Source of the DNA: Candidatus Aenigmatarchaeota archaeon
Lineage (GTDB): Archaea; Aenigmatarchaeota; Aenigmatarchaeia; QMZP01
Direction: 5' to 3'
DNA length: 49,982 nucleotides
Assembly: GCA_017609225.1 (NCBI GenBank)
Contig: JAFCEK010000001.1
Coordinates: forward strand, 1-49,982
Part shown: one piece after another, positions 1-49,982 of the stretch
Position numbering within the stretch: position 1 is the stretch's first letter
How the letters are laid out: each line of letters begins with the position of its first letter
Position numbers and translations under genes: made by a program
The notes under the pieces: model-generated
Database searches by the model: none
What the model was told of the DNA's origin: nothing
Seen by the model: only the letters and a program-made list of their open reading frames with translations

Positions 1-90
1 CTTAAGGCCAAAATTCCTGCATTCCTCAATAATTTTATCCCTGTCAGAATCATAGTCCTTTTGTTCCAGGTGGCAATGGACATCTATCAT
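1..90 (-). CDS. tatD: TatD-family metal-dependent hydrolase, N-terminal fragment running off the left edge
   Basis: The reverse complement of 1-90 reads MIDVHCHLEQKDYDSDRDKIIEECRNFGLK. M-I-D-x-H-C-H-L is the typical first metal-binding motif of TatD hydrolases. It is absent from the ORF track because it is truncated. Confidence 0.6.
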   Translation of the reverse strand, partial: MIDVHCHLEQKDYDSDRDKIIEECRNFGLK

Positions 91-97
91 ATATCTT

Positions 98-425
98 CGC
101 CTTGCAATCTGTTACGGAAACCGCTTATGCTTTATGCAGTTGGCTATCTGCAGTAGCGGTCATGTCTTACTTACGCCTTGCAGTGTGTGACGGGGACAGC
201 TATATGCTCAGTGCATACTGTCCTTGTTGTTAGCTGTCGTTTTATGCTTCGCCTTATAACCTATGACGGAAACTGCTTTGTTAGCAGTTAAATCTGTTCT
301 TGATGTTAGCAGTCATGCCTTGCTTACGCCTTGCAAACTGTAACGGGAACCACTTAATGCTTTATGTAATCTATCCTTGATGTTAGTGGTCAAACCCTTA
401 TCGCCTTGTAATCTGTGACGGAGCA
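98..425. repeat. Tandem array of about 4.3 units with a 75-77 bp period; each unit has a conserved box plus a covarying hairpin
   Basis: Units start at 98, 174, 250, 327 and 402, each with CGCCTT(G/A)(C/T)A..CT(G/A)T.ACGG. Each complete unit holds an inverted repeat ACNNCT...AGNNGT. Confidence 0.85.
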
Positions 426-434
426 TATTTAATA

Positions 435-1103
435 TTATTTATCCCCTTTAAGTGTTCTGTAATAATCACAATATCTCTTTATAGGGCATTCAGAGCATCC
501 GGGCCCAACAGGCCTGCATATCTTTTTGCCGAATGTTACAAACAATTCATTAACCATAAGCCAGTGTTTTTTAGGGATTTTCTTCATCAGCTCCTGCTCT
601 GTTTTCTCAGGGGTTTTTGTGTTTACGATGCCTATCCTGTTTGAAACCCTGTGAACATGCGTATCCACTGGTATGGCAGGCCTGCCATATGAATAAACCA
701 GCACACAGCCAGCTGTCTTCCTTCCTACCCCAGGCAGTGAGCACAGCTCTTCCATGCTTTCAGGCACATTGCCATTGTATTTTTTATCTATAATCCTGCT
801 TATCTTCCTGATTCTTTTTGCCTTTACCCTGTAAAATCCAGAAGGCCTGATAAGCTTCTCTATCTCCCTGATGCCTGCGTTTGCAAGAGACCTTGCTGTT
901 CTGTATTTTGCAAACAGCCTCCCGGCAGCAACTGATGTGTTTTCATCCCTTGTGCGCTGGGACAGCACAGTGCCTATCAGAGAGCGGAAGGGGTCTGACT
1001 TTATACTCTCCCATTGCATCTTCCTTTCCTTTTTCCATTCATGCTTGTCAAACCCGAAATCCACTGCAATCAGCTCAAGGATTCTGGCAATAGCCTTTGA
1101 CAT
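435..1103 (-). CDS. nth: Endonuclease III (HhH-GPD DNA glycosylase/AP lyase)
   Basis: HhH-GPD motif LPGVGRKTAGCV. C-terminal 4Fe-4S loop C-x6-C-x2-C-x5-C (CRPVGPGCSECPIKRYC). Confidence 0.9.
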   Translation of the reverse strand: MSKAIARILELIAVDFGFDKHEWKKERKMQWESIKSDPFRSLIGTVLSQRTRDENTSVAAGRLFAKYRTARSLANAGIREIEKLIRPSGFYRVKAKRIRKISRIIDKKYNGNVPESMEELCSLPGVGRKTAGCVLVYSYGRPAIPVDTHVHRVSNRIGIVNTKTPEKTEQELMKKIPKKHWLMVNELFVTFGKKICRPVGPGCSECPIKRYCDYYRTLKGDK

Positions 1104-1145
1104 GCATAATTTTTTATTGCCTGAAATAAATTCATAACAGTTATT

Positions 1146-1627
1146 ATGAGAATTGTAATCTGCGGAAGCGTGAACTTCCCTGAAAAAATGAAAGAAATAG
1201 AGAAAAGGCTAAAGAAAAGGGGGCATGATATTGTGCTTCCTTATTCTTTAATAAAACACAGCCTGAACAGCACAGAGGATGCCAGGAAACTAAAGGAGAG
1301 CAGCGATTACATAAAGGACATAAAGCCAGAGCTGACAAAAAGGCATTTTGATGAGATAAAAAACAGCGATGCAATAGTTGTGGTTAATGCTGAAAAGAAC
1401 GGCATATCCAATTACATTGGGGGTGCAACTTTTTCTGAAATCATGCTTGCCTTTTATGTTGAACCAGAAAACCATTGTTTTCAAACAGTGGATGTATGGT
1501 TCTGGTTCAACAGCTGTTGCCTCGCCAAGAAAACCGCCGACTTTAGTAGGCGGATATACGGAGGCGGGAGGAGATTGAATCTGTAAGCCCTGTAATACTA
1601 AACGGCAATCTGGATTTGGTGAAATAA
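1146..1627 (+). pseudogene. Nucleoside 2-deoxyribosyltransferase-like protein, disrupted by repeat copy 1
   Basis: The N-terminal part (MRIVICGSVNF...NGISNYIGGATFSEIMLAFY) resembles the small deoxyribosyltransferase-like fold. At 1458 the frame runs into the repeat (VEPENHCFQTVDVW...). A plausible native C-terminus EEIESVSPVILNGNLDLVK* lies at 1568-1627 in a different frame. Confidence 0.55.
1458..1565 (+). repeat. MITE-like two-hairpin repeat, copy 1 (3' end truncated; lacks the terminal AACATTAT)
   Basis: Near-identical to 23020-23130, 27381-27490 and the reverse complement of 37185-37294. Confidence 0.85.
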
Positions 1628-1637
1628 AGGAGATAAA

Positions 1638-2147
1638 ATGCCGCAAAAAAGAGAAGAGTTTTTTGATGTTGTTGATGAGAACAACAAAGTAATTGGCAGG
1701 GAAAAAAGAAGCATTGTTCACAAAAAAGGACTCTGGCACAGGGCTGTTTATGTTTTCCTTTTCAGCAGAAGAAATGAAATATTCATCCAGAAAAGGGCAG
1801 CATCCAAGGATGTGTGCCCCGGGCTCTGGGACCTCTCGGTGGCAGAGCATCTTAAATGCGGGGAAAGCTATGAAAAGGCAGCAGAAAGAGGCATGAAAGA
1901 GGAGCTTAATATCAGGGCAGCAGACCTGAAAAAAATCGGCGAATTAAGGTTCATGCTTAAAGACAAAGAAATAACAGAAAGGGAATTCAACAGCGTTTAC
2001 ATGGCAGGGTTTGCAGGAAAAATCAAACTGGACAAAAACGAGGTGCAAAAAGGAAGATGGATCAAAAAACAAAACCTTCTTGATGAGATGAAAAAACATC
2101 CCGAAAGATTTACGCCATGGATAAAGCAGGCAGTAAAGTTTTTGTAA
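1638..2147 (+). CDS. NUDIX hydrolase (IDI-like subfamily)
   Basis: Nudix box GESYEKAAERGMKEELNI (G-x5-E-x7-R-E-x2-E-E). AAGGAG SD lies 5 nt upstream of the ATG. Confidence 0.8.
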   Translation: MPQKREEFFDVVDENNKVIGREKRSIVHKKGLWHRAVYVFLFSRRNEIFIQKRAASKDVCPGLWDLSVAEHLKCGESYEKAAERGMKEELNIRAADLKKIGELRFMLKDKEITEREFNSVYMAGFAGKIKLDKNEVQKGRWIKKQNLLDEMKKHPERFTPWIKQAVKFL

Positions 2148-2162
2148 TATCAGAGAGGCACA

Positions 2163-2918
2163 TTACTCCTCAGTAACTCTGGGAGCCAGAATGAATGACA
2201 GGGACATCTTGTCAACCTTTTTGAAGCTGAGCCTTGCAGGATAGTCATTTCCAAATTCAAGAACAAGATGCTTTGAAAGCTTTCCTGCCTTTATCATTTT
2301 CTTCAGGTACTCCAGAGGATACTGTGCTTTTATATTTGAAGATGCCTCAAGCTTTAGCAGACCTTTGTCTTTTTTAACAACCTCAAGATGCGTGGAACTC
2401 ATATCACCCTTGGCATGCATCCTGAAGCCTTCAGGACCTGCCTCAAAAACAACAGAATCACCAATTACCTCAGCATCTGATATGCCTTCCTCTACTATGC
2501 TGGGGTCTATCTCTATCCTGCTGCTGAAATTCAGCTGGTCTATTGGAGGTTTCTCTGTTGTTATATCAAGAAGAGGAACCTCAAATGTCCTTATGCCATT
2601 ACCCTTTACGGTTATCCTTAGCTTGTTTTCATTTCCCTGCCTCTCCATAACAAGCTTGTCCGAGGGCTTTACCCTTTTAAGCACAGCAGCAAGATTGGCA
2701 AGGTTCAGGCCAAGATTGTCCTCACCCTCAACCTTGAATTCCTCAAATGCTGTTGGCAGTATCCTCAAATCTGTTATTGAAACCATGGTCCTGTCCGGCG
2801 ATGCCAGACTCAGCCCGTCCTTGTTTACCTTGAATACCCCCTCATCCAGAATCTCTGCTATTATAGGAATGGTATTTGTAAGCAAATCCACATCAGCTAA
2901 AGACAATTTGAATGACAT
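2163..2918 (-). CDS. pcn: DNA polymerase sliding clamp PCNA
   Basis: MSFKLSLADVDLLTNTIPIIAEILDEGVFKVNKDGLSLASPD... matches the archaeal PCNA N-terminal pattern and length. The ORF opens with a GTG at 2927, but the ATG at 2918 is preferred. Confidence 0.85.
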   Translation of the reverse strand: MSFKLSLADVDLLTNTIPIIAEILDEGVFKVNKDGLSLASPDRTMVSITDLRILPTAFEEFKVEGEDNLGLNLANLAAVLKRVKPSDKLVMERQGNENKLRITVKGNGIRTFEVPLLDITTEKPPIDQLNFSSRIEIDPSIVEEGISDAEVIGDSVVFEAGPEGFRMHAKGDMSSTHLEVVKKDKGLLKLEASSNIKAQYPLEYLKKMIKAGKLSKHLVLEFGNDYPARLSFKKVDKMSLSFILAPRVTEE

Positions 2919-2963
2919 ATACCTCACATTTAAAACTATACTGATAAATTAACTTTTTGATTT

Positions 2964-3293
2964 TTATGCTTTTCCCTCCAATTCCATGATTTTTCTGTAT
3001 AAATCCATGTTCAGCCTGCTCATATCCTGGGCTATCTCCCCCTGAAGTTCAAATCCGTCCTCTACTGGTATAACCCTGCCGAATACCCTTACAAACTGGT
3101 TTATCTCTATTTCCTGCGGCTCGTCAAATGTTATGTTTATTTTGCCTGAGCCATCATCAAGCACGACCCTGTTGTCTTTCTTGTCAATAACAGTCCCCAA
3201 AACAGAAACCCTGACATCCTCTGCCTTTATATCTGATATTTTCTTCTCCGCAGCAGGCATCCTCTTTCTGATATCCGTAACATCTTCATCCAT
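2964..3293 (-). CDS. OB-fold nucleic-acid-binding protein (RPA-like small subunit)
   Basis: VRVSVLGTVIDKKDNRVVLDDGSGKINITF...FVRVFGRV is an OB-fold beta-barrel pattern. The gene is upstream of and co-oriented with PCNA. The ORF could start as far up as 3368. Confidence 0.45.
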   Translation of the reverse strand: MDEDVTDIRKRMPAAEKKISDIKAEDVRVSVLGTVIDKKDNRVVLDDGSGKINITFDEPQEIEINQFVRVFGRVIPVEDGFELQGEIAQDMSRLNMDLYRKIMELEGKA

Positions 3294-3435
3294 GCAAACA
3301 CCAGCCAAATCACAGACTGCTTTATTAAGCAACAGCCGGTGCTTAATATAAGCAGTCAAATTATACATTGAATATGATTAAGTTTAAAACTCTTTATTAT
3401 ATAATGAATAAGAAATAAATATTCATGTGAGCCGC

Positions 3436-4728
3436 ATGGAAAGGATGTACTCAAAGGATGCCAGCGCAGGCAAAAGGGTCCTTGTAAAGGGCTGGGTGGA
3501 GAAAGTAAGAGACCTTGGCGGGCTGAAATTTTTCTCACTGAGGGACAGGGAGGGCTCCATCCAAATCACTGCAAAAAAAGGCATGGTAAAGGATGAGATT
3601 CTGGATGTTTTTTCCAGGCTAAACAGGGAGGATGCTGTTTCTGTTGCTGGCAAAGTTAAGCACTCAAAACAGGCGCCCGGAGGAAAGGAGATAATACCTG
3701 AAAAAATAGAGATTGTGAGCAAGGCAAAAACCCCCCTGCCAATAGATATTGCAGGAAAGATAGAGTCAGGATTTGACAAAAGGTTTGATTACAGGTTTCT
3801 TGATTTGAGAAACCCGAAGGTACGGGCAATATTCAGGGTTATGGACAGGGCATTAACCAGCATGAGAAAAAGCTTTGAAGCCAATGGCTTTGTTGAGATT
3901 AACACACCGGTTATACAGGCAGCTGGAGCAGAGGGTGGCTCAACACTGTTTCCGATAATCTATTACCAGAAGGAGGCATTTTTGAGGCAGAGCCCGCAGC
4001 TTTACAAACAGATAATGATGGCCTCGGGCCTGGACAGGGTTTATGAGATTGGCCCTGCGTTCAGGGCAGAGGAATTCCATACAACAAGGCATGTTTCCGA
4101 ATTCCTGTCAGTGGATTTTGAGATGGCATGGATTGATTCAGAAGAGGATGTAATGAGGATGCTGGAAACAATAGTTGCTGACACTTTGAGGGGGATAAAA
4201 AAGGAATGCAAGGAGGAGCTTGATTTGTTTGGAGCCAGGCTGAAGATACCGGAAATCCCGCTGAAAAGGATAGAGTATGAGAAGGCAATAGATATTGTGA
4301 ACAGGGCAGGTATGAAGCTGAAGTTCGGGGATGATTTCATGGATGTTGAGGAGAAAAAGCTCGGGGAAATCATGGCAAAGAAAGGGCATGAATGGTATTT
4401 TGTTACAAAATTCCCTTCACAGATAAAGCCCTTTTACATAATGATGGACGGGAAGTATTCAAGAGGCCTTGACCTTGCGTTCAGGGGCCTTGAAATGGCT
4501 TCAGGCGGGCAGAGGGAACACAGATATGGTGTTCTTCTAAAGGCAATGAAGGCAAAGGGACTTGACCCCAGCAATTTCAGGTTCTATCTGGATGCATTCA
4601 AATACGGAATGCCACCGCATGGCGGAATAGGTTTTGGTGCTGAAAGGATGGTGCAGAAGATTCTGGGACTGGAAAACATAAAAGAGGCAATACTCTTCCC
4701 AAGAACGCCAGAGAAGCTTGTGCCTTGA
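3436..4728 (+). CDS. aspS: Aspartyl-tRNA synthetase, archaeal type
   Basis: N-terminal OB domain (VLVKGWVEKVRDLGGLKFFSLRDREG). Class II motifs GPAFRAEEFHTTRHVSEF and GGIGFGAERMV. The ATG at 3436 is preferred over the GTG at 3427. Confidence 0.93.
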   Translation: MERMYSKDASAGKRVLVKGWVEKVRDLGGLKFFSLRDREGSIQITAKKGMVKDEILDVFSRLNREDAVSVAGKVKHSKQAPGGKEIIPEKIEIVSKAKTPLPIDIAGKIESGFDKRFDYRFLDLRNPKVRAIFRVMDRALTSMRKSFEANGFVEINTPVIQAAGAEGGSTLFPIIYYQKEAFLRQSPQLYKQIMMASGLDRVYEIGPAFRAEEFHTTRHVSEFLSVDFEMAWIDSEEDVMRMLETIVADTLRGIKKECKEELDLFGARLKIPEIPLKRIEYEKAIDIVNRAGMKLKFGDDFMDVEEKKLGEIMAKKGHEWYFVTKFPSQIKPFYIMMDGKYSRGLDLAFRGLEMASGGQREHRYGVLLKAMKAKGLDPSNFRFYLDAFKYGMPPHGGIGFGAERMVQKILGLENIKEAILFPRTPEKLVP

Positions 4729-4782
4729 ACAATCCATTACCTGCAGTTTTTATTCTTCCTGACCTAATTTTAAAATGGTATT

Positions 4783-5175
4783 ATGAAAGCCCAGATGTTT
4801 GTTATAACAATGGTTTTTCTTGCAGGCCTTTTGCTTTCAGTGCAGCAGGGATTATTACAATACTCTGCAGTTGATATGCGCTCAGCGCTTTCCAGCAATG
4901 ATTTTTTTCTGCTGGAAAACATAAGAAATGTAATGGACATTACAGTGAAGAATGCTGAAAGCTGCACAGCCCTGAAGGAAGAAATTGATGAGCTTGAAAA
5001 ATTCATGGAGAATTCATTAATAGTTTCTGAATACTTTGTAAACATTGAACATGAGATAAACTGCAACAACTGGTATAACACTCCAGATACAGGACCTTCA
5101 CCACTTAAACTCATAATTAAAATCAGTGGAGAAAAAACCCAGACACAGGCAGCATTTTATCTATATCATGAATAG
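4783..5175 (+). CDS. Small secreted protein with a class III (pilin-like) signal peptide
   Basis: MKA/QMFVITMVFLAGLLL: a short charged N-terminus, a K-A-Q site, then a hydrophobic helix. Confidence 0.55.
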   Translation: MKAQMFVITMVFLAGLLLSVQQGLLQYSAVDMRSALSSNDFFLLENIRNVMDITVKNAESCTALKEEIDELEKFMENSLIVSEYFVNIEHEINCNNWYNTPDTGPSPLKLIIKISGEKTQTQAAFYLYHE

Positions 5176-5193
5176 TTAAAAGCAAAAACAAAA

Positions 5194-8100
5194 TCATACC
5201 CTTCTTTTTTTGTAAACCAGTGCAGCAGCTATTATCACAATTATTACAGCAACCACTGCCAGCGCTATGCCTGTTATATTAACAGGGGCTTCACAAACAA
5301 GCCCTGATTCATTGCAGCCATATGTGCATGTTTCAACTGTTTCCCAGCCAGTGCCATCACCAGAGCACTGCTGAAGTTCATTTCCAAGGCATCTCTTTAA
5401 TCCAGGACTGCAAACTGTTTGTGTTGGGGCAATTCCCTCCTCTGTGTTGCACACAAGCGCTGTTTCATTGCATCCATACTGGCATGTTTCTATGGTTTCC
5501 CATGCACTTCCATCTGACATGCACCGCTGAAGGTCATCGCCAGAGCACTGTATAGCATCTGGTGTGCAAACAGTCCCTGCGGCTGCTGCTTCTTCACCTG
5601 TTATTGCAAATACAGAGAATCCAGGCGTTGTTGCCTGATAATATACATAATCTTCAACACCTGTAGCCCTGCCTGTTATGGCACCCAGAATTCCTTCAAC
5701 AAACTCAATAACACCCTTAACTATGCATCCAAGCCCAAGGATTCCGCAGTCACCTGCTGTAACAGCCCCTGTCAGTGAAAGGCTTCCGCTGACCTTTGCT
5801 GTCTGAAGGGTTTGCCATGTGTTGTCCTTGTATCTCATCATTTTCACGCTGTTTTCATCTATACTGTTATCAGTCAGCCATGATTTCAAAACCTTGAATT
5901 TTATCTTCGCTGTTGTTATGTTTTCCTCTTTTATATTCAATGCTGTTATAGTCAGATAGGCAAAAACATTTCCGGGTGCATCTGTTACATTTGCTGGTTT
6001 TGCTGCTTCTTTTTTAACTGTCACAACCACATTCTCAGCATTGGTTTTTGGTGTTATTGTTATTTCCTGAACATACAGATCATCCTCTTTTGTAAATGCT
6101 GCAACACCTGATGTGCCTGCAGGTATTGTGCCTATGTTTACTGTTTCGGAAACGCTGGATGCACCGGCTGCACCACCACCAGGCGTGCCCCCAGTGTCCC
6201 TTCCACCCGTAGATGTTCCAGGCTCTCCGGATGCCCAGATGGAGAATTCACAATATGGAATCTGCCATGTGCATGTTGTGGAAGTTGTGCCTGTAAGGTT
6301 TGCCTCATCTGTTCTTTCAATGCAATTTTCCCCTGAATTATCGCACTGGTATAAATGGTCGCATGCTGTATCCCCTCTCGGAATTGTCAGTTTGCATATC
6401 TGCGGATGGAGATTGTTTATTATCTTGTCTCTTGTTTCTGATATCATGCCAACATATCCGATTGTATTTCCTGAGGAATCTGTTTCACTGTCACTGAACA
6501 GCAAATCACCGGCTTCCTGTATATCCCTGGTATCGCTGCTCAGGCCGGTTTTTGTCAGGGTAACATTAAGGAAAATGATCTCACCACCCTCTGTATAGTT
6601 CAGCTTTATATTGGCTCTCCTGCCGGATGTATAATTGGTTTTCATTCCTGCATTCGGGCCGCATACCTGTCCCTGCACATGTTCCCATGTTCCATCCTGG
6701 TCAAGGTCATAACTCACGGTCCAGCCATCAGGCACCTGAATCAGGGTTACAAAATTACAGTAGGGGCATCTTGTAGCACTTGCTGTTCTTATTGGGGTGC
6801 ATGCGCTTATGCTGCATCTGGATTCAGAGTCACATATTTTTATTTTGTAATAATAGGTAGTGTTTGGCTGCAGGTCATAGTCAAGCGAGTTTACGCCACC
6901 ATCATTATAGATCTCTGCTGTGTGCCAAAGCTTGTGCTCTCTTACATCATCACTCAAAATACCAATATCATATATTGTCCTGTTGTATGGCGTTGAGCTG
7001 CATGTTGAGTCATTATACCAGAAGAACACTGTACCATTTGTGGGCTTGCTTGTTTCATACATTATCAGTGCAGAATCAGTATATTCTTCAAATTTAACAC
7101 CCACTATTACAGGCATGGATGTATCAACATAGTCAGGCGAATTTACCCCAACACCTTCGCAGTTTGGAGCAAATTCACAATCCCAGTCATTGCAGTCAAC
7201 CATATCATCATCGTCATCATCCACGCCGTTAAGACAGTCCTCATACTTTACAAAGCCATGCATAAGTATGTCTTCAAACATTGCCGTGTCTACATCCTGC
7301 TCAAAAAACCCGTCTATTGAAAAGTCAATTGCCCCGGGTGTAACCCAGCCAGGGCCAACCATATCGGAAGGTGAACTTGCATTTTTGTTTTCACTCGCTG
7401 AAGCTGCGGACACCCTCATATCTTTTTCGGAATCATAAAGCAACGGGAATTTTTCAAGGTCAGATTTCTTTACAGCCAGCATTGGTCCATGTATTACAGA
7501 GCACATCTTCTCTTTCCATGCGCTTAAAGTTATATCAGCAGCCTCCCATCCCCCGCTTGCACCGCACTTGTAGGCATTGAATACCTCGGTGGCTTTGTTA
7601 AGACTGGAATTCCATGCAGATATGTACTTGAACATAAACTCATAACCCCCTGCTGATGAATTATGCCCAAGGGAACAACCTCCTGTGGTGCTCCCGTCTG
7701 TATCAAGGTATATGTAAAGCTTCACAGTCTGATTGCCGCTTCCGAACATACCAGGACCTGTTTTTTCATCCTTGCATATTCCTGCCTGGCTGAAGTCCCT
7801 GACATCTACACCAAACCCGAAAGCATCACCTATATCCTTCATTCCCAGTCCGCATATATCCACAGCACCATCAAGCCCGGAATCAGGCCCTACCAAATCA
7901 CAGCCATCAGGATCAAATGCAACAGGAACAGGCGGCCCCTCTTCCATGCCATAAAACATATCATGCATTCCGGGAGAGGTACAGAAGCCGGTCATCCATC
8001 TGCATCCAGTGCCGCATTCAGCCTCTGTTGCAGCTGAGAAACATGTTGGCTCGCACCAGCCGCCATCAGGAGCCCCTGCCTGGGTTGTCCAGTTGCAGTA

Positions 8101-11100
8101 GGGGCTTTCATCACATGCTGTCTGGTTTGAGCTTAAAGTGATGTTGGTATGACACTGTTCAAATACGTTTGTGCAGTATCCAAATTCGCTGCTCCACATG
8201 CACTGTGTCTGCTCATCACACATTGTCTGGTTCCAGTCATACTTCCAGCATTCCATGCTCCAGTCAGGCTCACAGAACGGATATGGTTCAGGCATCCACT
8301 GGCATGCCATGCCGATCAGCGTTTCATTTGTGCATGCTGACTCATTCCCGTCATACTTCCAGCATTCCATACCTGCCTGTGCACCTGTGCCCATTCCACC
8401 AATAACATCCCCGCCTGCAAACCCTTTTGGATTGCACCAGCCGGGTTCCTTCCATCTGCAGCCTTCGGTGGCATCACATGCATTCTGGTCGTTTGATAAT
8501 GATTCATTCCAGCAGTCAACTCCTCCAGCACTCCAGTCCTCCATGCACCAGCCGTCAGTCCATCTGCATCCTGCAACGCTGTTACAGCCGTTTTCACCAA
8601 GGCTCTGGTTATAGCATATAGGCTCGCAAAAACCAGAAGGGTCCCAGTAGCAGATATCAGAATGCTGACTGCATGCTGCCTGGTTATCATAATCCCAGCA
8701 AACCATTAACTGGTTATCGCACCAGCTGCCCCATGAATCAGTTCTCCATGTGCAGCCAGCTGCAGTGTTACATGAGACATTGTCATTATACTGCCAGCAG
8801 TTTGATGACCAGTCCACATCACACACCGCGCCCCAGTCATTTGTTTCCCATCTGCAGCCCTCAGTGAGATTACACGCAGTCCTGTTACTGTCATACAGCC
8901 AGCAGTTTTTTGGGGCAAACGCTGCAGGCTCGCACCAGCCGCCTTGGGTCTGGCACCATTCTGTGGTGGCTCCCTCACCTTCACAATATGTGTCATTTGT
9001 CCATATACAATCCGATGGGCTGGCTTCGCATGCTGTCTGTGTTGTCATGGAATAGCATTCTTCCCCGATGCTCCAGTCCTGCTCACACCACCCGCTTCCT
9101 GTTCCATTGGACCATTCACAGGTTGCATTCCTCGCAAGGCATGCTGACTCATTCCCGTCATATTTCCAGCAGTCAGCACCAGGGAAATCACACCAGCTTC
9201 CCCAAGGGTCTGTCATCCATGTGCAGTTGTTGGCAATGCAGTTTGCCTCGCCAAGGTCTTCCAGCTCTGGATTATACCAGCCAAAACAGTCACCTGAAAC
9301 AAATCCGCAAAACGAATCAGCAAAGCATTCAGGATCAGTGCAATCAATAAGGTTATCATTATCATTATCAATAGAATCCCAGCATATTTCGGCTGTTTCT
9401 CCTGCCTTTGAGCAGTAGCCATCATTTTCCCCGCCTGACCATTCACAGGAACCTGTTGCATTGATTGCGCTCCTGCCTTTGTTTACACAGTCATACTGCG
9501 TATAACATCTGTCACAGGAATCTTCACATGTTTTTTCACTGCTGTCAACACAATACCCGCCCATTTCACTATTGTTTTCCTGAATCCATTTGCATTTAAC
9601 ATTATTGAATTCGTACGCATGCTCACAGTAGCACTTGGGGGTATTGCACATGTCAAAGGTTGTTGCAGAGCCTGGTGCAGCACTGGAATAGCTTGAAGCA
9701 TTTGGGTTTCCATAATAGGTGCAGCTTCCGCAGTCTGTTGTGCAGTCTGAAGCTATTCCAGTTTTAAACTGTTTTTTCGCCCTGCATGTGCCAAACCCGT
9801 TGGGAGCATCAGCATCAGCAGTAAATACGCATTTTGGGTTTTGCAGGCAATACTCCCTGGCGCTGGCTGTTGAATTATGCGCAGTCCCGTCAAATTTGTA
9901 TTCACATGCATAGCATGCCTTCATACAGTTTCTTTCATCGCTTCCCTTTGGCTCACATCTTCCGGATGGCACAGAAAGGTTTCCCTCGCAGTAATTCTCC
10001 AGAACCCATTTGCATCCGGCAGCCAGGCAGTTCCTTTCATTATCCAGAATGGTGCAGCTTTGGGTTTCATTTACACCAAAAATATCCTCCCTGTTGGGTA
10101 TGCATGTTTTTGTGGAGTTATCCCATATGCAGGGCATATACCATGGGTCTCCGGCTATCTGGTCGCATAAGGTCCTTGCAGACTCGGAATCAGTTGTTTT
10201 CATAATAACATCCTCGCATGAGGTTACGCCCTCCGGGACAGGTTCCATTTCGTCATAACATGCATGACTTATCCTGTTTTCAGTACAGCTTCCAGCCTTC
10301 CATTCACAGCATGTAGCAAGCATGGATATGGTGTTGCAAAGCCTTGATTCATTAATCATAGTGCAGTTTATTCCGTGATCCTGTATCTGGTTTGCATTGG
10401 CATGGCTTGTATTAATTATGCATTCATTGCTGCTGTATTCACAGCCAAGAACATTATTGCAGTTTGTTGAATTTTTATCAAAAAGGTAACATCCGGGGTT
10501 CCATTCCTCAAAAATACTTTCCCCATAACCAAAATCAGAAGGGTCTATGCAGCTTCCCCCCAGAGCAGGATTGGTCCAGTCAGTATACTGCCAGAAGCAG
10601 TAGTATGTTTCCATACACTCCCTTTCTGTTGTTATATTGGAACATGACATATTGAAATTCGGATAACACCAGCCATCGTTGGGTCCTGCGCCCCAGCTCT
10701 CCCAGGCACAATTCAACCCATAGGCATTATTCACACAATCATTCTGGGTGCCTCCTCTCCAGCCATCCCATGTCCAGCACTGTACCTCTTCACACCAGCC
10801 CCAGCCTTCTGAAAGCCGCCATGTACAGCCTGCAGCTTCACACTCGCCGGCAGTACTATAATCCCAGCAGCCCTCCTCCATGCAGTATGATGAGCCGTCC
10901 CATGTGCAATTTAATCCATAGGGATTGTTTTCACATGCACTCTGGTTTGTAAAGTCAAAATGCCAGCATGAGTACTCTTCGCATGAATCATGAACATAAT
11001 AATTATCTACCCATGTGCAGTTCATACCTTCAGGATTGTTTTCACACACACTCTGATTTGTTCCTGAATAATCCCAGCAGCCCTTTTCATAGCAGTAAGA

Positions 11101-11646
11101 AGACTGGGAATTCCATGAGCAGCTCTGGTTTTTTGAACCCAGCCCATTATTGCATTCAGCTTCTGTGGAATAGCTCCAGCAGCCTGCTTCATAACAGCTT
11201 CCCCATCTGCATCCTGTAGCATTCCTGCATTCAGCCTCTGTTTCCAGCTCCCAGCAATTTATGTTGGGATTGTAGCCTGTGCATTCGTTTTCCCAGCTGC
11301 ATCTCAGATTATAGATGTTATTTTCACACGCACTCTGGTTTGTTCCGTCAAATGTATCGCAATGAGGCTGTTCGCACCAGCCCCAGTCCGTTCCTGTCTG
11401 CCATGTGCAGTTTTTTCCGGGAATATCAGCTGAGAGGCATGCTGTTTCATTCCAGAAATTCCAGCATCCCAACTCTTCGCACCATCCGCCCCATTCGTCT
11501 GTATGCCAGTTGCAGTTAATATCAGCTTCGCATTCTGTTTCTGTTGTATAACTCCAGCAGTCTGCAGCAGCAAACGGAGAAACAAATATAATTGAAAACA
11601 TAGTAATTGCTGCAACTGCCCAAAAAAGAACAAATCCAGCCCTCAT
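5194..11646 (-). CDS. Giant (2150 aa) Cys/Trp-rich, sequon-rich surface protein with a C-terminal TM anchor
   Basis: Uninterrupted 6.45-kb ORF. Sec signal MRAGFVLFWAVAAITMFSIIFVSPFAAA. Many CW-x-C-x-C-x-W-x-WC repeats. Two D-rich DxDxDNLIDCxDxxC motifs. An FN3-like segment. A PGF-pre-PGF-like domain ends in TTPGFSVFAITGE. There are two Cys modules, then the TM IALAVVAVIIVIIAAALVY and KKRRV. Confidence 0.9.
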   Translation of the reverse strand: MRAGFVLFWAVAAITMFSIIFVSPFAAADCWSYTTETECEADINCNWHTDEWGGWCEELGCWNFWNETACLSADIPGKNCTWQTGTDWGWCEQPHCDTFDGTNQSACENNIYNLRCSWENECTGYNPNINCWELETEAECRNATGCRWGSCYEAGCWSYSTEAECNNGLGSKNQSCSWNSQSSYCYEKGCWDYSGTNQSVCENNPEGMNCTWVDNYYVHDSCEEYSCWHFDFTNQSACENNPYGLNCTWDGSSYCMEEGCWDYSTAGECEAAGCTWRLSEGWGWCEEVQCWTWDGWRGGTQNDCVNNAYGLNCAWESWGAGPNDGWCYPNFNMSCSNITTERECMETYYCFWQYTDWTNPALGGSCIDPSDFGYGESIFEEWNPGCYLFDKNSTNCNNVLGCEYSSNECIINTSHANANQIQDHGINCTMINESRLCNTISMLATCCEWKAGSCTENRISHACYDEMEPVPEGVTSCEDVIMKTTDSESARTLCDQIAGDPWYMPCIWDNSTKTCIPNREDIFGVNETQSCTILDNERNCLAAGCKWVLENYCEGNLSVPSGRCEPKGSDERNCMKACYACEYKFDGTAHNSTASAREYCLQNPKCVFTADADAPNGFGTCRAKKQFKTGIASDCTTDCGSCTYYGNPNASSYSSAAPGSATTFDMCNTPKCYCEHAYEFNNVKCKWIQENNSEMGGYCVDSSEKTCEDSCDRCYTQYDCVNKGRSAINATGSCEWSGGENDGYCSKAGETAEICWDSIDNDNDNLIDCTDPECFADSFCGFVSGDCFGWYNPELEDLGEANCIANNCTWMTDPWGSWCDFPGADCWKYDGNESACLARNATCEWSNGTGSGWCEQDWSIGEECYSMTTQTACEASPSDCIWTNDTYCEGEGATTEWCQTQGGWCEPAAFAPKNCWLYDSNRTACNLTEGCRWETNDWGAVCDVDWSSNCWQYNDNVSCNTAAGCTWRTDSWGSWCDNQLMVCWDYDNQAACSQHSDICYWDPSGFCEPICYNQSLGENGCNSVAGCRWTDGWCMEDWSAGGVDCWNESLSNDQNACDATEGCRWKEPGWCNPKGFAGGDVIGGMGTGAQAGMECWKYDGNESACTNETLIGMACQWMPEPYPFCEPDWSMECWKYDWNQTMCDEQTQCMWSSEFGYCTNVFEQCHTNITLSSNQTACDESPYCNWTTQAGAPDGGWCEPTCFSAATEAECGTGCRWMTGFCTSPGMHDMFYGMEEGPPVPVAFDPDGCDLVGPDSGLDGAVDICGLGMKDIGDAFGFGVDVRDFSQAGICKDEKTGPGMFGSGNQTVKLYIYLDTDGSTTGGCSLGHNSSAGGYEFMFKYISAWNSSLNKATEVFNAYKCGASGGWEAADITLSAWKEKMCSVIHGPMLAVKKSDLEKFPLLYDSEKDMRVSAASASENKNASSPSDMVGPGWVTPGAIDFSIDGFFEQDVDTAMFEDILMHGFVKYEDCLNGVDDDDDDMVDCNDWDCEFAPNCEGVGVNSPDYVDTSMPVIVGVKFEEYTDSALIMYETSKPTNGTVFFWYNDSTCSSTPYNRTIYDIGILSDDVREHKLWHTAEIYNDGGVNSLDYDLQPNTTYYYKIKICDSESRCSISACTPIRTASATRCPYCNFVTLIQVPDGWTVSYDLDQDGTWEHVQGQVCGPNAGMKTNYTSGRRANIKLNYTEGGEIIFLNVTLTKTGLSSDTRDIQEAGDLLFSDSETDSSGNTIGYVGMISETRDKIINNLHPQICKLTIPRGDTACDHLYQCDNSGENCIERTDEANLTGTTSTTCTWQIPYCEFSIWASGEPGTSTGGRDTGGTPGGGAAGASSVSETVNIGTIPAGTSGVAAFTKEDDLYVQEITITPKTNAENVVVTVKKEAAKPANVTDAPGNVFAYLTITALNIKEENITTAKIKFKVLKSWLTDNSIDENSVKMMRYKDNTWQTLQTAKVSGSLSLTGAVTAGDCGILGLGCIVKGVIEFVEGILGAITGRATGVEDYVYYQATTPGFSVFAITGEEAAAAGTVCTPDAIQCSGDDLQRCMSDGSAWETIETCQYGCNETALVCNTEEGIAPTQTVCSPGLKRCLGNELQQCSGDGTGWETVETCTYGCNESGLVCEAPVNITGIALAVVAVIIVIIAAALVYKKRRV

Positions 11647-11705
11647 TATATATAATTAATATAGAGAATATAAATATTTAAACCAATTCAAACCAAATAT
11701 TATTC
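11647..11705. promoter_or_regulatory. Divergent AT-rich promoter region between the giant gene and the pilin-like operon
   Basis: 59 bp (tatatataattaatatagagaatataaatattta...) with several TATA-like boxes. It sits between two divergent start codons. Confidence 0.5.
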
Positions 11706-11933
11706 ATGAATAATTCTAAAGGGGCATTCCAGCTGAGTCTGAGCTTCATTATAATAATAGTTTTTGCTATTGTTCTTTTAACCCTTGCAGTAACATGGCT
11801 GCAGGGCGTGATAACCAGTGTAACAGGTCTTACAAATGATCTAACACAGCAGGCACAGAGCAAGCTTCAGAGCACGTTTTCGCAGACAAACAAAAACTTT
11901 GCTGTATGGCCCAGCAGCTATAAGATTGAGTGA
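11706..11933 (+). CDS. Pilin-like protein, N-terminal part (class III signal peptide), ending at an in-frame TGA
   Basis: MNNSKGA/FQLSLSFIIIIVFAIVLLTLAV. Same reading frame as 11949-12323. Confidence 0.6.
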   Translation: MNNSKGAFQLSLSFIIIIVFAIVLLTLAVTWLQGVITSVTGLTNDLTQQAQSKLQSTFSQTNKNFAVWPSSYKIE

Positions 11934-11948
11934 GGCAAGGCATTCAAG

Positions 11949-12323
11949 ATGTCTGCAGGAGTGAAAAACAATGCAGATGACGGGGCAAGCCATAAATTTG
12001 TATTGAATGTTGTCCCTGCAGCTGCAAGTGTAAGCATATTTAGCTCCTATGGCTGTTCAGGAACTGATATAAACAGCTGCGTTGCACTTGAAAATGATAT
12101 GGCAGGATGGGTAACATTTCCCGCAGGCGTGTTCACAGTGCAGATAAACAGTGTGGGATACAGGGATATAACAATAACAATACCAGATGATGCCAAAACC
12201 GGAACATACCAGTTTGATGCTGTCGTGTGCTGCACTGACTGTGCTGATTATGCTGGCTCCTGCACAACAGACAACCTTAACTGGGGCGGAAGCGCGCAGC
12301 CGATTCAGATAATTGTTGAATAA
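11949..12323 (+). CDS. Cys-containing extracellular-type domain without its own signal peptide (probable C-terminal part of 11706)
   Basis: In frame with 11706-11933, separated by TGA at 11931-11933 and 5 sense codons. There is no hydrophobic N-terminus. Confidence 0.55.
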   Translation: MSAGVKNNADDGASHKFVLNVVPAAASVSIFSSYGCSGTDINSCVALENDMAGWVTFPAGVFTVQINSVGYRDITITIPDDAKTGTYQFDAVVCCTDCADYAGSCTTDNLNWGGSAQPIQIIVE

Positions 12324-12370
12324 TTCTTTGAATATATTATAACAAAAACAATTATTATTTAGTGGGATGT

Positions 12371-12847
12371 ATGAATGTGGGAGCTGTGTTTGGCATAATA
12401 TTTGCCGCAATATTCATAGGATTTATCCTGGCATTTGGTACAGGAGCAATAACAGACATATTCTGTGTTGGCAATGTTGCCCAGACAAACAATGCAGTAA
12501 AGCAGCTTGAGATAGCTGTTGAAAACCTTTATGTAAGGGGATCCGAGGGCTCAAGCGATGAATATACACTAAACATACCTGACAATGCAAGGGTATGCTT
12601 TGTGAACAGCACAGATGCAAGCCCGAATGTCCTGGGCGGCTGGATGCCAGACCCTGATACAGCGCATATAGTGAAAAGAAAGATAGAAACACAAAACCTC
12701 AATGTATGGGTTTACTACAACTGCGGAAGCCAGGAGCCGGGTTACAGGATTGAGTATCTCTCTGTGCCCAGCAGCTTTTGCGCCAGTCCAGGAACATCGC
12801 TCTATCTGGAGAACAAGGGACTTTCGGTTGAGATATCAAAAATGTAA
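12371..12847 (+). CDS. N-terminally anchored secreted protein (operon member)
   Basis: MNVGAVFGIIFAAIFIGFILAF hydrophobic N-terminus. Tightly spaced in the co-directional operon. Confidence 0.6.
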   Translation: MNVGAVFGIIFAAIFIGFILAFGTGAITDIFCVGNVAQTNNAVKQLEIAVENLYVRGSEGSSDEYTLNIPDNARVCFVNSTDASPNVLGGWMPDPDTAHIVKRKIETQNLNVWVYYNCGSQEPGYRIEYLSVPSSFCASPGTSLYLENKGLSVEISKM

Positions 12848-12887
12848 TTCATCAGCGCATGATTCAGAGTTCACATAACTGATATGC

Positions 12888-14015
12888 ATGATAACATTAT
12901 TCCAGCTGTTCAAGATGATTTTTGGCATAATTGTGGCAGCCTTTATTCTCTATGCGCTTCTGAATTATTCAGGCAGCTATTCAGTATTTCAGGAAAGCGG
13001 CATAAAGGCAAAGATATTGAACAATTTCAGGGAAACAGCGCAGGATGTTTATTATTCCGGAAATGCCATAACCTATACAGACTTTTCTGCATATGATTTT
13101 TCTGGCACAAGATATGAACCGCTCAGAAACCCCCCTCTAATAGTGTCCGAAGCAGGGGAAATGGATATATGGTTTCCTCTTTTCTTTGTTATGGGAGAGA
13201 ATGTTTACATACACAGGGGCAGCCTTGATTACAAATTCTGGAAATTTTATTTTGTTGAGGCACTACCTGATATGAATATAATCTTTAATCCTGTTGACAA
13301 CACGCCTGATGCATGGGAAATAATGCAGGGCATAGTGGAGCTTATGCCTGATACAGCAGGAACAGAAAGGAAAATATATTTCGGACTTTGTGACGGGGAT
13401 TTTTATGAAACAAATGCATGCGGAGGCAAGCCATGCAGCAGAAATGACTTCCTTAATGCGCAGTCCACATTCTCTGCAACCCGGTTTGATAAATGCACAG
13501 CATCCCTGCCGCAGAACTCAAGGCTTGTTGTGATATCATCAGGCTGCACGCAGGGCTATGCAAACAGCAGCATATGCATAATACCATCCGGTTCAGGTGT
13601 TGGAAATTTCTATATCTCGGGTTCTCCTGAAAAATTTATATACAGGGATTCCCTTGACCTGCTGTCTGCAGTCCTTGGCGGGACAGAGCAGGATGCATTT
13701 GGCAAAACGCAGGGGGAAAAATTTTATGAATACAAAAACAGGATATTTGGGGAAAGATTAAAGATAGCATCAGACATAACCGCCAAAAGGTCGCTGCTTG
13801 TTACAGGAAGGCTTAACCCGGATACGGAAAGCACTGACTATTACTGCAGGTCAGTTTATATTTCCCTTGAGGGCATAACAAACCAGATAAAATCACTTGT
13901 TTCCAACAGGAATTACTACACGAATACAGCAGACCAGACAAACCTTAAGAATCTCCTTGAGCAGGCAAAGCTCAATTACCAGGAGCTTGTAAACAGGGGA
14001 TGTGAGTATCAATGA
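12888..14015 (+). CDS. N-terminally anchored secreted protein, 375 aa
   Basis: MITLFQLFKMIFGIIVAAFILYALL N-terminal helix. Its stop overlaps the next start (ATGA at 14012). Confidence 0.65.
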   Translation: MITLFQLFKMIFGIIVAAFILYALLNYSGSYSVFQESGIKAKILNNFRETAQDVYYSGNAITYTDFSAYDFSGTRYEPLRNPPLIVSEAGEMDIWFPLFFVMGENVYIHRGSLDYKFWKFYFVEALPDMNIIFNPVDNTPDAWEIMQGIVELMPDTAGTERKIYFGLCDGDFYETNACGGKPCSRNDFLNAQSTFSATRFDKCTASLPQNSRLVVISSGCTQGYANSSICIIPSGSGVGNFYISGSPEKFIYRDSLDLLSAVLGGTEQDAFGKTQGEKFYEYKNRIFGERLKIASDITAKRSLLVTGRLNPDTESTDYYCRSVYISLEGITNQIKSLVSNRNYYTNTADQTNLKNLLEQAKLNYQELVNRGCEYQ

Positions 14016-14536
14016 AAACAAAAAACATAAAGGGGCAGTATTCTGTTCTTGAATATGTGTTTCTTTCCCTGTTCATTATAGCAATCATAATAGGGCTCAT
14101 GTTTTTCCTTACCATATGGAGCAGCATACAGTTTGGAGCTGAAAGCATGAAAACAGAATGGGACAGGGCTTTATGGCTCGGCCAGTATGTTCAGAACATT
14201 CCCCTGCTGGTTAAGGAAACAGGCATGTTTGATGATGGCAAGCTGACAGCCCTTGCAAGCATGGGCCCATCAAAGGCATGCGAATATCTTGAAAGCCTTG
14301 CAGGCCCTGACTTCTTTATGGAACTCAGGATTCTGGATGGAAATGAAACCCAGATAAACTGCACATGGCAGAACTATCCTGACTGCAATTACTGGGAGTT
14401 CTGCAAAAATACAGGCAAAAAAAAGAAAAAATTCTACACGCTTCCTGTAAATGTTTACAGAAGGATAGGGTTCAAGCTTCAGGAAACAACCACAGGCAGA
14501 ACAGACATTGGAATATTAAAGGCAGGTGTGTACTGA
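14012..14536 (+). CDS. Pilin-like protein with a class III signal peptide
   Basis: MKTKNIKG/QYSVLEYVFLSLFIIAIIIGLMFFL: K-G-Q site followed by a hydrophobic helix. Confidence 0.7.
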   Translation: MKTKNIKGQYSVLEYVFLSLFIIAIIIGLMFFLTIWSSIQFGAESMKTEWDRALWLGQYVQNIPLLVKETGMFDDGKLTALASMGPSKACEYLESLAGPDFFMELRILDGNETQINCTWQNYPDCNYWEFCKNTGKKKKKFYTLPVNVYRRIGFKLQETTTGRTDIGILKAGVY

Positions 14537-14559
14537 GGGTAGCAGCGGAAGGAGATTGC

Positions 14560-15093
14560 ATGAATGCAGAAAAAAACCATGAAAAGGCGCAGGCAAGCAT
14601 AATAATGATAGTCCTTGTTCTCATAATATTTGCAGGGCTTGCCCTGTTTCTCCTCTCCTTTGCAAAAACAATGAGCCAGGAGGATTACATGAGCACCTAT
14701 GTTAACAGTCTGCTGCTTTCAATAATGAGAACAGACACAGGATACCTGGATTCAGACTGCAGGCTTGTGTCAGATGCAATATCATGCAGCTTTTTCTCAA
14801 CAGGGCTTGTGTGCAGGGATTCGGAAATAACATGCGACAGCCTGGCATACAGAAAGGTGGAGGAATACATAAACAGAACCATAAAAAAAGGCTTCAGGTA
14901 TTTCTTTTCTGTAACACCGGAAGGATTTGTTGCAAGGTCAAGCTCGGGGGAGCCAATAAAATTTGAAATCGGGGATTCAAAGCTGAAAAGCGAGAAAACA
15001 GAAAAATGGAGCGCAAACCAGAGAATAATGAAGGCAACAGCAACAGGCCAGTATTCCCTGAAGGTTCAGCTTGTTATAGCTGTGAAAAAATAA
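14560..15093 (+). CDS. Pilin-like protein with a class III signal peptide
   Basis: MNAEKNHEKA/QASIIMIVLVLIIFAGLALFLL. Confidence 0.65.
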   Translation: MNAEKNHEKAQASIIMIVLVLIIFAGLALFLLSFAKTMSQEDYMSTYVNSLLLSIMRTDTGYLDSDCRLVSDAISCSFFSTGLVCRDSEITCDSLAYRKVEEYINRTIKKGFRYFFSVTPEGFVARSSSGEPIKFEIGDSKLKSEKTEKWSANQRIMKATATGQYSLKVQLVIAVKK

Positions 15094-15169
15094 CAGCATG
15101 CCCAGCTCTGCGAGCCCATGATTTCAAATAATTTCCAAATTTATATACATATAATGTTAATTAATTATT

Positions 15170-17020
15170 ATGAATATTAGGAAGGGGCAGGCAGAGCTCA
15201 TAATCCTGGTTGGCATAATAGTTGTTTTTGTGGCTGTTGTTTTCTATACATACCAGTCAAGCCTGTTCACGGCACCTGTAACACCTGAAACAGAAAACAT
15301 AAGGAACACTATAGAGAACTTCATAAGGGAGGGAGCAAGAGACACGCTCAGAACAATGTATGATTACGGCGGATACCTGGAGGCGCAGCCCGGCTCCGTG
15401 ATTTTTCTGGGAAAGGAAATTCCATACTGGCAGAAAAGCGGACAGGTATCATACCCTGATGTGAGGCAAAATCTTGTACAGGGCGTAACAAGCTATCTGA
15501 ATGAAAACAAGGATTCTCTTGAGGCAATGCTTGCAGGAAAGAATGTAACCCTTGGAACCGCCTATGTAAGCGCGGTTATCCTGGGAAGCCAGATAACCCT
15601 TACAGTAAACATGCCAACCCAGTACATGGAACAGAGCCTGCAGCAGCCGTATGTTGTTACAGTTCCATCCAAACTCGGCGAGATATATGAGTTTTCAAAG
15701 GGATTTGCAGCGCAGGAGGCCACAAGCAGATATTTTGAATATTTCACTGTGTCCAGCATGATGATAAGCCCGTTTGAAGGCGGTGTGCAGGCAGTGCCTG
15801 TTGTGGTTTTGCTTACGCAATGCGGGGAAATGGTTTTCAAAACATGGTTTGATATAAAACCCGGAATGGAGGATGTAATAAAAACAACGCTTGCTCATAC
15901 CTATATGCCAGGCAAGTCACCGCTTGGCGTAATGCACAAAACAAGCTTCCCGAAATATATGATACCTGAAATAGGAAACAAGGCATATGAGGATTTGAAT
16001 ATAAGCTTCCATCTGCCTGATGATTTTGAATTAACGCAGAGCAATTTCCAGTTTACCCCAAATCCGATAAGTGCATTTACAGAGCCTGTGCCAATGACAA
16101 GCCAGTGCTATTCAAACCCTGTTTATGTCAAGTATGCAGTAAACTACCCTGTTATTGTAAGGGTAAAGGACAGCCTTACAGGAGACAGCTTCCATTTCGC
16201 GATTGATGTTTCCATTTATGACAATGCGCCAAGGCCATGGACATCTGATACAACAGGATACACACCAGAGGTGCAGCAGGAGATATGCGAGAACCAGCTC
16301 TGCACAGCAAGCATAACAGTCACAGACAGCAGCGGTGCACCTGTTTCTGGAGCAGAAGCAAGCTTTATGGGATGCCCAATCGGAAGAACAGACAGTAATG
16401 GTATAGTGACAGCTTCCATACCATGCGGTATAGGGCCTCTTGTAATATACAAAAACAGATACCAGACATTCGAGCAGATGATGTCCTCAGACCATCTTGA
16501 AGGCACCACGATATCTATTGAAAAGATACCTGTGGTAAATCTGAATTTTTATGAAGTTAATATAGTCAACAACACGCTGACAGACGAGTACTGGATAAGG
16601 GTTGGAGATGTGAATATGATAGATGATATAACAGATGAAACAATTCATATAATATTTTATGACCTTTCAACAGGCGAAACCTATGAGAGAATATACGAGA
16701 ACAGGCAGGCAACAATAAGGCATATACCCCCGGGTTCATATGCTGTTACAGCCATGCTTTCAAGCCCTGATATGGCAATCATGTATGGCGCTGTGCTAAC
16801 CACACTTACAATAACAGAAGATATGGACGGAGGCACACTTTATGTTTATCTTCCTTATAATTTTGAATTCAAGGACATAACAGACAGCGTTGAAAAAACA
16901 GTTGCATCCAGAACATTAACAGCAGTGCTGGAGGAATGCGGCATAGGACCAATATCAAGCGAACAGTACGATATAAATAATTTACCATGTAAAAAAGCAT
17001 ATAGCGAGATTGTAATCTAA
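15170..17020 (+). CDS. Large (616 aa) pilin-like protein with a carboxypeptidase-regulatory-like beta-sandwich
   Basis: MNIRKG/QAELIILVGIIVVFVAVVF. Internal ITVTDSSGAPVSGAEASFMGCPIGRTDSNGIVTASIPCG resembles the CarboxypepD_reg fold. Confidence 0.7.
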   Translation: MNIRKGQAELIILVGIIVVFVAVVFYTYQSSLFTAPVTPETENIRNTIENFIREGARDTLRTMYDYGGYLEAQPGSVIFLGKEIPYWQKSGQVSYPDVRQNLVQGVTSYLNENKDSLEAMLAGKNVTLGTAYVSAVILGSQITLTVNMPTQYMEQSLQQPYVVTVPSKLGEIYEFSKGFAAQEATSRYFEYFTVSSMMISPFEGGVQAVPVVVLLTQCGEMVFKTWFDIKPGMEDVIKTTLAHTYMPGKSPLGVMHKTSFPKYMIPEIGNKAYEDLNISFHLPDDFELTQSNFQFTPNPISAFTEPVPMTSQCYSNPVYVKYAVNYPVIVRVKDSLTGDSFHFAIDVSIYDNAPRPWTSDTTGYTPEVQQEICENQLCTASITVTDSSGAPVSGAEASFMGCPIGRTDSNGIVTASIPCGIGPLVIYKNRYQTFEQMMSSDHLEGTTISIEKIPVVNLNFYEVNIVNNTLTDEYWIRVGDVNMIDDITDETIHIIFYDLSTGETYERIYENRQATIRHIPPGSYAVTAMLSSPDMAIMYGAVLTTLTITEDMDGGTLYVYLPYNFEFKDITDSVEKTVASRTLTAVLEECGIGPISSEQYDINNLPCKKAYSEIVI

Positions 17021-17031
17021 AAGATGAGAAT

Positions 17032-20000
17032 ATGGATATAAAGCACCTTGCACTGGAAATCTTTGCAGTAGCGGTATCCTATTTATTGTTAATGTTACCT
17101 GTAACATCAGCCACAAGCGTTAATATATTTTTCAATGGCATACAGCAGGACACAACAGATATATCTCCCGGAAATCTTGTAAGCAAAGAGATAAACGTGT
17201 ATCATGATGCTGATGATATAACATGGACAAACATAAAGGTTCTTGTAACCCTGAGCAGCGCAAGCCTTTCCCACAGCATAAAGAAAATATATTTATACAA
17301 ATGCAAAACACTGTCGCCATCCGCATGCATCCAGGGAACGCCCCAGGTATTTGACAGCTGGATTGATACAGAGCTTTCATGGAATGATATATCCCAGAGT
17401 GAGGGCGTGGGGGTTTATCCCCAAACAGCAAACCTGATGTTCCTTGTTAAGCTTGAAGACTTCAATGGCAAGGCAAGCTGGGTTGGCTTCTGGGATACCA
17501 TAAGAAGAATAGACTACAACATATTCAATCATTATAGTTATCCCCTCAATGAAATTGAATTTCATGCAAAATCCCTGGATATGATAGAACCCATAAAGAC
17601 ATACATAGAAAATTACCAGATGATTCCCTTCAACTGGGCAGAGAAGGTTGTATTCAGGATGGCAAACATACTCTATGGTGTTGGTGCAAACGAGCAGGAA
17701 ATTGAACAGACACCACCGTTTTTTGATGGGGCCCAGACAAGTACAAACCAGGTAACAAGCATAGGAAAGGACTATTACTTTGTGCTTTCAAACATCACAA
17801 GCGGCATAACCAATCCTGTAACCATGCGTTTGAATCCATCATTCACATGCGGCAATGGCCAATGCGAAACAGACTTGGGAGAAACCACATCAACATGCTG
17901 CTATGACTGCGGCTGCGCAGCAGATTTCTATTGCGATATGAGTGATGAACAGAATCCGGAAACAGGCGCCTGCAGGTCGCTAACAGAAATCACAGTAGAT
18001 GTAACAAGCACATCAATGGCTGACATAACTGACTGCAGCCAGAACCAGCAGTTAACTATAACAGCGCAGATAAATAATGCACCTTCCAACCTTCCCGCAA
18101 CGCTTACAGGATATATAAAACTGAATGAAACCCAGTATAATGTTCCATGCCAGTCAAGCATCCCAGGAATATATGAATGCACTGTAAATCTGCAGCCAGA
18201 GGTAAGATGCGGTGACGGAAGCTATGTTCTTGGTCCAAATGAGATTAATTTCACCATACCATTTAATGACGGACCTGATATGATAACTGAAACAATAGGA
18301 ACAGAATTTTCTGACATAACAGTAAACTACAACTGCGAATGTGCAGGCGGATATTATTGTGATTCCGGTCTGAGAATGTGCAAGCCGGAGGGGCAGATAG
18401 CGCTTGTTATAATAAATGTTACCTCATATATGGATAATTACAATCCTGCAGGGGATAACATAGGAATATATGCAACAATAAACAATCCCCCATCTGACAT
18501 GAGTATTACAGGAAGTTCATATGTTCTGGGAAACATAACCTTTGACGGAAGTTCTTCGCCTGGTTCCTCAGGAAGCGTGACATGTGATGAAAGCAACAAC
18601 ATATATTACTGCAGCATACCGCTGTTTATACAAAACTATGACCACTCAAGGCAGTATATAGTGAACGGAAACAGCCTCTCATTTACAATAAGCTTTAGTG
18701 ATGGCGGCAACTCCATAACAAAAACGCTTACAACAGGGTTTTCCGATATTATAGTGCCTTCGTACAGATGCGGTGATACTACATGCAATGCCGAAGAGAA
18801 TTCAGATAACTGCTGCCTGGACTGCGGATGTCCCAATCCCGATGATTACTGTGACAGGGTTTACGGCTGCGTGAACGAAAACAACATAACCATGGTTATC
18901 GATACAATAACACCTGAAAACCTGACTGACTGCAAGATACCCCATGTGCTTAACATAAAAGCAAGAATACTCAACGCGCCAAGCGACCTTGTTCTCAATT
19001 ATTATTATTATCTGCAGAATGATGAAATAAAGGGCTGGAACCTGTTATGCATGGAATCACCGCCAGGATCAAATATGGGAATTTTTGAATGCCAGCTTGC
19101 TGTTCCCCCCATTGATGATTGTTCCCTGCCTTATTACACGCTTGGCAATAATAAGCTGAGGTTTTCAGTTTCATTTCCAAACGGCCTCACGCAGGTTCTG
19201 ACAAAAACGCTTGAGGCTGAGTTTCAGGATATAAACATAGTTCCAACATACCATTGCGGTGACAATATATGCGAATATGACCTAAACGAGAGCGGCTCTG
19301 TGTGCTGTATTGACTGCATATGCGGCTCAGACCCGGATTTTGGATCTGAATATTACTGCGACTATGACCCCCAGCTGAATCCAAACGGCACATGCCTCCC
19401 AAAAAACAACATAACACTTGTTATAGACAAGCCGATGGCAGTTGTGCATTTCACAAGCTGCGAGAAGGCAAACACAGTAAACATAAAGGCGCATGTTGAA
19501 AACCAGCCTTCAGGCATGATTGTTGAAAATATTTTCGGCATTTTCAACGGGGAAACAGCTGAATATATCTCATGCACACCTGAAATGGGAATAATTACAA
19601 CACCAAACTATACAGGACCTGTTGAATGGAACTCATACAACTGCAGTCTTATTGTACCTGCAGAGCAGCAATGTTCACAGGGCCAGACATACACCTATAG
19701 CAATAACTCACTCTCATTCTTCATAAGCTATACAAACGGTTTGGGAAAAAGGGAAACACAGATACTTACACAGCCATATCCTGATGTGACAATAACCCAG
19801 AATATAAGAACACTTTATGACATAATGCAGGATGCAATCAGCAGGATGAAAGGAAAGCTTCAGGAAACCATAACACTTATGGAGGACCTCATCAAAATGT
19901 GGGAGGACTGTTTGGACATGCTGATTGCATTAACCATAGTAATGGTTATAGGAACAATTGTGGCAGGCGTTATTGGAGCCAAGACCGGAGGGACAGAAGG

Positions 20001-21426
20001 ATTCTCTGAAACAGTAAAGGCATCAAGTGCAGCCAGCACTGCAGTCATAACAACACTCATGGGCATATGCGAAATAATGGGTAAGGTAATACAGCTCAGA
20101 ATAAATATGAAGGAAACAGAGATTGACTTTATAAGAATGGAAACATGCATCGAGGTTTACCAGCACCAGATGGACACGGGAATGTGTGACAGGAATGCTG
20201 AGGGCTGCTTTAATGCAATAGCAGGCTGCATAGAGTTCGGGGAAATTAATAGTTTCATAAACAGCGCACAGAGCATAGGCAGGGATATAAACTCCCAGGT
20301 ACAGCGGATTGGAAACGCATGGAGAAATGTGGGAGAAACAGTTGAAGGCCTTTCATTCGGAGCCCAGGGAGAAGGTGCAATAAGCTTCACATGCTCTCCT
20401 GGAGGCAGCTACTGTTGCGGCTATGTACCAAGAACAACAACAGGCGCAGGGCAGAACCAGTACCAGCTTCAGACAGTCAGCCTGACTATGGCCAGTCTGA
20501 AAAACTGTGAGAGGCCAAGCATAAAGATATACTCAAAGAAGGACTGGCTGGCAAGCTCCGATGTATGCAAATCAGCAAGCGGCAGGGCAGATGATGAGGC
20601 AGAAACAGCAGCAAACCAGATATGCATTGAAGCTGGTACAGGGTGCAATGTTGACAGGAAGACCATAAGCAGGCATGACAGGGTTTTTGAATGCAAGTAT
20701 CTGCTAAAGGAAGGCGACAACGGATACGATGAAAATGTAAAGATGCAGTGCGAGGCAAAATCAGCATATGCGAATCAGGCAGGAAAAGAAAAAGCCAATA
20801 AAATATGTGAAAGCGAGGGCGGTTCAGGCTGCAAGGCAAAGGCAACCTTCTGGGGTGAGAATGAATTTAAATGTGTATCCTCAGAAACAGGATTCAAGGA
20901 AATAACATCTTCTTACAGGGGAACCACAAAGGAGCTGTTCGGACCGCAGATGTTTGGCCAGTCAGACCAGGATTCGGGAAATGATGAATATGCCTTTGTT
21001 CTGGCATGTGATGGCGTGGACACAGACACATCCCAAACAGTGAAGTACTGCCTGGGAACACCGCAGGCAGGATGCGGAACAGGCTCTCCATGCGCTGCTG
21101 TCCGCCCGGAATGGGAAGACATGGCTCCAAAATCACCTGCAGGCACAATAACACCAACAGCAACACCTGTTGATACCCCAACAACATTCAGCGTCCAAAC
21201 AGACGCATCAGTTGTTTCTTTTGTATGGCTTATAAACGGCAGAGAATTGCGTAGAGGCAGAACATATGATGATGATAATTATGGCTACAGGGTATTGGAT
21301 ATAACCAGCGATGGAAGATTGATAATTGAATTCACAAAACCAAACAGATACCCGCTTGAATCGCGCATAACAGATGACAGCGGAAACATTGGCTACATAA
21401 CAGAATGGATAGATGTTTCACCCTGA
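17032..21426 (+). CDS. Giant (1464 aa) modular Cys-rich surface protein with an internal hydrophobic segment
   Basis: Sec signal (LLLMLPVTSA). Four tandem modules of roughly 150 aa, three of which start CG-x-x-x-CE...CC-x-DC-x-C while the second starts with the variant CECAGGYYC. TM-like LIALTIVMVIGTIVAGVIGA at 19921-19980. Cys-rich C-terminal region and a PKD-like end. Confidence 0.85.
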   Translation: MDIKHLALEIFAVAVSYLLLMLPVTSATSVNIFFNGIQQDTTDISPGNLVSKEINVYHDADDITWTNIKVLVTLSSASLSHSIKKIYLYKCKTLSPSACIQGTPQVFDSWIDTELSWNDISQSEGVGVYPQTANLMFLVKLEDFNGKASWVGFWDTIRRIDYNIFNHYSYPLNEIEFHAKSLDMIEPIKTYIENYQMIPFNWAEKVVFRMANILYGVGANEQEIEQTPPFFDGAQTSTNQVTSIGKDYYFVLSNITSGITNPVTMRLNPSFTCGNGQCETDLGETTSTCCYDCGCAADFYCDMSDEQNPETGACRSLTEITVDVTSTSMADITDCSQNQQLTITAQINNAPSNLPATLTGYIKLNETQYNVPCQSSIPGIYECTVNLQPEVRCGDGSYVLGPNEINFTIPFNDGPDMITETIGTEFSDITVNYNCECAGGYYCDSGLRMCKPEGQIALVIINVTSYMDNYNPAGDNIGIYATINNPPSDMSITGSSYVLGNITFDGSSSPGSSGSVTCDESNNIYYCSIPLFIQNYDHSRQYIVNGNSLSFTISFSDGGNSITKTLTTGFSDIIVPSYRCGDTTCNAEENSDNCCLDCGCPNPDDYCDRVYGCVNENNITMVIDTITPENLTDCKIPHVLNIKARILNAPSDLVLNYYYYLQNDEIKGWNLLCMESPPGSNMGIFECQLAVPPIDDCSLPYYTLGNNKLRFSVSFPNGLTQVLTKTLEAEFQDINIVPTYHCGDNICEYDLNESGSVCCIDCICGSDPDFGSEYYCDYDPQLNPNGTCLPKNNITLVIDKPMAVVHFTSCEKANTVNIKAHVENQPSGMIVENIFGIFNGETAEYISCTPEMGIITTPNYTGPVEWNSYNCSLIVPAEQQCSQGQTYTYSNNSLSFFISYTNGLGKRETQILTQPYPDVTITQNIRTLYDIMQDAISRMKGKLQETITLMEDLIKMWEDCLDMLIALTIVMVIGTIVAGVIGAKTGGTEGFSETVKASSAASTAVITTLMGICEIMGKVIQLRINMKETEIDFIRMETCIEVYQHQMDTGMCDRNAEGCFNAIAGCIEFGEINSFINSAQSIGRDINSQVQRIGNAWRNVGETVEGLSFGAQGEGAISFTCSPGGSYCCGYVPRTTTGAGQNQYQLQTVSLTMASLKNCERPSIKIYSKKDWLASSDVCKSASGRADDEAETAANQICIEAGTGCNVDRKTISRHDRVFECKYLLKEGDNGYDENVKMQCEAKSAYANQAGKEKANKICESEGGSGCKAKATFWGENEFKCVSSETGFKEITSSYRGTTKELFGPQMFGQSDQDSGNDEYAFVLACDGVDTDTSQTVKYCLGTPQAGCGTGSPCAAVRPEWEDMAPKSPAGTITPTATPVDTPTTFSVQTDASVVSFVWLINGRELRRGRTYDDDNYGYRVLDITSDGRLIIEFTKPNRYPLESRITDDSGNIGYITEWIDVSP

Positions 21427-21455
21427 TTTTTATTTCCTTCTGCCTAATTATTTAT

Positions 21456-23006
21456 ATGAAATTAGCACCTGCACTTTTCCTTGCTTTTGCAATAGTTATG
21501 CTGTTTTCCCCTGTGTCAGCCCTGAGGATTAATGATAATCTTTATTTCACAATAAGCAATGACAGCGTAAAATGTGTTGATATTTTTCTGCCTGATGATG
21601 CAGGGGTTTTTGACCTGGGGCTTTTCGAGTATGTTATAACAAGCACAAGCCCATGGGGCGACCTGACAGAGCAGATAGTGAGAACAGATGAGAACAATAC
21701 AGTACTGATACCAATATGCTTTTTTGGCTCAGAATGGCCAGAGTGCCAGTGCTCAAACCATACAATCACCATATCAGTGCCTTCGCTTGGGATAAGCAAA
21801 ACCTTCAGAGGCGGGGTTTGCGTATCCAGCATAGAGGATGTTGATATTGTGGATGATGCCGGGGGGCAGACACCGGACCAGGTTCTTAACACCAACATGG
21901 ACATGTTCAGTATAGGATTTCAGATGCCAGTTCAGCATGCAGCTCCGGGGGAAACCGTTACATACAGGCTGTTTGCCGAGTCGCAGGCGGATATAGTGCT
22001 TGACATAATATTTGAAAATTCAGAATTATCAGTAATACCTGCCCAGGCGCAGGCAGAGCTGGACAGCTCAAACCCCTTTGAACTCTTTGACTTTAATGTT
22101 ACAGCCCCAAGCCAGGCAGGAAGCTATACGTTTACAATAACTGCTGCAGCCAGGGACTGCACAGGAAATTTCTGCACAAAAAAAGCCAGAGGAACGCTTA
22201 ATGTTGGAGGCACACCCTCCGCAGGATTTTCTGTAAATCTGTTCCCAAAAAACCTTAATGTCAGGGAGCTTACATCTGTTAGATATGAATTTTCAATCCA
22301 GAACTTTGGTGAACCGGAAAACTTTACCATAACAGGAAACATACCACAGAATCTTGCCACAGATTTCCGGGAAACAACCCTGTTTGTAGGGTCCAAAAAA
22401 ATAAAAAGCATAAAATTTTCTGTTACGCCTGCTGCATCCTCAAGCCTTTATGAGATAACAATATCCGCCACTGGCTCCGGAAACAACACAAAGCATGCCA
22501 CTGCATACCTTTCCACAAATGAAATGCTGACAGACCCGCAGAGGTATGCAAACAGCATAACAGGAAGCACAGACAACAGAAGCATTATAAACAATGTGAA
22601 CAACGCAATGAACAGCTGGCAGAATTCATACAGCTCAAACACATATGGAGCGGATACAGGGCAGTACAGCAGCCTGCAGGAAACCCTTGGCATTGCACAA
22701 TCCTCACTTAAGTCATCCCAGGAGCAGCCAGCGGGAATATGCACCCCAGGCAAAAAGCAGTGTTATGGTATGCTCCTTCAGGAATGCAGGCAGGACGGCT
22801 CAGGCTGGGAAACCCTTGAAACATGCGATTATGGATGCGATAATACACTGCATGCATGCATACAGGACAGTGGAGGGCAGCCATCTGCAGGTTTTGACTA
22901 CATATGGATTATTGTTATAGCTGTCATTGCTGCAGCAGCCATTGGCTTTATTTTTTACAGAAAAAAATCAGGCGGCCTGGAGGCCGAGCTTGAACAGGAG
23001 TTTTGA
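21456..23006 (+). CDS. Surface protein (about 516 aa) with Sec signal, C-terminal Cys module, TM anchor and acidic tail
   Basis: MKLAPALFLAFAIVMLFSPVSA. The C-terminal CTPGKKQCYGMLLQECRQDGSGWETLETCDYGC module is shared with the 2150-aa protein. TM YIWIIVIAVIAAAAIGFIF. The ATG at 21456 avoids overlap with the upstream stop at 21426. Confidence 0.8.
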   Translation: MKLAPALFLAFAIVMLFSPVSALRINDNLYFTISNDSVKCVDIFLPDDAGVFDLGLFEYVITSTSPWGDLTEQIVRTDENNTVLIPICFFGSEWPECQCSNHTITISVPSLGISKTFRGGVCVSSIEDVDIVDDAGGQTPDQVLNTNMDMFSIGFQMPVQHAAPGETVTYRLFAESQADIVLDIIFENSELSVIPAQAQAELDSSNPFELFDFNVTAPSQAGSYTFTITAAARDCTGNFCTKKARGTLNVGGTPSAGFSVNLFPKNLNVRELTSVRYEFSIQNFGEPENFTITGNIPQNLATDFRETTLFVGSKKIKSIKFSVTPAASSSLYEITISATGSGNNTKHATAYLSTNEMLTDPQRYANSITGSTDNRSIINNVNNAMNSWQNSYSSNTYGADTGQYSSLQETLGIAQSSLKSSQEQPAGICTPGKKQCYGMLLQECRQDGSGWETLETCDYGCDNTLHACIQDSGGQPSAGFDYIWIIVIAVIAAAAIGFIFYRKKSGGLEAELEQEF

Positions 23007-23019
23007 GTCTTAATTTTAT

Positions 23020-23130
23020 GCTGAACCAGAAAACCATTGTTTTCAAACAGCGGATGTATGGTTCTGGTTCAACAGCTGTTGCCTCGCCAAGAAAACCGCC
23101 GACTTTAGTCAGCGGATATACGGAGGCAAC
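23020..23130 (+). repeat. MITE-like two-hairpin repeat, copy 2 (intergenic, between convergent genes)
   Basis: Same ~110-bp sequence as the other three copies. Flanked by TTTAT and ATTAT. Confidence 0.85.
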
Positions 23131-23146
23131 ATTATATTAGTCTGAC

Positions 23147-24922
23147 TCAGAATTCTTCTTCGCTTCCAGCATCATCCTCAAACTCTTCTTCCCCGGCAGA
23201 TTCCTTTCCACTGCCAAGACCATGTTTTTTGAGAAATTTGAATGCTACAAAAACAACCACCAGCACCACAACAACTATTATAACAAGAGTGAAATCAAAA
23301 CCCCCGCCTGCACTAACAGGCTGCACTGCAGCCCCAAGAGCAATAACATTCTGAAGAAGACTGAATTTTGCGCTGGCAGAGTCATAGTATTCTTTTGCCC
23401 GGGTATAATCACTGTCTTTATATGAATCTGCAGAGCTTATATCGCTGTCTATGTCATCCAATATATAATAAAACAGGTTTTCCTGATCCAAACTAAGATT
23501 CATTCTGAAGCTGGAAAATTCCTGCTGCAGTGAATCTACATCGCCTGAAATATCCTGGAAAAATTCAGCGCTTACAACTATATTTGCTGTTCCAGCACCT
23601 GTATCTATCTCAATTGTGCCGCTGTATCTTCCGGGGCTGGGAGTTGAAAGCGAAACATTCACTATTCCTGAGCTGCCTGGTGCTATGGAATTTGGCAAAA
23701 CCACAGAAGCTATTGAGCCTATTGTTCCAGTGGCTGAATAACTAATGTTATCCATTGTGCTGTTTCCAAGGTTTGAGAGCGTGAATGTTCTGTAAATTGT
23801 TTCTCCAACTGTGCTGGTTTCAATCCATGTTGAAGGTGAAATGCTCAGGTCACCAGACACGCAGGCAGGGCAGTCCCCACCAGCGCTCCCATCACACTCA
23901 TTCATAACGCTTATGGTTATGTTTACAGGTATCCTGCCTATCACAGTTCCGTTTGAAACAATATCTGCCTGGGTTCCTATCTCCATGCTGTTTTGTATGT
24001 TGTTCAGGTTTACAGTAAAGTAAATAGTCCCTTTTCCTTCTATTGTGCTGTTGCCCAGGGTTATGCTGAGATATGGTGAAAGCGCAGATATTATGCTGGT
24101 TGACAGGTCTGCTATGCTCTCATTGCCAAGATTTCTTATCCTGAATCCTCCCTGCGAAAAGCTCTGTCCTTTTGTAACCATAACATCCAGGGAAACAGCA
24201 TCTATCTCCAGGTCAGCAGGCACATATGCCCCACCGGTTTCTTCACCTTTAATTACAAATCTTACCAGGTCACCGCCAAAGCTTGTTCCTCCGCTGTTTT
24301 GAGCGGCGAATGCCATGTAGTACTCGCCGGGCCCCAGGCTTATATTGCCTATGTAACCTCTTATGGGAGTATAATAAACCAGGCTGCCTGACTTTTCAGG
24401 CAGAAGGTCTATGCTGCTGTTGTATGTTTTGTAGCTTACACCTGTAACCCCTGTATCAGACCATACTGTTATATCAACCATGCCATTATTATTTGTTGTT
24501 ATGTTTATGGTAAGCTCTATATCACCTGCATTTACAGTGTCCTGAAATCCGCTTTCCTGACCATAGGCATCGCTAATGTTTACAGAGAATGTATAAGGTA
24601 TAAATGTTTCAGAGCCCTGATATTTTGATGCATAGAAGGGCGTGGGACCGCATGTGCTCTTTTCATCTGTATTTGAAAAATAGCAAACCCACCTGTTTCC
24701 GGACCTTGGAAACGAGCCAAAACCATCTGCTATGCCAAAAACCTGCCATCTTACCCTTATGGACTTGGAATATTCCCCCGGATCTGCTACTGCAATAAAG
24801 CTTGCGTTTGCGGAGAATTTTTCAGGGATAAATGTTACTATGGGGTCGGGAAGCGCCTGCACATTAACCAAAACCAGTGCAAAAACCAGAAACCCGGCTG
24901 CCAGCCCCGCACATATTTTCAT
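23147..24922 (-). CDS. Surface protein (591 aa) with Sec signal, beta-rich repeats, C-terminal TM and acidic tail
   Basis: MKICAGLAAGFLVFALVLVNVQA. C-terminal FDFTLVIIVVVVLVVVFVAFKF followed by KKHG...EEEFEDDAGSEEEF. Confidence 0.8.
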   Translation of the reverse strand: MKICAGLAAGFLVFALVLVNVQALPDPIVTFIPEKFSANASFIAVADPGEYSKSIRVRWQVFGIADGFGSFPRSGNRWVCYFSNTDEKSTCGPTPFYASKYQGSETFIPYTFSVNISDAYGQESGFQDTVNAGDIELTINITTNNNGMVDITVWSDTGVTGVSYKTYNSSIDLLPEKSGSLVYYTPIRGYIGNISLGPGEYYMAFAAQNSGGTSFGGDLVRFVIKGEETGGAYVPADLEIDAVSLDVMVTKGQSFSQGGFRIRNLGNESIADLSTSIISALSPYLSITLGNSTIEGKGTIYFTVNLNNIQNSMEIGTQADIVSNGTVIGRIPVNITISVMNECDGSAGGDCPACVSGDLSISPSTWIETSTVGETIYRTFTLSNLGNSTMDNISYSATGTIGSIASVVLPNSIAPGSSGIVNVSLSTPSPGRYSGTIEIDTGAGTANIVVSAEFFQDISGDVDSLQQEFSSFRMNLSLDQENLFYYILDDIDSDISSADSYKDSDYTRAKEYYDSASAKFSLLQNVIALGAAVQPVSAGGGFDFTLVIIVVVVLVVVFVAFKFLKKHGLGSGKESAGEEEFEDDAGSEEEF

Positions 24923-24989
24923 ATATAATTATTATATTCCCGCTCTATATAAATCCTTCCAGTGAATATTTATTGTGTTAGGTGCTGAT

Positions 24990-25667
24990 ATGAAGGCACA
25001 AAAAATCCTTCCCGCAGGAAAGCCTGTTATATTTGTGGACAACAGGGAGCTTAACTCAAATGTAGCAAGGCATATAAAAAAATACAACGCGCTTGTCAGG
25101 GAGGAACAGCTCGAAGTCGCTGACTATATATGCTCAAAAAGAGTAGCCTGCGAGAGAAAAACAGTTGAGGATTTCATCCAGTCCATCACGAACCAGAGGA
25201 TTTTTGAGCAGCTGAAAAACCTTTCAGAATCATATGATAATCCTGTGCTTATCATTGAGGGAAACCCTGAGCTGCTTTTTTTGGAAAGAAGCATGCATCC
25301 CAACACCATCAGGGGAGCCCTGGCAAGCATAGCAGTTGACTACAAAATCCCGATTATATGGACAAACAACCCGGAAGAAACAGCAGCGCAGATATACTGG
25401 CTTGCATACAGGGAGCAGGTAAAAGAGCAAACCCCGGTTCAAATACGCTCTTCAAAGATACCCAAAACCCTGGCAGAGCAGCAGGAATTTCTTGTTGCTG
25501 GGCTGCCAGGCATAAATTCTACAAGAGCAAAAAAACTCCTGAAACATTTCAAAACACCCGAGAGAATATTCACAGCATCTGAAGAGGCGCTGAAAAGGAT
25601 TGAAGGCTTTGGAGAAAAAACAGCAAAAAGAATAAAGCATGTTCTGGGCAGCAGCTATAATAAGTAA
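24990..25667 (+). CDS. xpf: XPF/Hef-type ERCC4 nuclease with a C-terminal (HhH)2, stand-alone
   Basis: ERCC4 motifs VDNRE and ADY...ERK. C-terminal LPGINSTRAKKLL...IEGFGEKTAKRI helix-hairpin-helix pair. Confidence 0.85.
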   Translation: MKAQKILPAGKPVIFVDNRELNSNVARHIKKYNALVREEQLEVADYICSKRVACERKTVEDFIQSITNQRIFEQLKNLSESYDNPVLIIEGNPELLFLERSMHPNTIRGALASIAVDYKIPIIWTNNPEETAAQIYWLAYREQVKEQTPVQIRSSKIPKTLAEQQEFLVAGLPGINSTRAKKLLKHFKTPERIFTASEEALKRIEGFGEKTAKRIKHVLGSSYNK

Positions 25668-27365
25668 TTATTTCAGGCATGCCTCAAGAAATCCCCTGAA
25701 AACAGGACTTGGATTCAGCGGCTTTGATGTGAATTCAGGATGGAACTGTGTTGCCAGAAAGAATTTATGCCCCGGAATTTCAAGAATCTGCATTATTCTT
25801 TTCTCTGGTGCATAGCCTGAAAAAACCAGACCATTCTTCTCAAGCAAATCTATATATTTTGTGTTAACATTCCATCTGTGCCTGAACCTTTCCCTGATTT
25901 TTGTTTTTCCGTAAAGCCTGTGCGCAAGCGTGTTTTCCCTGACAACAAGGTCAAGACCACCCAGCCTCATGGTTCCTCCAAGGCCCTCAATCTCCTCCTG
26001 TTCGGGAAGTATGCATATCACAGGCTCCTTTGTTTTCGGCTCAATCTCTGTTGAGTTTGCATCTTTCAGGCCGCATACATTTCTTGCAAACTCTAAAACA
26101 GCCATCTGGAAGCCAAAGCAAAGCCCGAGAAACGGCATATTGTTTTCCCTTGCATATTTTATGCAGAGTATTTTTCCCTCGGAGCCCCTGGAGCCAAAGC
26201 CTCCGGGAACTATTATGCCGTCAAGGCCATGAAGCGATTTTTCCGCATCCTCCGGGCTTTTTATATCAGGGGTTTCTATCCAGCTTATTTTTGCCTTTGC
26301 GAGCAGATAAGGAGCGGTGTGTTCCAGCGCCTTGAGAATGGAGATATATGAATCATGAACTGTTGTGTACTTGCCTGTTATCCCGATTGCTATTTCTTTT
26401 CTGCTTTTCCTTATCCTTTCTACGAGCCTTTCCCATTTCCTGAACTCTGTATTTTCCCTTCTTGCCTTCAGATCAAGAACATCCAGCACTATCCTGTCCA
26501 CGCCTATGTCTTTCAGTATAACAGGAATCTCATGTATGTTATCAGCATTCCTTGCATCTATAACCCTTGAAACAGGTATGTTGGAATGTATGCTTATCTT
26601 CTCCTTTATATTCTCATTTATAGGGTTCTCGCTTCTGCACACAACTATATCAGGCTGTATCCCAAGACCCATAAGCGTTCTGAGGCCAAGCTGGGCAGCC
26701 TTGCTTTTCTGCTCCCCAAGGCTTTCAGGCTCCAGGATGTATACAACATTTATGAAGCATACATTTTTCTTTCCCTCCTCGTATGCAAGCTCTCTCATTG
26801 CCTCCAGAAAATATGAATTTTCAATATCGCCAACCGTTCCCCCAACCTCAACCAGAACTATGTCAGCCCTGCTTTTCAGTGCAAGATTCCTGAGGAACCC
26901 CTTTATCTCCCCTGTTACATGGGGAATGAACTGCACATCCCTTCCGAGATATTTTCCCTTTCTCTCCTTGTCTATTATGTTTTTAAAAATCTTTCCTGCT
27001 GTCAGATAGTTGTCTTTTGACAGGTTTTTTTTTTTTTTTTTCTCATATGTTCCCAGGTCAAGGTCGCACTCTGTCCCATCATCCAGAACAAACACCTCAC
27101 CATGCCTGTACGGATTCAGCGTTCCCGCATCATAGTTCAGGTAGCCGTCAAACTTTACAGGCGAAACCCTGAAGCCATGCCGCAGGGCAAGCAGTGCCCC
27201 AAGGCAGGAAGTGAATGTTCCCTTTCCAACACCAGAAATAACAGAGCCTGTTACAACAATAAATTTTGTTTTTCCTGGTTTGTAGCCTTTTGGTATATTG
27301 ATATAGAATTCAGTTTCATTTGTTTTCCTTGCAAGTTTTTCAAGCTCATTCTGCATTATACACAA
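25668..27365 (-). CDS. pyrG: CTP synthase
   Basis: Synthetase domain (VVTGSVISGVGKG) and glutamine amidotransferase domain (GLCFGFQMAV, ATQFHPEF). It contains an in-frame A17 run (KKKKK) and an N-terminal extension of about 30 aa. Confidence 0.92.
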   Translation of the reverse strand: MCIMQNELEKLARKTNETEFYINIPKGYKPGKTKFIVVTGSVISGVGKGTFTSCLGALLALRHGFRVSPVKFDGYLNYDAGTLNPYRHGEVFVLDDGTECDLDLGTYEKKKKKNLSKDNYLTAGKIFKNIIDKERKGKYLGRDVQFIPHVTGEIKGFLRNLALKSRADIVLVEVGGTVGDIENSYFLEAMRELAYEEGKKNVCFINVVYILEPESLGEQKSKAAQLGLRTLMGLGIQPDIVVCRSENPINENIKEKISIHSNIPVSRVIDARNADNIHEIPVILKDIGVDRIVLDVLDLKARRENTEFRKWERLVERIRKSRKEIAIGITGKYTTVHDSYISILKALEHTAPYLLAKAKISWIETPDIKSPEDAEKSLHGLDGIIVPGGFGSRGSEGKILCIKYARENNMPFLGLCFGFQMAVLEFARNVCGLKDANSTEIEPKTKEPVICILPEQEEIEGLGGTMRLGGLDLVVRENTLAHRLYGKTKIRERFRHRWNVNTKYIDLLEKNGLVFSGYAPEKRIMQILEIPGHKFFLATQFHPEFTSKPLNPSPVFRGFLEACLK

Positions 27366-27380
27366 CCCCTGTTAAATTAT

Positions 27381-27490
27381 GTTGAACCAGAAAACCATTG
27401 TTTTCAAACAGTGGATGTATGGCTTTGGTTCAACAGCTGTTGCCTCGCCAAGAAAACCGCCGACTTTAGTCGCGGATATACGGAGGCAAC
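27381..27490 (+). repeat. MITE-like two-hairpin repeat, copy 3 (just upstream of the pyrG start, antisense to it)
   Basis: Flanked on both sides by ATTAT (27376-27380 and 27491-27495). Confidence 0.85.
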
Positions 27491-27574
27491 ATTATGAACT
27501 ATGATATATTGTATGAAAGAAGAATAAAAACCTTTGGTAACATCAGTTTTTATTCTAATTCTGTAAATTAGAGG

Positions 27575-28012
27575 CTACCTGCCGTTTCTCACAAAGCTTT
27601 TCAGCTGTTTCTGGCCTTTCCATTCATTGTATTCGTTTTTTATCTTGAACTTTTTAACCAGCTCCCTGTTCCTGTCAACATCAACAATAAAATTTCCTGT
27701 AAGTATGTCTCTGCCTATAATTATGGGAAATGTCATATGCGACCTGTCCTGCAGATTGACCTCTGCATCAAATTTTCTGCCCTTTATTTTTATCTTCCCT
27801 GAAACCACAGGCCTGTAAATCCTTGCCTTGATTGAGGGGTTTTTGATTTTTGTTGTTCTGACAACAGGACCAAGCTTTGCCCTTGAGGCAAGCTTTGTGT
27901 CAACAGAGGTAAAGCTGGCCCCTGTATCAAAAAGCGCGTATGTTTTCACTGTTTTTTCCCCTATGAGTTCTATTTTCTCCACAAGCCCTATAACCCTTTT
28001 TTTCCTGACCAT
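27575..28012 (-). CDS. Retropepsin-like aspartic protease domain protein
   Basis: YALFDTGASFTSV contains the D-T-G-A aspartic protease signature. The 145-aa size fits single-domain retropepsin-like archaeal proteins. Confidence 0.6.
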   Translation of the reverse strand: MVRKKRVIGLVEKIELIGEKTVKTYALFDTGASFTSVDTKLASRAKLGPVVRTTKIKNPSIKARIYRPVVSGKIKIKGRKFDAEVNLQDRSHMTFPIIIGRDILTGNFIVDVDRNRELVKKFKIKNEYNEWKGQKQLKSFVRNGR

Positions 28013-28054
28013 AAATCACTACTTAATTATATTTCCAAACACCCATTAATAATT

Positions 28055-29602
28055 ATGCCGGATTTTTTTGAGCATCCCCTGATAAAAAAAGGAAAAATCC
28101 AGGCAAGGGCATACCAGGAAGCCATACTTAAGGAGGCAATGAAAAACAACCTTCTCGCAGTGCTTCCCACAGGGCTTGGAAAAACACCTATAGCTGTAAT
28201 GCTTGCAGCCAGGAGGCTTGAGCAGTTCCCTGAGGGAAAGATTATTGTAATGGCACCTACAAGGCCGCTAACAAACCAGCATTTCAAAACATTCAGGGAT
28301 TTTCTGAACATGCCGGAGGAAAAAATGCAGGTGCTTACAGGGAATGTCAAGCCCAGCAAAAGAGAAGCCCTTTACAGGGAAAAACAGATAATATTTGCCA
28401 CACCCCAGACCATACAAAGGGATATAGAGTCAGGCAGATTAAGCCTTAGGGATGTTGTGCTGCTTGTTACAGATGAGGCGCATCATTCAATAGGAAGGTA
28501 TTCATATCCTTTTGTTGCAAAAAAATATCTTGAGAAATCAGAACACCCAAGAATACTCGGACTTACAGCAAGCCCCGGGGGAACCAGGGAAAAAATAATG
28601 GAGATATGCAGCAATCTGGGTATAGAATCAGTTGAGATAAGAACAGAAAAAGACCATGATGTCAGCCCATATGTAAAGGAGAAAAAAATAGAATGGTTTT
28701 ATGTTGAGCTGCCTGAAAGCTTCCTGAGGGTAAGCAGACTCCTGAGCGAAGCATACAGCAAAAAGATAGAAGGGCTCAGGAAATGGAGAATGGTGGGCAG
28801 GAGAAGGATTTCAAAAAGGGAGCTGCTGCATCTCCAGAAAACTCTCATATCCAAGATAAAGCAGGGCAACAGGAAGGCGTTCATACCCATATCCCTGGTG
28901 ACACAGGCAATAAAGATTGAGCATGCCCTCGGGCTCCTGGAAACCCAGGGAGTTGGCATTCTTGAAAAATACTGGAACAAACTCAGATCAGAAAAATCAA
29001 ATTCAACCAAAAGAATGCTTGCAAACAAAAACATAAGCCAGGCAATGAACCTGACAAGGGGGCTTCTTGAATCAGGTTCAAGGCACCCCAAGATCGGCAA
29101 ACTGTGCTCAATAGTTGAACAGCAGCTCAGAAAAAAGCCGGAATCCAAAATCATAATATTTGCCAACTACAGAAGCACTGTAAAGGAAATAGTTGATGTT
29201 CTTGGCAGGATAAAAAGGGCAAAGCCTGTTGAATTTATCGGCCAGAGGTCAGGAATAACACAGAAAGAGCAGATGAAGAGGCTTGGCGATTTCAGGTCAG
29301 GTGCCTATAATGTGCTTGTTGGAACCAGCATATCAGAAGAGGGCCTGGACATCCCGGAAATGGATATGGCAATTTTTTATGAGCCTGTTCCCTCTGAAAT
29401 CCGCTCCATCCAGAGAAGGGGAAGGGTGGGCAGGCAGAAGTTTGGCAGAATAATAATCCTTATAACAAGGGGAACAAGAGATGAGGCCTACTTCTGGACA
29501 GCAAGAGCCAAGGAAAAAAGAATGAAAAAAACACTTTATGACATGAAGCATGACAAAAAACCACTGAAAAAAACAGGCCAGTACACACTCGGGGATTTCT
29601 GA
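28055..29602 (+). CDS. hef: Hef/FANCM-family SF2 helicase (no nuclease domain)
   Basis: Motif I LPTGLGKT, motif II DEAHH, motif III TASP, motif VI QRRGRVGR. Ends after the helicase core. Confidence 0.85.
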   Translation: MPDFFEHPLIKKGKIQARAYQEAILKEAMKNNLLAVLPTGLGKTPIAVMLAARRLEQFPEGKIIVMAPTRPLTNQHFKTFRDFLNMPEEKMQVLTGNVKPSKREALYREKQIIFATPQTIQRDIESGRLSLRDVVLLVTDEAHHSIGRYSYPFVAKKYLEKSEHPRILGLTASPGGTREKIMEICSNLGIESVEIRTEKDHDVSPYVKEKKIEWFYVELPESFLRVSRLLSEAYSKKIEGLRKWRMVGRRRISKRELLHLQKTLISKIKQGNRKAFIPISLVTQAIKIEHALGLLETQGVGILEKYWNKLRSEKSNSTKRMLANKNISQAMNLTRGLLESGSRHPKIGKLCSIVEQQLRKKPESKIIIFANYRSTVKEIVDVLGRIKRAKPVEFIGQRSGITQKEQMKRLGDFRSGAYNVLVGTSISEEGLDIPEMDMAIFYEPVPSEIRSIQRRGRVGRQKFGRIIILITRGTRDEAYFWTARAKEKRMKKTLYDMKHDKKPLKKTGQYTLGDF

Positions 29603-29758
29603 GATAGTTTTTTAAAACTAACTGCCAATCTAATTCCATGGACAGTGAGTTTTCAGGCTGGTCAGAAAGCTGTTTTTCTAGTTTTTGCTCCTGTTCATGC
29701 TCATTCAGCTCAGGATGCTGAATCCTGCTGCATTGGTTCTTTCTCTTAAGGTGATATT

Positions 29759-30043
29759 ATGAAGCCTGCCGAGAGATTCTGGGAACTCTATGAAAGAAGA
29801 TTTGGAGAATACAAGCCCCCTGTGCCTGATTTAGGCTGTGATATAATGGAGATTGATATAGCCTATGATGGCAGCACTGAAACAATCCGTCTGGAGGGAA
29901 CCAGAGGAGCAACCTTCCCGAAAACAGGAGAAAGAGGAATAGAAATAGTATTAAATGAGCTGAGACAAGAATATAATGACAAAATCAAAATAACAACCAG
30001 AAAAACCACACATGGAAATAAATGGGCTGGTGGAGATGCTTGA
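29759..30043 (+). CDS. Hypothetical protein (94 aa)
   Basis: AGGTGAT SD lies 3 nt upstream of the ATG. Its stop overlaps the serS start (ATGCTTGA). No recognisable motif. Confidence 0.45.
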   Translation: MKPAERFWELYERRFGEYKPPVPDLGCDIMEIDIAYDGSTETIRLEGTRGATFPKTGERGIEIVLNELRQEYNDKIKITTRKTTHGNKWAGGDA

Positions 30044-31304
30044 CATAAAATTAATCAGGGAAAACCCAAAGCTGGTTGAGGAGAATCTGAAGAAGAGAAG
30101 AGACCCCGAGAAGCTGAAGCAGCTTAAACAGCTGATTGAAAAAGACAGGGAATGGAGAGAGGTCCTGTATAAAGTGGAGCAGCTCAGGCGCAGAAAAAAC
30201 ATTGTTACAAGAGAGATTGCAAGGAAAAAAGACAATGCAAAGATAAAGCAGATGAAGAAGATATCAGGGGAGATAAAGGAGCTTGAACAGAAAAGCGAAA
30301 AGCTTAGAGCTGAAGTGAGAATGCTTCTGATGGGCATACCCAACATGCTGCATGAGTCTGTGCCTTATGGAAAGGATGATGAGGATAATGTTGAAATAAG
30401 GAGATGGGGCAAGGAGCCAAAATTCGGATTCAGGCCAAAAAACCATTTTGAGATTCTTGAGGGGCTGGGGCTTCTTGATGCAGAAAGGGCAGCAAAGGTT
30501 TCAGGGCATGGCTTCTTTTACTTTAAAGGCGCTCTGGCAATGCTTGACTATGCTCTTATAAAATACACAATAGATTTCATGGTAAAAAGGGGATATCTCC
30601 TTATAGAGCCGCCTTTCATGATACAGAGAAAGCCGTATGAAGGGGTTACAGACATGGAATTTTTCCAGGACCAGCTTTACAAGATAGAAAATGAAAATCT
30701 CTATCTTATAGCAACGTCCGAGCATCCAATGGCAGCAATGTTTATGAATGAAACCATTGACAGGAGCATGCTGCCCATAAAACTTGTCGGGGTTTCACCC
30801 TGCTTCCGAAAGGAAGTCGGGGCGCACGGGAAATACACAAAGGGCCTGTTCAGGATGCACCAGTTCAACAAGGTTGAGCAGTTTATATTCTGCCTGCCTG
30901 AGGATAGCTGGAAGTTCCATGAGGAGCTGCAGAAAAATGCAGAGGATTTGTACCAGAGCCTCGGCCTCCCTTACAGGGTGATGAATGTATGCACAGGGGA
31001 CATTGGCGACATAGCTGCAAAGAAGTATGACACTGATATATGGATGGCTGACGGGAATTACAGGGAGATTGGCAGCAATTCAAACTGCACTGATTACCAG
31101 GCAAGAAGGCTTAACATAAAATACAGGGAAAAGGAAGGAGCGCCACCATCAGGTTTTGTTCACACGCTGAACAACACAGCCATAGCAACAAGCAGGACCA
31201 TGATGGCAATAATTGAATACTACCAGCAGAAGGACGGAACAGTTAAAATACCAAGGGTTTTGTGGCCCTATATGAACGGAATCAGAAAAATGGAGAAGGT
31301 TTGA
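30036..31304 (+). CDS. serS: Seryl-tRNA synthetase
   Basis: MLDIKLIRENPKLVEENLKKR is the typical SerRS start. Class II motif 2 CFRKEVGAHGKYTKGLFRMHQFNKVEQF. Confidence 0.92.
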   Translation: MLDIKLIRENPKLVEENLKKRRDPEKLKQLKQLIEKDREWREVLYKVEQLRRRKNIVTREIARKKDNAKIKQMKKISGEIKELEQKSEKLRAEVRMLLMGIPNMLHESVPYGKDDEDNVEIRRWGKEPKFGFRPKNHFEILEGLGLLDAERAAKVSGHGFFYFKGALAMLDYALIKYTIDFMVKRGYLLIEPPFMIQRKPYEGVTDMEFFQDQLYKIENENLYLIATSEHPMAAMFMNETIDRSMLPIKLVGVSPCFRKEVGAHGKYTKGLFRMHQFNKVEQFIFCLPEDSWKFHEELQKNAEDLYQSLGLPYRVMNVCTGDIGDIAAKKYDTDIWMADGNYREIGSNSNCTDYQARRLNIKYREKEGAPPSGFVHTLNNTAIATSRTMMAIIEYYQQKDGTVKIPRVLWPYMNGIRKMEKV

Positions 31305-31397
31305 GAATTGTTTTTATAGATATTGTGATGTTTTAACCAAAGCATAAAAAATTTTAAGTCCTGAGCAAAATTTTAAGCTGTAAGGCAAATAATTATT

Positions 31398-32597
31398 ATG
31401 AAAATAATAATGATTGTTCTGGACGGGGCAGGAGACCTGCCTGACAGCAGTGGCAGCACGCCCATATCCCTGGCAAAAAAACCAGGCATTGATTCCCTGG
31501 CAAGAAAAGGCCAGGCAGGCCTGCTTGATATGGGTTACAAGGGAAGGAACGAGGATGTTAATTCTGACATGGGTTATCTTGTTCTGCTTGGCTGCTATTC
31601 AAAGGAAGATTATCCGGGCAGGGGATACATAGAGGCGCTTGGAGCAGGGCTTGAGCCAGGCCCTGATGACATAGCTATAAGAGGCAATTTTGCAACGCTT
31701 GATGCCCGGGGAAATATCAGAGACAGAAGGGCAGGCAGGGATGAAACAGGACTGGAGGAGCTTGCTGAAAAGCTTGACGGCATGGAGATAGACGGGGTTC
31801 ATTTTCAGGTAAGGAAATCATCAGGCCACAGGGTATGCATACTCATGAAAGGAAAAAACCTTTCTGACAATATTATGCCAAACGATACGCAAAGGGTTAA
31901 TGTCCCACTGCCGCAGATAAAGCCAAAGGGAATTGAAGCCAAGTTCACTGCTTCTGTGCTTAACAAGTTCATATACAGGGCAAACAAAATCCTCTCAGAA
32001 GATCCTGTAAACAGGAAAAGAAAGATGCCTGCCAACACAATCCTGATAAGAAATGCAGGGAGAAGGGTTGCTGTGAAAAGCTTTGGGGAAAGATTTGGCT
32101 TGAGGGCATGCAGTGTTTCAGGCCTTGCTGTTGTGAAGGGTGTGTGCAGATTCCTGAATATTGATAATATAGATGTGCCTGGAGCCACAGGCCTGCCTGA
32201 CACAGACCTTAAGGCAAAGGCAGATGCGGTTATTGAAAACATAAAAAACTATGATTTTGTTTTTTTGCACATAAATGGAATGGACACATTATCGCATGAA
32301 AGAAATCCGGAAGGAAAGAAAAAATTCCTGGAAAAGATAGACAGGATTGTGTTATCAGAGCTTATTAAGGAAATAAAACCCCGTGAGAATATTTATATAA
32401 TAACATGCGACCACAGGTCTGCAAGCAGCCCTTCATACAGGGGATATGAACACCTGACACTTCCTGTTCCTGCTCTTGTGTCAGGAAACGGGATAAAGCC
32501 ATCAGGCCTGAAAACATGGAATGAAAATGCCTGTGAGGAGGGATTTCATATTTCAGGCAATGATTTGATGCCCTGGATACTGAAAACCTTTAAATAA
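31398..32597 (+). CDS. apgM: Cofactor-independent phosphoglycerate mutase, archaeal type
   Basis: MIVLDGAGD metal-binding start. The length and overall pattern fit the ApgM family. Confidence 0.8.
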   Translation: MKIIMIVLDGAGDLPDSSGSTPISLAKKPGIDSLARKGQAGLLDMGYKGRNEDVNSDMGYLVLLGCYSKEDYPGRGYIEALGAGLEPGPDDIAIRGNFATLDARGNIRDRRAGRDETGLEELAEKLDGMEIDGVHFQVRKSSGHRVCILMKGKNLSDNIMPNDTQRVNVPLPQIKPKGIEAKFTASVLNKFIYRANKILSEDPVNRKRKMPANTILIRNAGRRVAVKSFGERFGLRACSVSGLAVVKGVCRFLNIDNIDVPGATGLPDTDLKAKADAVIENIKNYDFVFLHINGMDTLSHERNPEGKKKFLEKIDRIVLSELIKEIKPRENIYIITCDHRSASSPSYRGYEHLTLPVPALVSGNGIKPSGLKTWNENACEEGFHISGNDLMPWILKTFK

Positions 32598-32707
32598 CGT
32601 CAGTTTATATAATCTATAAATAAGATTTCCATAAGCATTCACTGGCAATCTTGAAAACAATAATGCCTGAATTCAACAAAATCGCTATTGGAAGATATTG
32701 GATTGGG

Positions 32708-32881
32708 TTACTGCTAACGCAGCAGAGGTTTAATAGTTAAAAAGCGGAGGTAGCAGGAAAGGCCTTCTCCGCCAATACAGCGAGAAGGTTATATAGCTAA
32801 ATAAGTGGAGGTATCAAGAAAAGCATTCTCCACTTGTATAGCAAACAAGTTGGAGAACTAAATAAGTGGAGGTATCATTAT
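32708..32881 (+). promoter_or_regulatory. psmA leader: three tandem hairpin-plus-AAG(C/T)GGAGGTA modules
   Basis: Hairpins at about 32711-32725, 32763-32788 and 32826-32857. Each is followed by (T)AA(A/T)A..AAGYGGAGGTA. The last GGAGGT (32868-32873) lies 8 nt before the ATG. Confidence 0.6.
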
Positions 32882-33586
32882 ATGGCACAGCCAATGCCGC
32901 CAAGTTATATGGCTTATGACAGAACCATCGTGGTTTTTTCACCGGATGGAAGGCTTTTGCAGGTGGAATATGCAAGGCAGATGGTAAAGAACGGCTCAAC
33001 ATCAATGGGAATTGTAACGAATAATGCTGTTTTGCTGGGGACCGTAAAGCCATTAATGCCTCTTGCAGTAGCAGAGTCCTACAAGAAAACACACAAGCTT
33101 GACGAGCACATAGCAATGGTTTCAGCCGGCAGCCTTGCAGATGCCAGAAGCCTTGCCGAACTGGCAAGGGTAAAGGCGCAGATAAACAGAATAACATACA
33201 GCGAGCCGGTATCTGTTTACACATTAACAAAATATATTTGCGACAGGAAACATCTTGTAACCCAGTATGCCGGTGTAAGGCCGTACGGGGTTGGTTTGCT
33301 TATAGGCGGAATAGACAAAGCAGGAGCCAGGCTTTTTGAAACAGAACCTTCAGGAACAATGATAGAATGGAAGGCGCAGGCAATAGGAAGAGGCGCAGAA
33401 AAGGCAAAAAAAGTGCTTGAAAGGGGATACAAGGATGGCATGGATGAAAAATCAGCTATCAAGCTCCTTCTAAAAGCCCTTAAATCAGGTGAAAAAACAC
33501 TAACACCGGAAAACATAGATGTTCTGGTGATAAAGAAAAACAGCATAGAAAGGCTTTCAAAGGAAGAACTGAAGAAAGCACTATAA
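32882..33586 (+). CDS. psmA: 20S proteasome alpha subunit
   Basis: MAQPMPPSYMAYDRTIVVFSPDGRLLQVEYA is the canonical alpha-subunit N-terminus. The ATG at 32882 follows a GGAGGT SD. Confidence 0.93.
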   Translation: MAQPMPPSYMAYDRTIVVFSPDGRLLQVEYARQMVKNGSTSMGIVTNNAVLLGTVKPLMPLAVAESYKKTHKLDEHIAMVSAGSLADARSLAELARVKAQINRITYSEPVSVYTLTKYICDRKHLVTQYAGVRPYGVGLLIGGIDKAGARLFETEPSGTMIEWKAQAIGRGAEKAKKVLERGYKDGMDEKSAIKLLLKALKSGEKTLTPENIDVLVIKKNSIERLSKEELKKAL

Positions 33587-33620
33587 TCAGTTGTGCCTGA
33601 AAAACTGGGCCTGCAGACTG

Positions 33621-33721
33621 CTAAGCTCCACTAATATAGCAAAACAAGTGGAGGTTGGGAAAGGCCTTCTCCACTAATATAGCAATGCAATAATATAGCA
33701 AAACAAGTGGAGGTTGTATAT
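33621..33721 (+). promoter_or_regulatory. SBDS leader: two CTCCACT...AGTGGAGGT hairpins, the second sequestering the SD
   Basis: CTCCACT 33626-33632 pairs with AGTGGAG 33647-33653. CTCCACT 33669-33675 pairs with AGTGGAG 33706-33712. GGAGGT is at 33709-33714 and the ATG at 33722. Confidence 0.55.
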
Positions 33722-34426
33722 ATGACTTCTGTAGACAAGGCGGTGACAGCAAGGATAACAAAGGACCATACAAGCTTTGAGATTCTTGTGGACCCTGACA
33801 AGGCACTTCAGTTCAAAAAAGGCATGGATGTTTCCATGGATAATCTTCTGGTTGTGAGAGAGATATTTACTGACTCAAAAAAGGGAGAAAGGGCATCAGG
33901 CTCTGACCTGGAAAAGCATTTTGGCACATCAGATGTGTTGAAAATTTCAGAGCAGATACTGAAAACAGGAGAGTTGCAGCTGACAACAGAGCAGAGAAGA
34001 AAGCTTCTTGATGAGAAGAAAAAACAGATAGCAAATATAATATCAAAACAGGGGATTGACCCGAAAACAAAACTGCCTCATCCCCCGCAGAGAATAATAA
34101 ATGCAATGGAAGATGCCCATGTAAGTGTGGAGGCGTTCAGGCCCGCAGAAGAGCAGATACAAAGGGTTCTGGATGCAATCCAGGAAATAATACCCATAAG
34201 CATAGAGAGGCTTGAAATAGCAGTAAAGGTGCCAATGCAGTATGCAGGCAAGGTAAGCTCAATAATGCATAACCTGGCTCCTGTGAAGAAGGAGGAATGG
34301 AAATCAGATGCCTGGCTTGCACTTATTGAAATTCCTGCAGGCATGCAGGCAGATATTTACAGCAAGCTGAATGATATGACATCAGGCCAGGTGGAGGTAA
34401 AAGTTGTAAAGAGAATACATGTATAG
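33722..34426 (+). CDS. sdo1: Ribosome maturation protein SBDS/Sdo1
   Basis: SFEILVDPDKALQFKKG N-terminal FYSH-domain pattern. Conserved position between psmA and rrp4. Confidence 0.88.
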   Translation: MTSVDKAVTARITKDHTSFEILVDPDKALQFKKGMDVSMDNLLVVREIFTDSKKGERASGSDLEKHFGTSDVLKISEQILKTGELQLTTEQRRKLLDEKKKQIANIISKQGIDPKTKLPHPPQRIINAMEDAHVSVEAFRPAEEQIQRVLDAIQEIIPISIERLEIAVKVPMQYAGKVSSIMHNLAPVKKEEWKSDAWLALIEIPAGMQADIYSKLNDMTSGQVEVKVVKRIHV

Positions 34427-34515
34427 GCAGATAATCAGCACTGATAACATCTATATATAAATAATGCCGCATAAAAATAGGATTATAGCGAAAAATAGTA
34501 AGGAATTAGGTTTGT

Positions 34516-35307
34516 ATGGAAAAAGCAGAAGCTGAAAAACAAAAAGGCGAAGGCAAGCTGTTAAAAGGCGAAAGAGAACTGGTTTTGCCAGGAGACAAGA
34601 TAGTGGAATCCATGGATTTCCTTCCGGGCAAAAACTGCTTCAGGGAGGGAAACACAATACTTGCAAAAAGACTCGGGATACTAAGCGTAAGCAACAGGGT
34701 TATATCTGTTATACCCCTGAACAGCGTGTACATACCAAAACCAGGCGACATGGTGATAGGAGAGGTTGTTGAGATTCAGCCAACCGGCTGGGTTGTGAAC
34801 ATAGATGCGCCCCAGGATGCATACCTTCCGCTTTCAGGCGTAAGAAAATTCATTGACACAACAAAAATGGATCTTTCCAAATTTTACGGGATGGGTGATA
34901 TAATATACGCAAAGATAGTATCTTCAAACCAGGGCTCAATCCATCTTACTATGCAGGATTCCAGGGCAAGAAAGCTGATAGGAGGAAGGATAGCGAAAAT
35001 AAACCCTGCAAAGGTTCCAAGGCTTATAGGAAAACAGGGCTCAATGATCAGCATGATAAAAAGCAAAACAGGATGCAGGATAAGCGTAGGCCAGAACGGG
35101 CTTATATGGATTGACGGAAAAAAATGCAATGAGGTTTTGATGGTTATAAAGCTGATTGAGGACGAGGCGCAGGTTGAAGGCCTTACAGACAGGATATCAG
35201 AAATGCTCGGAGGAGAGGAAAAAACCAAGGCAGGCAGCACAGGAAATGCAGCCAGCCAAGGCACGGAAGGGCATTCACAGGAGGAAGGTGTTAAAAATGA
35301 GAATTGA
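34516..35307 (+). CDS. rrp4: Exosome RNA-binding subunit Rrp4 (S1 + KH)
   Basis: S1 domain (PKPGDMVIGEVVEIQPTGWVVNI) and KH domain (VPRLIGKQGSMISMIKSKTGCRISV). Confidence 0.9.
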   Translation: MEKAEAEKQKGEGKLLKGERELVLPGDKIVESMDFLPGKNCFREGNTILAKRLGILSVSNRVISVIPLNSVYIPKPGDMVIGEVVEIQPTGWVVNIDAPQDAYLPLSGVRKFIDTTKMDLSKFYGMGDIIYAKIVSSNQGSIHLTMQDSRARKLIGGRIAKINPAKVPRLIGKQGSMISMIKSKTGCRISVGQNGLIWIDGKKCNEVLMVIKLIEDEAQVEGLTDRISEMLGGEEKTKAGSTGNAASQGTEGHSQEEGVKNEN

Positions 35308-35977
35308 CAAAAGAAAATATGACGAGTTAAGGCCGTTGGAAATAAAGGCAGGCGTTATACCAAACGCAAACGGCTCAGCCATGGTCAGAATGGGAAAAAC
35401 CATAGCTGTTGCAGCGGTTTATGGCCCAAGGGAGATGTTCCCGAAATTCAAGCAGAAATCAAACAAGGCTGTTCTGAACACATTGTACACGATGGTACCT
35501 TTTTCTACAACAGAAAGAGTAAGACCCGGGCGTTCAAGAAGGTCAATGGAGATATGCAAGGTAACAAGGCAGGCACTGGAACCTGCAATATTTCTGGAAG
35601 AATTCCCAAAATCAGTGATTGATGTTTACATAAACATAATACAGGCAGATGCAGGAACAAGAACAGCAGGAATAAACGCAGCCTCGGTTGCACTGGCAGA
35701 TGCAGGAATACCAATGAGGGATCTGGTGGCATCTGTTGCGGGGGGAAAAATAGGAAAAAACTTTCTTGTTGACCTCTGCATGGAAGAGGAGGAAGAAACA
35801 GAGGCTGATGTGCCTGTTGCTTACATGCCGAGAACCAGGCAGATAACACTCCTCCAGATGGACGGGGACCTGCCAAAGGAGGATGTAAAGGAAATAATAA
35901 AGCTTGCAATAAAATCAATTGAAAAAATATACAAAGAGCAGAGAAAGGCACTGGAAGCAAGGTGGAAAAAAGGGTGA
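35297..35977 (+). CDS. rrp41: Exosome RNase PH subunit Rrp41
   Basis: MRIDKRKYDELRPLEIKAGVIPNANGSAMVRMGKT is an RNase PH pattern. Its start overlaps the end of rrp4. Confidence 0.9.
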   Translation: MRIDKRKYDELRPLEIKAGVIPNANGSAMVRMGKTIAVAAVYGPREMFPKFKQKSNKAVLNTLYTMVPFSTTERVRPGRSRRSMEICKVTRQALEPAIFLEEFPKSVIDVYINIIQADAGTRTAGINAASVALADAGIPMRDLVASVAGGKIGKNFLVDLCMEEEEETEADVPVAYMPRTRQITLLQMDGDLPKEDVKEIIKLAIKSIEKIYKEQRKALEARWKKG

Positions 35978-35982
35978 TAAAA

Positions 35983-36753
35983 ATGATAATGCAGGACCAG
36001 TATGTGCTTGACATGGCAGCAGAAGGCAAAAGGGTTGACGGAAGAAAGCATGATGAATTCAGAAAAATAGAAATTGAAAAGAACCCCCTGGAAAAGCCTG
36101 AGGGCTCTGCAAGGGTAAGGATTGGCAAAACAGATGTTATAGTGGGTGTGAAAATGGAGGTTGGGGAGCCGTTCCCTGACAAGCCGGATGAAGGAACCCT
36201 GATGGTTGGAGCAGAGTTTTCTCCCATGGCATCGCCTGACTTTGAGGCAGGTCCTCCAAGGGAAGATGCTGTGGAGCTTGCAAGGGTTGTGGACAGGGGA
36301 ATAAGGGAATCAGGAGCAATAGATGTTAAAAAGCTGTGCATCAAAAAGAAAGAGAAGGTATGGATTGTTATGATTGACATTCAGATAATGAATCATGACG
36401 GGAACCTTTTTGATGCATCAACCCTGGGAGCTATAACAGCCCTGCTTAATACAAAAATACCGGAGTATGATGAAAAAAAAGATGAAATAAACTACGAGAA
36501 AAAAACAAAGGTGCTGCCTGTCACATGCAAGCCGGTTTCTGTTACATTTGCAAAGATTGGAAACCAGATTTTTGTGGACCCCGGCCTTGACGAGGAAAAC
36601 GTTGAAGGAGGAAGAATAACAGTCACAACAAAGGACAATGGAAATATATGCGCTATACAAAAGGGAAGTCCTGTGCCCTTTACACTGGATGAAATAGAAA
36701 AAATATTTGATATGGCAATTGAAAAAGGCAAGGAGCTGAGAAAGCTTGTTTGA
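35983..36753 (+). CDS. rrp42: Exosome RNase PH-like subunit Rrp42
   Basis: GKRVDGRKHDEFRKIEIEKNPLEKPEGSARVRIGKTDVIVGVK. The ATG at 35983 is preferred over the GTG at 35962. Confidence 0.88.
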   Translation: MIMQDQYVLDMAAEGKRVDGRKHDEFRKIEIEKNPLEKPEGSARVRIGKTDVIVGVKMEVGEPFPDKPDEGTLMVGAEFSPMASPDFEAGPPREDAVELARVVDRGIRESGAIDVKKLCIKKKEKVWIVMIDIQIMNHDGNLFDASTLGAITALLNTKIPEYDEKKDEINYEKKTKVLPVTCKPVSVTFAKIGNQIFVDPGLDEENVEGGRITVTTKDNGNICAIQKGSPVPFTLDEIEKIFDMAIEKGKELRKLV

Positions 36754-36769
36754 GAGCAGGAGATGAGAT

Positions 36770-36985
36770 ATGCCAAGAACAAAGAAAGTGGGTGCAGCAG
36801 GGAAGTTCGGCTCAAGATACGGAAAAACAATAAGAGACAGATATGTTGATATTCAAAAACTCAAAAAGAAAAAGAACACATGCCCAAAATGCCTGAGCCA
36901 GAGGATAAAAAGGGTTTCAGCAGGCATATGGGAATGCAGAAAATGCGGGCTGAAGTTTGCAGGCAAGGCATATAAACCCAAATGA
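36770..36985 (+). CDS. rpl37ae: Ribosomal protein eL43 (L37Ae)
   Basis: [18 protein letters not shown] plus the CPKC...CRKC zinc ribbon. Confidence 0.93.
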
Positions 36986-37045
36986 GATATATTAATATAA
37001 AATATTTCTCCACTAATAGTCATGTGGAGCAAGGCTGTAGATTAT

Positions 37046-37183
37046 ATGTACAGGTGTCTTAACTGCGGAAAGCAGGTAGAGCTGGACTTAAAGACAGCCA
37101 AAAAAGTAATCTGCCCCTACTGCGGCTACAGGATTCTGAAAAAGGAAAGGCCAAAGGTAATAAAAAAGGTAAGGGCAATATAA
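37046..37183 (+). CDS. rpoP: DNA-directed RNA polymerase subunit P (Rpo12), 45 aa
   Basis: Not in the ORF track. Manual translation gives MYRCLNCGKQVELDLKTAKKVICPYCGYRILKKERPKVIKKVRAI*. It has a CxxC...CxxC zinc ribbon and the typical KERP...VKAx tail. It sits in the conserved position after rpl37ae. Confidence 0.85.
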   Translation: MYRCLNCGKQVELDLKTAKKVICPYCGYRILKKERPKVIKKVRAI

Positions 37184-37184
37184 T

Positions 37185-37294
37185 GTTGCCTCCGTATATC
37201 CGCCTACTAAAGTCGGCGGTTTTCTTGGCGAGGCAACAGCTGTTGAACCAGAACCATACATCCACTGTTTGAAAACAATGGTTTTCTGGTTCAG
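37185..37294 (-). repeat. MITE-like two-hairpin repeat, copy 4 (inverted; between the rpoP stop and pfdB)
   Basis: The reverse complement matches copies 1-3. It begins 2 nt after the rpoP TAA and runs up to the truncated N-terminus of pfdB. Confidence 0.85.
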
Positions 37295-37321
37295 GCATAC
37301 CAGCAGCAGATACAGGGCCTG

Positions 37322-37591
37322 ATGGCGCAGAAGGAAGCGCTAAATATGCAGCTCATGGAAATAAGAAAAGCCCTTGAGGAGCTGGAAAAAACAAAAGAAA
37401 AAGAGGTTTACAGGCTTTCGGGTCCCATTCTGATAAAATCAACAAAGGCGGAAGTAAAAAGCATGCTTAAGGACAAAGAAGAGCTTATAAACATGAAAAT
37501 AAAAACCCTGGAAAAGGGAGAAAAAAAGATGAAAGGAAAGATTGAAGAGCTCAGAGACAAACTCACAAAAAATGATTCAGATGCAGGCTAG
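37322..37591 (+). CDS. pfdB: Prefoldin beta subunit (N-terminally short)
   Basis: MAQKEALNMQLMEIRKALEELEK...VYRLSGPILIKSTKAEV...coiled coil. The in-frame upstream codons AYQQQIQGL continue the expected prefoldin N-terminal helix but run into the repeat with no start codon. Confidence 0.8.
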   Translation: MAQKEALNMQLMEIRKALEELEKTKEKEVYRLSGPILIKSTKAEVKSMLKDKEELINMKIKTLEKGEKKMKGKIEELRDKLTKNDSDAG

Positions 37592-37616
37592 CTTGCAAGG
37601 CCATGGAGGTGTTCAT

Positions 37617-37877
37617 ATGAACAAGGAGATAGTCACCTTTCTTGAAGATATAATAAATGACAGGGGAATTCCCAGAAACATAAAAACAAACCTTGAAAAT
37701 TCAATGGAGATGCTGAATGAAAAAGAAACCACAGAAGAGGAGAAACTTGCTGATATAATATCCATTCTTGATGAGGCCTCAACAGACCCCAATGTATCAT
37801 TTCACACAAGAACCCTTATCTGGAATACGATTTCTTTCCTTGAGGAAATGAAAAACAGAACACAGAAAGAGCGTTAA
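37617..37877 (+). CDS. UPF0147-family small helical protein
   Basis: The ATG at 37617 is preceded by GGAGGTG. The sequence IINDRGIPRNIKTNLE...STDPNVSFHTRTLIWN fits the UPF0147 pattern. Confidence 0.6.
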   Translation: MNKEIVTFLEDIINDRGIPRNIKTNLENSMEMLNEKETTEEEKLADIISILDEASTDPNVSFHTRTLIWNTISFLEEMKNRTQKER

Positions 37878-37983
37878 GCTGTTGTTGAGCTGGCAATATG
37901 GCAGCATTTAAGGAACTGGTTTTAACCATAAATCTTATAAAGCTTACTTTCATATACTGATATACTGCATTTAAGGATGAAAA

Positions 37984-38108
37984 GAAAGGCCTTCTCTGCT
38001 AATACAGCGAGAAGGCTGCATAGCTAAATAAGTGGAGGTATCATAAGAGGCATTCTCCACTTGTATAGCAAACAAGTTGGAGAACTAAATAAGTGGAGGT
38101 AGTATGCT
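37984..38108 (+). promoter_or_regulatory. sepF leader: near-duplicate of the psmA leader (two hairpin-plus-AAGTGGAGGTA modules)
   Basis: 52 nt (gcattctccacttgtatagcaaacaagttggagaactaaataagtggaggta) are identical to 32823-32874. The preceding module differs at only a few positions. Confidence 0.6.
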
Positions 38109-38462
38109 ATGGGATTCAACATTCTGAAAAGAGGCGCTGAAATAGAAGAAGAGGTTGAGGAGCCATCAGAGGAGTACATAGAAGTTAATGTCATGGATTC
38201 CGGAGCCAAAAAAGGCGCCATAGGAATAAAGATAGAGAAACTTAACGAATTTGCTGACACAGAAAGGGTCCTGAGGGCAGTAAGAGACGGAAACATAATC
38301 TTCCTCAAGATAAAGGGACTCAAGGAAAAGGACATAGGAGAGCTTAAAAGGGCAGTGGACAAGCTGAAAAAGGCAATAACAGCAAACAACGGAGACATTG
38401 CAGGCGTTGAGCAGGACTGGCTCGTTTTAACACCGGAATTCGCAACGGTGCACAGAGAATAA
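38109..38462 (+). CDS. sepF: SepF-like cell division protein (DUF552)
   Basis: Acidic N-terminal linker followed by IKIEKLNEFADTERVLRAVRDGNIIFLKIKGL...GDIAGVEQDWLVLTP, the SepF core pattern. Confidence 0.7.
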   Translation: MGFNILKRGAEIEEEVEEPSEEYIEVNVMDSGAKKGAIGIKIEKLNEFADTERVLRAVRDGNIIFLKIKGLKEKDIGELKRAVDKLKKAITANNGDIAGVEQDWLVLTPEFATVHRE

Positions 38463-38519
38463 AATGCCAGAGCAATTCCGCTTGCATGCCTGTGGAAATA
38501 CCAAGCGGAAGCATCATTT

Positions 38520-40400
38520 CTATTTTAATCTCACTGTTTCCATGTTTTTTGGCGCCATGGTTTCGCATCTGAACATCTTGTGAATATCCCTTGCAAGCTC
38601 CGTGCATTTTCTGCTTTCACCATGGTTTACTATAACCCTTTCAGGCCTGCTTGCCAGTTTGTACATATATTTTATAAGCTCATTCCTTCCCGAATGACCT
38701 GACAAACCATCCAGGGTTTTCACTTCCATCTCTATTTTAAGCGCCTTTGTTTTTCCGCCTTCCCCTGTTATGGGTATTTCCTTCCAGCCCTTCTGAATCC
38801 TGCTTCCAAGGCTTGCAGGTGACTGCCATCCAACAAAAACAAGCATGTTCTTTTTGTCATGCGCAAAGCCCTTCAGATATTCCACTGAAGGACCTCCTAT
38901 AAGCATGCCTGAGGTTGCAATCACAACACATGGCTCTGCAGAATCTATTATATCATTCCTTTCCTTTGGGGCAACCCTGTGAAACATTTCTGAAATAAAG
39001 GGATTTTTCCCCCTGTGGAATATGTCCCTCTGGAGATAATGGGACAGATATTCAGGATATGCTGTATGTATTGCTGTTGCATCCCAGACCATGCCCTCCA
39101 TGTAAACAGGATGATCAAAATTATATGCTGCAAGTATGGTCATAACCTCCTGGGCTCTTCCCACAGCAAAGCTTGGTATCAGAACCTTACCCCCTCTTTT
39201 CATTGTGTCATTAACCATTTTCATAAACTCCTCCTCAACCTGCTTTCTGGGCGGGGTTATATCCTCTGATGCTCCATATGTTGATTCAATGATAAGTGTT
39301 TCAACCCTCTGGAAATCAGTGTAGGCAGGGTTAAAGAGCCTTGAAGGCCCGAATTTCATATCCCCTGTATAGAGTATGTTGTGCAAACCTTCTCCAATAT
39401 GGAGATGTATCATTGAGCTTCCCAGAAGATGCCCTGCAGGCTGGAATGTCAGCCTCATGTTGGGGCATATATCAGAAACCTCTCCATAATTCAAAACAAC
39501 AGAATGCTTAACAGCCTTTTCAACATCCTTTTTTGAGTAGTATAATTTTTTGCCCTCTTTCTGGCACACATCAATATAATCCAGGCACAGCAGAACCATA
39601 AGGTCCCTTGTTGGCGCAGTGCAGTAGAAAGGGCCTTTAAACCCGTTTTTGTAAAGCCATGGTATGTATGCGCAATGGTCTATATGGCTGTGCGTAAGGC
39701 ATATTGCATTGAGTTCATCCATATTAAACTCGGGAAGATTAAGATATGGAACCTCATCAGAGCCGGGTTCAATCCCGCAGTCAAGAAGCACATTGGAATG
39801 CGGTGTCTGCACAAGAATAGAGCTTCTTCCCACCTGCCTGAAGCCGCCAAGGGCAGAGATTCTTATCCATTCCTTGTTTTTATCCCCTATCTCTATCTCG
39901 CTGTTTATCTTCTGTCCAACCCTGTTAAGGAATTTTTTCCTGTAATCTATTTCAGAATGCAGAAAGTTTCTAACAGCCCTTACTATCTCCGAGTCTATGG
40001 CAGGCGCCCTCTCTATTTTCGGAAGCCATAATGTTTCTGTTTTTATTCTCTTGTATGTTTCACCACCCTTCCCTATAACAAGCCCTGGTTTTTTTGCCTC
40101 TATTATAACCTTGCCAAGCTCAGGTTCAAAATAGATTGCCTGTATTCCTGCCTCTTCAGGAACTATTTTGTTTATAATCTCCTTTGTTTTTTCCTGGTCT
40201 GTTGTTATGGTCAAATCCGGCCTTACCTCTACCCTTTTCTTCAGCTCCTTGACTATATTTTTTATCATCTCTTCGCTGTTCTGGAAGAACTCCCTGCTTT
40301 TTGTGTATATGACAAGCTCCGAGCCCTCAAACTTCACCTCGGATACCTTTGCATCTGCAGGCAGCCTTCCCTGGAGTTCTTTCAGAATATTTACACTCAT
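38520..40400 (-). CDS. aCPSF1: aCPSF1 ribonuclease (KH-KH, metallo-beta-lactamase, beta-CASP)
   Basis: 626 aa. N-terminal KH region (GLVIGKGGETYKRI), the HSHIDHCAY metallo-beta-lactamase motif, and a beta-CASP C-terminal region. Confidence 0.92.
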   Translation of the reverse strand: MSVNILKELQGRLPADAKVSEVKFEGSELVIYTKSREFFQNSEEMIKNIVKELKKRVEVRPDLTITTDQEKTKEIINKIVPEEAGIQAIYFEPELGKVIIEAKKPGLVIGKGGETYKRIKTETLWLPKIERAPAIDSEIVRAVRNFLHSEIDYRKKFLNRVGQKINSEIEIGDKNKEWIRISALGGFRQVGRSSILVQTPHSNVLLDCGIEPGSDEVPYLNLPEFNMDELNAICLTHSHIDHCAYIPWLYKNGFKGPFYCTAPTRDLMVLLCLDYIDVCQKEGKKLYYSKKDVEKAVKHSVVLNYGEVSDICPNMRLTFQPAGHLLGSSMIHLHIGEGLHNILYTGDMKFGPSRLFNPAYTDFQRVETLIIESTYGASEDITPPRKQVEEEFMKMVNDTMKRGGKVLIPSFAVGRAQEVMTILAAYNFDHPVYMEGMVWDATAIHTAYPEYLSHYLQRDIFHRGKNPFISEMFHRVAPKERNDIIDSAEPCVVIATSGMLIGGPSVEYLKGFAHDKKNMLVFVGWQSPASLGSRIQKGWKEIPITGEGGKTKALKIEMEVKTLDGLSGHSGRNELIKYMYKLASRPERVIVNHGESRKCTELARDIHKMFRCETMAPKNMETVRLK

Positions 40401-40461
40401 TCAACCACTCTTTAACATATTCAACAACTTCTGCCCTATCCAAAATCAGTGAACATTAAAA

Positions 40462-41094
40462 CTAATTTCCTATGAGCTTTTTAATCTCTTCCTGGGGCAC
40501 CATCCTAAATCCTCTTGAGTCAATAACAGCAACATCAATGCCTTCACCGCCTGATGCTATGTCCCTTTTTGTTGCTGCCTTAACCGCCCTTACCACAAGT
40601 TTTTTTGCATCTTCAACATTCATATCCCTTGCAAACCCATCCTCCAGGACACCAAATGCAATGGGAGAGCCCGAGCCTGTTGAGAAGTATTCCTTTTCCT
40701 CCATAACAGAGCCGTCCGGAGCCAGGCTGAAAAGCCTTGGCTGGTCATCATATCCTCCTATCACAAGCTGGACAATGTAGGGAAAAAACCTCCTTGAGTA
40801 TAATATATTGGCAACCAGGTTGGCTGCAGCCTTTATGCTTATATCCCTTTCCTCCTGAAGATTGTAAAGCTTTATCTCCGCCTTTATATACCTTTCAATT
40901 GCCTGTGCATCGCCAACAACGCCGGCAATGCTCATGCCTATCCTTTTGTCTATCTGCAGTATCTTCTTTGCTGCCTTGCTCGCCACAAGATAGCCCATGG
41001 TTGCTTTTTTCTCTGCAGCAAGAATAACCGCATCCTTACATACAACCCCCACGGTTGTTGTTCCTGTTTTTAATTTCTTAATTTCGTTATCCAT
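40462..41094 (-). CDS. psmB: 20S proteasome beta subunit
   Basis: Propeptide MDNEIKKLKTG followed by the catalytic TTTVGVVCKDAVILA. The ATG at 41094 avoids overlap with the upstream gene. Confidence 0.9.
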   Translation of the reverse strand: MDNEIKKLKTGTTTVGVVCKDAVILAAEKKATMGYLVASKAAKKILQIDKRIGMSIAGVVGDAQAIERYIKAEIKLYNLQEERDISIKAAANLVANILYSRRFFPYIVQLVIGGYDDQPRLFSLAPDGSVMEEKEYFSTGSGSPIAFGVLEDGFARDMNVEDAKKLVVRAVKAATKRDIASGGEGIDVAVIDSRGFRMVPQEEIKKLIGN

Positions 41095-41152
41095 AAGAAT
41101 CAGTTTATTATGTTTTGTGAATTTGGGTTTATAAAGCTTGCGGTTTTGCTTA

Positions 41153-41578
41153 TCAGCCCTCACTTTTTATTTTTTCCCTTATTTTTGGCATTATGCTTGA
41201 TAAATCAATCTCATACTTCCCCGGCCCGACTCTTATAACTATGGGCTTCTGCTTGAACAGTGTTGTGACATCAATCCTGTACTTTCCGGGCTTTATCACC
41301 CTGATTGCCTCTACATCAAGAACCACAACATCCTCAGGCTTCAGTTCCCTGCCCTCTTCAGAAACAATATCCCTGATATCCTCTTCAATCTCCTTTACCT
41401 CCTCTTTGCTGAGCTTCTCTATATCGGTTTCTGCCTGCTTCAGATCCTCCTGCCTGACAAAGAAAAAGAACTTTGAACCGCACCTGTCGCATCCGTTCAT
41501 AAGATACTCAGCATTGTCAGGATGTATCTTCCCGCAGCCCGTGCATTTGTTCGGCATATCATTCACCAATTCCAGCAA
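41153..41578 (-). CDS. Zn-ribbon protein (DUF2072-like)
   Basis: CTGCGK...CDRCGSKFFFF zinc ribbon, an acidic linker, and a C-terminal beta-rich domain. Confidence 0.6.
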   Translation of the reverse strand: MLELVNDMPNKCTGCGKIHPDNAEYLMNGCDRCGSKFFFFVRQEDLKQAETDIEKLSKEEVKEIEEDIRDIVSEEGRELKPEDVVVLDVEAIRVIKPGKYRIDVTTLFKQKPIVIRVGPGKYEIDLSSIMPKIREKIKSEG

Positions 41579-41663
41579 AATATAATAAAAACCTCAATTT
41601 CGGCCTGTATATAATTGAAGGCAGTATTAATAAATTTGTTATCTGCAAATTTTTTAAAACCAA

Positions 41664-42020
41664 CTACATATACAGAAGCAAATCCTCGGGGTCTCTTTTT
41701 ATTTTGCGGACAATCTTTGCAGGCCCTATTATCGTGAATCCCCTTTTCTTGCCTATTATGGTTTCTATTATACTGTTCCTTATTTTTTCAAATGGGGTTG
41801 TTTTGTCACCTGAACTTAAATCAAGAGAGCCCAGCTCAATCCCCTTGAATCTTGAGGAAACCTCCTCCATGGTCTCCTTTATAATAAGCGCCTCTTCCTC
41901 GGGGTTGAGCTTTGCATCAATAAGAATTATTGTGTCTTTCTGTAGGTCATTTAGAAAGCTTTTGATACCATCCTTCTTGAACTTCTCATATGGTATCATT
42001 TTTATCATAATATTTTTCAT
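41664..42020 (-). CDS. DUF2073-like archaeal conserved protein
   Basis: MKNIMIKMIPYEKFKKDG...ILIDAKLNPEEEALIIKETME. It lies between the Zn-ribbon protein and the GTPase, as in the conserved archaeal triad. Confidence 0.5.
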   Translation of the reverse strand: MKNIMIKMIPYEKFKKDGIKSFLNDLQKDTIILIDAKLNPEEEALIIKETMEEVSSRFKGIELGSLDLSSGDKTTPFEKIRNSIIETIIGKKRGFTIIGPAKIVRKIKRDPEDLLLYM

Positions 42021-42060
42021 ATCGCTTACCTTTGGATTTTCCGGCAGATTAACGGCCCAG

Positions 42061-42723
42061 TCACAATGCATTGAAGAGCTCCTTGTACAGCTCATCAATA
42101 TTAAATCCTGTTTTTGCAGATATGCCTATTGTTTTGTAGTTCGGGAATGCAGACCTTACCCTGCTTGCCTTTGACCTCTTTAAATCAACCTTGTTGGCCA
42201 CTATAAGAAGGGGGATTTTCCTTGCATCCAGGTTGCCCAGGATTGTTATGTTCACCTGGGTAAGAGGGTCCTTTGTTGAGTCAAGAACAACCAGCACAAG
42301 GTCCATGTCATCAAGCCATTTTATGGCCTCTATCACACCTTTTGTGGCTTCCTTTGCCCTCTGCTTTGCTGTCCTTTTCTTAAGGCCGTATTTGATGAAA
42401 TCCTCAAAATCTATTTTTGTTGCTATGCCAGGAGTATCAACAAGATTGAATGTAAGGCTTTTTCCATTATCCTTTATGGTTACGCTCTCCTTCATTTTCA
42501 CTTCCCTGGTTTCATGCGGTATAACAGAAACCTTTCCCAGCTCCTCGCCAAGCCAGTCCATGCATATTTTATTGGCAAGCGTGGTTTTCCCGGAATTGAC
42601 AGGCCCATAAAGACCTATCTTTATGTTCTTCCTTTTCCTGAAAATCCTGGAAACCAGAGAACGCAGTTTTCTTCCAATTCTCCTTAAAACCATTAAATCA
42701 CCAAATTCTGTCTGCGGAACCAT
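42061..42723 (-). CDS. Small GTP-binding protein
   Basis: G1 [10 protein letters not shown]3 DTPG, G4 NKVD. Confidence 0.85.
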
Positions 42724-42809
42724 CTGGACATATCAGCGGAAATATGGTTTATATTTGGGAAATTGATATATATTTGTTGACTTCAGAAGCCGGAAATAAA
42801 TGAAAAAAA

Positions 42810-43011
42810 TGCGCCGACCGGGATTTCCGCGATTGTTTCCCTGCATGGTTTCGAACCCGGATCGAGGGCTTTCTTCGTAAGGCGGTTTTTGCCTTAAGGC
42901 TTTTGCAGAAGGCTGAAGCCTCTAAAAAGCCTTGCTTGGAAGGCCCGCATCCTTTAATGGCAGCCCTTCCCCTCCTCATAAAGAAAGGCTCTACCATTAG
43001 ACTATCGGCGC
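42810..43011 (-). tRNA. tRNA-Gly(UCC) with three predicted introns (D-arm, canonical 37/38, T-loop)
   Basis: Predicted exons are 43011-42991, 42951-42937, 42870-42850 and 42823-42810. They assemble into a 71-nt cloverleaf with a perfect 7-bp acceptor (GCGCCGA/TCGGCGC), a 5-bp T-stem (CCGGG/CCCGG), T-loop TTCGAAT and anticodon loop CTTCCAA. The 37/38 intron forms a textbook bulge-helix-bulge. A poly-T tract follows the 3' end. Confidence 0.7.
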
Positions 43012-43067
43012 GTGACAAACCAATGACCGCTGGTTAATTCAGTATTAGCTGCCATAATTTTATATTA

Positions 43068-43589
43068 TTACTCAATATCATCAAAGTTCAGGTCTTCAAA
43101 TTCCTCATCCTCAGGCTCCTCTTCCTCCTTGCCCTGAACATTTGCAGGCTTCTGCACAGCCTTTGCTGATGCGCCTGAAATTGCCTCAACTATCTTGTCC
43201 AGGGTTTTTTCATCCATTTTTTTGACCTGAAGCATGCCTTCAAGGCTCACTGGGCCCTCTGTCAAAAATCTTGGTATCACATGGAAATGTGCATGCGCAA
43301 CAACCTGGCCTGCTGCCTTGCCATTGCTCTGCGCAATGGAAATTCCCTGCGCATTCATTCCGTTCATTACCATGCCTGCAATCCTTCTCACAGATTCAAA
43401 AAGCCTGCCTGCCTCCTTTTCCGGCATATCCAGGAGGGTTTCATAATGTTTCTTTGGTATTACCAGCGTATGTCCGGGATTCCTTGGGTTTATATCAAGG
43501 AATGCAAAGGACACATCATCCTCATAAACCTTTTTTGCCGGTATATCTCCCTTTACTATTCTGCAGAACAGGCATTCGCCTTCTTCCAT
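43068..43589 (-). CDS. HIT-family nucleotide hydrolase with an acidic C-terminal tail
   Basis: Histidine triad HAHFHVIP. N-terminal CLFCRIVKGDIPAKKVYEDD. Confidence 0.88.
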   Translation of the reverse strand: MEEGECLFCRIVKGDIPAKKVYEDDVSFAFLDINPRNPGHTLVIPKKHYETLLDMPEKEAGRLFESVRRIAGMVMNGMNAQGISIAQSNGKAAGQVVAHAHFHVIPRFLTEGPVSLEGMLQVKKMDEKTLDKIVEAISGASAKAVQKPANVQGKEEEEPEDEEFEDLNFDDIE

Positions 43590-43866
43590 TACACAACCTC
43601 CTTGCAGCCGATACATACATAACTGCTGCCGGCTGCCTTTATGGGGCCATCCGGATGTTCAGCAAGCCGGTGCTGCCGGCATGCATTTGAACCGGAGTCG
43701 GCGGCTGTTCCGCAGAAGCTGCACAATGCATGCAGCCATCTGGCCCAAAGCCGCAATGCTAACCAAACTACACCATGGCTTCATGCAGGCATTTGCCTGT
43801 CCCATGCACATGGCCCCTGTGAATTAATAACATTTTCTTTGTTGTGTTTAAAAACCTTTATGGTCA

Positions 43867-43962
43867 AGCCCCGGGCCGGAATATCAGACAACACCCGTTG
43901 CCTTTTGAACCGGCGACCTGTGCTTTACGAGAGCACCGCTCTGCCAGCTGAGCTACCGAGGC
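43867..43962 (-). tRNA. tRNA-Thr(CGU) with a 23-nt intron in the T-loop
   Basis: Acceptor GCCTCGG/CCGGGGC (one G-U), D-arm GCTC-AGCTGGCA-GAGC, anticodon arm GTGCT-CTCGTAA-AGCAC. The T-stem GCCGG/CCGGC encloses 30 nt instead of 7. Removing 43881-43903 gives the T-loop TTCAAAT. Confidence 0.8.
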
Positions 43963-44024
43963 ATGCACAATCCCCATAAGCATGCTGGGCAACACTTTTA
44001 ATATTGAAATTCATGTATTAAATT

Positions 44025-45038
44025 ATGAAGCAGGCGCTGTTTTATATAAAAAAGCCGGGCGGCATGGTTCAGTGCACGCTCTGCCCCAGATTCTGCATGA
44101 TTGCTGATGGCAAAACCGGATTTTGCAGCGTAAGGAAAAAAAAAAAAGGCAGACTTGTGTCACTTGTGTATGCAAGGCCATGCTCTGTAAATGCTGACCC
44201 CATAGAAAAAAAGCCATTGTTCCATTTTGCGCCCGGAACATCCTGCCTGAGCATATGCACTGTTGGATGCAACCTTGACTGCGCCTTCTGCCAGAACTGG
44301 GAGATATCGCATCCTGAAAGCATATTCGGTGATAATGTCCCTCCTGAAAGAATAGTTGAGATAGCAAGAGAGAACAGCCTGCCCGGCATTGCATACACAT
44401 ATACAGAGCCCACAATATTCTATGAGTATACCCTGGACTGCATGAAGCTTGCAAAAAAGGCAGGGCTTTACAATGTATGGGTTTCAAACGGCTACATAAA
44501 CCCAGAACCTGCAAAAAAGGTTTCAAGATATCTTGATGCCATAAATGTGGATTTAAAGGGCGATATAAAATTCTACCAGAAGCTCTGCGCTGTGCCAGAT
44601 GAGGAACCCATGAAAAAGGCGCTGAAGATATACAGGGAAAATAATGTATGGATTGAAGTCACAAACCTTGTTATACCCGGATACAATGACATGGAAAGGC
44701 AAATATCCGGGCTTGTTGCCTGGGTAAGGAAAGCCCTGGGACCGGAAACACCGATGCATTTTTCCAGGTTTTTTCCCCATTACAAAATGAGCCATGCCAT
44801 GCCAACCCCACCGGAAAAACTGGAAAAGGCTGCAGGGATTGCTGAAAAGGCAGATATGCATTATGTTTATGTTGGCAACATGCCAAACAAAAGAGAGAAC
44901 ACACACTGCCCGAAATGCGGGGCTGTTGCTATAAAAAGAAACGGTTATAATACAGAATTGTATGTTGACAAAAAAGGCAGGTGCAGACAATGCAGCACCA
45001 GGATAGCGCTTGCCGGAATGAAATGGACAGGGGACTGA
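44025..45038 (+). CDS. Radical SAM enzyme, AmmeMemoRadiSam / PFL-activase-like
   Basis: CTVGCNLDCAFCQNW (C-x3-C-x2-C), an N-terminal C-x2-C...C motif, and a C-terminal CPKCG...CRQC zinc-ribbon-like pair. Confidence 0.8.
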   Translation: MKQALFYIKKPGGMVQCTLCPRFCMIADGKTGFCSVRKKKKGRLVSLVYARPCSVNADPIEKKPLFHFAPGTSCLSICTVGCNLDCAFCQNWEISHPESIFGDNVPPERIVEIARENSLPGIAYTYTEPTIFYEYTLDCMKLAKKAGLYNVWVSNGYINPEPAKKVSRYLDAINVDLKGDIKFYQKLCAVPDEEPMKKALKIYRENNVWIEVTNLVIPGYNDMERQISGLVAWVRKALGPETPMHFSRFFPHYKMSHAMPTPPEKLEKAAGIAEKADMHYVYVGNMPNKRENTHCPKCGAVAIKRNGYNTELYVDKKGRCRQCSTRIALAGMKWTGD

Positions 45039-45039
45039 A

Positions 45040-45585
45040 ATGAAGGTTCTGGCAATATGCGGCTCGCCAAGGAAAGGCAACACAGAGACAATGCTGAAAG
45101 AGGTATTAAGAGGAGCAAGAGACGCGGGAGCAGAGACAGAGCTGGTTCTCCTCAGGGAAAAGAAGATAAATTACTGCACAGGATGCGAGAAATGCAAGGA
45201 TGGAGATTGTATTTTTGATGATGATATGAATGAAATTCTTGAAAAAATGATGAAAGCTGACCTAATAGTAATAGGCTCGCCAAATTATTTCAGCAATGTT
45301 CCCGGAATACTGAAATCAATGATAGATAGGACAGACCCCCTGTATCATCAGGGAGAGAAACTGAAAGGAAAAAAAGCAGCGGCTGTCTTTGTTGGAGAGG
45401 TTGAAACAGAAACTCTTAAAAGAGCTGTTATTGATTTTATTGAGAGTTGCCAGATGGAGCTTGTAAAATCCATGAAGGCAAAGGCAGGTTCCCCGGATGA
45501 AATTTCAAAAAACAGGGAAAAAATGGAGGAATGCTATGCATTTGGACAGGAAATTGTAAAAGATATAAATAAGACAGGGAAATGA
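45040..45585 (+). CDS. Iron-sulfur flavoprotein / NADPH-dependent FMN reductase family
   Basis: MKVLAICGSPRKGNT flavodoxin-like start. Compact Cys cluster CTGCEKCKDGDC. Confidence 0.8.
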   Translation: MKVLAICGSPRKGNTETMLKEVLRGARDAGAETELVLLREKKINYCTGCEKCKDGDCIFDDDMNEILEKMMKADLIVIGSPNYFSNVPGILKSMIDRTDPLYHQGEKLKGKKAAAVFVGEVETETLKRAVIDFIESCQMELVKSMKAKAGSPDEISKNREKMEECYAFGQEIVKDINKTGK

Positions 45586-46028
45586 TAAACATGGCAAAAA
45601 ATGAGCTGCCGGAGAAGATACAGAAGAAGATTAAAGAGGGATGGATCAGAAGCTGGATGATGATTGAGGTACTGGCAATAACAGAAAAGGCAGCAAAGGA
45701 TGCCATGGAAAAGCACATAAAGAAAATGAAAATGGAGAAAAAAACAATTGTTTACGGGAGAAAAAACCACAGCATTGAAAAAATCAAAAACCCAAGGCCA
45801 GACATACCAGAGGCATACTCATATGTTGTTGAGCTCGAGGTTATTACAGAAACATTTGAGCAGCTTGTTGTAATAGCAATGACATACGGGCCCTCTGCAG
45901 TTGAAATCCTGGAGCCCCAGAAAATTGAGATAAGCATAGGGGAGGCGCAGTCAATTATCAATTCTGTTGCAGAAATGATTCACAAGTTTGTGCAGGCAGG
46001 AATTGGAGGCATTGTGATAAGCACATGA
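45582..46028 (+). CDS. Hypothetical protein (148 aa)
   Basis: Its start overlaps the upstream stop (ATGA). No recognisable motif. Confidence 0.45.
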   Translation: MINMAKNELPEKIQKKIKEGWIRSWMMIEVLAITEKAAKDAMEKHIKKMKMEKKTIVYGRKNHSIEKIKNPRPDIPEAYSYVVELEVITETFEQLVVIAMTYGPSAVEILEPQKIEISIGEAQSIINSVAEMIHKFVQAGIGGIVIST

Positions 46029-46031
46029 GCA

Positions 46032-47234
46032 TCAGAAATCCGTAAGCCTTTTTTGTTTCAGTATTCTGCTTATTTTTCTGTATTCATTCAATGGGAGCCT
46101 CAGCCTGGATTCTATATCTTTCAGGGCTTCCCCAAGCGTGCTGAATTTTTTGCATGGCTTTCTGAACGCATTCCTGACATTCTCCCTCACCTGCCATACG
46201 CCCAGGGGGATGACATAGCCCTCGTAGATTTCCCTGAAAACAACAACCCTTGCCTGCCTTCTCATCCTGTGCAGGCCTTCAATAACGCCAAGCCTGGCTG
46301 CATAATATCCTCCGCCCTCCTTGTCAGCATAGCTTGTCCTGCCGCTGAAAGGCTCATACTCTTCCAGTATCTCAGGCTTCTTGAGCTTTGAGGTCCATAC
46401 AGAGCCGGGCGCCCATGCCTCAAAATCCTCATACTCCCAGCTTCCGGGCATTAGCAGAATTTCGAACCTGTTGTCAAGATAGAAGCTTGAGTAAACCATG
46501 TATTCATCAACTGATGGAAAGCCCCTCACATCAGCAGCCAGCCTCCTGAATATCATATCATCAACAGCTGTTATGCTCCATCTTGTTGGAACAAGCTTTT
46601 TGCTTTTTTTTATGCCCAGCACACCCGAACTCAGTATGCTGCTTATCCTGTGAACATCCTGGCCTGTGCTGTAAAGAAGGAATCCTGCATGCTCTGCCTT
46701 TATATCATCCGAAACAATTTTTTCAACCTTGCTGTGGATTTTTGGGTTCTCTGCTACCCTCATTCTTTCCAGAGGGGCGCTGGGCCCCATTGGCTGAACA
46801 ACATCAGAGAAGCTCACAGTATATACAGGCCTTTTCCTGAAGCTCATCTCAACATCTGTTGGCCTGCTGGCAAGCACAAGCTCCTGGTTTTCCAGCACAA
46901 ACCTGGAACTGGACTTTACATTCTCCTTTTGTTTTGACCTCAGAAGCAGAGACCTCAGCTCAATTATATCAGAATACTTCATGCCGAACCATTTCTCTGG
47001 TGAATCCAGGTTCGGCTTCTCATCTATTGCAGCCAGCGGCCCTATATTTACATCGGGATAGCCAAACCTTCCCACAAAAACAGAATAGCTTGGACCAAAA
47101 AAACTCCTTTTTATCTTCCCTGCCTCAGGTATTGCCCTGAACCTTGGAATAAGGGGGCATGGGCTGTGTCCGCACAAATTCCTTCCGCCCTTGCAGATAA
47201 CACAAAGTCTTGCAGGAGAAACCATAAACCTCAA
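46032..47234 (-). CDS. nreA: Nre-family (DUF650/DUF651) putative DNA repair protein
   Basis: N-terminal CVICKGGRNLCGHSPCP Cys motif. The 400-aa size is typical of archaeal Nre proteins. Confidence 0.65.
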   Translation of the reverse strand: MRFMVSPARLCVICKGGRNLCGHSPCPLIPRFRAIPEAGKIKRSFFGPSYSVFVGRFGYPDVNIGPLAAIDEKPNLDSPEKWFGMKYSDIIELRSLLLRSKQKENVKSSSRFVLENQELVLASRPTDVEMSFRKRPVYTVSFSDVVQPMGPSAPLERMRVAENPKIHSKVEKIVSDDIKAEHAGFLLYSTGQDVHRISSILSSGVLGIKKSKKLVPTRWSITAVDDMIFRRLAADVRGFPSVDEYMVYSSFYLDNRFEILLMPGSWEYEDFEAWAPGSVWTSKLKKPEILEEYEPFSGRTSYADKEGGGYYAARLGVIEGLHRMRRQARVVVFREIYEGYVIPLGVWQVRENVRNAFRKPCKKFSTLGEALKDIESRLRLPLNEYRKISRILKQKRLTDF

Positions 47235-47302
47235 AAGGGAATTGTTTTAAAGAATTAAATATTTTCAGAAACAATATTAATATCAGATTGCTGTGATTTT
47301 TT

Positions 47303-48007
47303 ATGGCAAACTGTCCAAGATGCGGAAACAAAATGGAGAAGGGCTGGAACTTCTGCCCCAGATGCGGATACAGGCACAGCGCGGATTTGGGGTTTAACAG
47401 CTTTGACAAGATTTTTTCAAGGGCATTCAGGCAGATGAGGGAGATGAACAAGCAGATTGAAAAACAGTTTGAGGCATTTGATATATCACCGTTTTTCAGG
47501 CCCCTGACAAGAGAGGATATGGAGAAGGTGCGCGGAGGAAAGCCTGTAAAGAAGGGGTTCTCAATAAGGATATTCCAGAGAAACCATAACAAGCCAAAGG
47601 TTTATATCAGAACATTCGGCGATGTTGACAGGGAAAAGATAAAGCATGAGCTTTATGAACAGCTTGGCAAAAAAAGAAGCACTGAGAAAAAAACCAGAAT
47701 ACTTTTTCCCAAACTTTTCAGGCCAAAAGAGGAAAAGCCCGGGCACAAGATAGCGCTCAAAATGCCCAGCGTTACAGAGGAGCCGAAAACAGAGGTCAGA
47801 AGAACAGATTCAAGGGTTGTTGTTGAAATAGACATGCCTGGAGTCAAATCAATGGGAATGATTGATGTAAGGGAGCTGGAAAACTCTGTTGAGGTAAAGG
47901 CAATAGCTGACAACAAGGCATACTTCAAGATTCTTACAAAACCTGCCCAGTACAGAATGGCAGGAAAGAAATTCAGGGAAGGCAAGCTGACACTTGAGTT
48001 TATGTGA
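47303..48007 (+). CDS. Zinc-ribbon plus Hsp20/alpha-crystallin-like domain protein
   Basis: MANCPRCGNKMEKGWNFCPRCG zinc ribbon. C-terminal VVVEIDMPGVKSMGMIDVRELENSVEVKA...GKLTLEF resembles an alpha-crystallin-domain beta-sandwich. Confidence 0.6.
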   Translation: MANCPRCGNKMEKGWNFCPRCGYRHSADLGFNSFDKIFSRAFRQMREMNKQIEKQFEAFDISPFFRPLTREDMEKVRGGKPVKKGFSIRIFQRNHNKPKVYIRTFGDVDREKIKHELYEQLGKKRSTEKKTRILFPKLFRPKEEKPGHKIALKMPSVTEEPKTEVRRTDSRVVVEIDMPGVKSMGMIDVRELENSVEVKAIADNKAYFKILTKPAQYRMAGKKFREGKLTLEFM

Positions 48008-48488
48008 ATGACCTGAATTTGCTCAGCGGAACTGCCTTGATTTCCTTTTTCCTTTTTCCTTTTCCGGCAGCCGGCTTTGTTTTCCTTTCCGCCTTTCCGC
48101 CATAGAATTCCCTGTTTTCCATGCAAACAGAACAGCTGGCAAGCCCGGGGTCAAGCCTTCTGTGCAGCTCGCATGCATCACCTTCAAACCTTATATGTTT
48201 GCATATTTCGCAGAAGCCAAGGGTTAAATCAAAACCCGAAACCTCTCCTGATGCCATTGACCTGGCAAAGGAATCAACCATTTCCATAAGCCTGGGATTT
48301 TTCTCAAATATCTCTGTTTTGTATCCCCTTACATCCCTCTTGTACTGGGACACTGCAGGCTGGCTTATGCCCATTTTCTCCGCTGCCTCCTTCTGGCTCA
48401 GGCCATACTGATTAACAAGCTTCTTTGCAATCAGTGCCCTGAAGGCAGGCAGGATTTCAAGCGAAACTATTTCACATGCTGGTTTCAT
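48000..48488 (-). CDS. HTH transcriptional regulator with a C-terminal Cys-rich (Zn-ribbon-like) domain
   Basis: LSQKEAAEKMGISQPAVSQY helix-turn-helix, then CEICKH...CELH...CSVC. The ATG at 48488 is preferred. Confidence 0.7.
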   Translation of the reverse strand: MKPACEIVSLEILPAFRALIAKKLVNQYGLSQKEAAEKMGISQPAVSQYKRDVRGYKTEIFEKNPRLMEMVDSFARSMASGEVSGFDLTLGFCEICKHIRFEGDACELHRRLDPGLASCSVCMENREFYGGKAERKTKPAAGKGKRKKEIKAVPLSKFRSFT

Positions 48489-48565
48489 GCAAATCCATAC
48501 AATAGTTGTTTGGAGGGATTTAAATATAACACTGTTATATAAATCCCTATGCATATTTAATTTAT

Positions 48566-49402
48566 ATGAACCCAAAACCTGTTATTGCCATAGCCCTGAT
48601 TCTGTTTGCCCTGCTGGGATTTGGTTTAGCCAATATCCCCACAGGAGGCATAACGCAGAAACCCGGCCAGGCAAATGGATATGAAACAGCCATTGTCACA
48701 AGGGTTATAGATGGCGACACGGTTGTAATAGAGGGAGATGAAAGGATAAGGCTTCTTGGCATTGACACACCTGAAAGAGGGCAGCATTTTTACCAGGAAG
48801 CAAAGCAGATGCTGCAGGAGATGGTTGAAAACAAAACAGTCATGCTTGAATCTGATATCAAAAACAGGGACAAGTATAACAGGCTTCTCAGATATATCTA
48901 TGCAGGCGAAACCCTTGTAAACCTTGAGCTTGTGAAAAAGGGAATGGCAAGGGCATATATAATCCCCCCGAATGAAAGGCATTCTGATGAGATACTCATG
49001 GCAGAGGCAGAAGCCAGAAACTCAAACCTTGGCATCTGGAAATTTTCCGGGTTAAAAGACATCTTCTGCATAGGCATATTTTATTTCCATTACAATGCCA
49101 GGGGCAATGACAATGAAAACCTTAATGATGAGTATGTTGTTTTCAGGAATTCATGCAATCATTCGTTAAACCTCGGTGGCTGGGTTATAAAGGATGCAGC
49201 AAACAAAAGCTATGCATTCCCTGACTTTCCTGTGCCTGCAAAAACCAAGTTCATCCTGCACACAGGATCAGGCACAGACAATGAAACAGACCTGTACTGG
49301 GAAAGCAGCCGGGCCATATGGAACAACAACGGCGACACGCTCAGGATGTGGAACAGCGAAGGCGAACTCCTTCTGGACTACAGTTATGGCCAGCACCTGT
49401 AA
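48566..49402 (+). CDS. Membrane-anchored thermonuclease (SNase) fused to a lamin-tail domain
   Basis: N-terminal TM PVIAIALILFALLGFGLA. SNase motifs VIDGDTVVI, RLLGIDTPE and YNRLLRYIY. C-terminal NDEYVVFRNSCNHSLNLGGWVIKD...WNNNGDTLRMWN matches the LTD pattern. Confidence 0.8.
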   Translation: MNPKPVIAIALILFALLGFGLANIPTGGITQKPGQANGYETAIVTRVIDGDTVVIEGDERIRLLGIDTPERGQHFYQEAKQMLQEMVENKTVMLESDIKNRDKYNRLLRYIYAGETLVNLELVKKGMARAYIIPPNERHSDEILMAEAEARNSNLGIWKFSGLKDIFCIGIFYFHYNARGNDNENLNDEYVVFRNSCNHSLNLGGWVIKDAANKSYAFPDFPVPAKTKFILHTGSGTDNETDLYWESSRAIWNNNGDTLRMWNSEGELLLDYSYGQHL

Positions 49403-49437
49403 AACCTTTTAAATTCCTTCCACAAAACAATGCTATT

Positions 49438-49982
49438 ATGAAAAAGGGAGATTTCATTGAGATTGAATATGTTGGCAGGGTTCTCGGCACAAACGAGATT
49501 TTTGACCTTACTGATGCAGAGCTGGCAAAAAAGGAAGGCATCTACAACCCCAAGCAGAAATACGGGCCTGTACTTGTCATAATAGGTGCAGGCATGACCA
49601 TACCAGGAGTGGAAAAACAGCTTGAATCCATGAATGTTGGCGAGAGGAAAGAGTTTGATATCATGCCGGAAGAGGGCTTTGGCAGGCGAGACCCAAGGCT
49701 GATAAAGATAATCTCAATGGCAAATTTCATCAGGCAGAACATAAATCCTGTTCCCGGTGCTTTTGTCACCATTAACAGAAGGAATGCCAGGATACAGTCT
49801 GTTGCAGGAGGCAGGGTAAGGGTTGATTTTAATCATCCCCTTGCAGGCAGAAGGCTCCATTATATGCTCAGCATTGTCAGGAAAATAACAAAAACCGCTG
49901 AAAAGGCAGAAGCGCTGCTGGATTATTACAACATAAAATCCGAGCAGAAACTCAGGGAAAACATCCTGGAGATAAAAACAGA
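49438..49982 (+). CDS. FKBP-type peptidyl-prolyl isomerase (SlyD-like), truncated at the right edge
   Basis: Manual translation gives MKKGDFIEIEYVGRVLGTNEIFDLTD...MTIPGVEKQLESMNVGERKEF...RVDFNHPLAGRRLHY. The ORF is open to the end of the window. Confidence 0.8.
   Translation, partial: MKKGDFIEIEYVGRVLGTNEIFDLTDAELAKKEGIYNPKQKYGPVLVIIGAGMTIPGVEKQLESMNVGERKEFDIMPEEGFGRRDPRLIKIISMANFIRQNINPVPGAFVTINRRNARIQSVAGGRVRVDFNHPLAGRRLHYMLSIVRKITKTAEKAEALLDYYNIKSEQKLRENILEIKT

Follow-up and report, generated by a model that had tools for sequence, protein, structure and literature searches.

Several described systems resemble, in one respect or another, the leader modules reported here. The STAB-SD elements of Gram-positive leaders, such as that of Bacillus thuringiensis cry3A, present a perfect Shine-Dalgarno (SD)-like site in the long 5'UTR of a highly expressed gene, with no start codon near, and are documented to stabilise mRNA through SD copies at which translation does not start (PMC4113751). 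Another class comprises SD-sequestering hairpins and RNA thermometers such as ROSE and fourU, in which an upstream anti-SD pairs with the ribosome-binding site and alternative structures could expose it. REP/BIME sequences, Neisseria Correia elements and PATEs are short dispersed intergenic hairpin repeats that are co-transcribed and vary between close lineages, and archaeal SD-bearing 5'UTRs (e.g. those of alba and tuf) precede SD-led, abundant housekeeping genes in leaderless-rich genomes. To our knowledge, very little is known of post-transcriptional control in archaea and essentially nothing in DPANN archaea, which have few transcription factors and are not yet amenable to genetic manipulation.

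We analyzed a stretch of 49,982 nt, hereafter the window, from the 880-kb genome of a tiny DPANN archaeon of symbiotic type, in comparison with the genome of a sister genus and other relatives. It contains a repeat combining a hairpin and a ribosome-binding site that is genuine and unusual. A module of about 60 nt precedes at least seven genes of this genome, namely psmA, sepF, SBDS, ftsZ, EF-1alpha (tuf), S6e (rps6e) and, in part, alba (gene identities from Pfam), and consists of a pyrimidine box (YTTCTCCRC-N3-YATAGC), the return of the stem and an extended SD copy, CTAAAYAAGYGGAGGT, the last of which sits 7-8 nt before the ATG. The initial annotation had recognized a recurring leader element with a multi-partner anti-SD box, which stands, in a set of genes that proved too narrow, since ftsZ, tuf, rps6e and alba belong to it too. 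In total there are about 13 modules at nine loci, sharing 70-93% identity and in sense orientation throughout: eleven full-length modules with CM scores of 42-77 bits which, like the short SBDS copy and the rps6e module retrieved by nhmmer, are all oriented toward the next downstream gene. At five loci the last SD copy, which is the sole SD there, has a spacing to the ATG of exactly 7-8 nt. Every SD copy keeps a perfect GGAGGT, and the non-initiating copies are found 59-61 nt (119 nt in tuf) 5' of the true SD. The latter copies are not starts of leader peptides, for no ATG, GTG or TTG can be read at 4-10 nt from them. The 16S 3' end is canonical (...GGAUCACCUCCU) and cannot pair with the AAGT before GGAGGT, which excludes this tetranucleotide, confined to the module family, as added rRNA pairing.

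The genome search proposed in the initial annotation, carried out with the pattern CTCCAC-N(4-45)-GTGGAG, returned 10 matches vs about 1.4 expected (mean of ten Markov simulations giving 0-4 matches); nine of the ten lie in leaders, with a spacer of exactly 32 nt in five and of 31 nt in a sixth. Upstream complements of the SD of at least 7 nt occur at 8 of 447 SD-led starts vs 2 in the reversed control, and five of these eight are members of the module family; outside the family such complements are at control level, which rules out anti-SD hairpins as a genome-wide habit. Scanning positions 32400-38300 against Rfam 15 (cmscan, E<=5) gave nothing but weak matches to unrelated families, of which two overlap a leader, with scores of 17 bits (gathering 59.6) and 14 bits (gathering 127), and no K-turn or C/D-box motif was seen by eye. 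Hairpin repeats of other kinds are abundant in this genome.

The leaders of psmA and sepF had been described as about 90% identical, and they are so over 129 nt (32757-32885 vs 37984-38112). They share, as had also been claimed, an identical 52-mer, gcattctccacttgtatagcaaacaagttggagaactaaataagtggaggta (32823-32874 and 38050-38101), which exists in these two copies only and nowhere else in the genome. The layout proposed for psmA holds as well: three tandem modules end in AAG(C/T)GGAGGTA (see table 1 for the coordinates), and only the last of these SD-like sites is followed by an ATG (32882-32884). Module 2 of psmA, which the repeat search assigned to repeat family D1, has a CM score of 42.4 bits and forms the stem CCTTCTC/GAGAAGG (32763-32769 with 32782-32788), a hairpin that appears in the MFE fold; module 1 of sepF is 89% identical to it, scores 41.9 bits and has a stem supported by the fold. 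Within module 3 of psmA, CTCCACTT (32828-32835) can pair with either AAGTTGGAG (32847-32855) or AAGTGGAG (32864-32871). These are the partners named previously, with both of their coordinates corrected by 1 nt, and the three alternative pairings of this module amount to -11.2, -13.5 and -14.8 kcal/mol. The upstream regions of psmA in relatives present BRE/TATA of the same type, and the predicted TATA of sepF has the highest PWM score (7.8) across the sepF upstream region. (An exact-sequence look-up of the SepF protein found no record.)

The SBDS leader contains CTCCACT (33669-33675) facing AGTGGAG of its SD (33706-33712), together with a decoy copy (33626-33653), exactly where the initial annotation had placed them; a PWM scan of the psmA-SBDS spacer detected no promoter-like site and no T-run. 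The arms found earlier in the rpoP leader, CTCCAC (37008-37013) and GTGGAG (37024-37029), are equally exact, but the second stands 16 nt from the ATG, a distance too large for an SD. This mini-hairpin is a weak or remnant member of the family, and was not found in the rpoP leaders of the sister genus and of three other lineages (L131, L132 and L136).

Table 1. Leader modules and predicted promoters (positions in the window, unless a contig is named)
Feature	Position	Strand	Sequence and remarks
psmA promoter region (predicted)	32588..32619	+	three canonical TATA-like octamers, 263-294 nt 5' of ATG
psmA TATA-like octamers	32588-32595, 32603-32610, 32612-32619	+	TTTAAATA, TTTATATA, TCTATAAA; PWM 12.2, 7.3, 8.2
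psmA module 1, degenerate	32708..32755	+	small hairpin CTGCtaacGCAG, then SD-like AAGCGGAGGT (32742-32751), no start codon behind
psmA module 2, type 2	32756..32816	+	box GGCCTTCTCCGCC (32761-32773), SD-like copy AAGTGGAGGT (32803-32812)
psmA module 3, type 1	32817..32881	+	box TTCTCCACTTG (32826-32836), loop TATAGCAAA; CM 71.5 bits
psmA module 3, 3' part			inner decoy CAAGTTGGAGAA (32846-32857), true SD AAGTGGAGGT (32864-32873), 8 nt, ATG 32882
psmA-SBDS spacer	33587..33721	+	39 nt unique sequence, then two modules; ATG 33722
SBDS module 1, short	33626-33655	+	CTCCACT...AGTGGAGGT; CM 25 bits
SBDS module 2	33669-33714	+	3' arm doubles as SBDS SD
rpoP mini-hairpin	37008..37029	+	CTCCACtaatagtcatGTGGAG, 16 nt 5' of ATG 37046; 3' arm not SD
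sepF promoter TATA (predicted)	37933..37940	+	CTTATAAA, 176 nt 5' of ATG; PWM 7.8
sepF module 1, type 2	37983..38043	+	box CCTTCTCTGC, stem GCCTTCTC/GAGAAGGC, SD-like copy AAGTGGAGGT (38030-38039)
sepF module 2, type 1	38044..38108	+	holds 52-mer of psmA module 3 (38050-38101); CM 71.4 bits
sepF true SD	38091-38100	+	AAGTGGAGGT; ATG at 38109
ftsZ leader, beyond window	C53:1042
EF-1alpha leader, beyond window	C58:5292
S6e leader, beyond window	C58	-
alba leader, beyond window	C61:20240		SD part only
Further copy, beyond window	C40		between divergent genes

The modules are very probably part of the mRNA, and hence RNA leader elements rather than promoters, because predicted promoters lie upstream of the arrays and because of the arrangement of rps6e and psmA-SBDS in the sister genus. 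With a PWM built on 30 leaderless promoters from the studied genome, the best promoters of the module-bearing genes are situated 123-294 nt 5' of the ATG (weakly for ftsZ, score 5.4), and no T-run of five or more lies between them and the ATGs. The A/T tracts of the modules score below 4, the listing threshold, vs at least 9 for the genuine promoters of the training set; their CTAAATA tract lies 24-26 nt from the ATG and has no invariant TTT, whereas the TATA-to-ATG spacing of leaderless genes is 27-31 nt, without GGAGG in between. Score and spacing together rule out these tracts as promoters. The sense strand folds better than the antisense by 5-7 kcal/mol in all four leaders compared (sense-strand z-scores of -4.2, -3.9, -3.0 and -1.4), and the leaders of the family contain more structure than 58 SD-led leaders from outside it (median -33 vs -22 kcal/mol, p=0.006). 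Leaderless mRNAs are predicted to be common in the genome, with SD-led leaders beside them, and in 30 family genomes tuf typically has a long, hairpin-rich 5'UTR preceded by a canonical TATA.

In the sister genus, rps6e possesses a 5'UTR part (acccggcag...gaactggg), downstream of the TATA, that is common to the studied genome, where about 120 nt of modules stand between this part and the SD. Similarly, the SBDS ATG of the sister genus overlaps the psmA stop codon, a junction occupied by a 136-nt module insert in the studied genome. The two comparisons show what are very probably insertions of modules into an ancestral 5'UTR (rps6e) or operon junction (psmA-SBDS). Our search covered 47 family genomes, four further syntenic lineages (reached via PsmA homologues) and two public collections, and within this set the module family is carried only by the studied genome and the sister genus. 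Pattern and CM searches of the 47 family genomes retrieved the latter alone, plus one weak match (G008) without gene-start context, and the public collections of genome contigs and metagenome contigs yielded a single chance match apiece, one from a Rikenellaceae genome and the other lying within a coding sequence. No module was found in the four syntenic lineages, nor in the orthologous psmA, sepF and ftsZ leaders of the sister genus and four other lineages; the psmA-SBDS spacers of other lineages measure 8-60 nt.

The reading that we favor, with a confidence just short of even, is that the element constitutes a lineage-specific, duplicating family of modular 5'UTR cassettes for expression and stability, endowed with latent switch capacity. 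Housekeeping genes (psmA, the SBDS-exosome operon, sepF, ftsZ, EF-1alpha, S6e and alba) would carry one to three modules in the stretch from a canonical BRE/TATA promoter to the start codon, with the last SD copy acting as the working ribosome-binding site. The sequence pattern suggests an origin by tandem duplication, followed by copying from locus to locus via recombination or gene conversion, probably in the common lineage of the two genera and with more expansion in the studied genome. Once transcribed in the sense direction, the box would pair with an SD copy into stable stem-loops; where a leader has several modules, the box would be captured by the mutated inner decoy or by an SD copy further upstream, leaving the true SD open. 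The cassette may then function as a portable high-expression leader with an optimised initiation region, the stem-loops, and possibly SD-like landing sites for 30S subunits, shielding long 5'UTRs from 5'-to-3' decay. The genome encodes aCPSF1 (863 bits) and a KH-less aCPSF2-like beta-CASP RNase, which makes decay of this kind plausible. We take the housekeeping genes that bear the cassette to be highly expressed and their products abundant in this organism, as general knowledge would have it. The near-isoenergetic pairings would represent a latent switch, of which SBDS may make use. The part of the proposal modelled on STAB-SD is weakened because the folds predict upstream SD copies largely engaged by the box, which would make them poor 30S landing sites.

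The initial annotation had instead proposed a regulated translational switch, which we consider a distinct if minor possibility. Under a common signal the box would change partners, from the true SD (OFF) to the decoy or an upstream SD copy (ON) or back. The signal could be temperature, an RNA-binding protein on the conserved box and YATAGC loop, or free 30S subunits, whose occupation of the upstream SD copies would free the box. Division, proteasome, ribosome-biogenesis and translation genes, a set that is indeed coherent in function and growth-related, would thereby be co-regulated. The folding energies of the alternatives, a check named at the time, agree with this scheme insofar as every box can choose among two or three partners of nearly equal energy. 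The pairings are mutually exclusive and about 1-4 kcal/mol apart, the anti-SD is a perfect 7-9-bp CUCCAC(UU) complement (-11 to -17.5 kcal/mol) and the MFE structure of the isolated last module is the SD-closed form. The SBDS SD is also predicted to be closed (P(unpaired) 0.09), which in these folds looks odd for a pure expression enhancer. The claim that the element can occlude or expose the SD nevertheless holds only for its alternative partners and not for occlusion as the default: in the full-length psmA, sepF and tuf leaders, as in all four leaders of the sister genus, the folds assign the box to an upstream SD copy or the inner decoy. The P(unpaired) of the true SD is 0.40-0.44 in the first three, with a genome median of 0.41 for ordinary genes, and 0.48-0.65 in three of the four leaders of the sister genus (0.24 for prefoldin). 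By these predictions SBDS alone is clearly occluded among module leaders, and SD exposure in the family is not significantly lower than in other genes (p=0.10, n=4). The P(unpaired) of upstream SD copies is 0.14-0.2 in the tuf and C54 leaders of the sister genus and 0.8 in its alba leader. The idea of a thermometer found no support, the predicted opening with temperature being modest and generic (0.25, 0.41 and 0.62 at 20, 37 and 55 C for the sepF SD folded in silico).

Sequence comparison of box and SD likewise speaks on both sides of the switch. The bases 5' of GGAG, which are under no rRNA constraint, are tracked by the box in several leaders: GTGGAG/CTCCAC in many of them, AATCGGAG/CTCCGATT in prefoldin (8 bp) and ATGGAG/CTCCAT in alba of the sister genus, and, in the studied genome, TAGTGGAG/CTCCACTA in tuf module 2 and GCGGAG of psmA module 1 with CTCCGC (32767-32772) in the box of module 2. 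Moreover, the 18 nt of box and loop, TCTCCACTTGCATAGCAA, are identical in the tuf leaders of the two genera, as expected for a recognition site of protein or RNA; that they stay constant while the pairing partners differ can be explained by a sequence-specific trans factor no less well than by a passive stem-loop. Against this, the covariation of the box:SD helix that the initial annotation suggested looking for proved scant (one compensated pair vs four broken cells, with 94 of 500 shuffles equally good), a statistic that is uninformative because the helix is almost invariant. The tuf and C54 leaders of the sister genus have kept the box and their SD no longer matches it, and the distribution described above implies that any regulon would be very young. 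Coordinated control may be read from the common sequence, but the copying of a strong leader explains that sharing equally.

It is unlikely that the modules are a selfish or neutral hairpin repeat, kin to mini-inserts of rRNA and tRNA genes and tolerated in the non-coding parts of heavily transcribed genes, whose SD-like arm persists by descent only, with no selected role. The many hairpin repeats of the host, including a MITE of 114 nt (about 50 copies with 94-100% identity, on both strands), would fit this alternative, as would the variable presence of the modules between close lineages. A second hairpin family, GACTGCTAA...GCAGTC (6 copies vs 0 in controls), is represented in leaders of the two genera, in one tRNA gene and in the regions of the LSU and SSU rRNA genes. 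The long form of this family repeats the 6+32+6 geometry of the modules, and two of five copies have inner sequence in common with sepF module 1. (By eye, these GACTGC hairpins show no clean bulge-helix-bulge of BHB introns in the C77 tRNA and 23S copies.) No target duplication was seen at the rRNA and tRNA copies, whereas direct repeats of 16-24 nt of the local SD region do flank module arrays (SBDS, and alba and C54 of the sister genus), which tandem duplication explains equally well as target-site duplication. An IS200/IS605-type Y1 transposase is encoded, but its flanking hairpins, CCACCAGTG/CACTGGTGG, match neither CTCCAC/GTGGAG nor GACTGC/GCAGTC, which rejects mobilisation by the resident enzyme. 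What argues against a role-less repeat is the uniform orientation of the modules toward the downstream gene, the position of the last SD copy as the sole SD at five loci and the intact GGAGGT in every copy. The modules are also few and, given their range of identity, lack the many near-identical copies in both orientations that distinguish MITE, PATE and REP elements.

A bolder proposal, which we regard as quite improbable, is a titration device in which the upstream SD copies, once occupied by free 30S subunits or by a dedicated protein that reads the invariant box and loop TCTCCACTTGCATAGCAA, would free the box to close the true SD, thus establishing a cis-encoded feedback on ribosome availability, with the cassette as a portable ribosome-binding-site element spreading between genes and kin to the rRNA/tRNA hairpin mini-inserts. 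If true, one loop would tie ftsZ/sepF, psmA, SBDS-exosome, tuf/rps6e and alba to ribosome availability and cover division, proteolysis, ribosome biogenesis with RNA decay, translation and chromatin in a minimal-genome DPANN archaeon.

Very improbable, finally, is a DNA-level element outside the mRNA, either alternative promoters using the A/T-rich loop TATAGCAA or tract CTAAATAA as TATA or operator palindromes for a transcription factor of growth genes. Even if leaderless mRNAs are common, a DNA-binding protein would find a suitable site in the conserved 18-nt box, the C40 copy is followed by a promoter-like TATA (belonging to the downstream gene) and a PWM promoter at 36991 would place the rpoP transcription start within the mini-hairpin, the scores and spacing given above argue against a DNA-level role, better promoters exist upstream, the loop of psmA module 2 and sepF module 1 is TACAGCGA, a poor TATA, the SBDS modules lie inside an operon without terminator, a simple dimeric operator would need its arms closer together than 32 nt, and the G-U pairs in the stems and the greater stability of the sense strand would be meaningless for a DNA palindrome.

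Returning to the expression and stability cassette, its shared leader would offer a testable case of copy-and-paste evolution of 5'UTRs and, if regulatory, would be a compact means of co-tuning the core growth machinery. Read more modestly, as a stabilising leader for high translation, it would provide a natural archaeal expression part and indicate that long SD-led leaders coexist with leaderless mRNAs in such genomes; even a merely tolerated repeat would document how hairpin repeats colonise transcribed non-coding space in reduced genomes.

Among the known systems, STAB-SD appears comparable in that 16S-complementary, non-initiating GGAGGT copies lie in predicted 5'UTRs and the studied genome encodes beta-CASP RNases, a group to which 5'-to-3' exonucleases also belong. 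The SD copies of the modules, unlike STAB-SD, have a dedicated complementary box with which they are predicted to pair, are repeated in tandem and belong to a cassette common to many unrelated genes of an archaeal host, stabilisation being here a proposal. The weak U-rich or bulged pairing of ROSE and fourU differs from the perfect CUCCAC(UU) complement of the modules, for which a decoy or upstream SD copy competes; most module leaders are predicted to be open, and neither a weak anti-SD nor the heat-shock or virulence context of thermometers was recognized in ftsZ, sepF, tuf, rps6e, SBDS, alba and psmA, genes that are mostly not heat-shock genes. In contrast with REP/BIME, Correia elements and PATEs, the modules are few, strictly sense and strictly located just 5' of start codons, where they supply a functional SD and start context, and their arms mismatch the ends of the resident IS. 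Ordinary archaeal leaders with an SD are gene-specific, whereas here a single module cassette recurs across loci and in tandem.

The psmA and sepF leaders of the window are 90% identical across 129 nt and have in common an exact 52-mer of which the genome (880 kb, 79 contigs, 41.6% G+C) holds no third copy, in agreement with the near-identity described in the initial annotation. The unit of these leaders is a module of about 60 nt, comprising a pyrimidine "anti-SD" box, a stem return and an extended SD copy. As had also been described, the psmA leader consists of three tandem modules, each closed by AAG(C/T)GGAGGTA, and a start codon follows the last one only. The sites proposed to pair in the SBDS and rpoP leaders lie where they had been placed; those of psmA are present as well, with two coordinates shifted by one base. 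The gene immediately after sepF, in convergent orientation to it, encodes the beta-CASP ribonuclease aCPSF1, an arrangement kept in all syntenic relatives examined.

That the element recurs in leaders proved true on a wider scale than first noted, since combined nhmmer, motif and covariance-model (R1) searches of the genome found it before ftsZ, tuf (EF-1alpha), rps6e (S6e) and, in partial form, alba, as well as on contig C40 (see table). All modules are directed at the next downstream gene. (The C40 copy is flanked by two divergent genes: read as its reverse complement, it has GTGGAG 8 nt before the ATG of the gene for a VTT/DedA-family membrane protein, and its forward orientation faces a UPF0047 gene, whose own TATA intervenes.) The genome has 10 occurrences of the pattern CTCCAC-N(4-45)-GTGGAG, whereas ten Markov simulations gave 0-4 (mean 1.4); nine of the 10 pairs are within leaders, and the arms are spaced by exactly 32 nt in five cases and 31 nt in a sixth. 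The conserved core has three pieces, namely box A (YTTCTCCRC-NNN-YATAGC), box B (CTAAAYAAGYGGAGGT) and a spacer ending in TATATGG, start codon included. Because the 3' end of the 16S rRNA is canonical (GGAUCACCUCCU), rRNA pairing is limited to GGAGGT(G); the AAGT prefix conserved in module SDs is confined to the family. At SD-led genes outside it, upstream complements do not exceed the control level.

Coordinates of leaders, modules, predicted promoters, repeats and genes (C-numbers, contigs of the genome; unprefixed coordinates, the window; negative values, position-matrix sites)
Feature	Position	Strand	Remark
psmA leader	32757-32885
sepF leader	37984-38112
Shared 52-mer	32823-32874; 38050-38101
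psmA ATG	32882
aCPSF1 gene	38520-40400	minus	626 aa; 864 bits to TIGR03675
ftsZ leader module	C53:1042
tuf leader	C58:5292		three modules
rps6e leader	C58	minus	CCTTCTC/GAGAAGG module and one more hairpin
alba leader	C61:20240		CTAAACAAGTGGAGGT part only
C40 module	C40:16481-16533
VTT/DedA gene	C40:16478	minus
psmA promoter sites	-294/-279/-270
sepF promoter site	-176
tuf promoter site	-232
rps6e promoter site	-207
alba promoter site	-123
ftsZ promoter sites	-143/-166		weak
GACTGCTAA...GCAGTC copies	C53:14556-14585, 16808-16835, 18775-18818, 23114-23156; C77:14835-14863; C58:470-512
LSU rRNA gene	C53:15630-20463	minus	4834-nt match span (model, 2987 nt)
SSU rRNA gene	C53:21196-24565	minus	3370-nt match span (model, 1478 nt)
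MITE copies	1460-1565; 23021-23138; 27383-27495; 37180-37293
ORF after rpoP	37322-37591		89 aa
Y1 transposase gene	C54:6744-7084; C50:1-133		split over contig ends
ttcccatagttaaagaattGTGGAGGTaactgaaaagctttAGGGCTCCtttgGAGTCCCTgttttt repeat	C24:~134; C58:~4881; C61:~11679; C64:~19933; C28:4420-4720
AAGCTTnAATTCATTGGGGGATGAATTnAAGCTT palindrome	C53:~810-850

Among 47 family genomes, pattern and model searches found modules only in this genome and in that of a sister genus (G015), where they precede tuf and the gene for an acidic 154-aa protein; the psmA, sepF and ftsZ leaders of G015 lack them, as do four more syntenic lineages identified via PsmA homologues (~75% identity). Scans of a species-representative genome collection and a metagenome collection gave chance matches only. 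The restricted distribution thus indicates a young module family, expanded in the genome under study. Two pairs of loci are nearly identical, psmA/sepF and ftsZ/tuf (one mismatch in 50 nt), which points to inter-locus copying, while periods of 59-61 nt speak for tandem duplication. In a relative (locus L132) the extended SD AAGTGGAGGTG serves as the sepF SD, and it may be ancestral to that gene.

The alternative pairings of the initial annotation hold, each box having two or three mutually exclusive predicted partners. These are the SD copy that precedes it by 13-17 nt (-10 to -14 kcal/mol), a mutated decoy inside the module (-13.5 to -16 kcal/mol) and the true SD, the last copy before the ATG (-11 to -17.5 kcal/mol). 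When the psmA, sepF and tuf leaders are folded at full length, the box is taken by the upstream copy or the decoy, and the true SD has an exposure of 0.40-0.44, versus a median of 0.41 for 58 ordinary SD-led genes. Of the interpretation first envisaged, the element, its alternative pairings and its location in the mRNA (discussed below) stand, whereas coordinated control by occlusion would be no more than putative and is not the predicted default state. Only SBDS has a clearly closed true SD (0.09), with two boxes for two SD copies; of the four G015 leaders, three have exposures of 0.48-0.65 and that of prefoldin has 0.24. Family leaders are more structured than others (p=0.006), without a significant excess of SD occlusion (p=0.10, n=4). 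A formal count of covariation on the box:SD helix gave one compensated pair against four broken cells, with 94 of 500 shuffles doing equally well, and is uninformative. Looser evidence in favour of pairing comes from boxes that match differing SD-flanking dinucleotides, as in the G015 prefoldin (AATCGGAG/CTCCGATT) and alba (ATGGAG/CTCCAT) leaders, psmA modules 1-2 (GCGGAG/CTCCGC) and tuf module 2 (TAGTGGAG/CTCCACTA); other loose evidence counts against it, since in the tuf leader of G015 and the leader on its contig C54 CTCCAC is retained although it faces TCGGAG and GCGGAG. In the 18-nt box-loop TCTCCACTTGCATAGCAA the tuf leaders of the two genera do not differ, whereas its partners do, a pattern that would be consistent with a trans factor recognising it. 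A true regulated SD switch seems possible but doubtful.

A neutral or mobile hairpin repeat we regard as unlikely. An origin of the modules as a "tolerated or domesticated hairpin repeat" is kept alive by other repeats, among them a third stem type, GACTGCTAA...GCAGTC, with six copies here, two in G015 and none in controls. It occurs in the leaders of rps6e and of G015 alba and prefoldin, inside or adjoining the LSU (23S) and SSU (16S) rRNA gene regions, and, on C77, within a tRNA gene that has several introns. Its short form measures 28-30 nt and its long form 43-44 nt, the latter with the 6+32+6 geometry of the CTCCAC module, and two of five copies have inner sequence in common with sepF module 1 (21/32 identical ungapped for one copy, 0/300 shuffles as good; 5/300 for the other). 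The origin is also kept alive by a hairpin-rich MITE of ~114 nt (~50 copies, 94-100% identity, both strands) and by a Y1 transposase gene of the IS200/IS605 type, which has hairpins CCACCAGTG...CACTGGTGG at its flanks and a tandem duplicate of ~90 nt upstream; the IS200/IS605 ends do not match the module arms. Merely selfish DNA is disfavoured by the low copy number of modules, their identity of 70-93%, their strict sense orientation and their provision of the sole SD, 7-8 nt from the ATG.

Several side observations concern these repeats. Both rRNA genes are heavily interrupted, and the C77 tRNA gene, probably Val (anticodon loop CTTACAC), was missed by ARAGORN. One MITE copy begins at the stop codon of rpoP and takes up the stretch that in relatives codes for the first 15-20 residues of prefoldin-beta, so that the following ORF looks 5'-truncated (92-112 aa in relatives). 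The ttcccatagttaaagaattGTGGAGGTaactgaaaagctttAGGGCTCCtttgGAGTCCCTgttttt repeat, a terminator-like hairpin with a T-run that forms a tandem array on C28, may represent a family of small-RNA genes or an assembly-breaking repeat. Both genera conserve the long palindrome AAGCTTnAATTCATTGGGGGATGAATTnAAGCTT between the divergent aIF2-beta and ftsZ genes (in G015 on its C25, upstream of ftsZ; L109), where it is a candidate for an operator or a bidirectional terminator. The tuf leader of another family genome (G016, L102) has AAATGGAGG twice, flanking a hairpin and unrelated to the module, and the G015 alba leader (L112) likewise has the 22-nt AACAGTATACATGGAGGTGTAA twice; with such unrelated sequences, the arrangement SD copy-hairpin-SD may therefore arise repeatedly in the family.

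Leaderless mRNAs are common in this genome, canonical TTTAWAWA boxes beginning 27-31 nt upstream of many ATGs with never a GGAGG in the interval. A position matrix trained on 30 such promoters and applied to every leader placed all best sites upstream of the module arrays; the A/T tracts of modules scored under the listing threshold of 4 (training promoters, at least 9), and SBDS had no promoter-like site. No leader contains T-runs of five or more between predicted promoter and ATG. Comparison with G015 orthologues is decisive at two loci. Its SBDS ATG overlaps the psmA stop codon (spacers of 8-60 nt in other lineages), and the junction here carries a 136-nt insert with two modules; its rps6e leader has the same 5' UTR part (acccggcag...gaactggg) downstream of the TATA, which here is separated from the SD by ~120 nt of modular sequence. 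The tuf gene of 30 family genomes is invariably preceded by a canonical TATA, then a hairpin-rich 5' UTR of 60-150 nt and an SD, so long structured leaders are the norm in the family. In 4/4 leaders tested, the fold of the sense strand is more stable than that of the antisense by 5-7 kcal/mol (sense z-scores -4.2, -3.9, -3.0, -1.4), because stems use G-U pairs. We infer, rather than measure, that modules are transcribed within 5' UTRs of 95-265 nt; a DNA-level promoter or operator is highly improbable.

The reading we favour, if tentatively, is a lineage-specific, duplicating 5' UTR cassette, which would supply stable stem-loops and an optimised initiation region to abundant housekeeping mRNAs and retain a latent switch capacity. 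Beta-CASP RNases are encoded in the genome. Rfam has no matching family, and a limited literature search found no description of shared leader cassettes in archaea, a negative that amounts to no more than absence of evidence. As kinds of mechanism, anti-SD hairpins, non-initiating SD copies and transcript-embedded repeats are known; what is new is their combination in a tandemly repeated box/SD-copy cassette common to ftsZ, sepF, psmA, SBDS, tuf, rps6e and alba of a DPANN archaeon. In its proposed action the cassette would be somewhat like a STAB-SD or a 5' stem-loop stabiliser (PMC4113751).

Follow-up and report, generated by a model that had tools for sequence, protein, structure and literature searches.

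A tRNA-Gly(UCC) gene with three probable bulge-helix-bulge introns in an Aenigmatarchaeota-like archaeon

Gene content of the locus

The window, by which we mean the whole stretch of 49,982 nucleotides analysed here, is an ordinary archaeal chromosome segment. It codes for PCNA, seryl-tRNA synthetase, a class II (Asp/Lys/Asn-type) tRNA synthetase, exosome subunits, SBDS, both proteasome subunits, the termination factor FttA, OapB/OapC and Nre. A HIT-family gene (43068-43616) lies between tRNA genes, and its best matches, with 58-66% identity, come from MAGs labelled Candidatus Aenigmatarchaeota; no HIT relative above 66% protein identity was found in the genome and metagenome collections searched, and a look-up of the exact HIT protein gave no record. 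Judged from sequence, the host is an Aenigmatarchaeota-like DPANN archaeon and not a member of the Thermoproteales. A 790-nt stretch without long ORFs (36753-37542) was considered as a further candidate and set aside, as its genes are ordinary: small zinc-ribbon genes and basic, ribosomal-protein-like ones.

On the minus strand beside the HIT-family gene, we read the following features, with tRNA positions given in Sprinzl numbering.

42810..43011 (-), whole tRNA-Gly(UCC) gene: 202 nt, four exons and three introns, discriminator A
42993..43011 (-), exon 1, 19 nt, GCGCCGATAGTCTAATGGT: acceptor 5' strand, U8 and A9, D-stem 5' strand, D-loop through U20
42954..42992 (-), intron 1, 39 nt, D-loop, 20/21: central helix AATG/CATT; bulges GU|A and AA|A; outer helix is the D stem GUCU/GGAU, 4 bp
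42937..42953 (-), exon 2, 17 nt, AGGATGCGGGCCTTCCA: A21, D-stem 3' strand, G26, anticodon-stem 5' strand, loop through A37 with anticodon UCC
42871..42936 (-), intron 2, 66 nt, canonical site 37/38: central helix CUUC/GAAG; bulges CA|A and AA|A; outer helix is the anticodon stem, 4 bp
42850..42870 (-), exon 3, 21 nt, AGCCCTCGATCCGGGTTCGAA: A38, anticodon-stem 3' strand, 4-nt variable loop, T-stem 5' strand, T-loop through position 59
42824..42849 (-), intron 3, 26 nt, T-loop, 59/60: central helix UUCG/CGGA with one G-U pair; bulges AA|A and AA|U; outer helix is the T stem, 5 bp
42810..42823 (-), exon 4, 14 nt, TCCCGGTCGGCGCA: U60, T-stem 3' strand, acceptor 3' strand, discriminator A73
42803..42809 (-), T7 run directly 3' of the discriminator base

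Archaeal transcription is generally known to terminate at oligo-T runs, and by analogy the T7 run would act as a terminator of this kind. No CCA is encoded at the 3' end of the gene.

The spliced product and its detection

Excising the three introns gives a 71-nt product, GCGCCGATAGTCTAATGGTAGGATGCGGGCCTTCCAAGCCCTCGATCCGGGTTCGAATCCCGGTCGGCGCA, which ARAGORN calls as tRNA-Gly(tcc) and whose G+C content is 63%, against 43% for the window. The conserved U8, A14, G18 G19, U33, UUCRAAU T-loop and discriminator can all be read in the sequence of this product, as can a 7-bp acceptor stem and the three arms (D, anticodon and T). An earlier sequence-only reading of this DNA had described the same cloverleaf, and each of its elements holds: the acceptor stem GCGCCGA/TCGGCGC with discriminator A, the D stem GTCT/GGAT with two G-U pairs, the anticodon stem CGGGC/GCCCT with a C27.U43 mismatch, the anticodon loop CTTCCAA, the 4-nt variable loop and the T arm CCGGG-TTCGAAT-CCCGG. 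The exons are colinear, and all four lie on one strand inside 202 nt, which rules out a split or permuted tRNA gene. Group I or group II self-splicing introns were likewise rejected, as the lengths are only 26-66 nt and Rfam gave zero intron matches.

In its unspliced form, the gene is invisible to both scanners that we used, in line with the earlier remark that standard scanners often miss or mis-call such genes. ARAGORN made no call on the 202 nt, and Rfam gave no match at gathering thresholds, nor at E <= 10 with permissive filters in a 1.4-kb slice. The failure of Rfam RF00005 is expected, since the gene carries 131 nt of insertions. The ARAGORN call on the spliced product is weak evidence, because under loose motif rules, with one to three excisions combined, the program accepted at least 461 alternative 'spliced' products of the locus. 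Since this loose enumeration did not discriminate, we replaced it with strict motif registers and orthologues, and it is these that carry the weight of the case, ARAGORN less so.

Bulge-helix-bulge motifs at the exon-intron junctions

The motif that we scored has three parts: 4 bp of central helix formed by the exon with the 3' end of the intron, one bulge of 3 nt per strand, and an outer helix contributed by the exons. The cut is assumed to fall after the second nucleotide of each bulge. For each intron, we scored all registers that leave the spliced product unchanged, of which each of the two non-canonical introns has three. Only one register of each intron had 3-nt bulges on either side of a 4/4 central helix and was closed by exonic pairs as the outer helix (4, 4 and 5 bp for introns 1, 2 and 3). 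We then kept the exons fixed and shuffled each intron 20,000 times; a 4/4 helix backed by 4 bp or more of outer helix arose at rates of 0.017, 0.011 and 0.042 for introns 1, 2 and 3, giving a joint rate of about 8e-6.

The borders proposed for the canonical intron (42871-42936 at 37/38) and for the T-loop intron (42824-42849) are exact. The former has, just as described, the pairing CTTC/GAAG and the bulges CA|A and AA|A, followed by a helix, which reads AAGGC/GCCTT, and the motif register of the latter fixes its position as 59/60. The D-arm intron had been placed at 42952-42990, at position 21/22-22/23. This placement yields the correct product, but its coordinates lie 2 nt off the sole motif register. 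Because only 42992..42954 among the three equivalent registers forms a bulge-helix-bulge, the D-loop intron is assigned to Sprinzl 20/21 and not to the position first proposed.

On their inner sides, the three introns differ. Intron 1 starts with one G-C pair and a bulged G, followed by an 8-bp helix, and its inner hairpin is AGCCUUUC/GAAGGGCU. The inner helix of intron 2 runs from a G-C pair over a C.A mismatch into 5 bp of AAGGC/GCCUU. That of intron 3 is weak, with 1 bp at the start and otherwise scattered pairs. It had been suggested that the D- and T-loop introns be checked for relaxed motifs; their inner helices are indeed weak, and on this ground introns 1 and 3 are classed as the relaxed type, yet both have full 4-bp central helices. 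Neither inspection by eye nor Rfam found a C/D-box guide RNA in the 66-nt intron, and no Rfam relatives of the intron sequences were found.

Folding of the precursor

The minimum-energy fold of the precursor has a predicted energy of -80.1 kcal/mol (z = -3.5 against shuffles) and, unconstrained, contains the acceptor stem and the exact canonical motif of intron 2. In the same fold, the 5' bulge of intron 1 is paired within a continuous 9-bp helix, and the T-arm motif is absent. When the cloverleaf was constrained to hold all three motifs, the energy was -70.4 kcal/mol, about 10 kcal/mol above the minimum. In this model, the splicing-competent fold is reachable, but it is not the predicted optimum.

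These results bear on whether the exon-intron borders could be other than those listed, for example with the D-arm register first proposed, or with an alternative splice giving a different loop or product. Such borders might be entertained, as three registers of each non-canonical intron yield one and the same product, hundreds of alternatives pass ARAGORN under loose criteria, and the D-loop and T-loop motifs are missing from the minimum-energy fold. Each intron, however, has a single register in which the central helix is 4/4 and exonic pairs form the outer helix, and the junctions agree base for base with an intron-free relative and align without gaps to five other spliced orthologues (see below). 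We therefore give other borders only a very slight probability.

Orthologues in related archaea

Related Aenigmatarchaeota-like contigs share a conserved gene order of tRNA-Thr(CGU), tRNA-Pro(UGG), HIT and tRNA-Gly(UCC), and in the Aenigmatarchaeota MAGs closest by HIT, tRNA-Gly(UCC) sits just downstream of the HIT gene. On one metagenomic contig, L084, the tRNA-Gly(UCC) gene immediately following HIT (2052-2122) is intron-free; it is called by ARAGORN and scores 67 bits against Rfam RF00005, whose threshold is 29. The spliced product of the window is identical to this gene at 63 of 71 positions (89%), uninterrupted across all three junctions, around each of which the two match base for base. 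The acceptor stem and D arm are the same, exon 1 differs by one base only, and position 28:42 has changed in a compensatory manner, being G-C in one and C-G in the other. The 14-mer of exon 4 also ends the tRNA-Gly orthologues in L007, L008 and L084. We regard this syntenic intron-free orthologue as decisive support for the predicted exon structure; together with the ARAGORN call, it bears out the earlier proposal that removing three segments yields a 71-nt tRNA-Gly(UCC).

The introns found in the tRNA-Gly orthologues of the other relatives are as follows.

L001: 37/38 and 59/60
L002: 29/30 only
L004: D-loop, 37/38 and 59/60
L007 and L008: 29/30 and 59/60

These orthologues carry one to three introns per gene, 15-150 nt long, at sites that partly differ from those in the window. 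The 59/60 intron occurs in four of the five intron-bearing orthologues, every time with TTCR (UUCR) as the central-helix strand, and the intron sequences among relatives are mostly not alignable. Exons are thus conserved, and introns are variable or absent. When the spliced product of the window was aligned with five orthologues, the six sequences had a mean column identity of 90% and no gaps at the junctions; 98.4% of stem cells were paired in the cloverleaf, and four pairs had changes on both sides. In the control, where pairing partners were slid by 1-3 columns, pairing fell to 25-47%, and compensatory changes were almost nil.

The comparison with relatives also bears on an open reading frame that overlaps the gene. 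The region could instead encode an 89-aa protein (ORF 42749-43018), with the tRNA-like features incidental: the frame is open, on the same strand, and begins with a TTG start. But the translation is basic and of low complexity, no Pfam family matches it even at E <= 0.01, the frame is not preserved in relatives, where the intervening segments are absent or differ in length by non-multiples of three, and the tRNA evidence leaves nothing in the region to explain. We give a protein at this place almost no credence, and the earlier dismissal of this ORF as spurious stands.

It is also conceivable that the locus is a pseudogene or relic, a former tRNA-Gly disabled by three insertions whose processing to a working tRNA has been lost. 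Neither ARAGORN nor Rfam detects the gene as it stands, its anticodon stem contains the C27.U43 mismatch and its D stem two G-U pairs, and another tRNA-Gly(UCC) could exist elsewhere in the genome. However, the mismatch is also found in the intron-free gene that scores 67 bits, which marks it as a lineage trait and not as decay, and all stems and conserved tRNA positions are intact. That all three insertions lie in exact bulge-helix-bulge registers is not expected of random insertions. Intron-bearing copies have been kept at the syntenic site in relatives, no second tRNA-Gly(UCC) was seen within the fetched flanks, and the putative T7 terminator follows the gene. A relic is accordingly improbable, and in our judgement the gene is very probably a functional tRNA-Gly(UCC) of an Aenigmatarchaeota-like DPANN archaeon, with four colinear exons and three bulge-helix-bulge introns at 20/21, 37/38 and 59/60. 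The three-intron structure that had been proposed from the letters of the window is upheld by the strict motifs, the syntenic intron-free orthologue and the compensatory stem changes.

Interrupted tRNA-Pro and tRNA-Thr genes next to tRNA-Gly

Upstream of the tRNA-Gly gene, beyond HIT, lie two further interrupted tRNA genes.

43642..43817 (-), tRNA-Pro(UGG), interrupted three times: introns at 37/38 (43743..43707) and 59/60 (43685..43656), both central helices 4/4
43867..43962 (-), tRNA-Thr(CGU): one 23-nt T-loop intron at 59/60 (43903..43881), central helix 3/4, inner helix 6 bp

The third insertion in tRNA-Pro, close to the 5' end, has ambiguous borders; read as a 35-nt intron after position 9, it forms no bulge-helix-bulge in the three scorable equivalent registers (after 7, 8 or 9). 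Unspliced, neither gene is called by ARAGORN; Rfam misses tRNA-Pro entirely and gives tRNA-Thr a partial, sub-threshold match of 26.4 bits. Both are called by ARAGORN once spliced. Intron-free orthologues of tRNA-Pro are found upstream of HIT in L004 and L006, and those of tRNA-Thr in L009 and L086; the spliced products of both genes match the intron-free orthologues (L004, L006, L009, L084 and L086 together). The three adjacent genes for Gly, Pro and Thr hold seven introns in total, with a 59/60 intron in each.

Searching the whole window for T-arm and acceptor complementarity gave only three G+C-rich candidates, all in the Thr-Pro-Gly cluster, and the 118 other matches were rejected as A+T-rich chance pairings, many of them inside ORFs. 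A cluster of TGCATG in the tRNA-Pro gene is locally unusual; as a window-wide motif, TGCATG was discarded, with 65 matches observed against 69 expected.

Proposed processing of the precursor

By analogy with characterised archaeal systems, we infer the following maturation steps. A precursor of about 200 nt would be transcribed and would terminate at the T7 run. In it, the exonic D, anticodon and T stems would each be lengthened by a 4-bp exon-intron helix with two 3-nt bulges, and the archaeal splicing endonuclease (EndA) would cleave past the second nucleotide of each of the six bulges. An RtcB-type ligase would presumably join the exons, RNase P and a 3' nuclease would trim the ends, and CCA would have to be added, as none is encoded in the gene. 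The introns at 20/21 and 59/60 would require an EndA that accepts non-canonical positions. Among the approximately 46 window ORFs scanned against Pfam, there is no EndA or RtcB gene.

Relation to known tRNA introns

The canonical single intron, placed at 37/38 and bearing the strict hBHBh' motif, was reportedly described by Marck and Grosjean in 2003 (cited in PMC4033280). Intron 2 resembles such single-intron genes, in that positions 32-35 pair with the intron 3' end and the bulges hold the splice sites; unlike them, the gene in the window has two extra introns, one in its D-loop and one in its T-loop.

That an archaeal tRNA gene may contain as many as three introns is established, mainly from the Thermoproteales (PMC4033280, PMC8450103), in keeping with the sequence-only reading. 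As far as the accounts in these two papers go, which cite Sugahara et al. 2007/2008, genes with multiple introns occur in Pyrobaculum, Thermofilum and Caldivirga. The gene in the window is like those of the Thermoproteales in having no more than three short bulge-helix-bulge introns in a colinear gene, at 37/38 and at sites in the D and T regions, in using exonic stems as outer helices, and in that intron content differs between close relatives. Unlike the crenarchaeal Thermoproteales, the host is a DPANN archaeon with 43% G+C. The gene therefore belongs to an already known kind, of which this tRNA-Gly is a fresh example, and the known mechanism is unchanged.

The Thermoproteales endonuclease is a heterotetrameric (alpha-beta)2 enzyme with a crenarchaeal loop, and broad EndA specificity has been tied to loop insertions in (alpha-beta)2, epsilon2 and some DPANN alpha4 enzymes, while EndAs that lack extra loops, whether homotetrameric or homodimeric, reportedly cannot process introns like those in the D-loop and the T-loop (PMC5829648). 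Among other DPANN archaea, disrupted tRNA genes are known from Nanoarchaeum equitans, from the ARMAN-1/2 Micrarchaeota, which have an epsilon2 EndA, and from Pace-, Woese- and Nanohaloarchaeota, whose alpha4 EndA carries the L3 loop (PMC5829648, PMC3488258). The case described here is like these in its small-genome setting and in its non-canonical and multiple tRNA introns that standard predictors overlook, and unlike them in that there is no split or permuted gene. A 2018 survey of EndA, in which Aenigmarchaeota were not included, took the incomplete tRNA sets of new DPANN genomes to point to unidentified disrupted tRNA genes (PMC5829648). Our full-text searches found no published tRNA introns in Aenigmarchaeota, which, given the incomplete coverage of such searches, is weak evidence of absence.

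For annotation, the consequence is that a genome of this lineage would seem to be without tRNA-Gly(UCC), tRNA-Pro(UGG) and tRNA-Thr(CGU), because the interrupted genes escape ARAGORN and Rfam (apart from the partial sub-threshold match of Thr). Gaps of this kind skew inferences of completeness and codon usage for DPANN MAGs, a concern that the 2018 survey had raised (PMC5829648). With three introns per tRNA, Aenigmatarchaeota-like archaea would join the lineages with the maximum known load, and we predict that the splicing endonuclease of the lineage has a broad substrate specificity. The Thr-Pro-HIT-Gly block, which ranges from intron-free to seven introns across relatives, may serve as a natural series for the study of intron gain, loss and possible transposition.

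A possible lead on intron mobility

When all Gly introns were compared with one another, the D-loop intron of the window and L001's intron at 37/38 proved to begin with the same 13 nt, AGAGCCTTTCTTT, and to form a similar hairpin. Against shuffles, the score of this match stands at z = 9 and was attained by 0 of 300; only the clearly homologous L007/L008 intron pair scores above it. It is, though, a single short match of low sequence complexity. It suggests that one intron family, with a AGAGCCUUUCUUU hairpin, may have been copied between sites within a tRNA, its 3' end then being re-adapted to the new exon, and such hints of similar intron sequences at different positions recall the proposal of intron transposition in the Thermoproteales. 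A burst of tRNA introns in Aenigmatarchaeota akin to that of the Thermoproteales, with introns still moving between positions, is a tentative idea that we hold to be possible, if rather doubtful. If it were true, the spread of bulge-helix-bulge introns could be studied in DPANN archaea as a second system, independent of the first.

Introns of the tRNA-Gly(UCC) genes

Comparison with related Aenigmatarchaeota-like contigs that carry orthologous tRNA-Gly(UCC) genes gave hints that similar introns occupy different positions. The window D-loop intron (42954-42992) and the 37/38 intron of the L001 tRNA-Gly (3646-3679) have their first 13 nt, AGAGCCTTTCTTT, in common, and their hairpins are similar as well (z = 9, a score that none of 300 shuffles reached). 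A related hairpin, CCTTTTCTT...AAGAAAAGG, was found in the T-loop intron of L008. The likeness of these three introns may reflect intron movement between positions. In L004, the tRNA-Gly T-loop intron (3656-3805) is 150 nt long. A GGTTGATAAGGG(C/A)GGG unit occurs in it three times, each time followed by the complementary CCCTTAT, and the intron is therefore internally repetitive and rich in hairpins.

We also found that L007 holds a second exact copy of a tRNA-Gly segment about 800 nt downstream of its intact tRNA-Gly(UCC) (6345-6394 versus 5502-5551). The duplicated segment consists of the last ~35 nt of the T-loop intron, the 3' exon and a T-rich tail, and it looks like either the duplicate tRNA 3' end that an integrating element leaves behind or the result of a partial duplication of the gene.

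Introns of the neighboring tRNA-Thr and tRNA-Pro genes

43867-43962, minus strand: tRNA-Thr(CGU), interrupted once, by a 23-nt intron in the T-loop at 59/60 (43903..43881)
43642-43817, minus strand: tRNA-Pro(UGG) gene, with an ambiguous first insertion

The tRNA-Thr intron forms three of four pairs in the central helix and has an inner helix of 6 bp. Since it lies at 59/60, an intron at this site is common to all three clustered tRNAs.

For the first insertion of tRNA-Pro(UGG), two models were considered, both of which result in an identical mature tRNA. In the first model, a 35-nt intron has a GCCATG direct repeat on both sides, and none of the three registers that were scored gives a bulge-helix-bulge. 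In the alternative model, 43803 would be the true 5' end and the intron, 21 nt long (43800..43780), would sit at 3/4, giving a CAUG/CAUG central helix with GG|A and AA|G bulges and a CAGGC/GCCUG inner helix. Both helices are contained in the minimum-energy fold. Under the 21-nt model, the GGGGCCAUG copy upstream would belong to a leader and repeat the initial 9 nt of the tRNA.

The hexamer TGCATG, with which two of the tRNA-Pro introns start, has seven matches within ~290 nt (43680-43967), most of them inside tRNA-Pro introns. Across the whole window there was no excess of this hexamer, with 65 matches versus 69 expected.

Other features of the window

On the minus strand at 43070-43115, four archaeal C/D-box sRNA families matched weakly, with a best score of 16 bits where the threshold is 37. 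These matches sit within the end of the HIT-family gene that codes for the acidic C-terminus and are probably due to chance, arising from GAUGA-rich Asp/Glu codons.

DPANN genomes typically encode large orphan proteins. No Pfam matches were obtained for two giant ORFs (2150 aa and 1464 aa) or for eight further ORFs around them, which are distributed as follows.

5194-11646 (minus strand), 11949-23006 (plus strand) and 23147-24922 (minus strand): giant ORFs and surrounding orphan run, without Pfam match

Directly downstream of the tRNA cluster are two genes for origin-associated proteins; in haloarchaea, such genes flank replication origins.

41153-42098, minus strand: OapC and OapB genes
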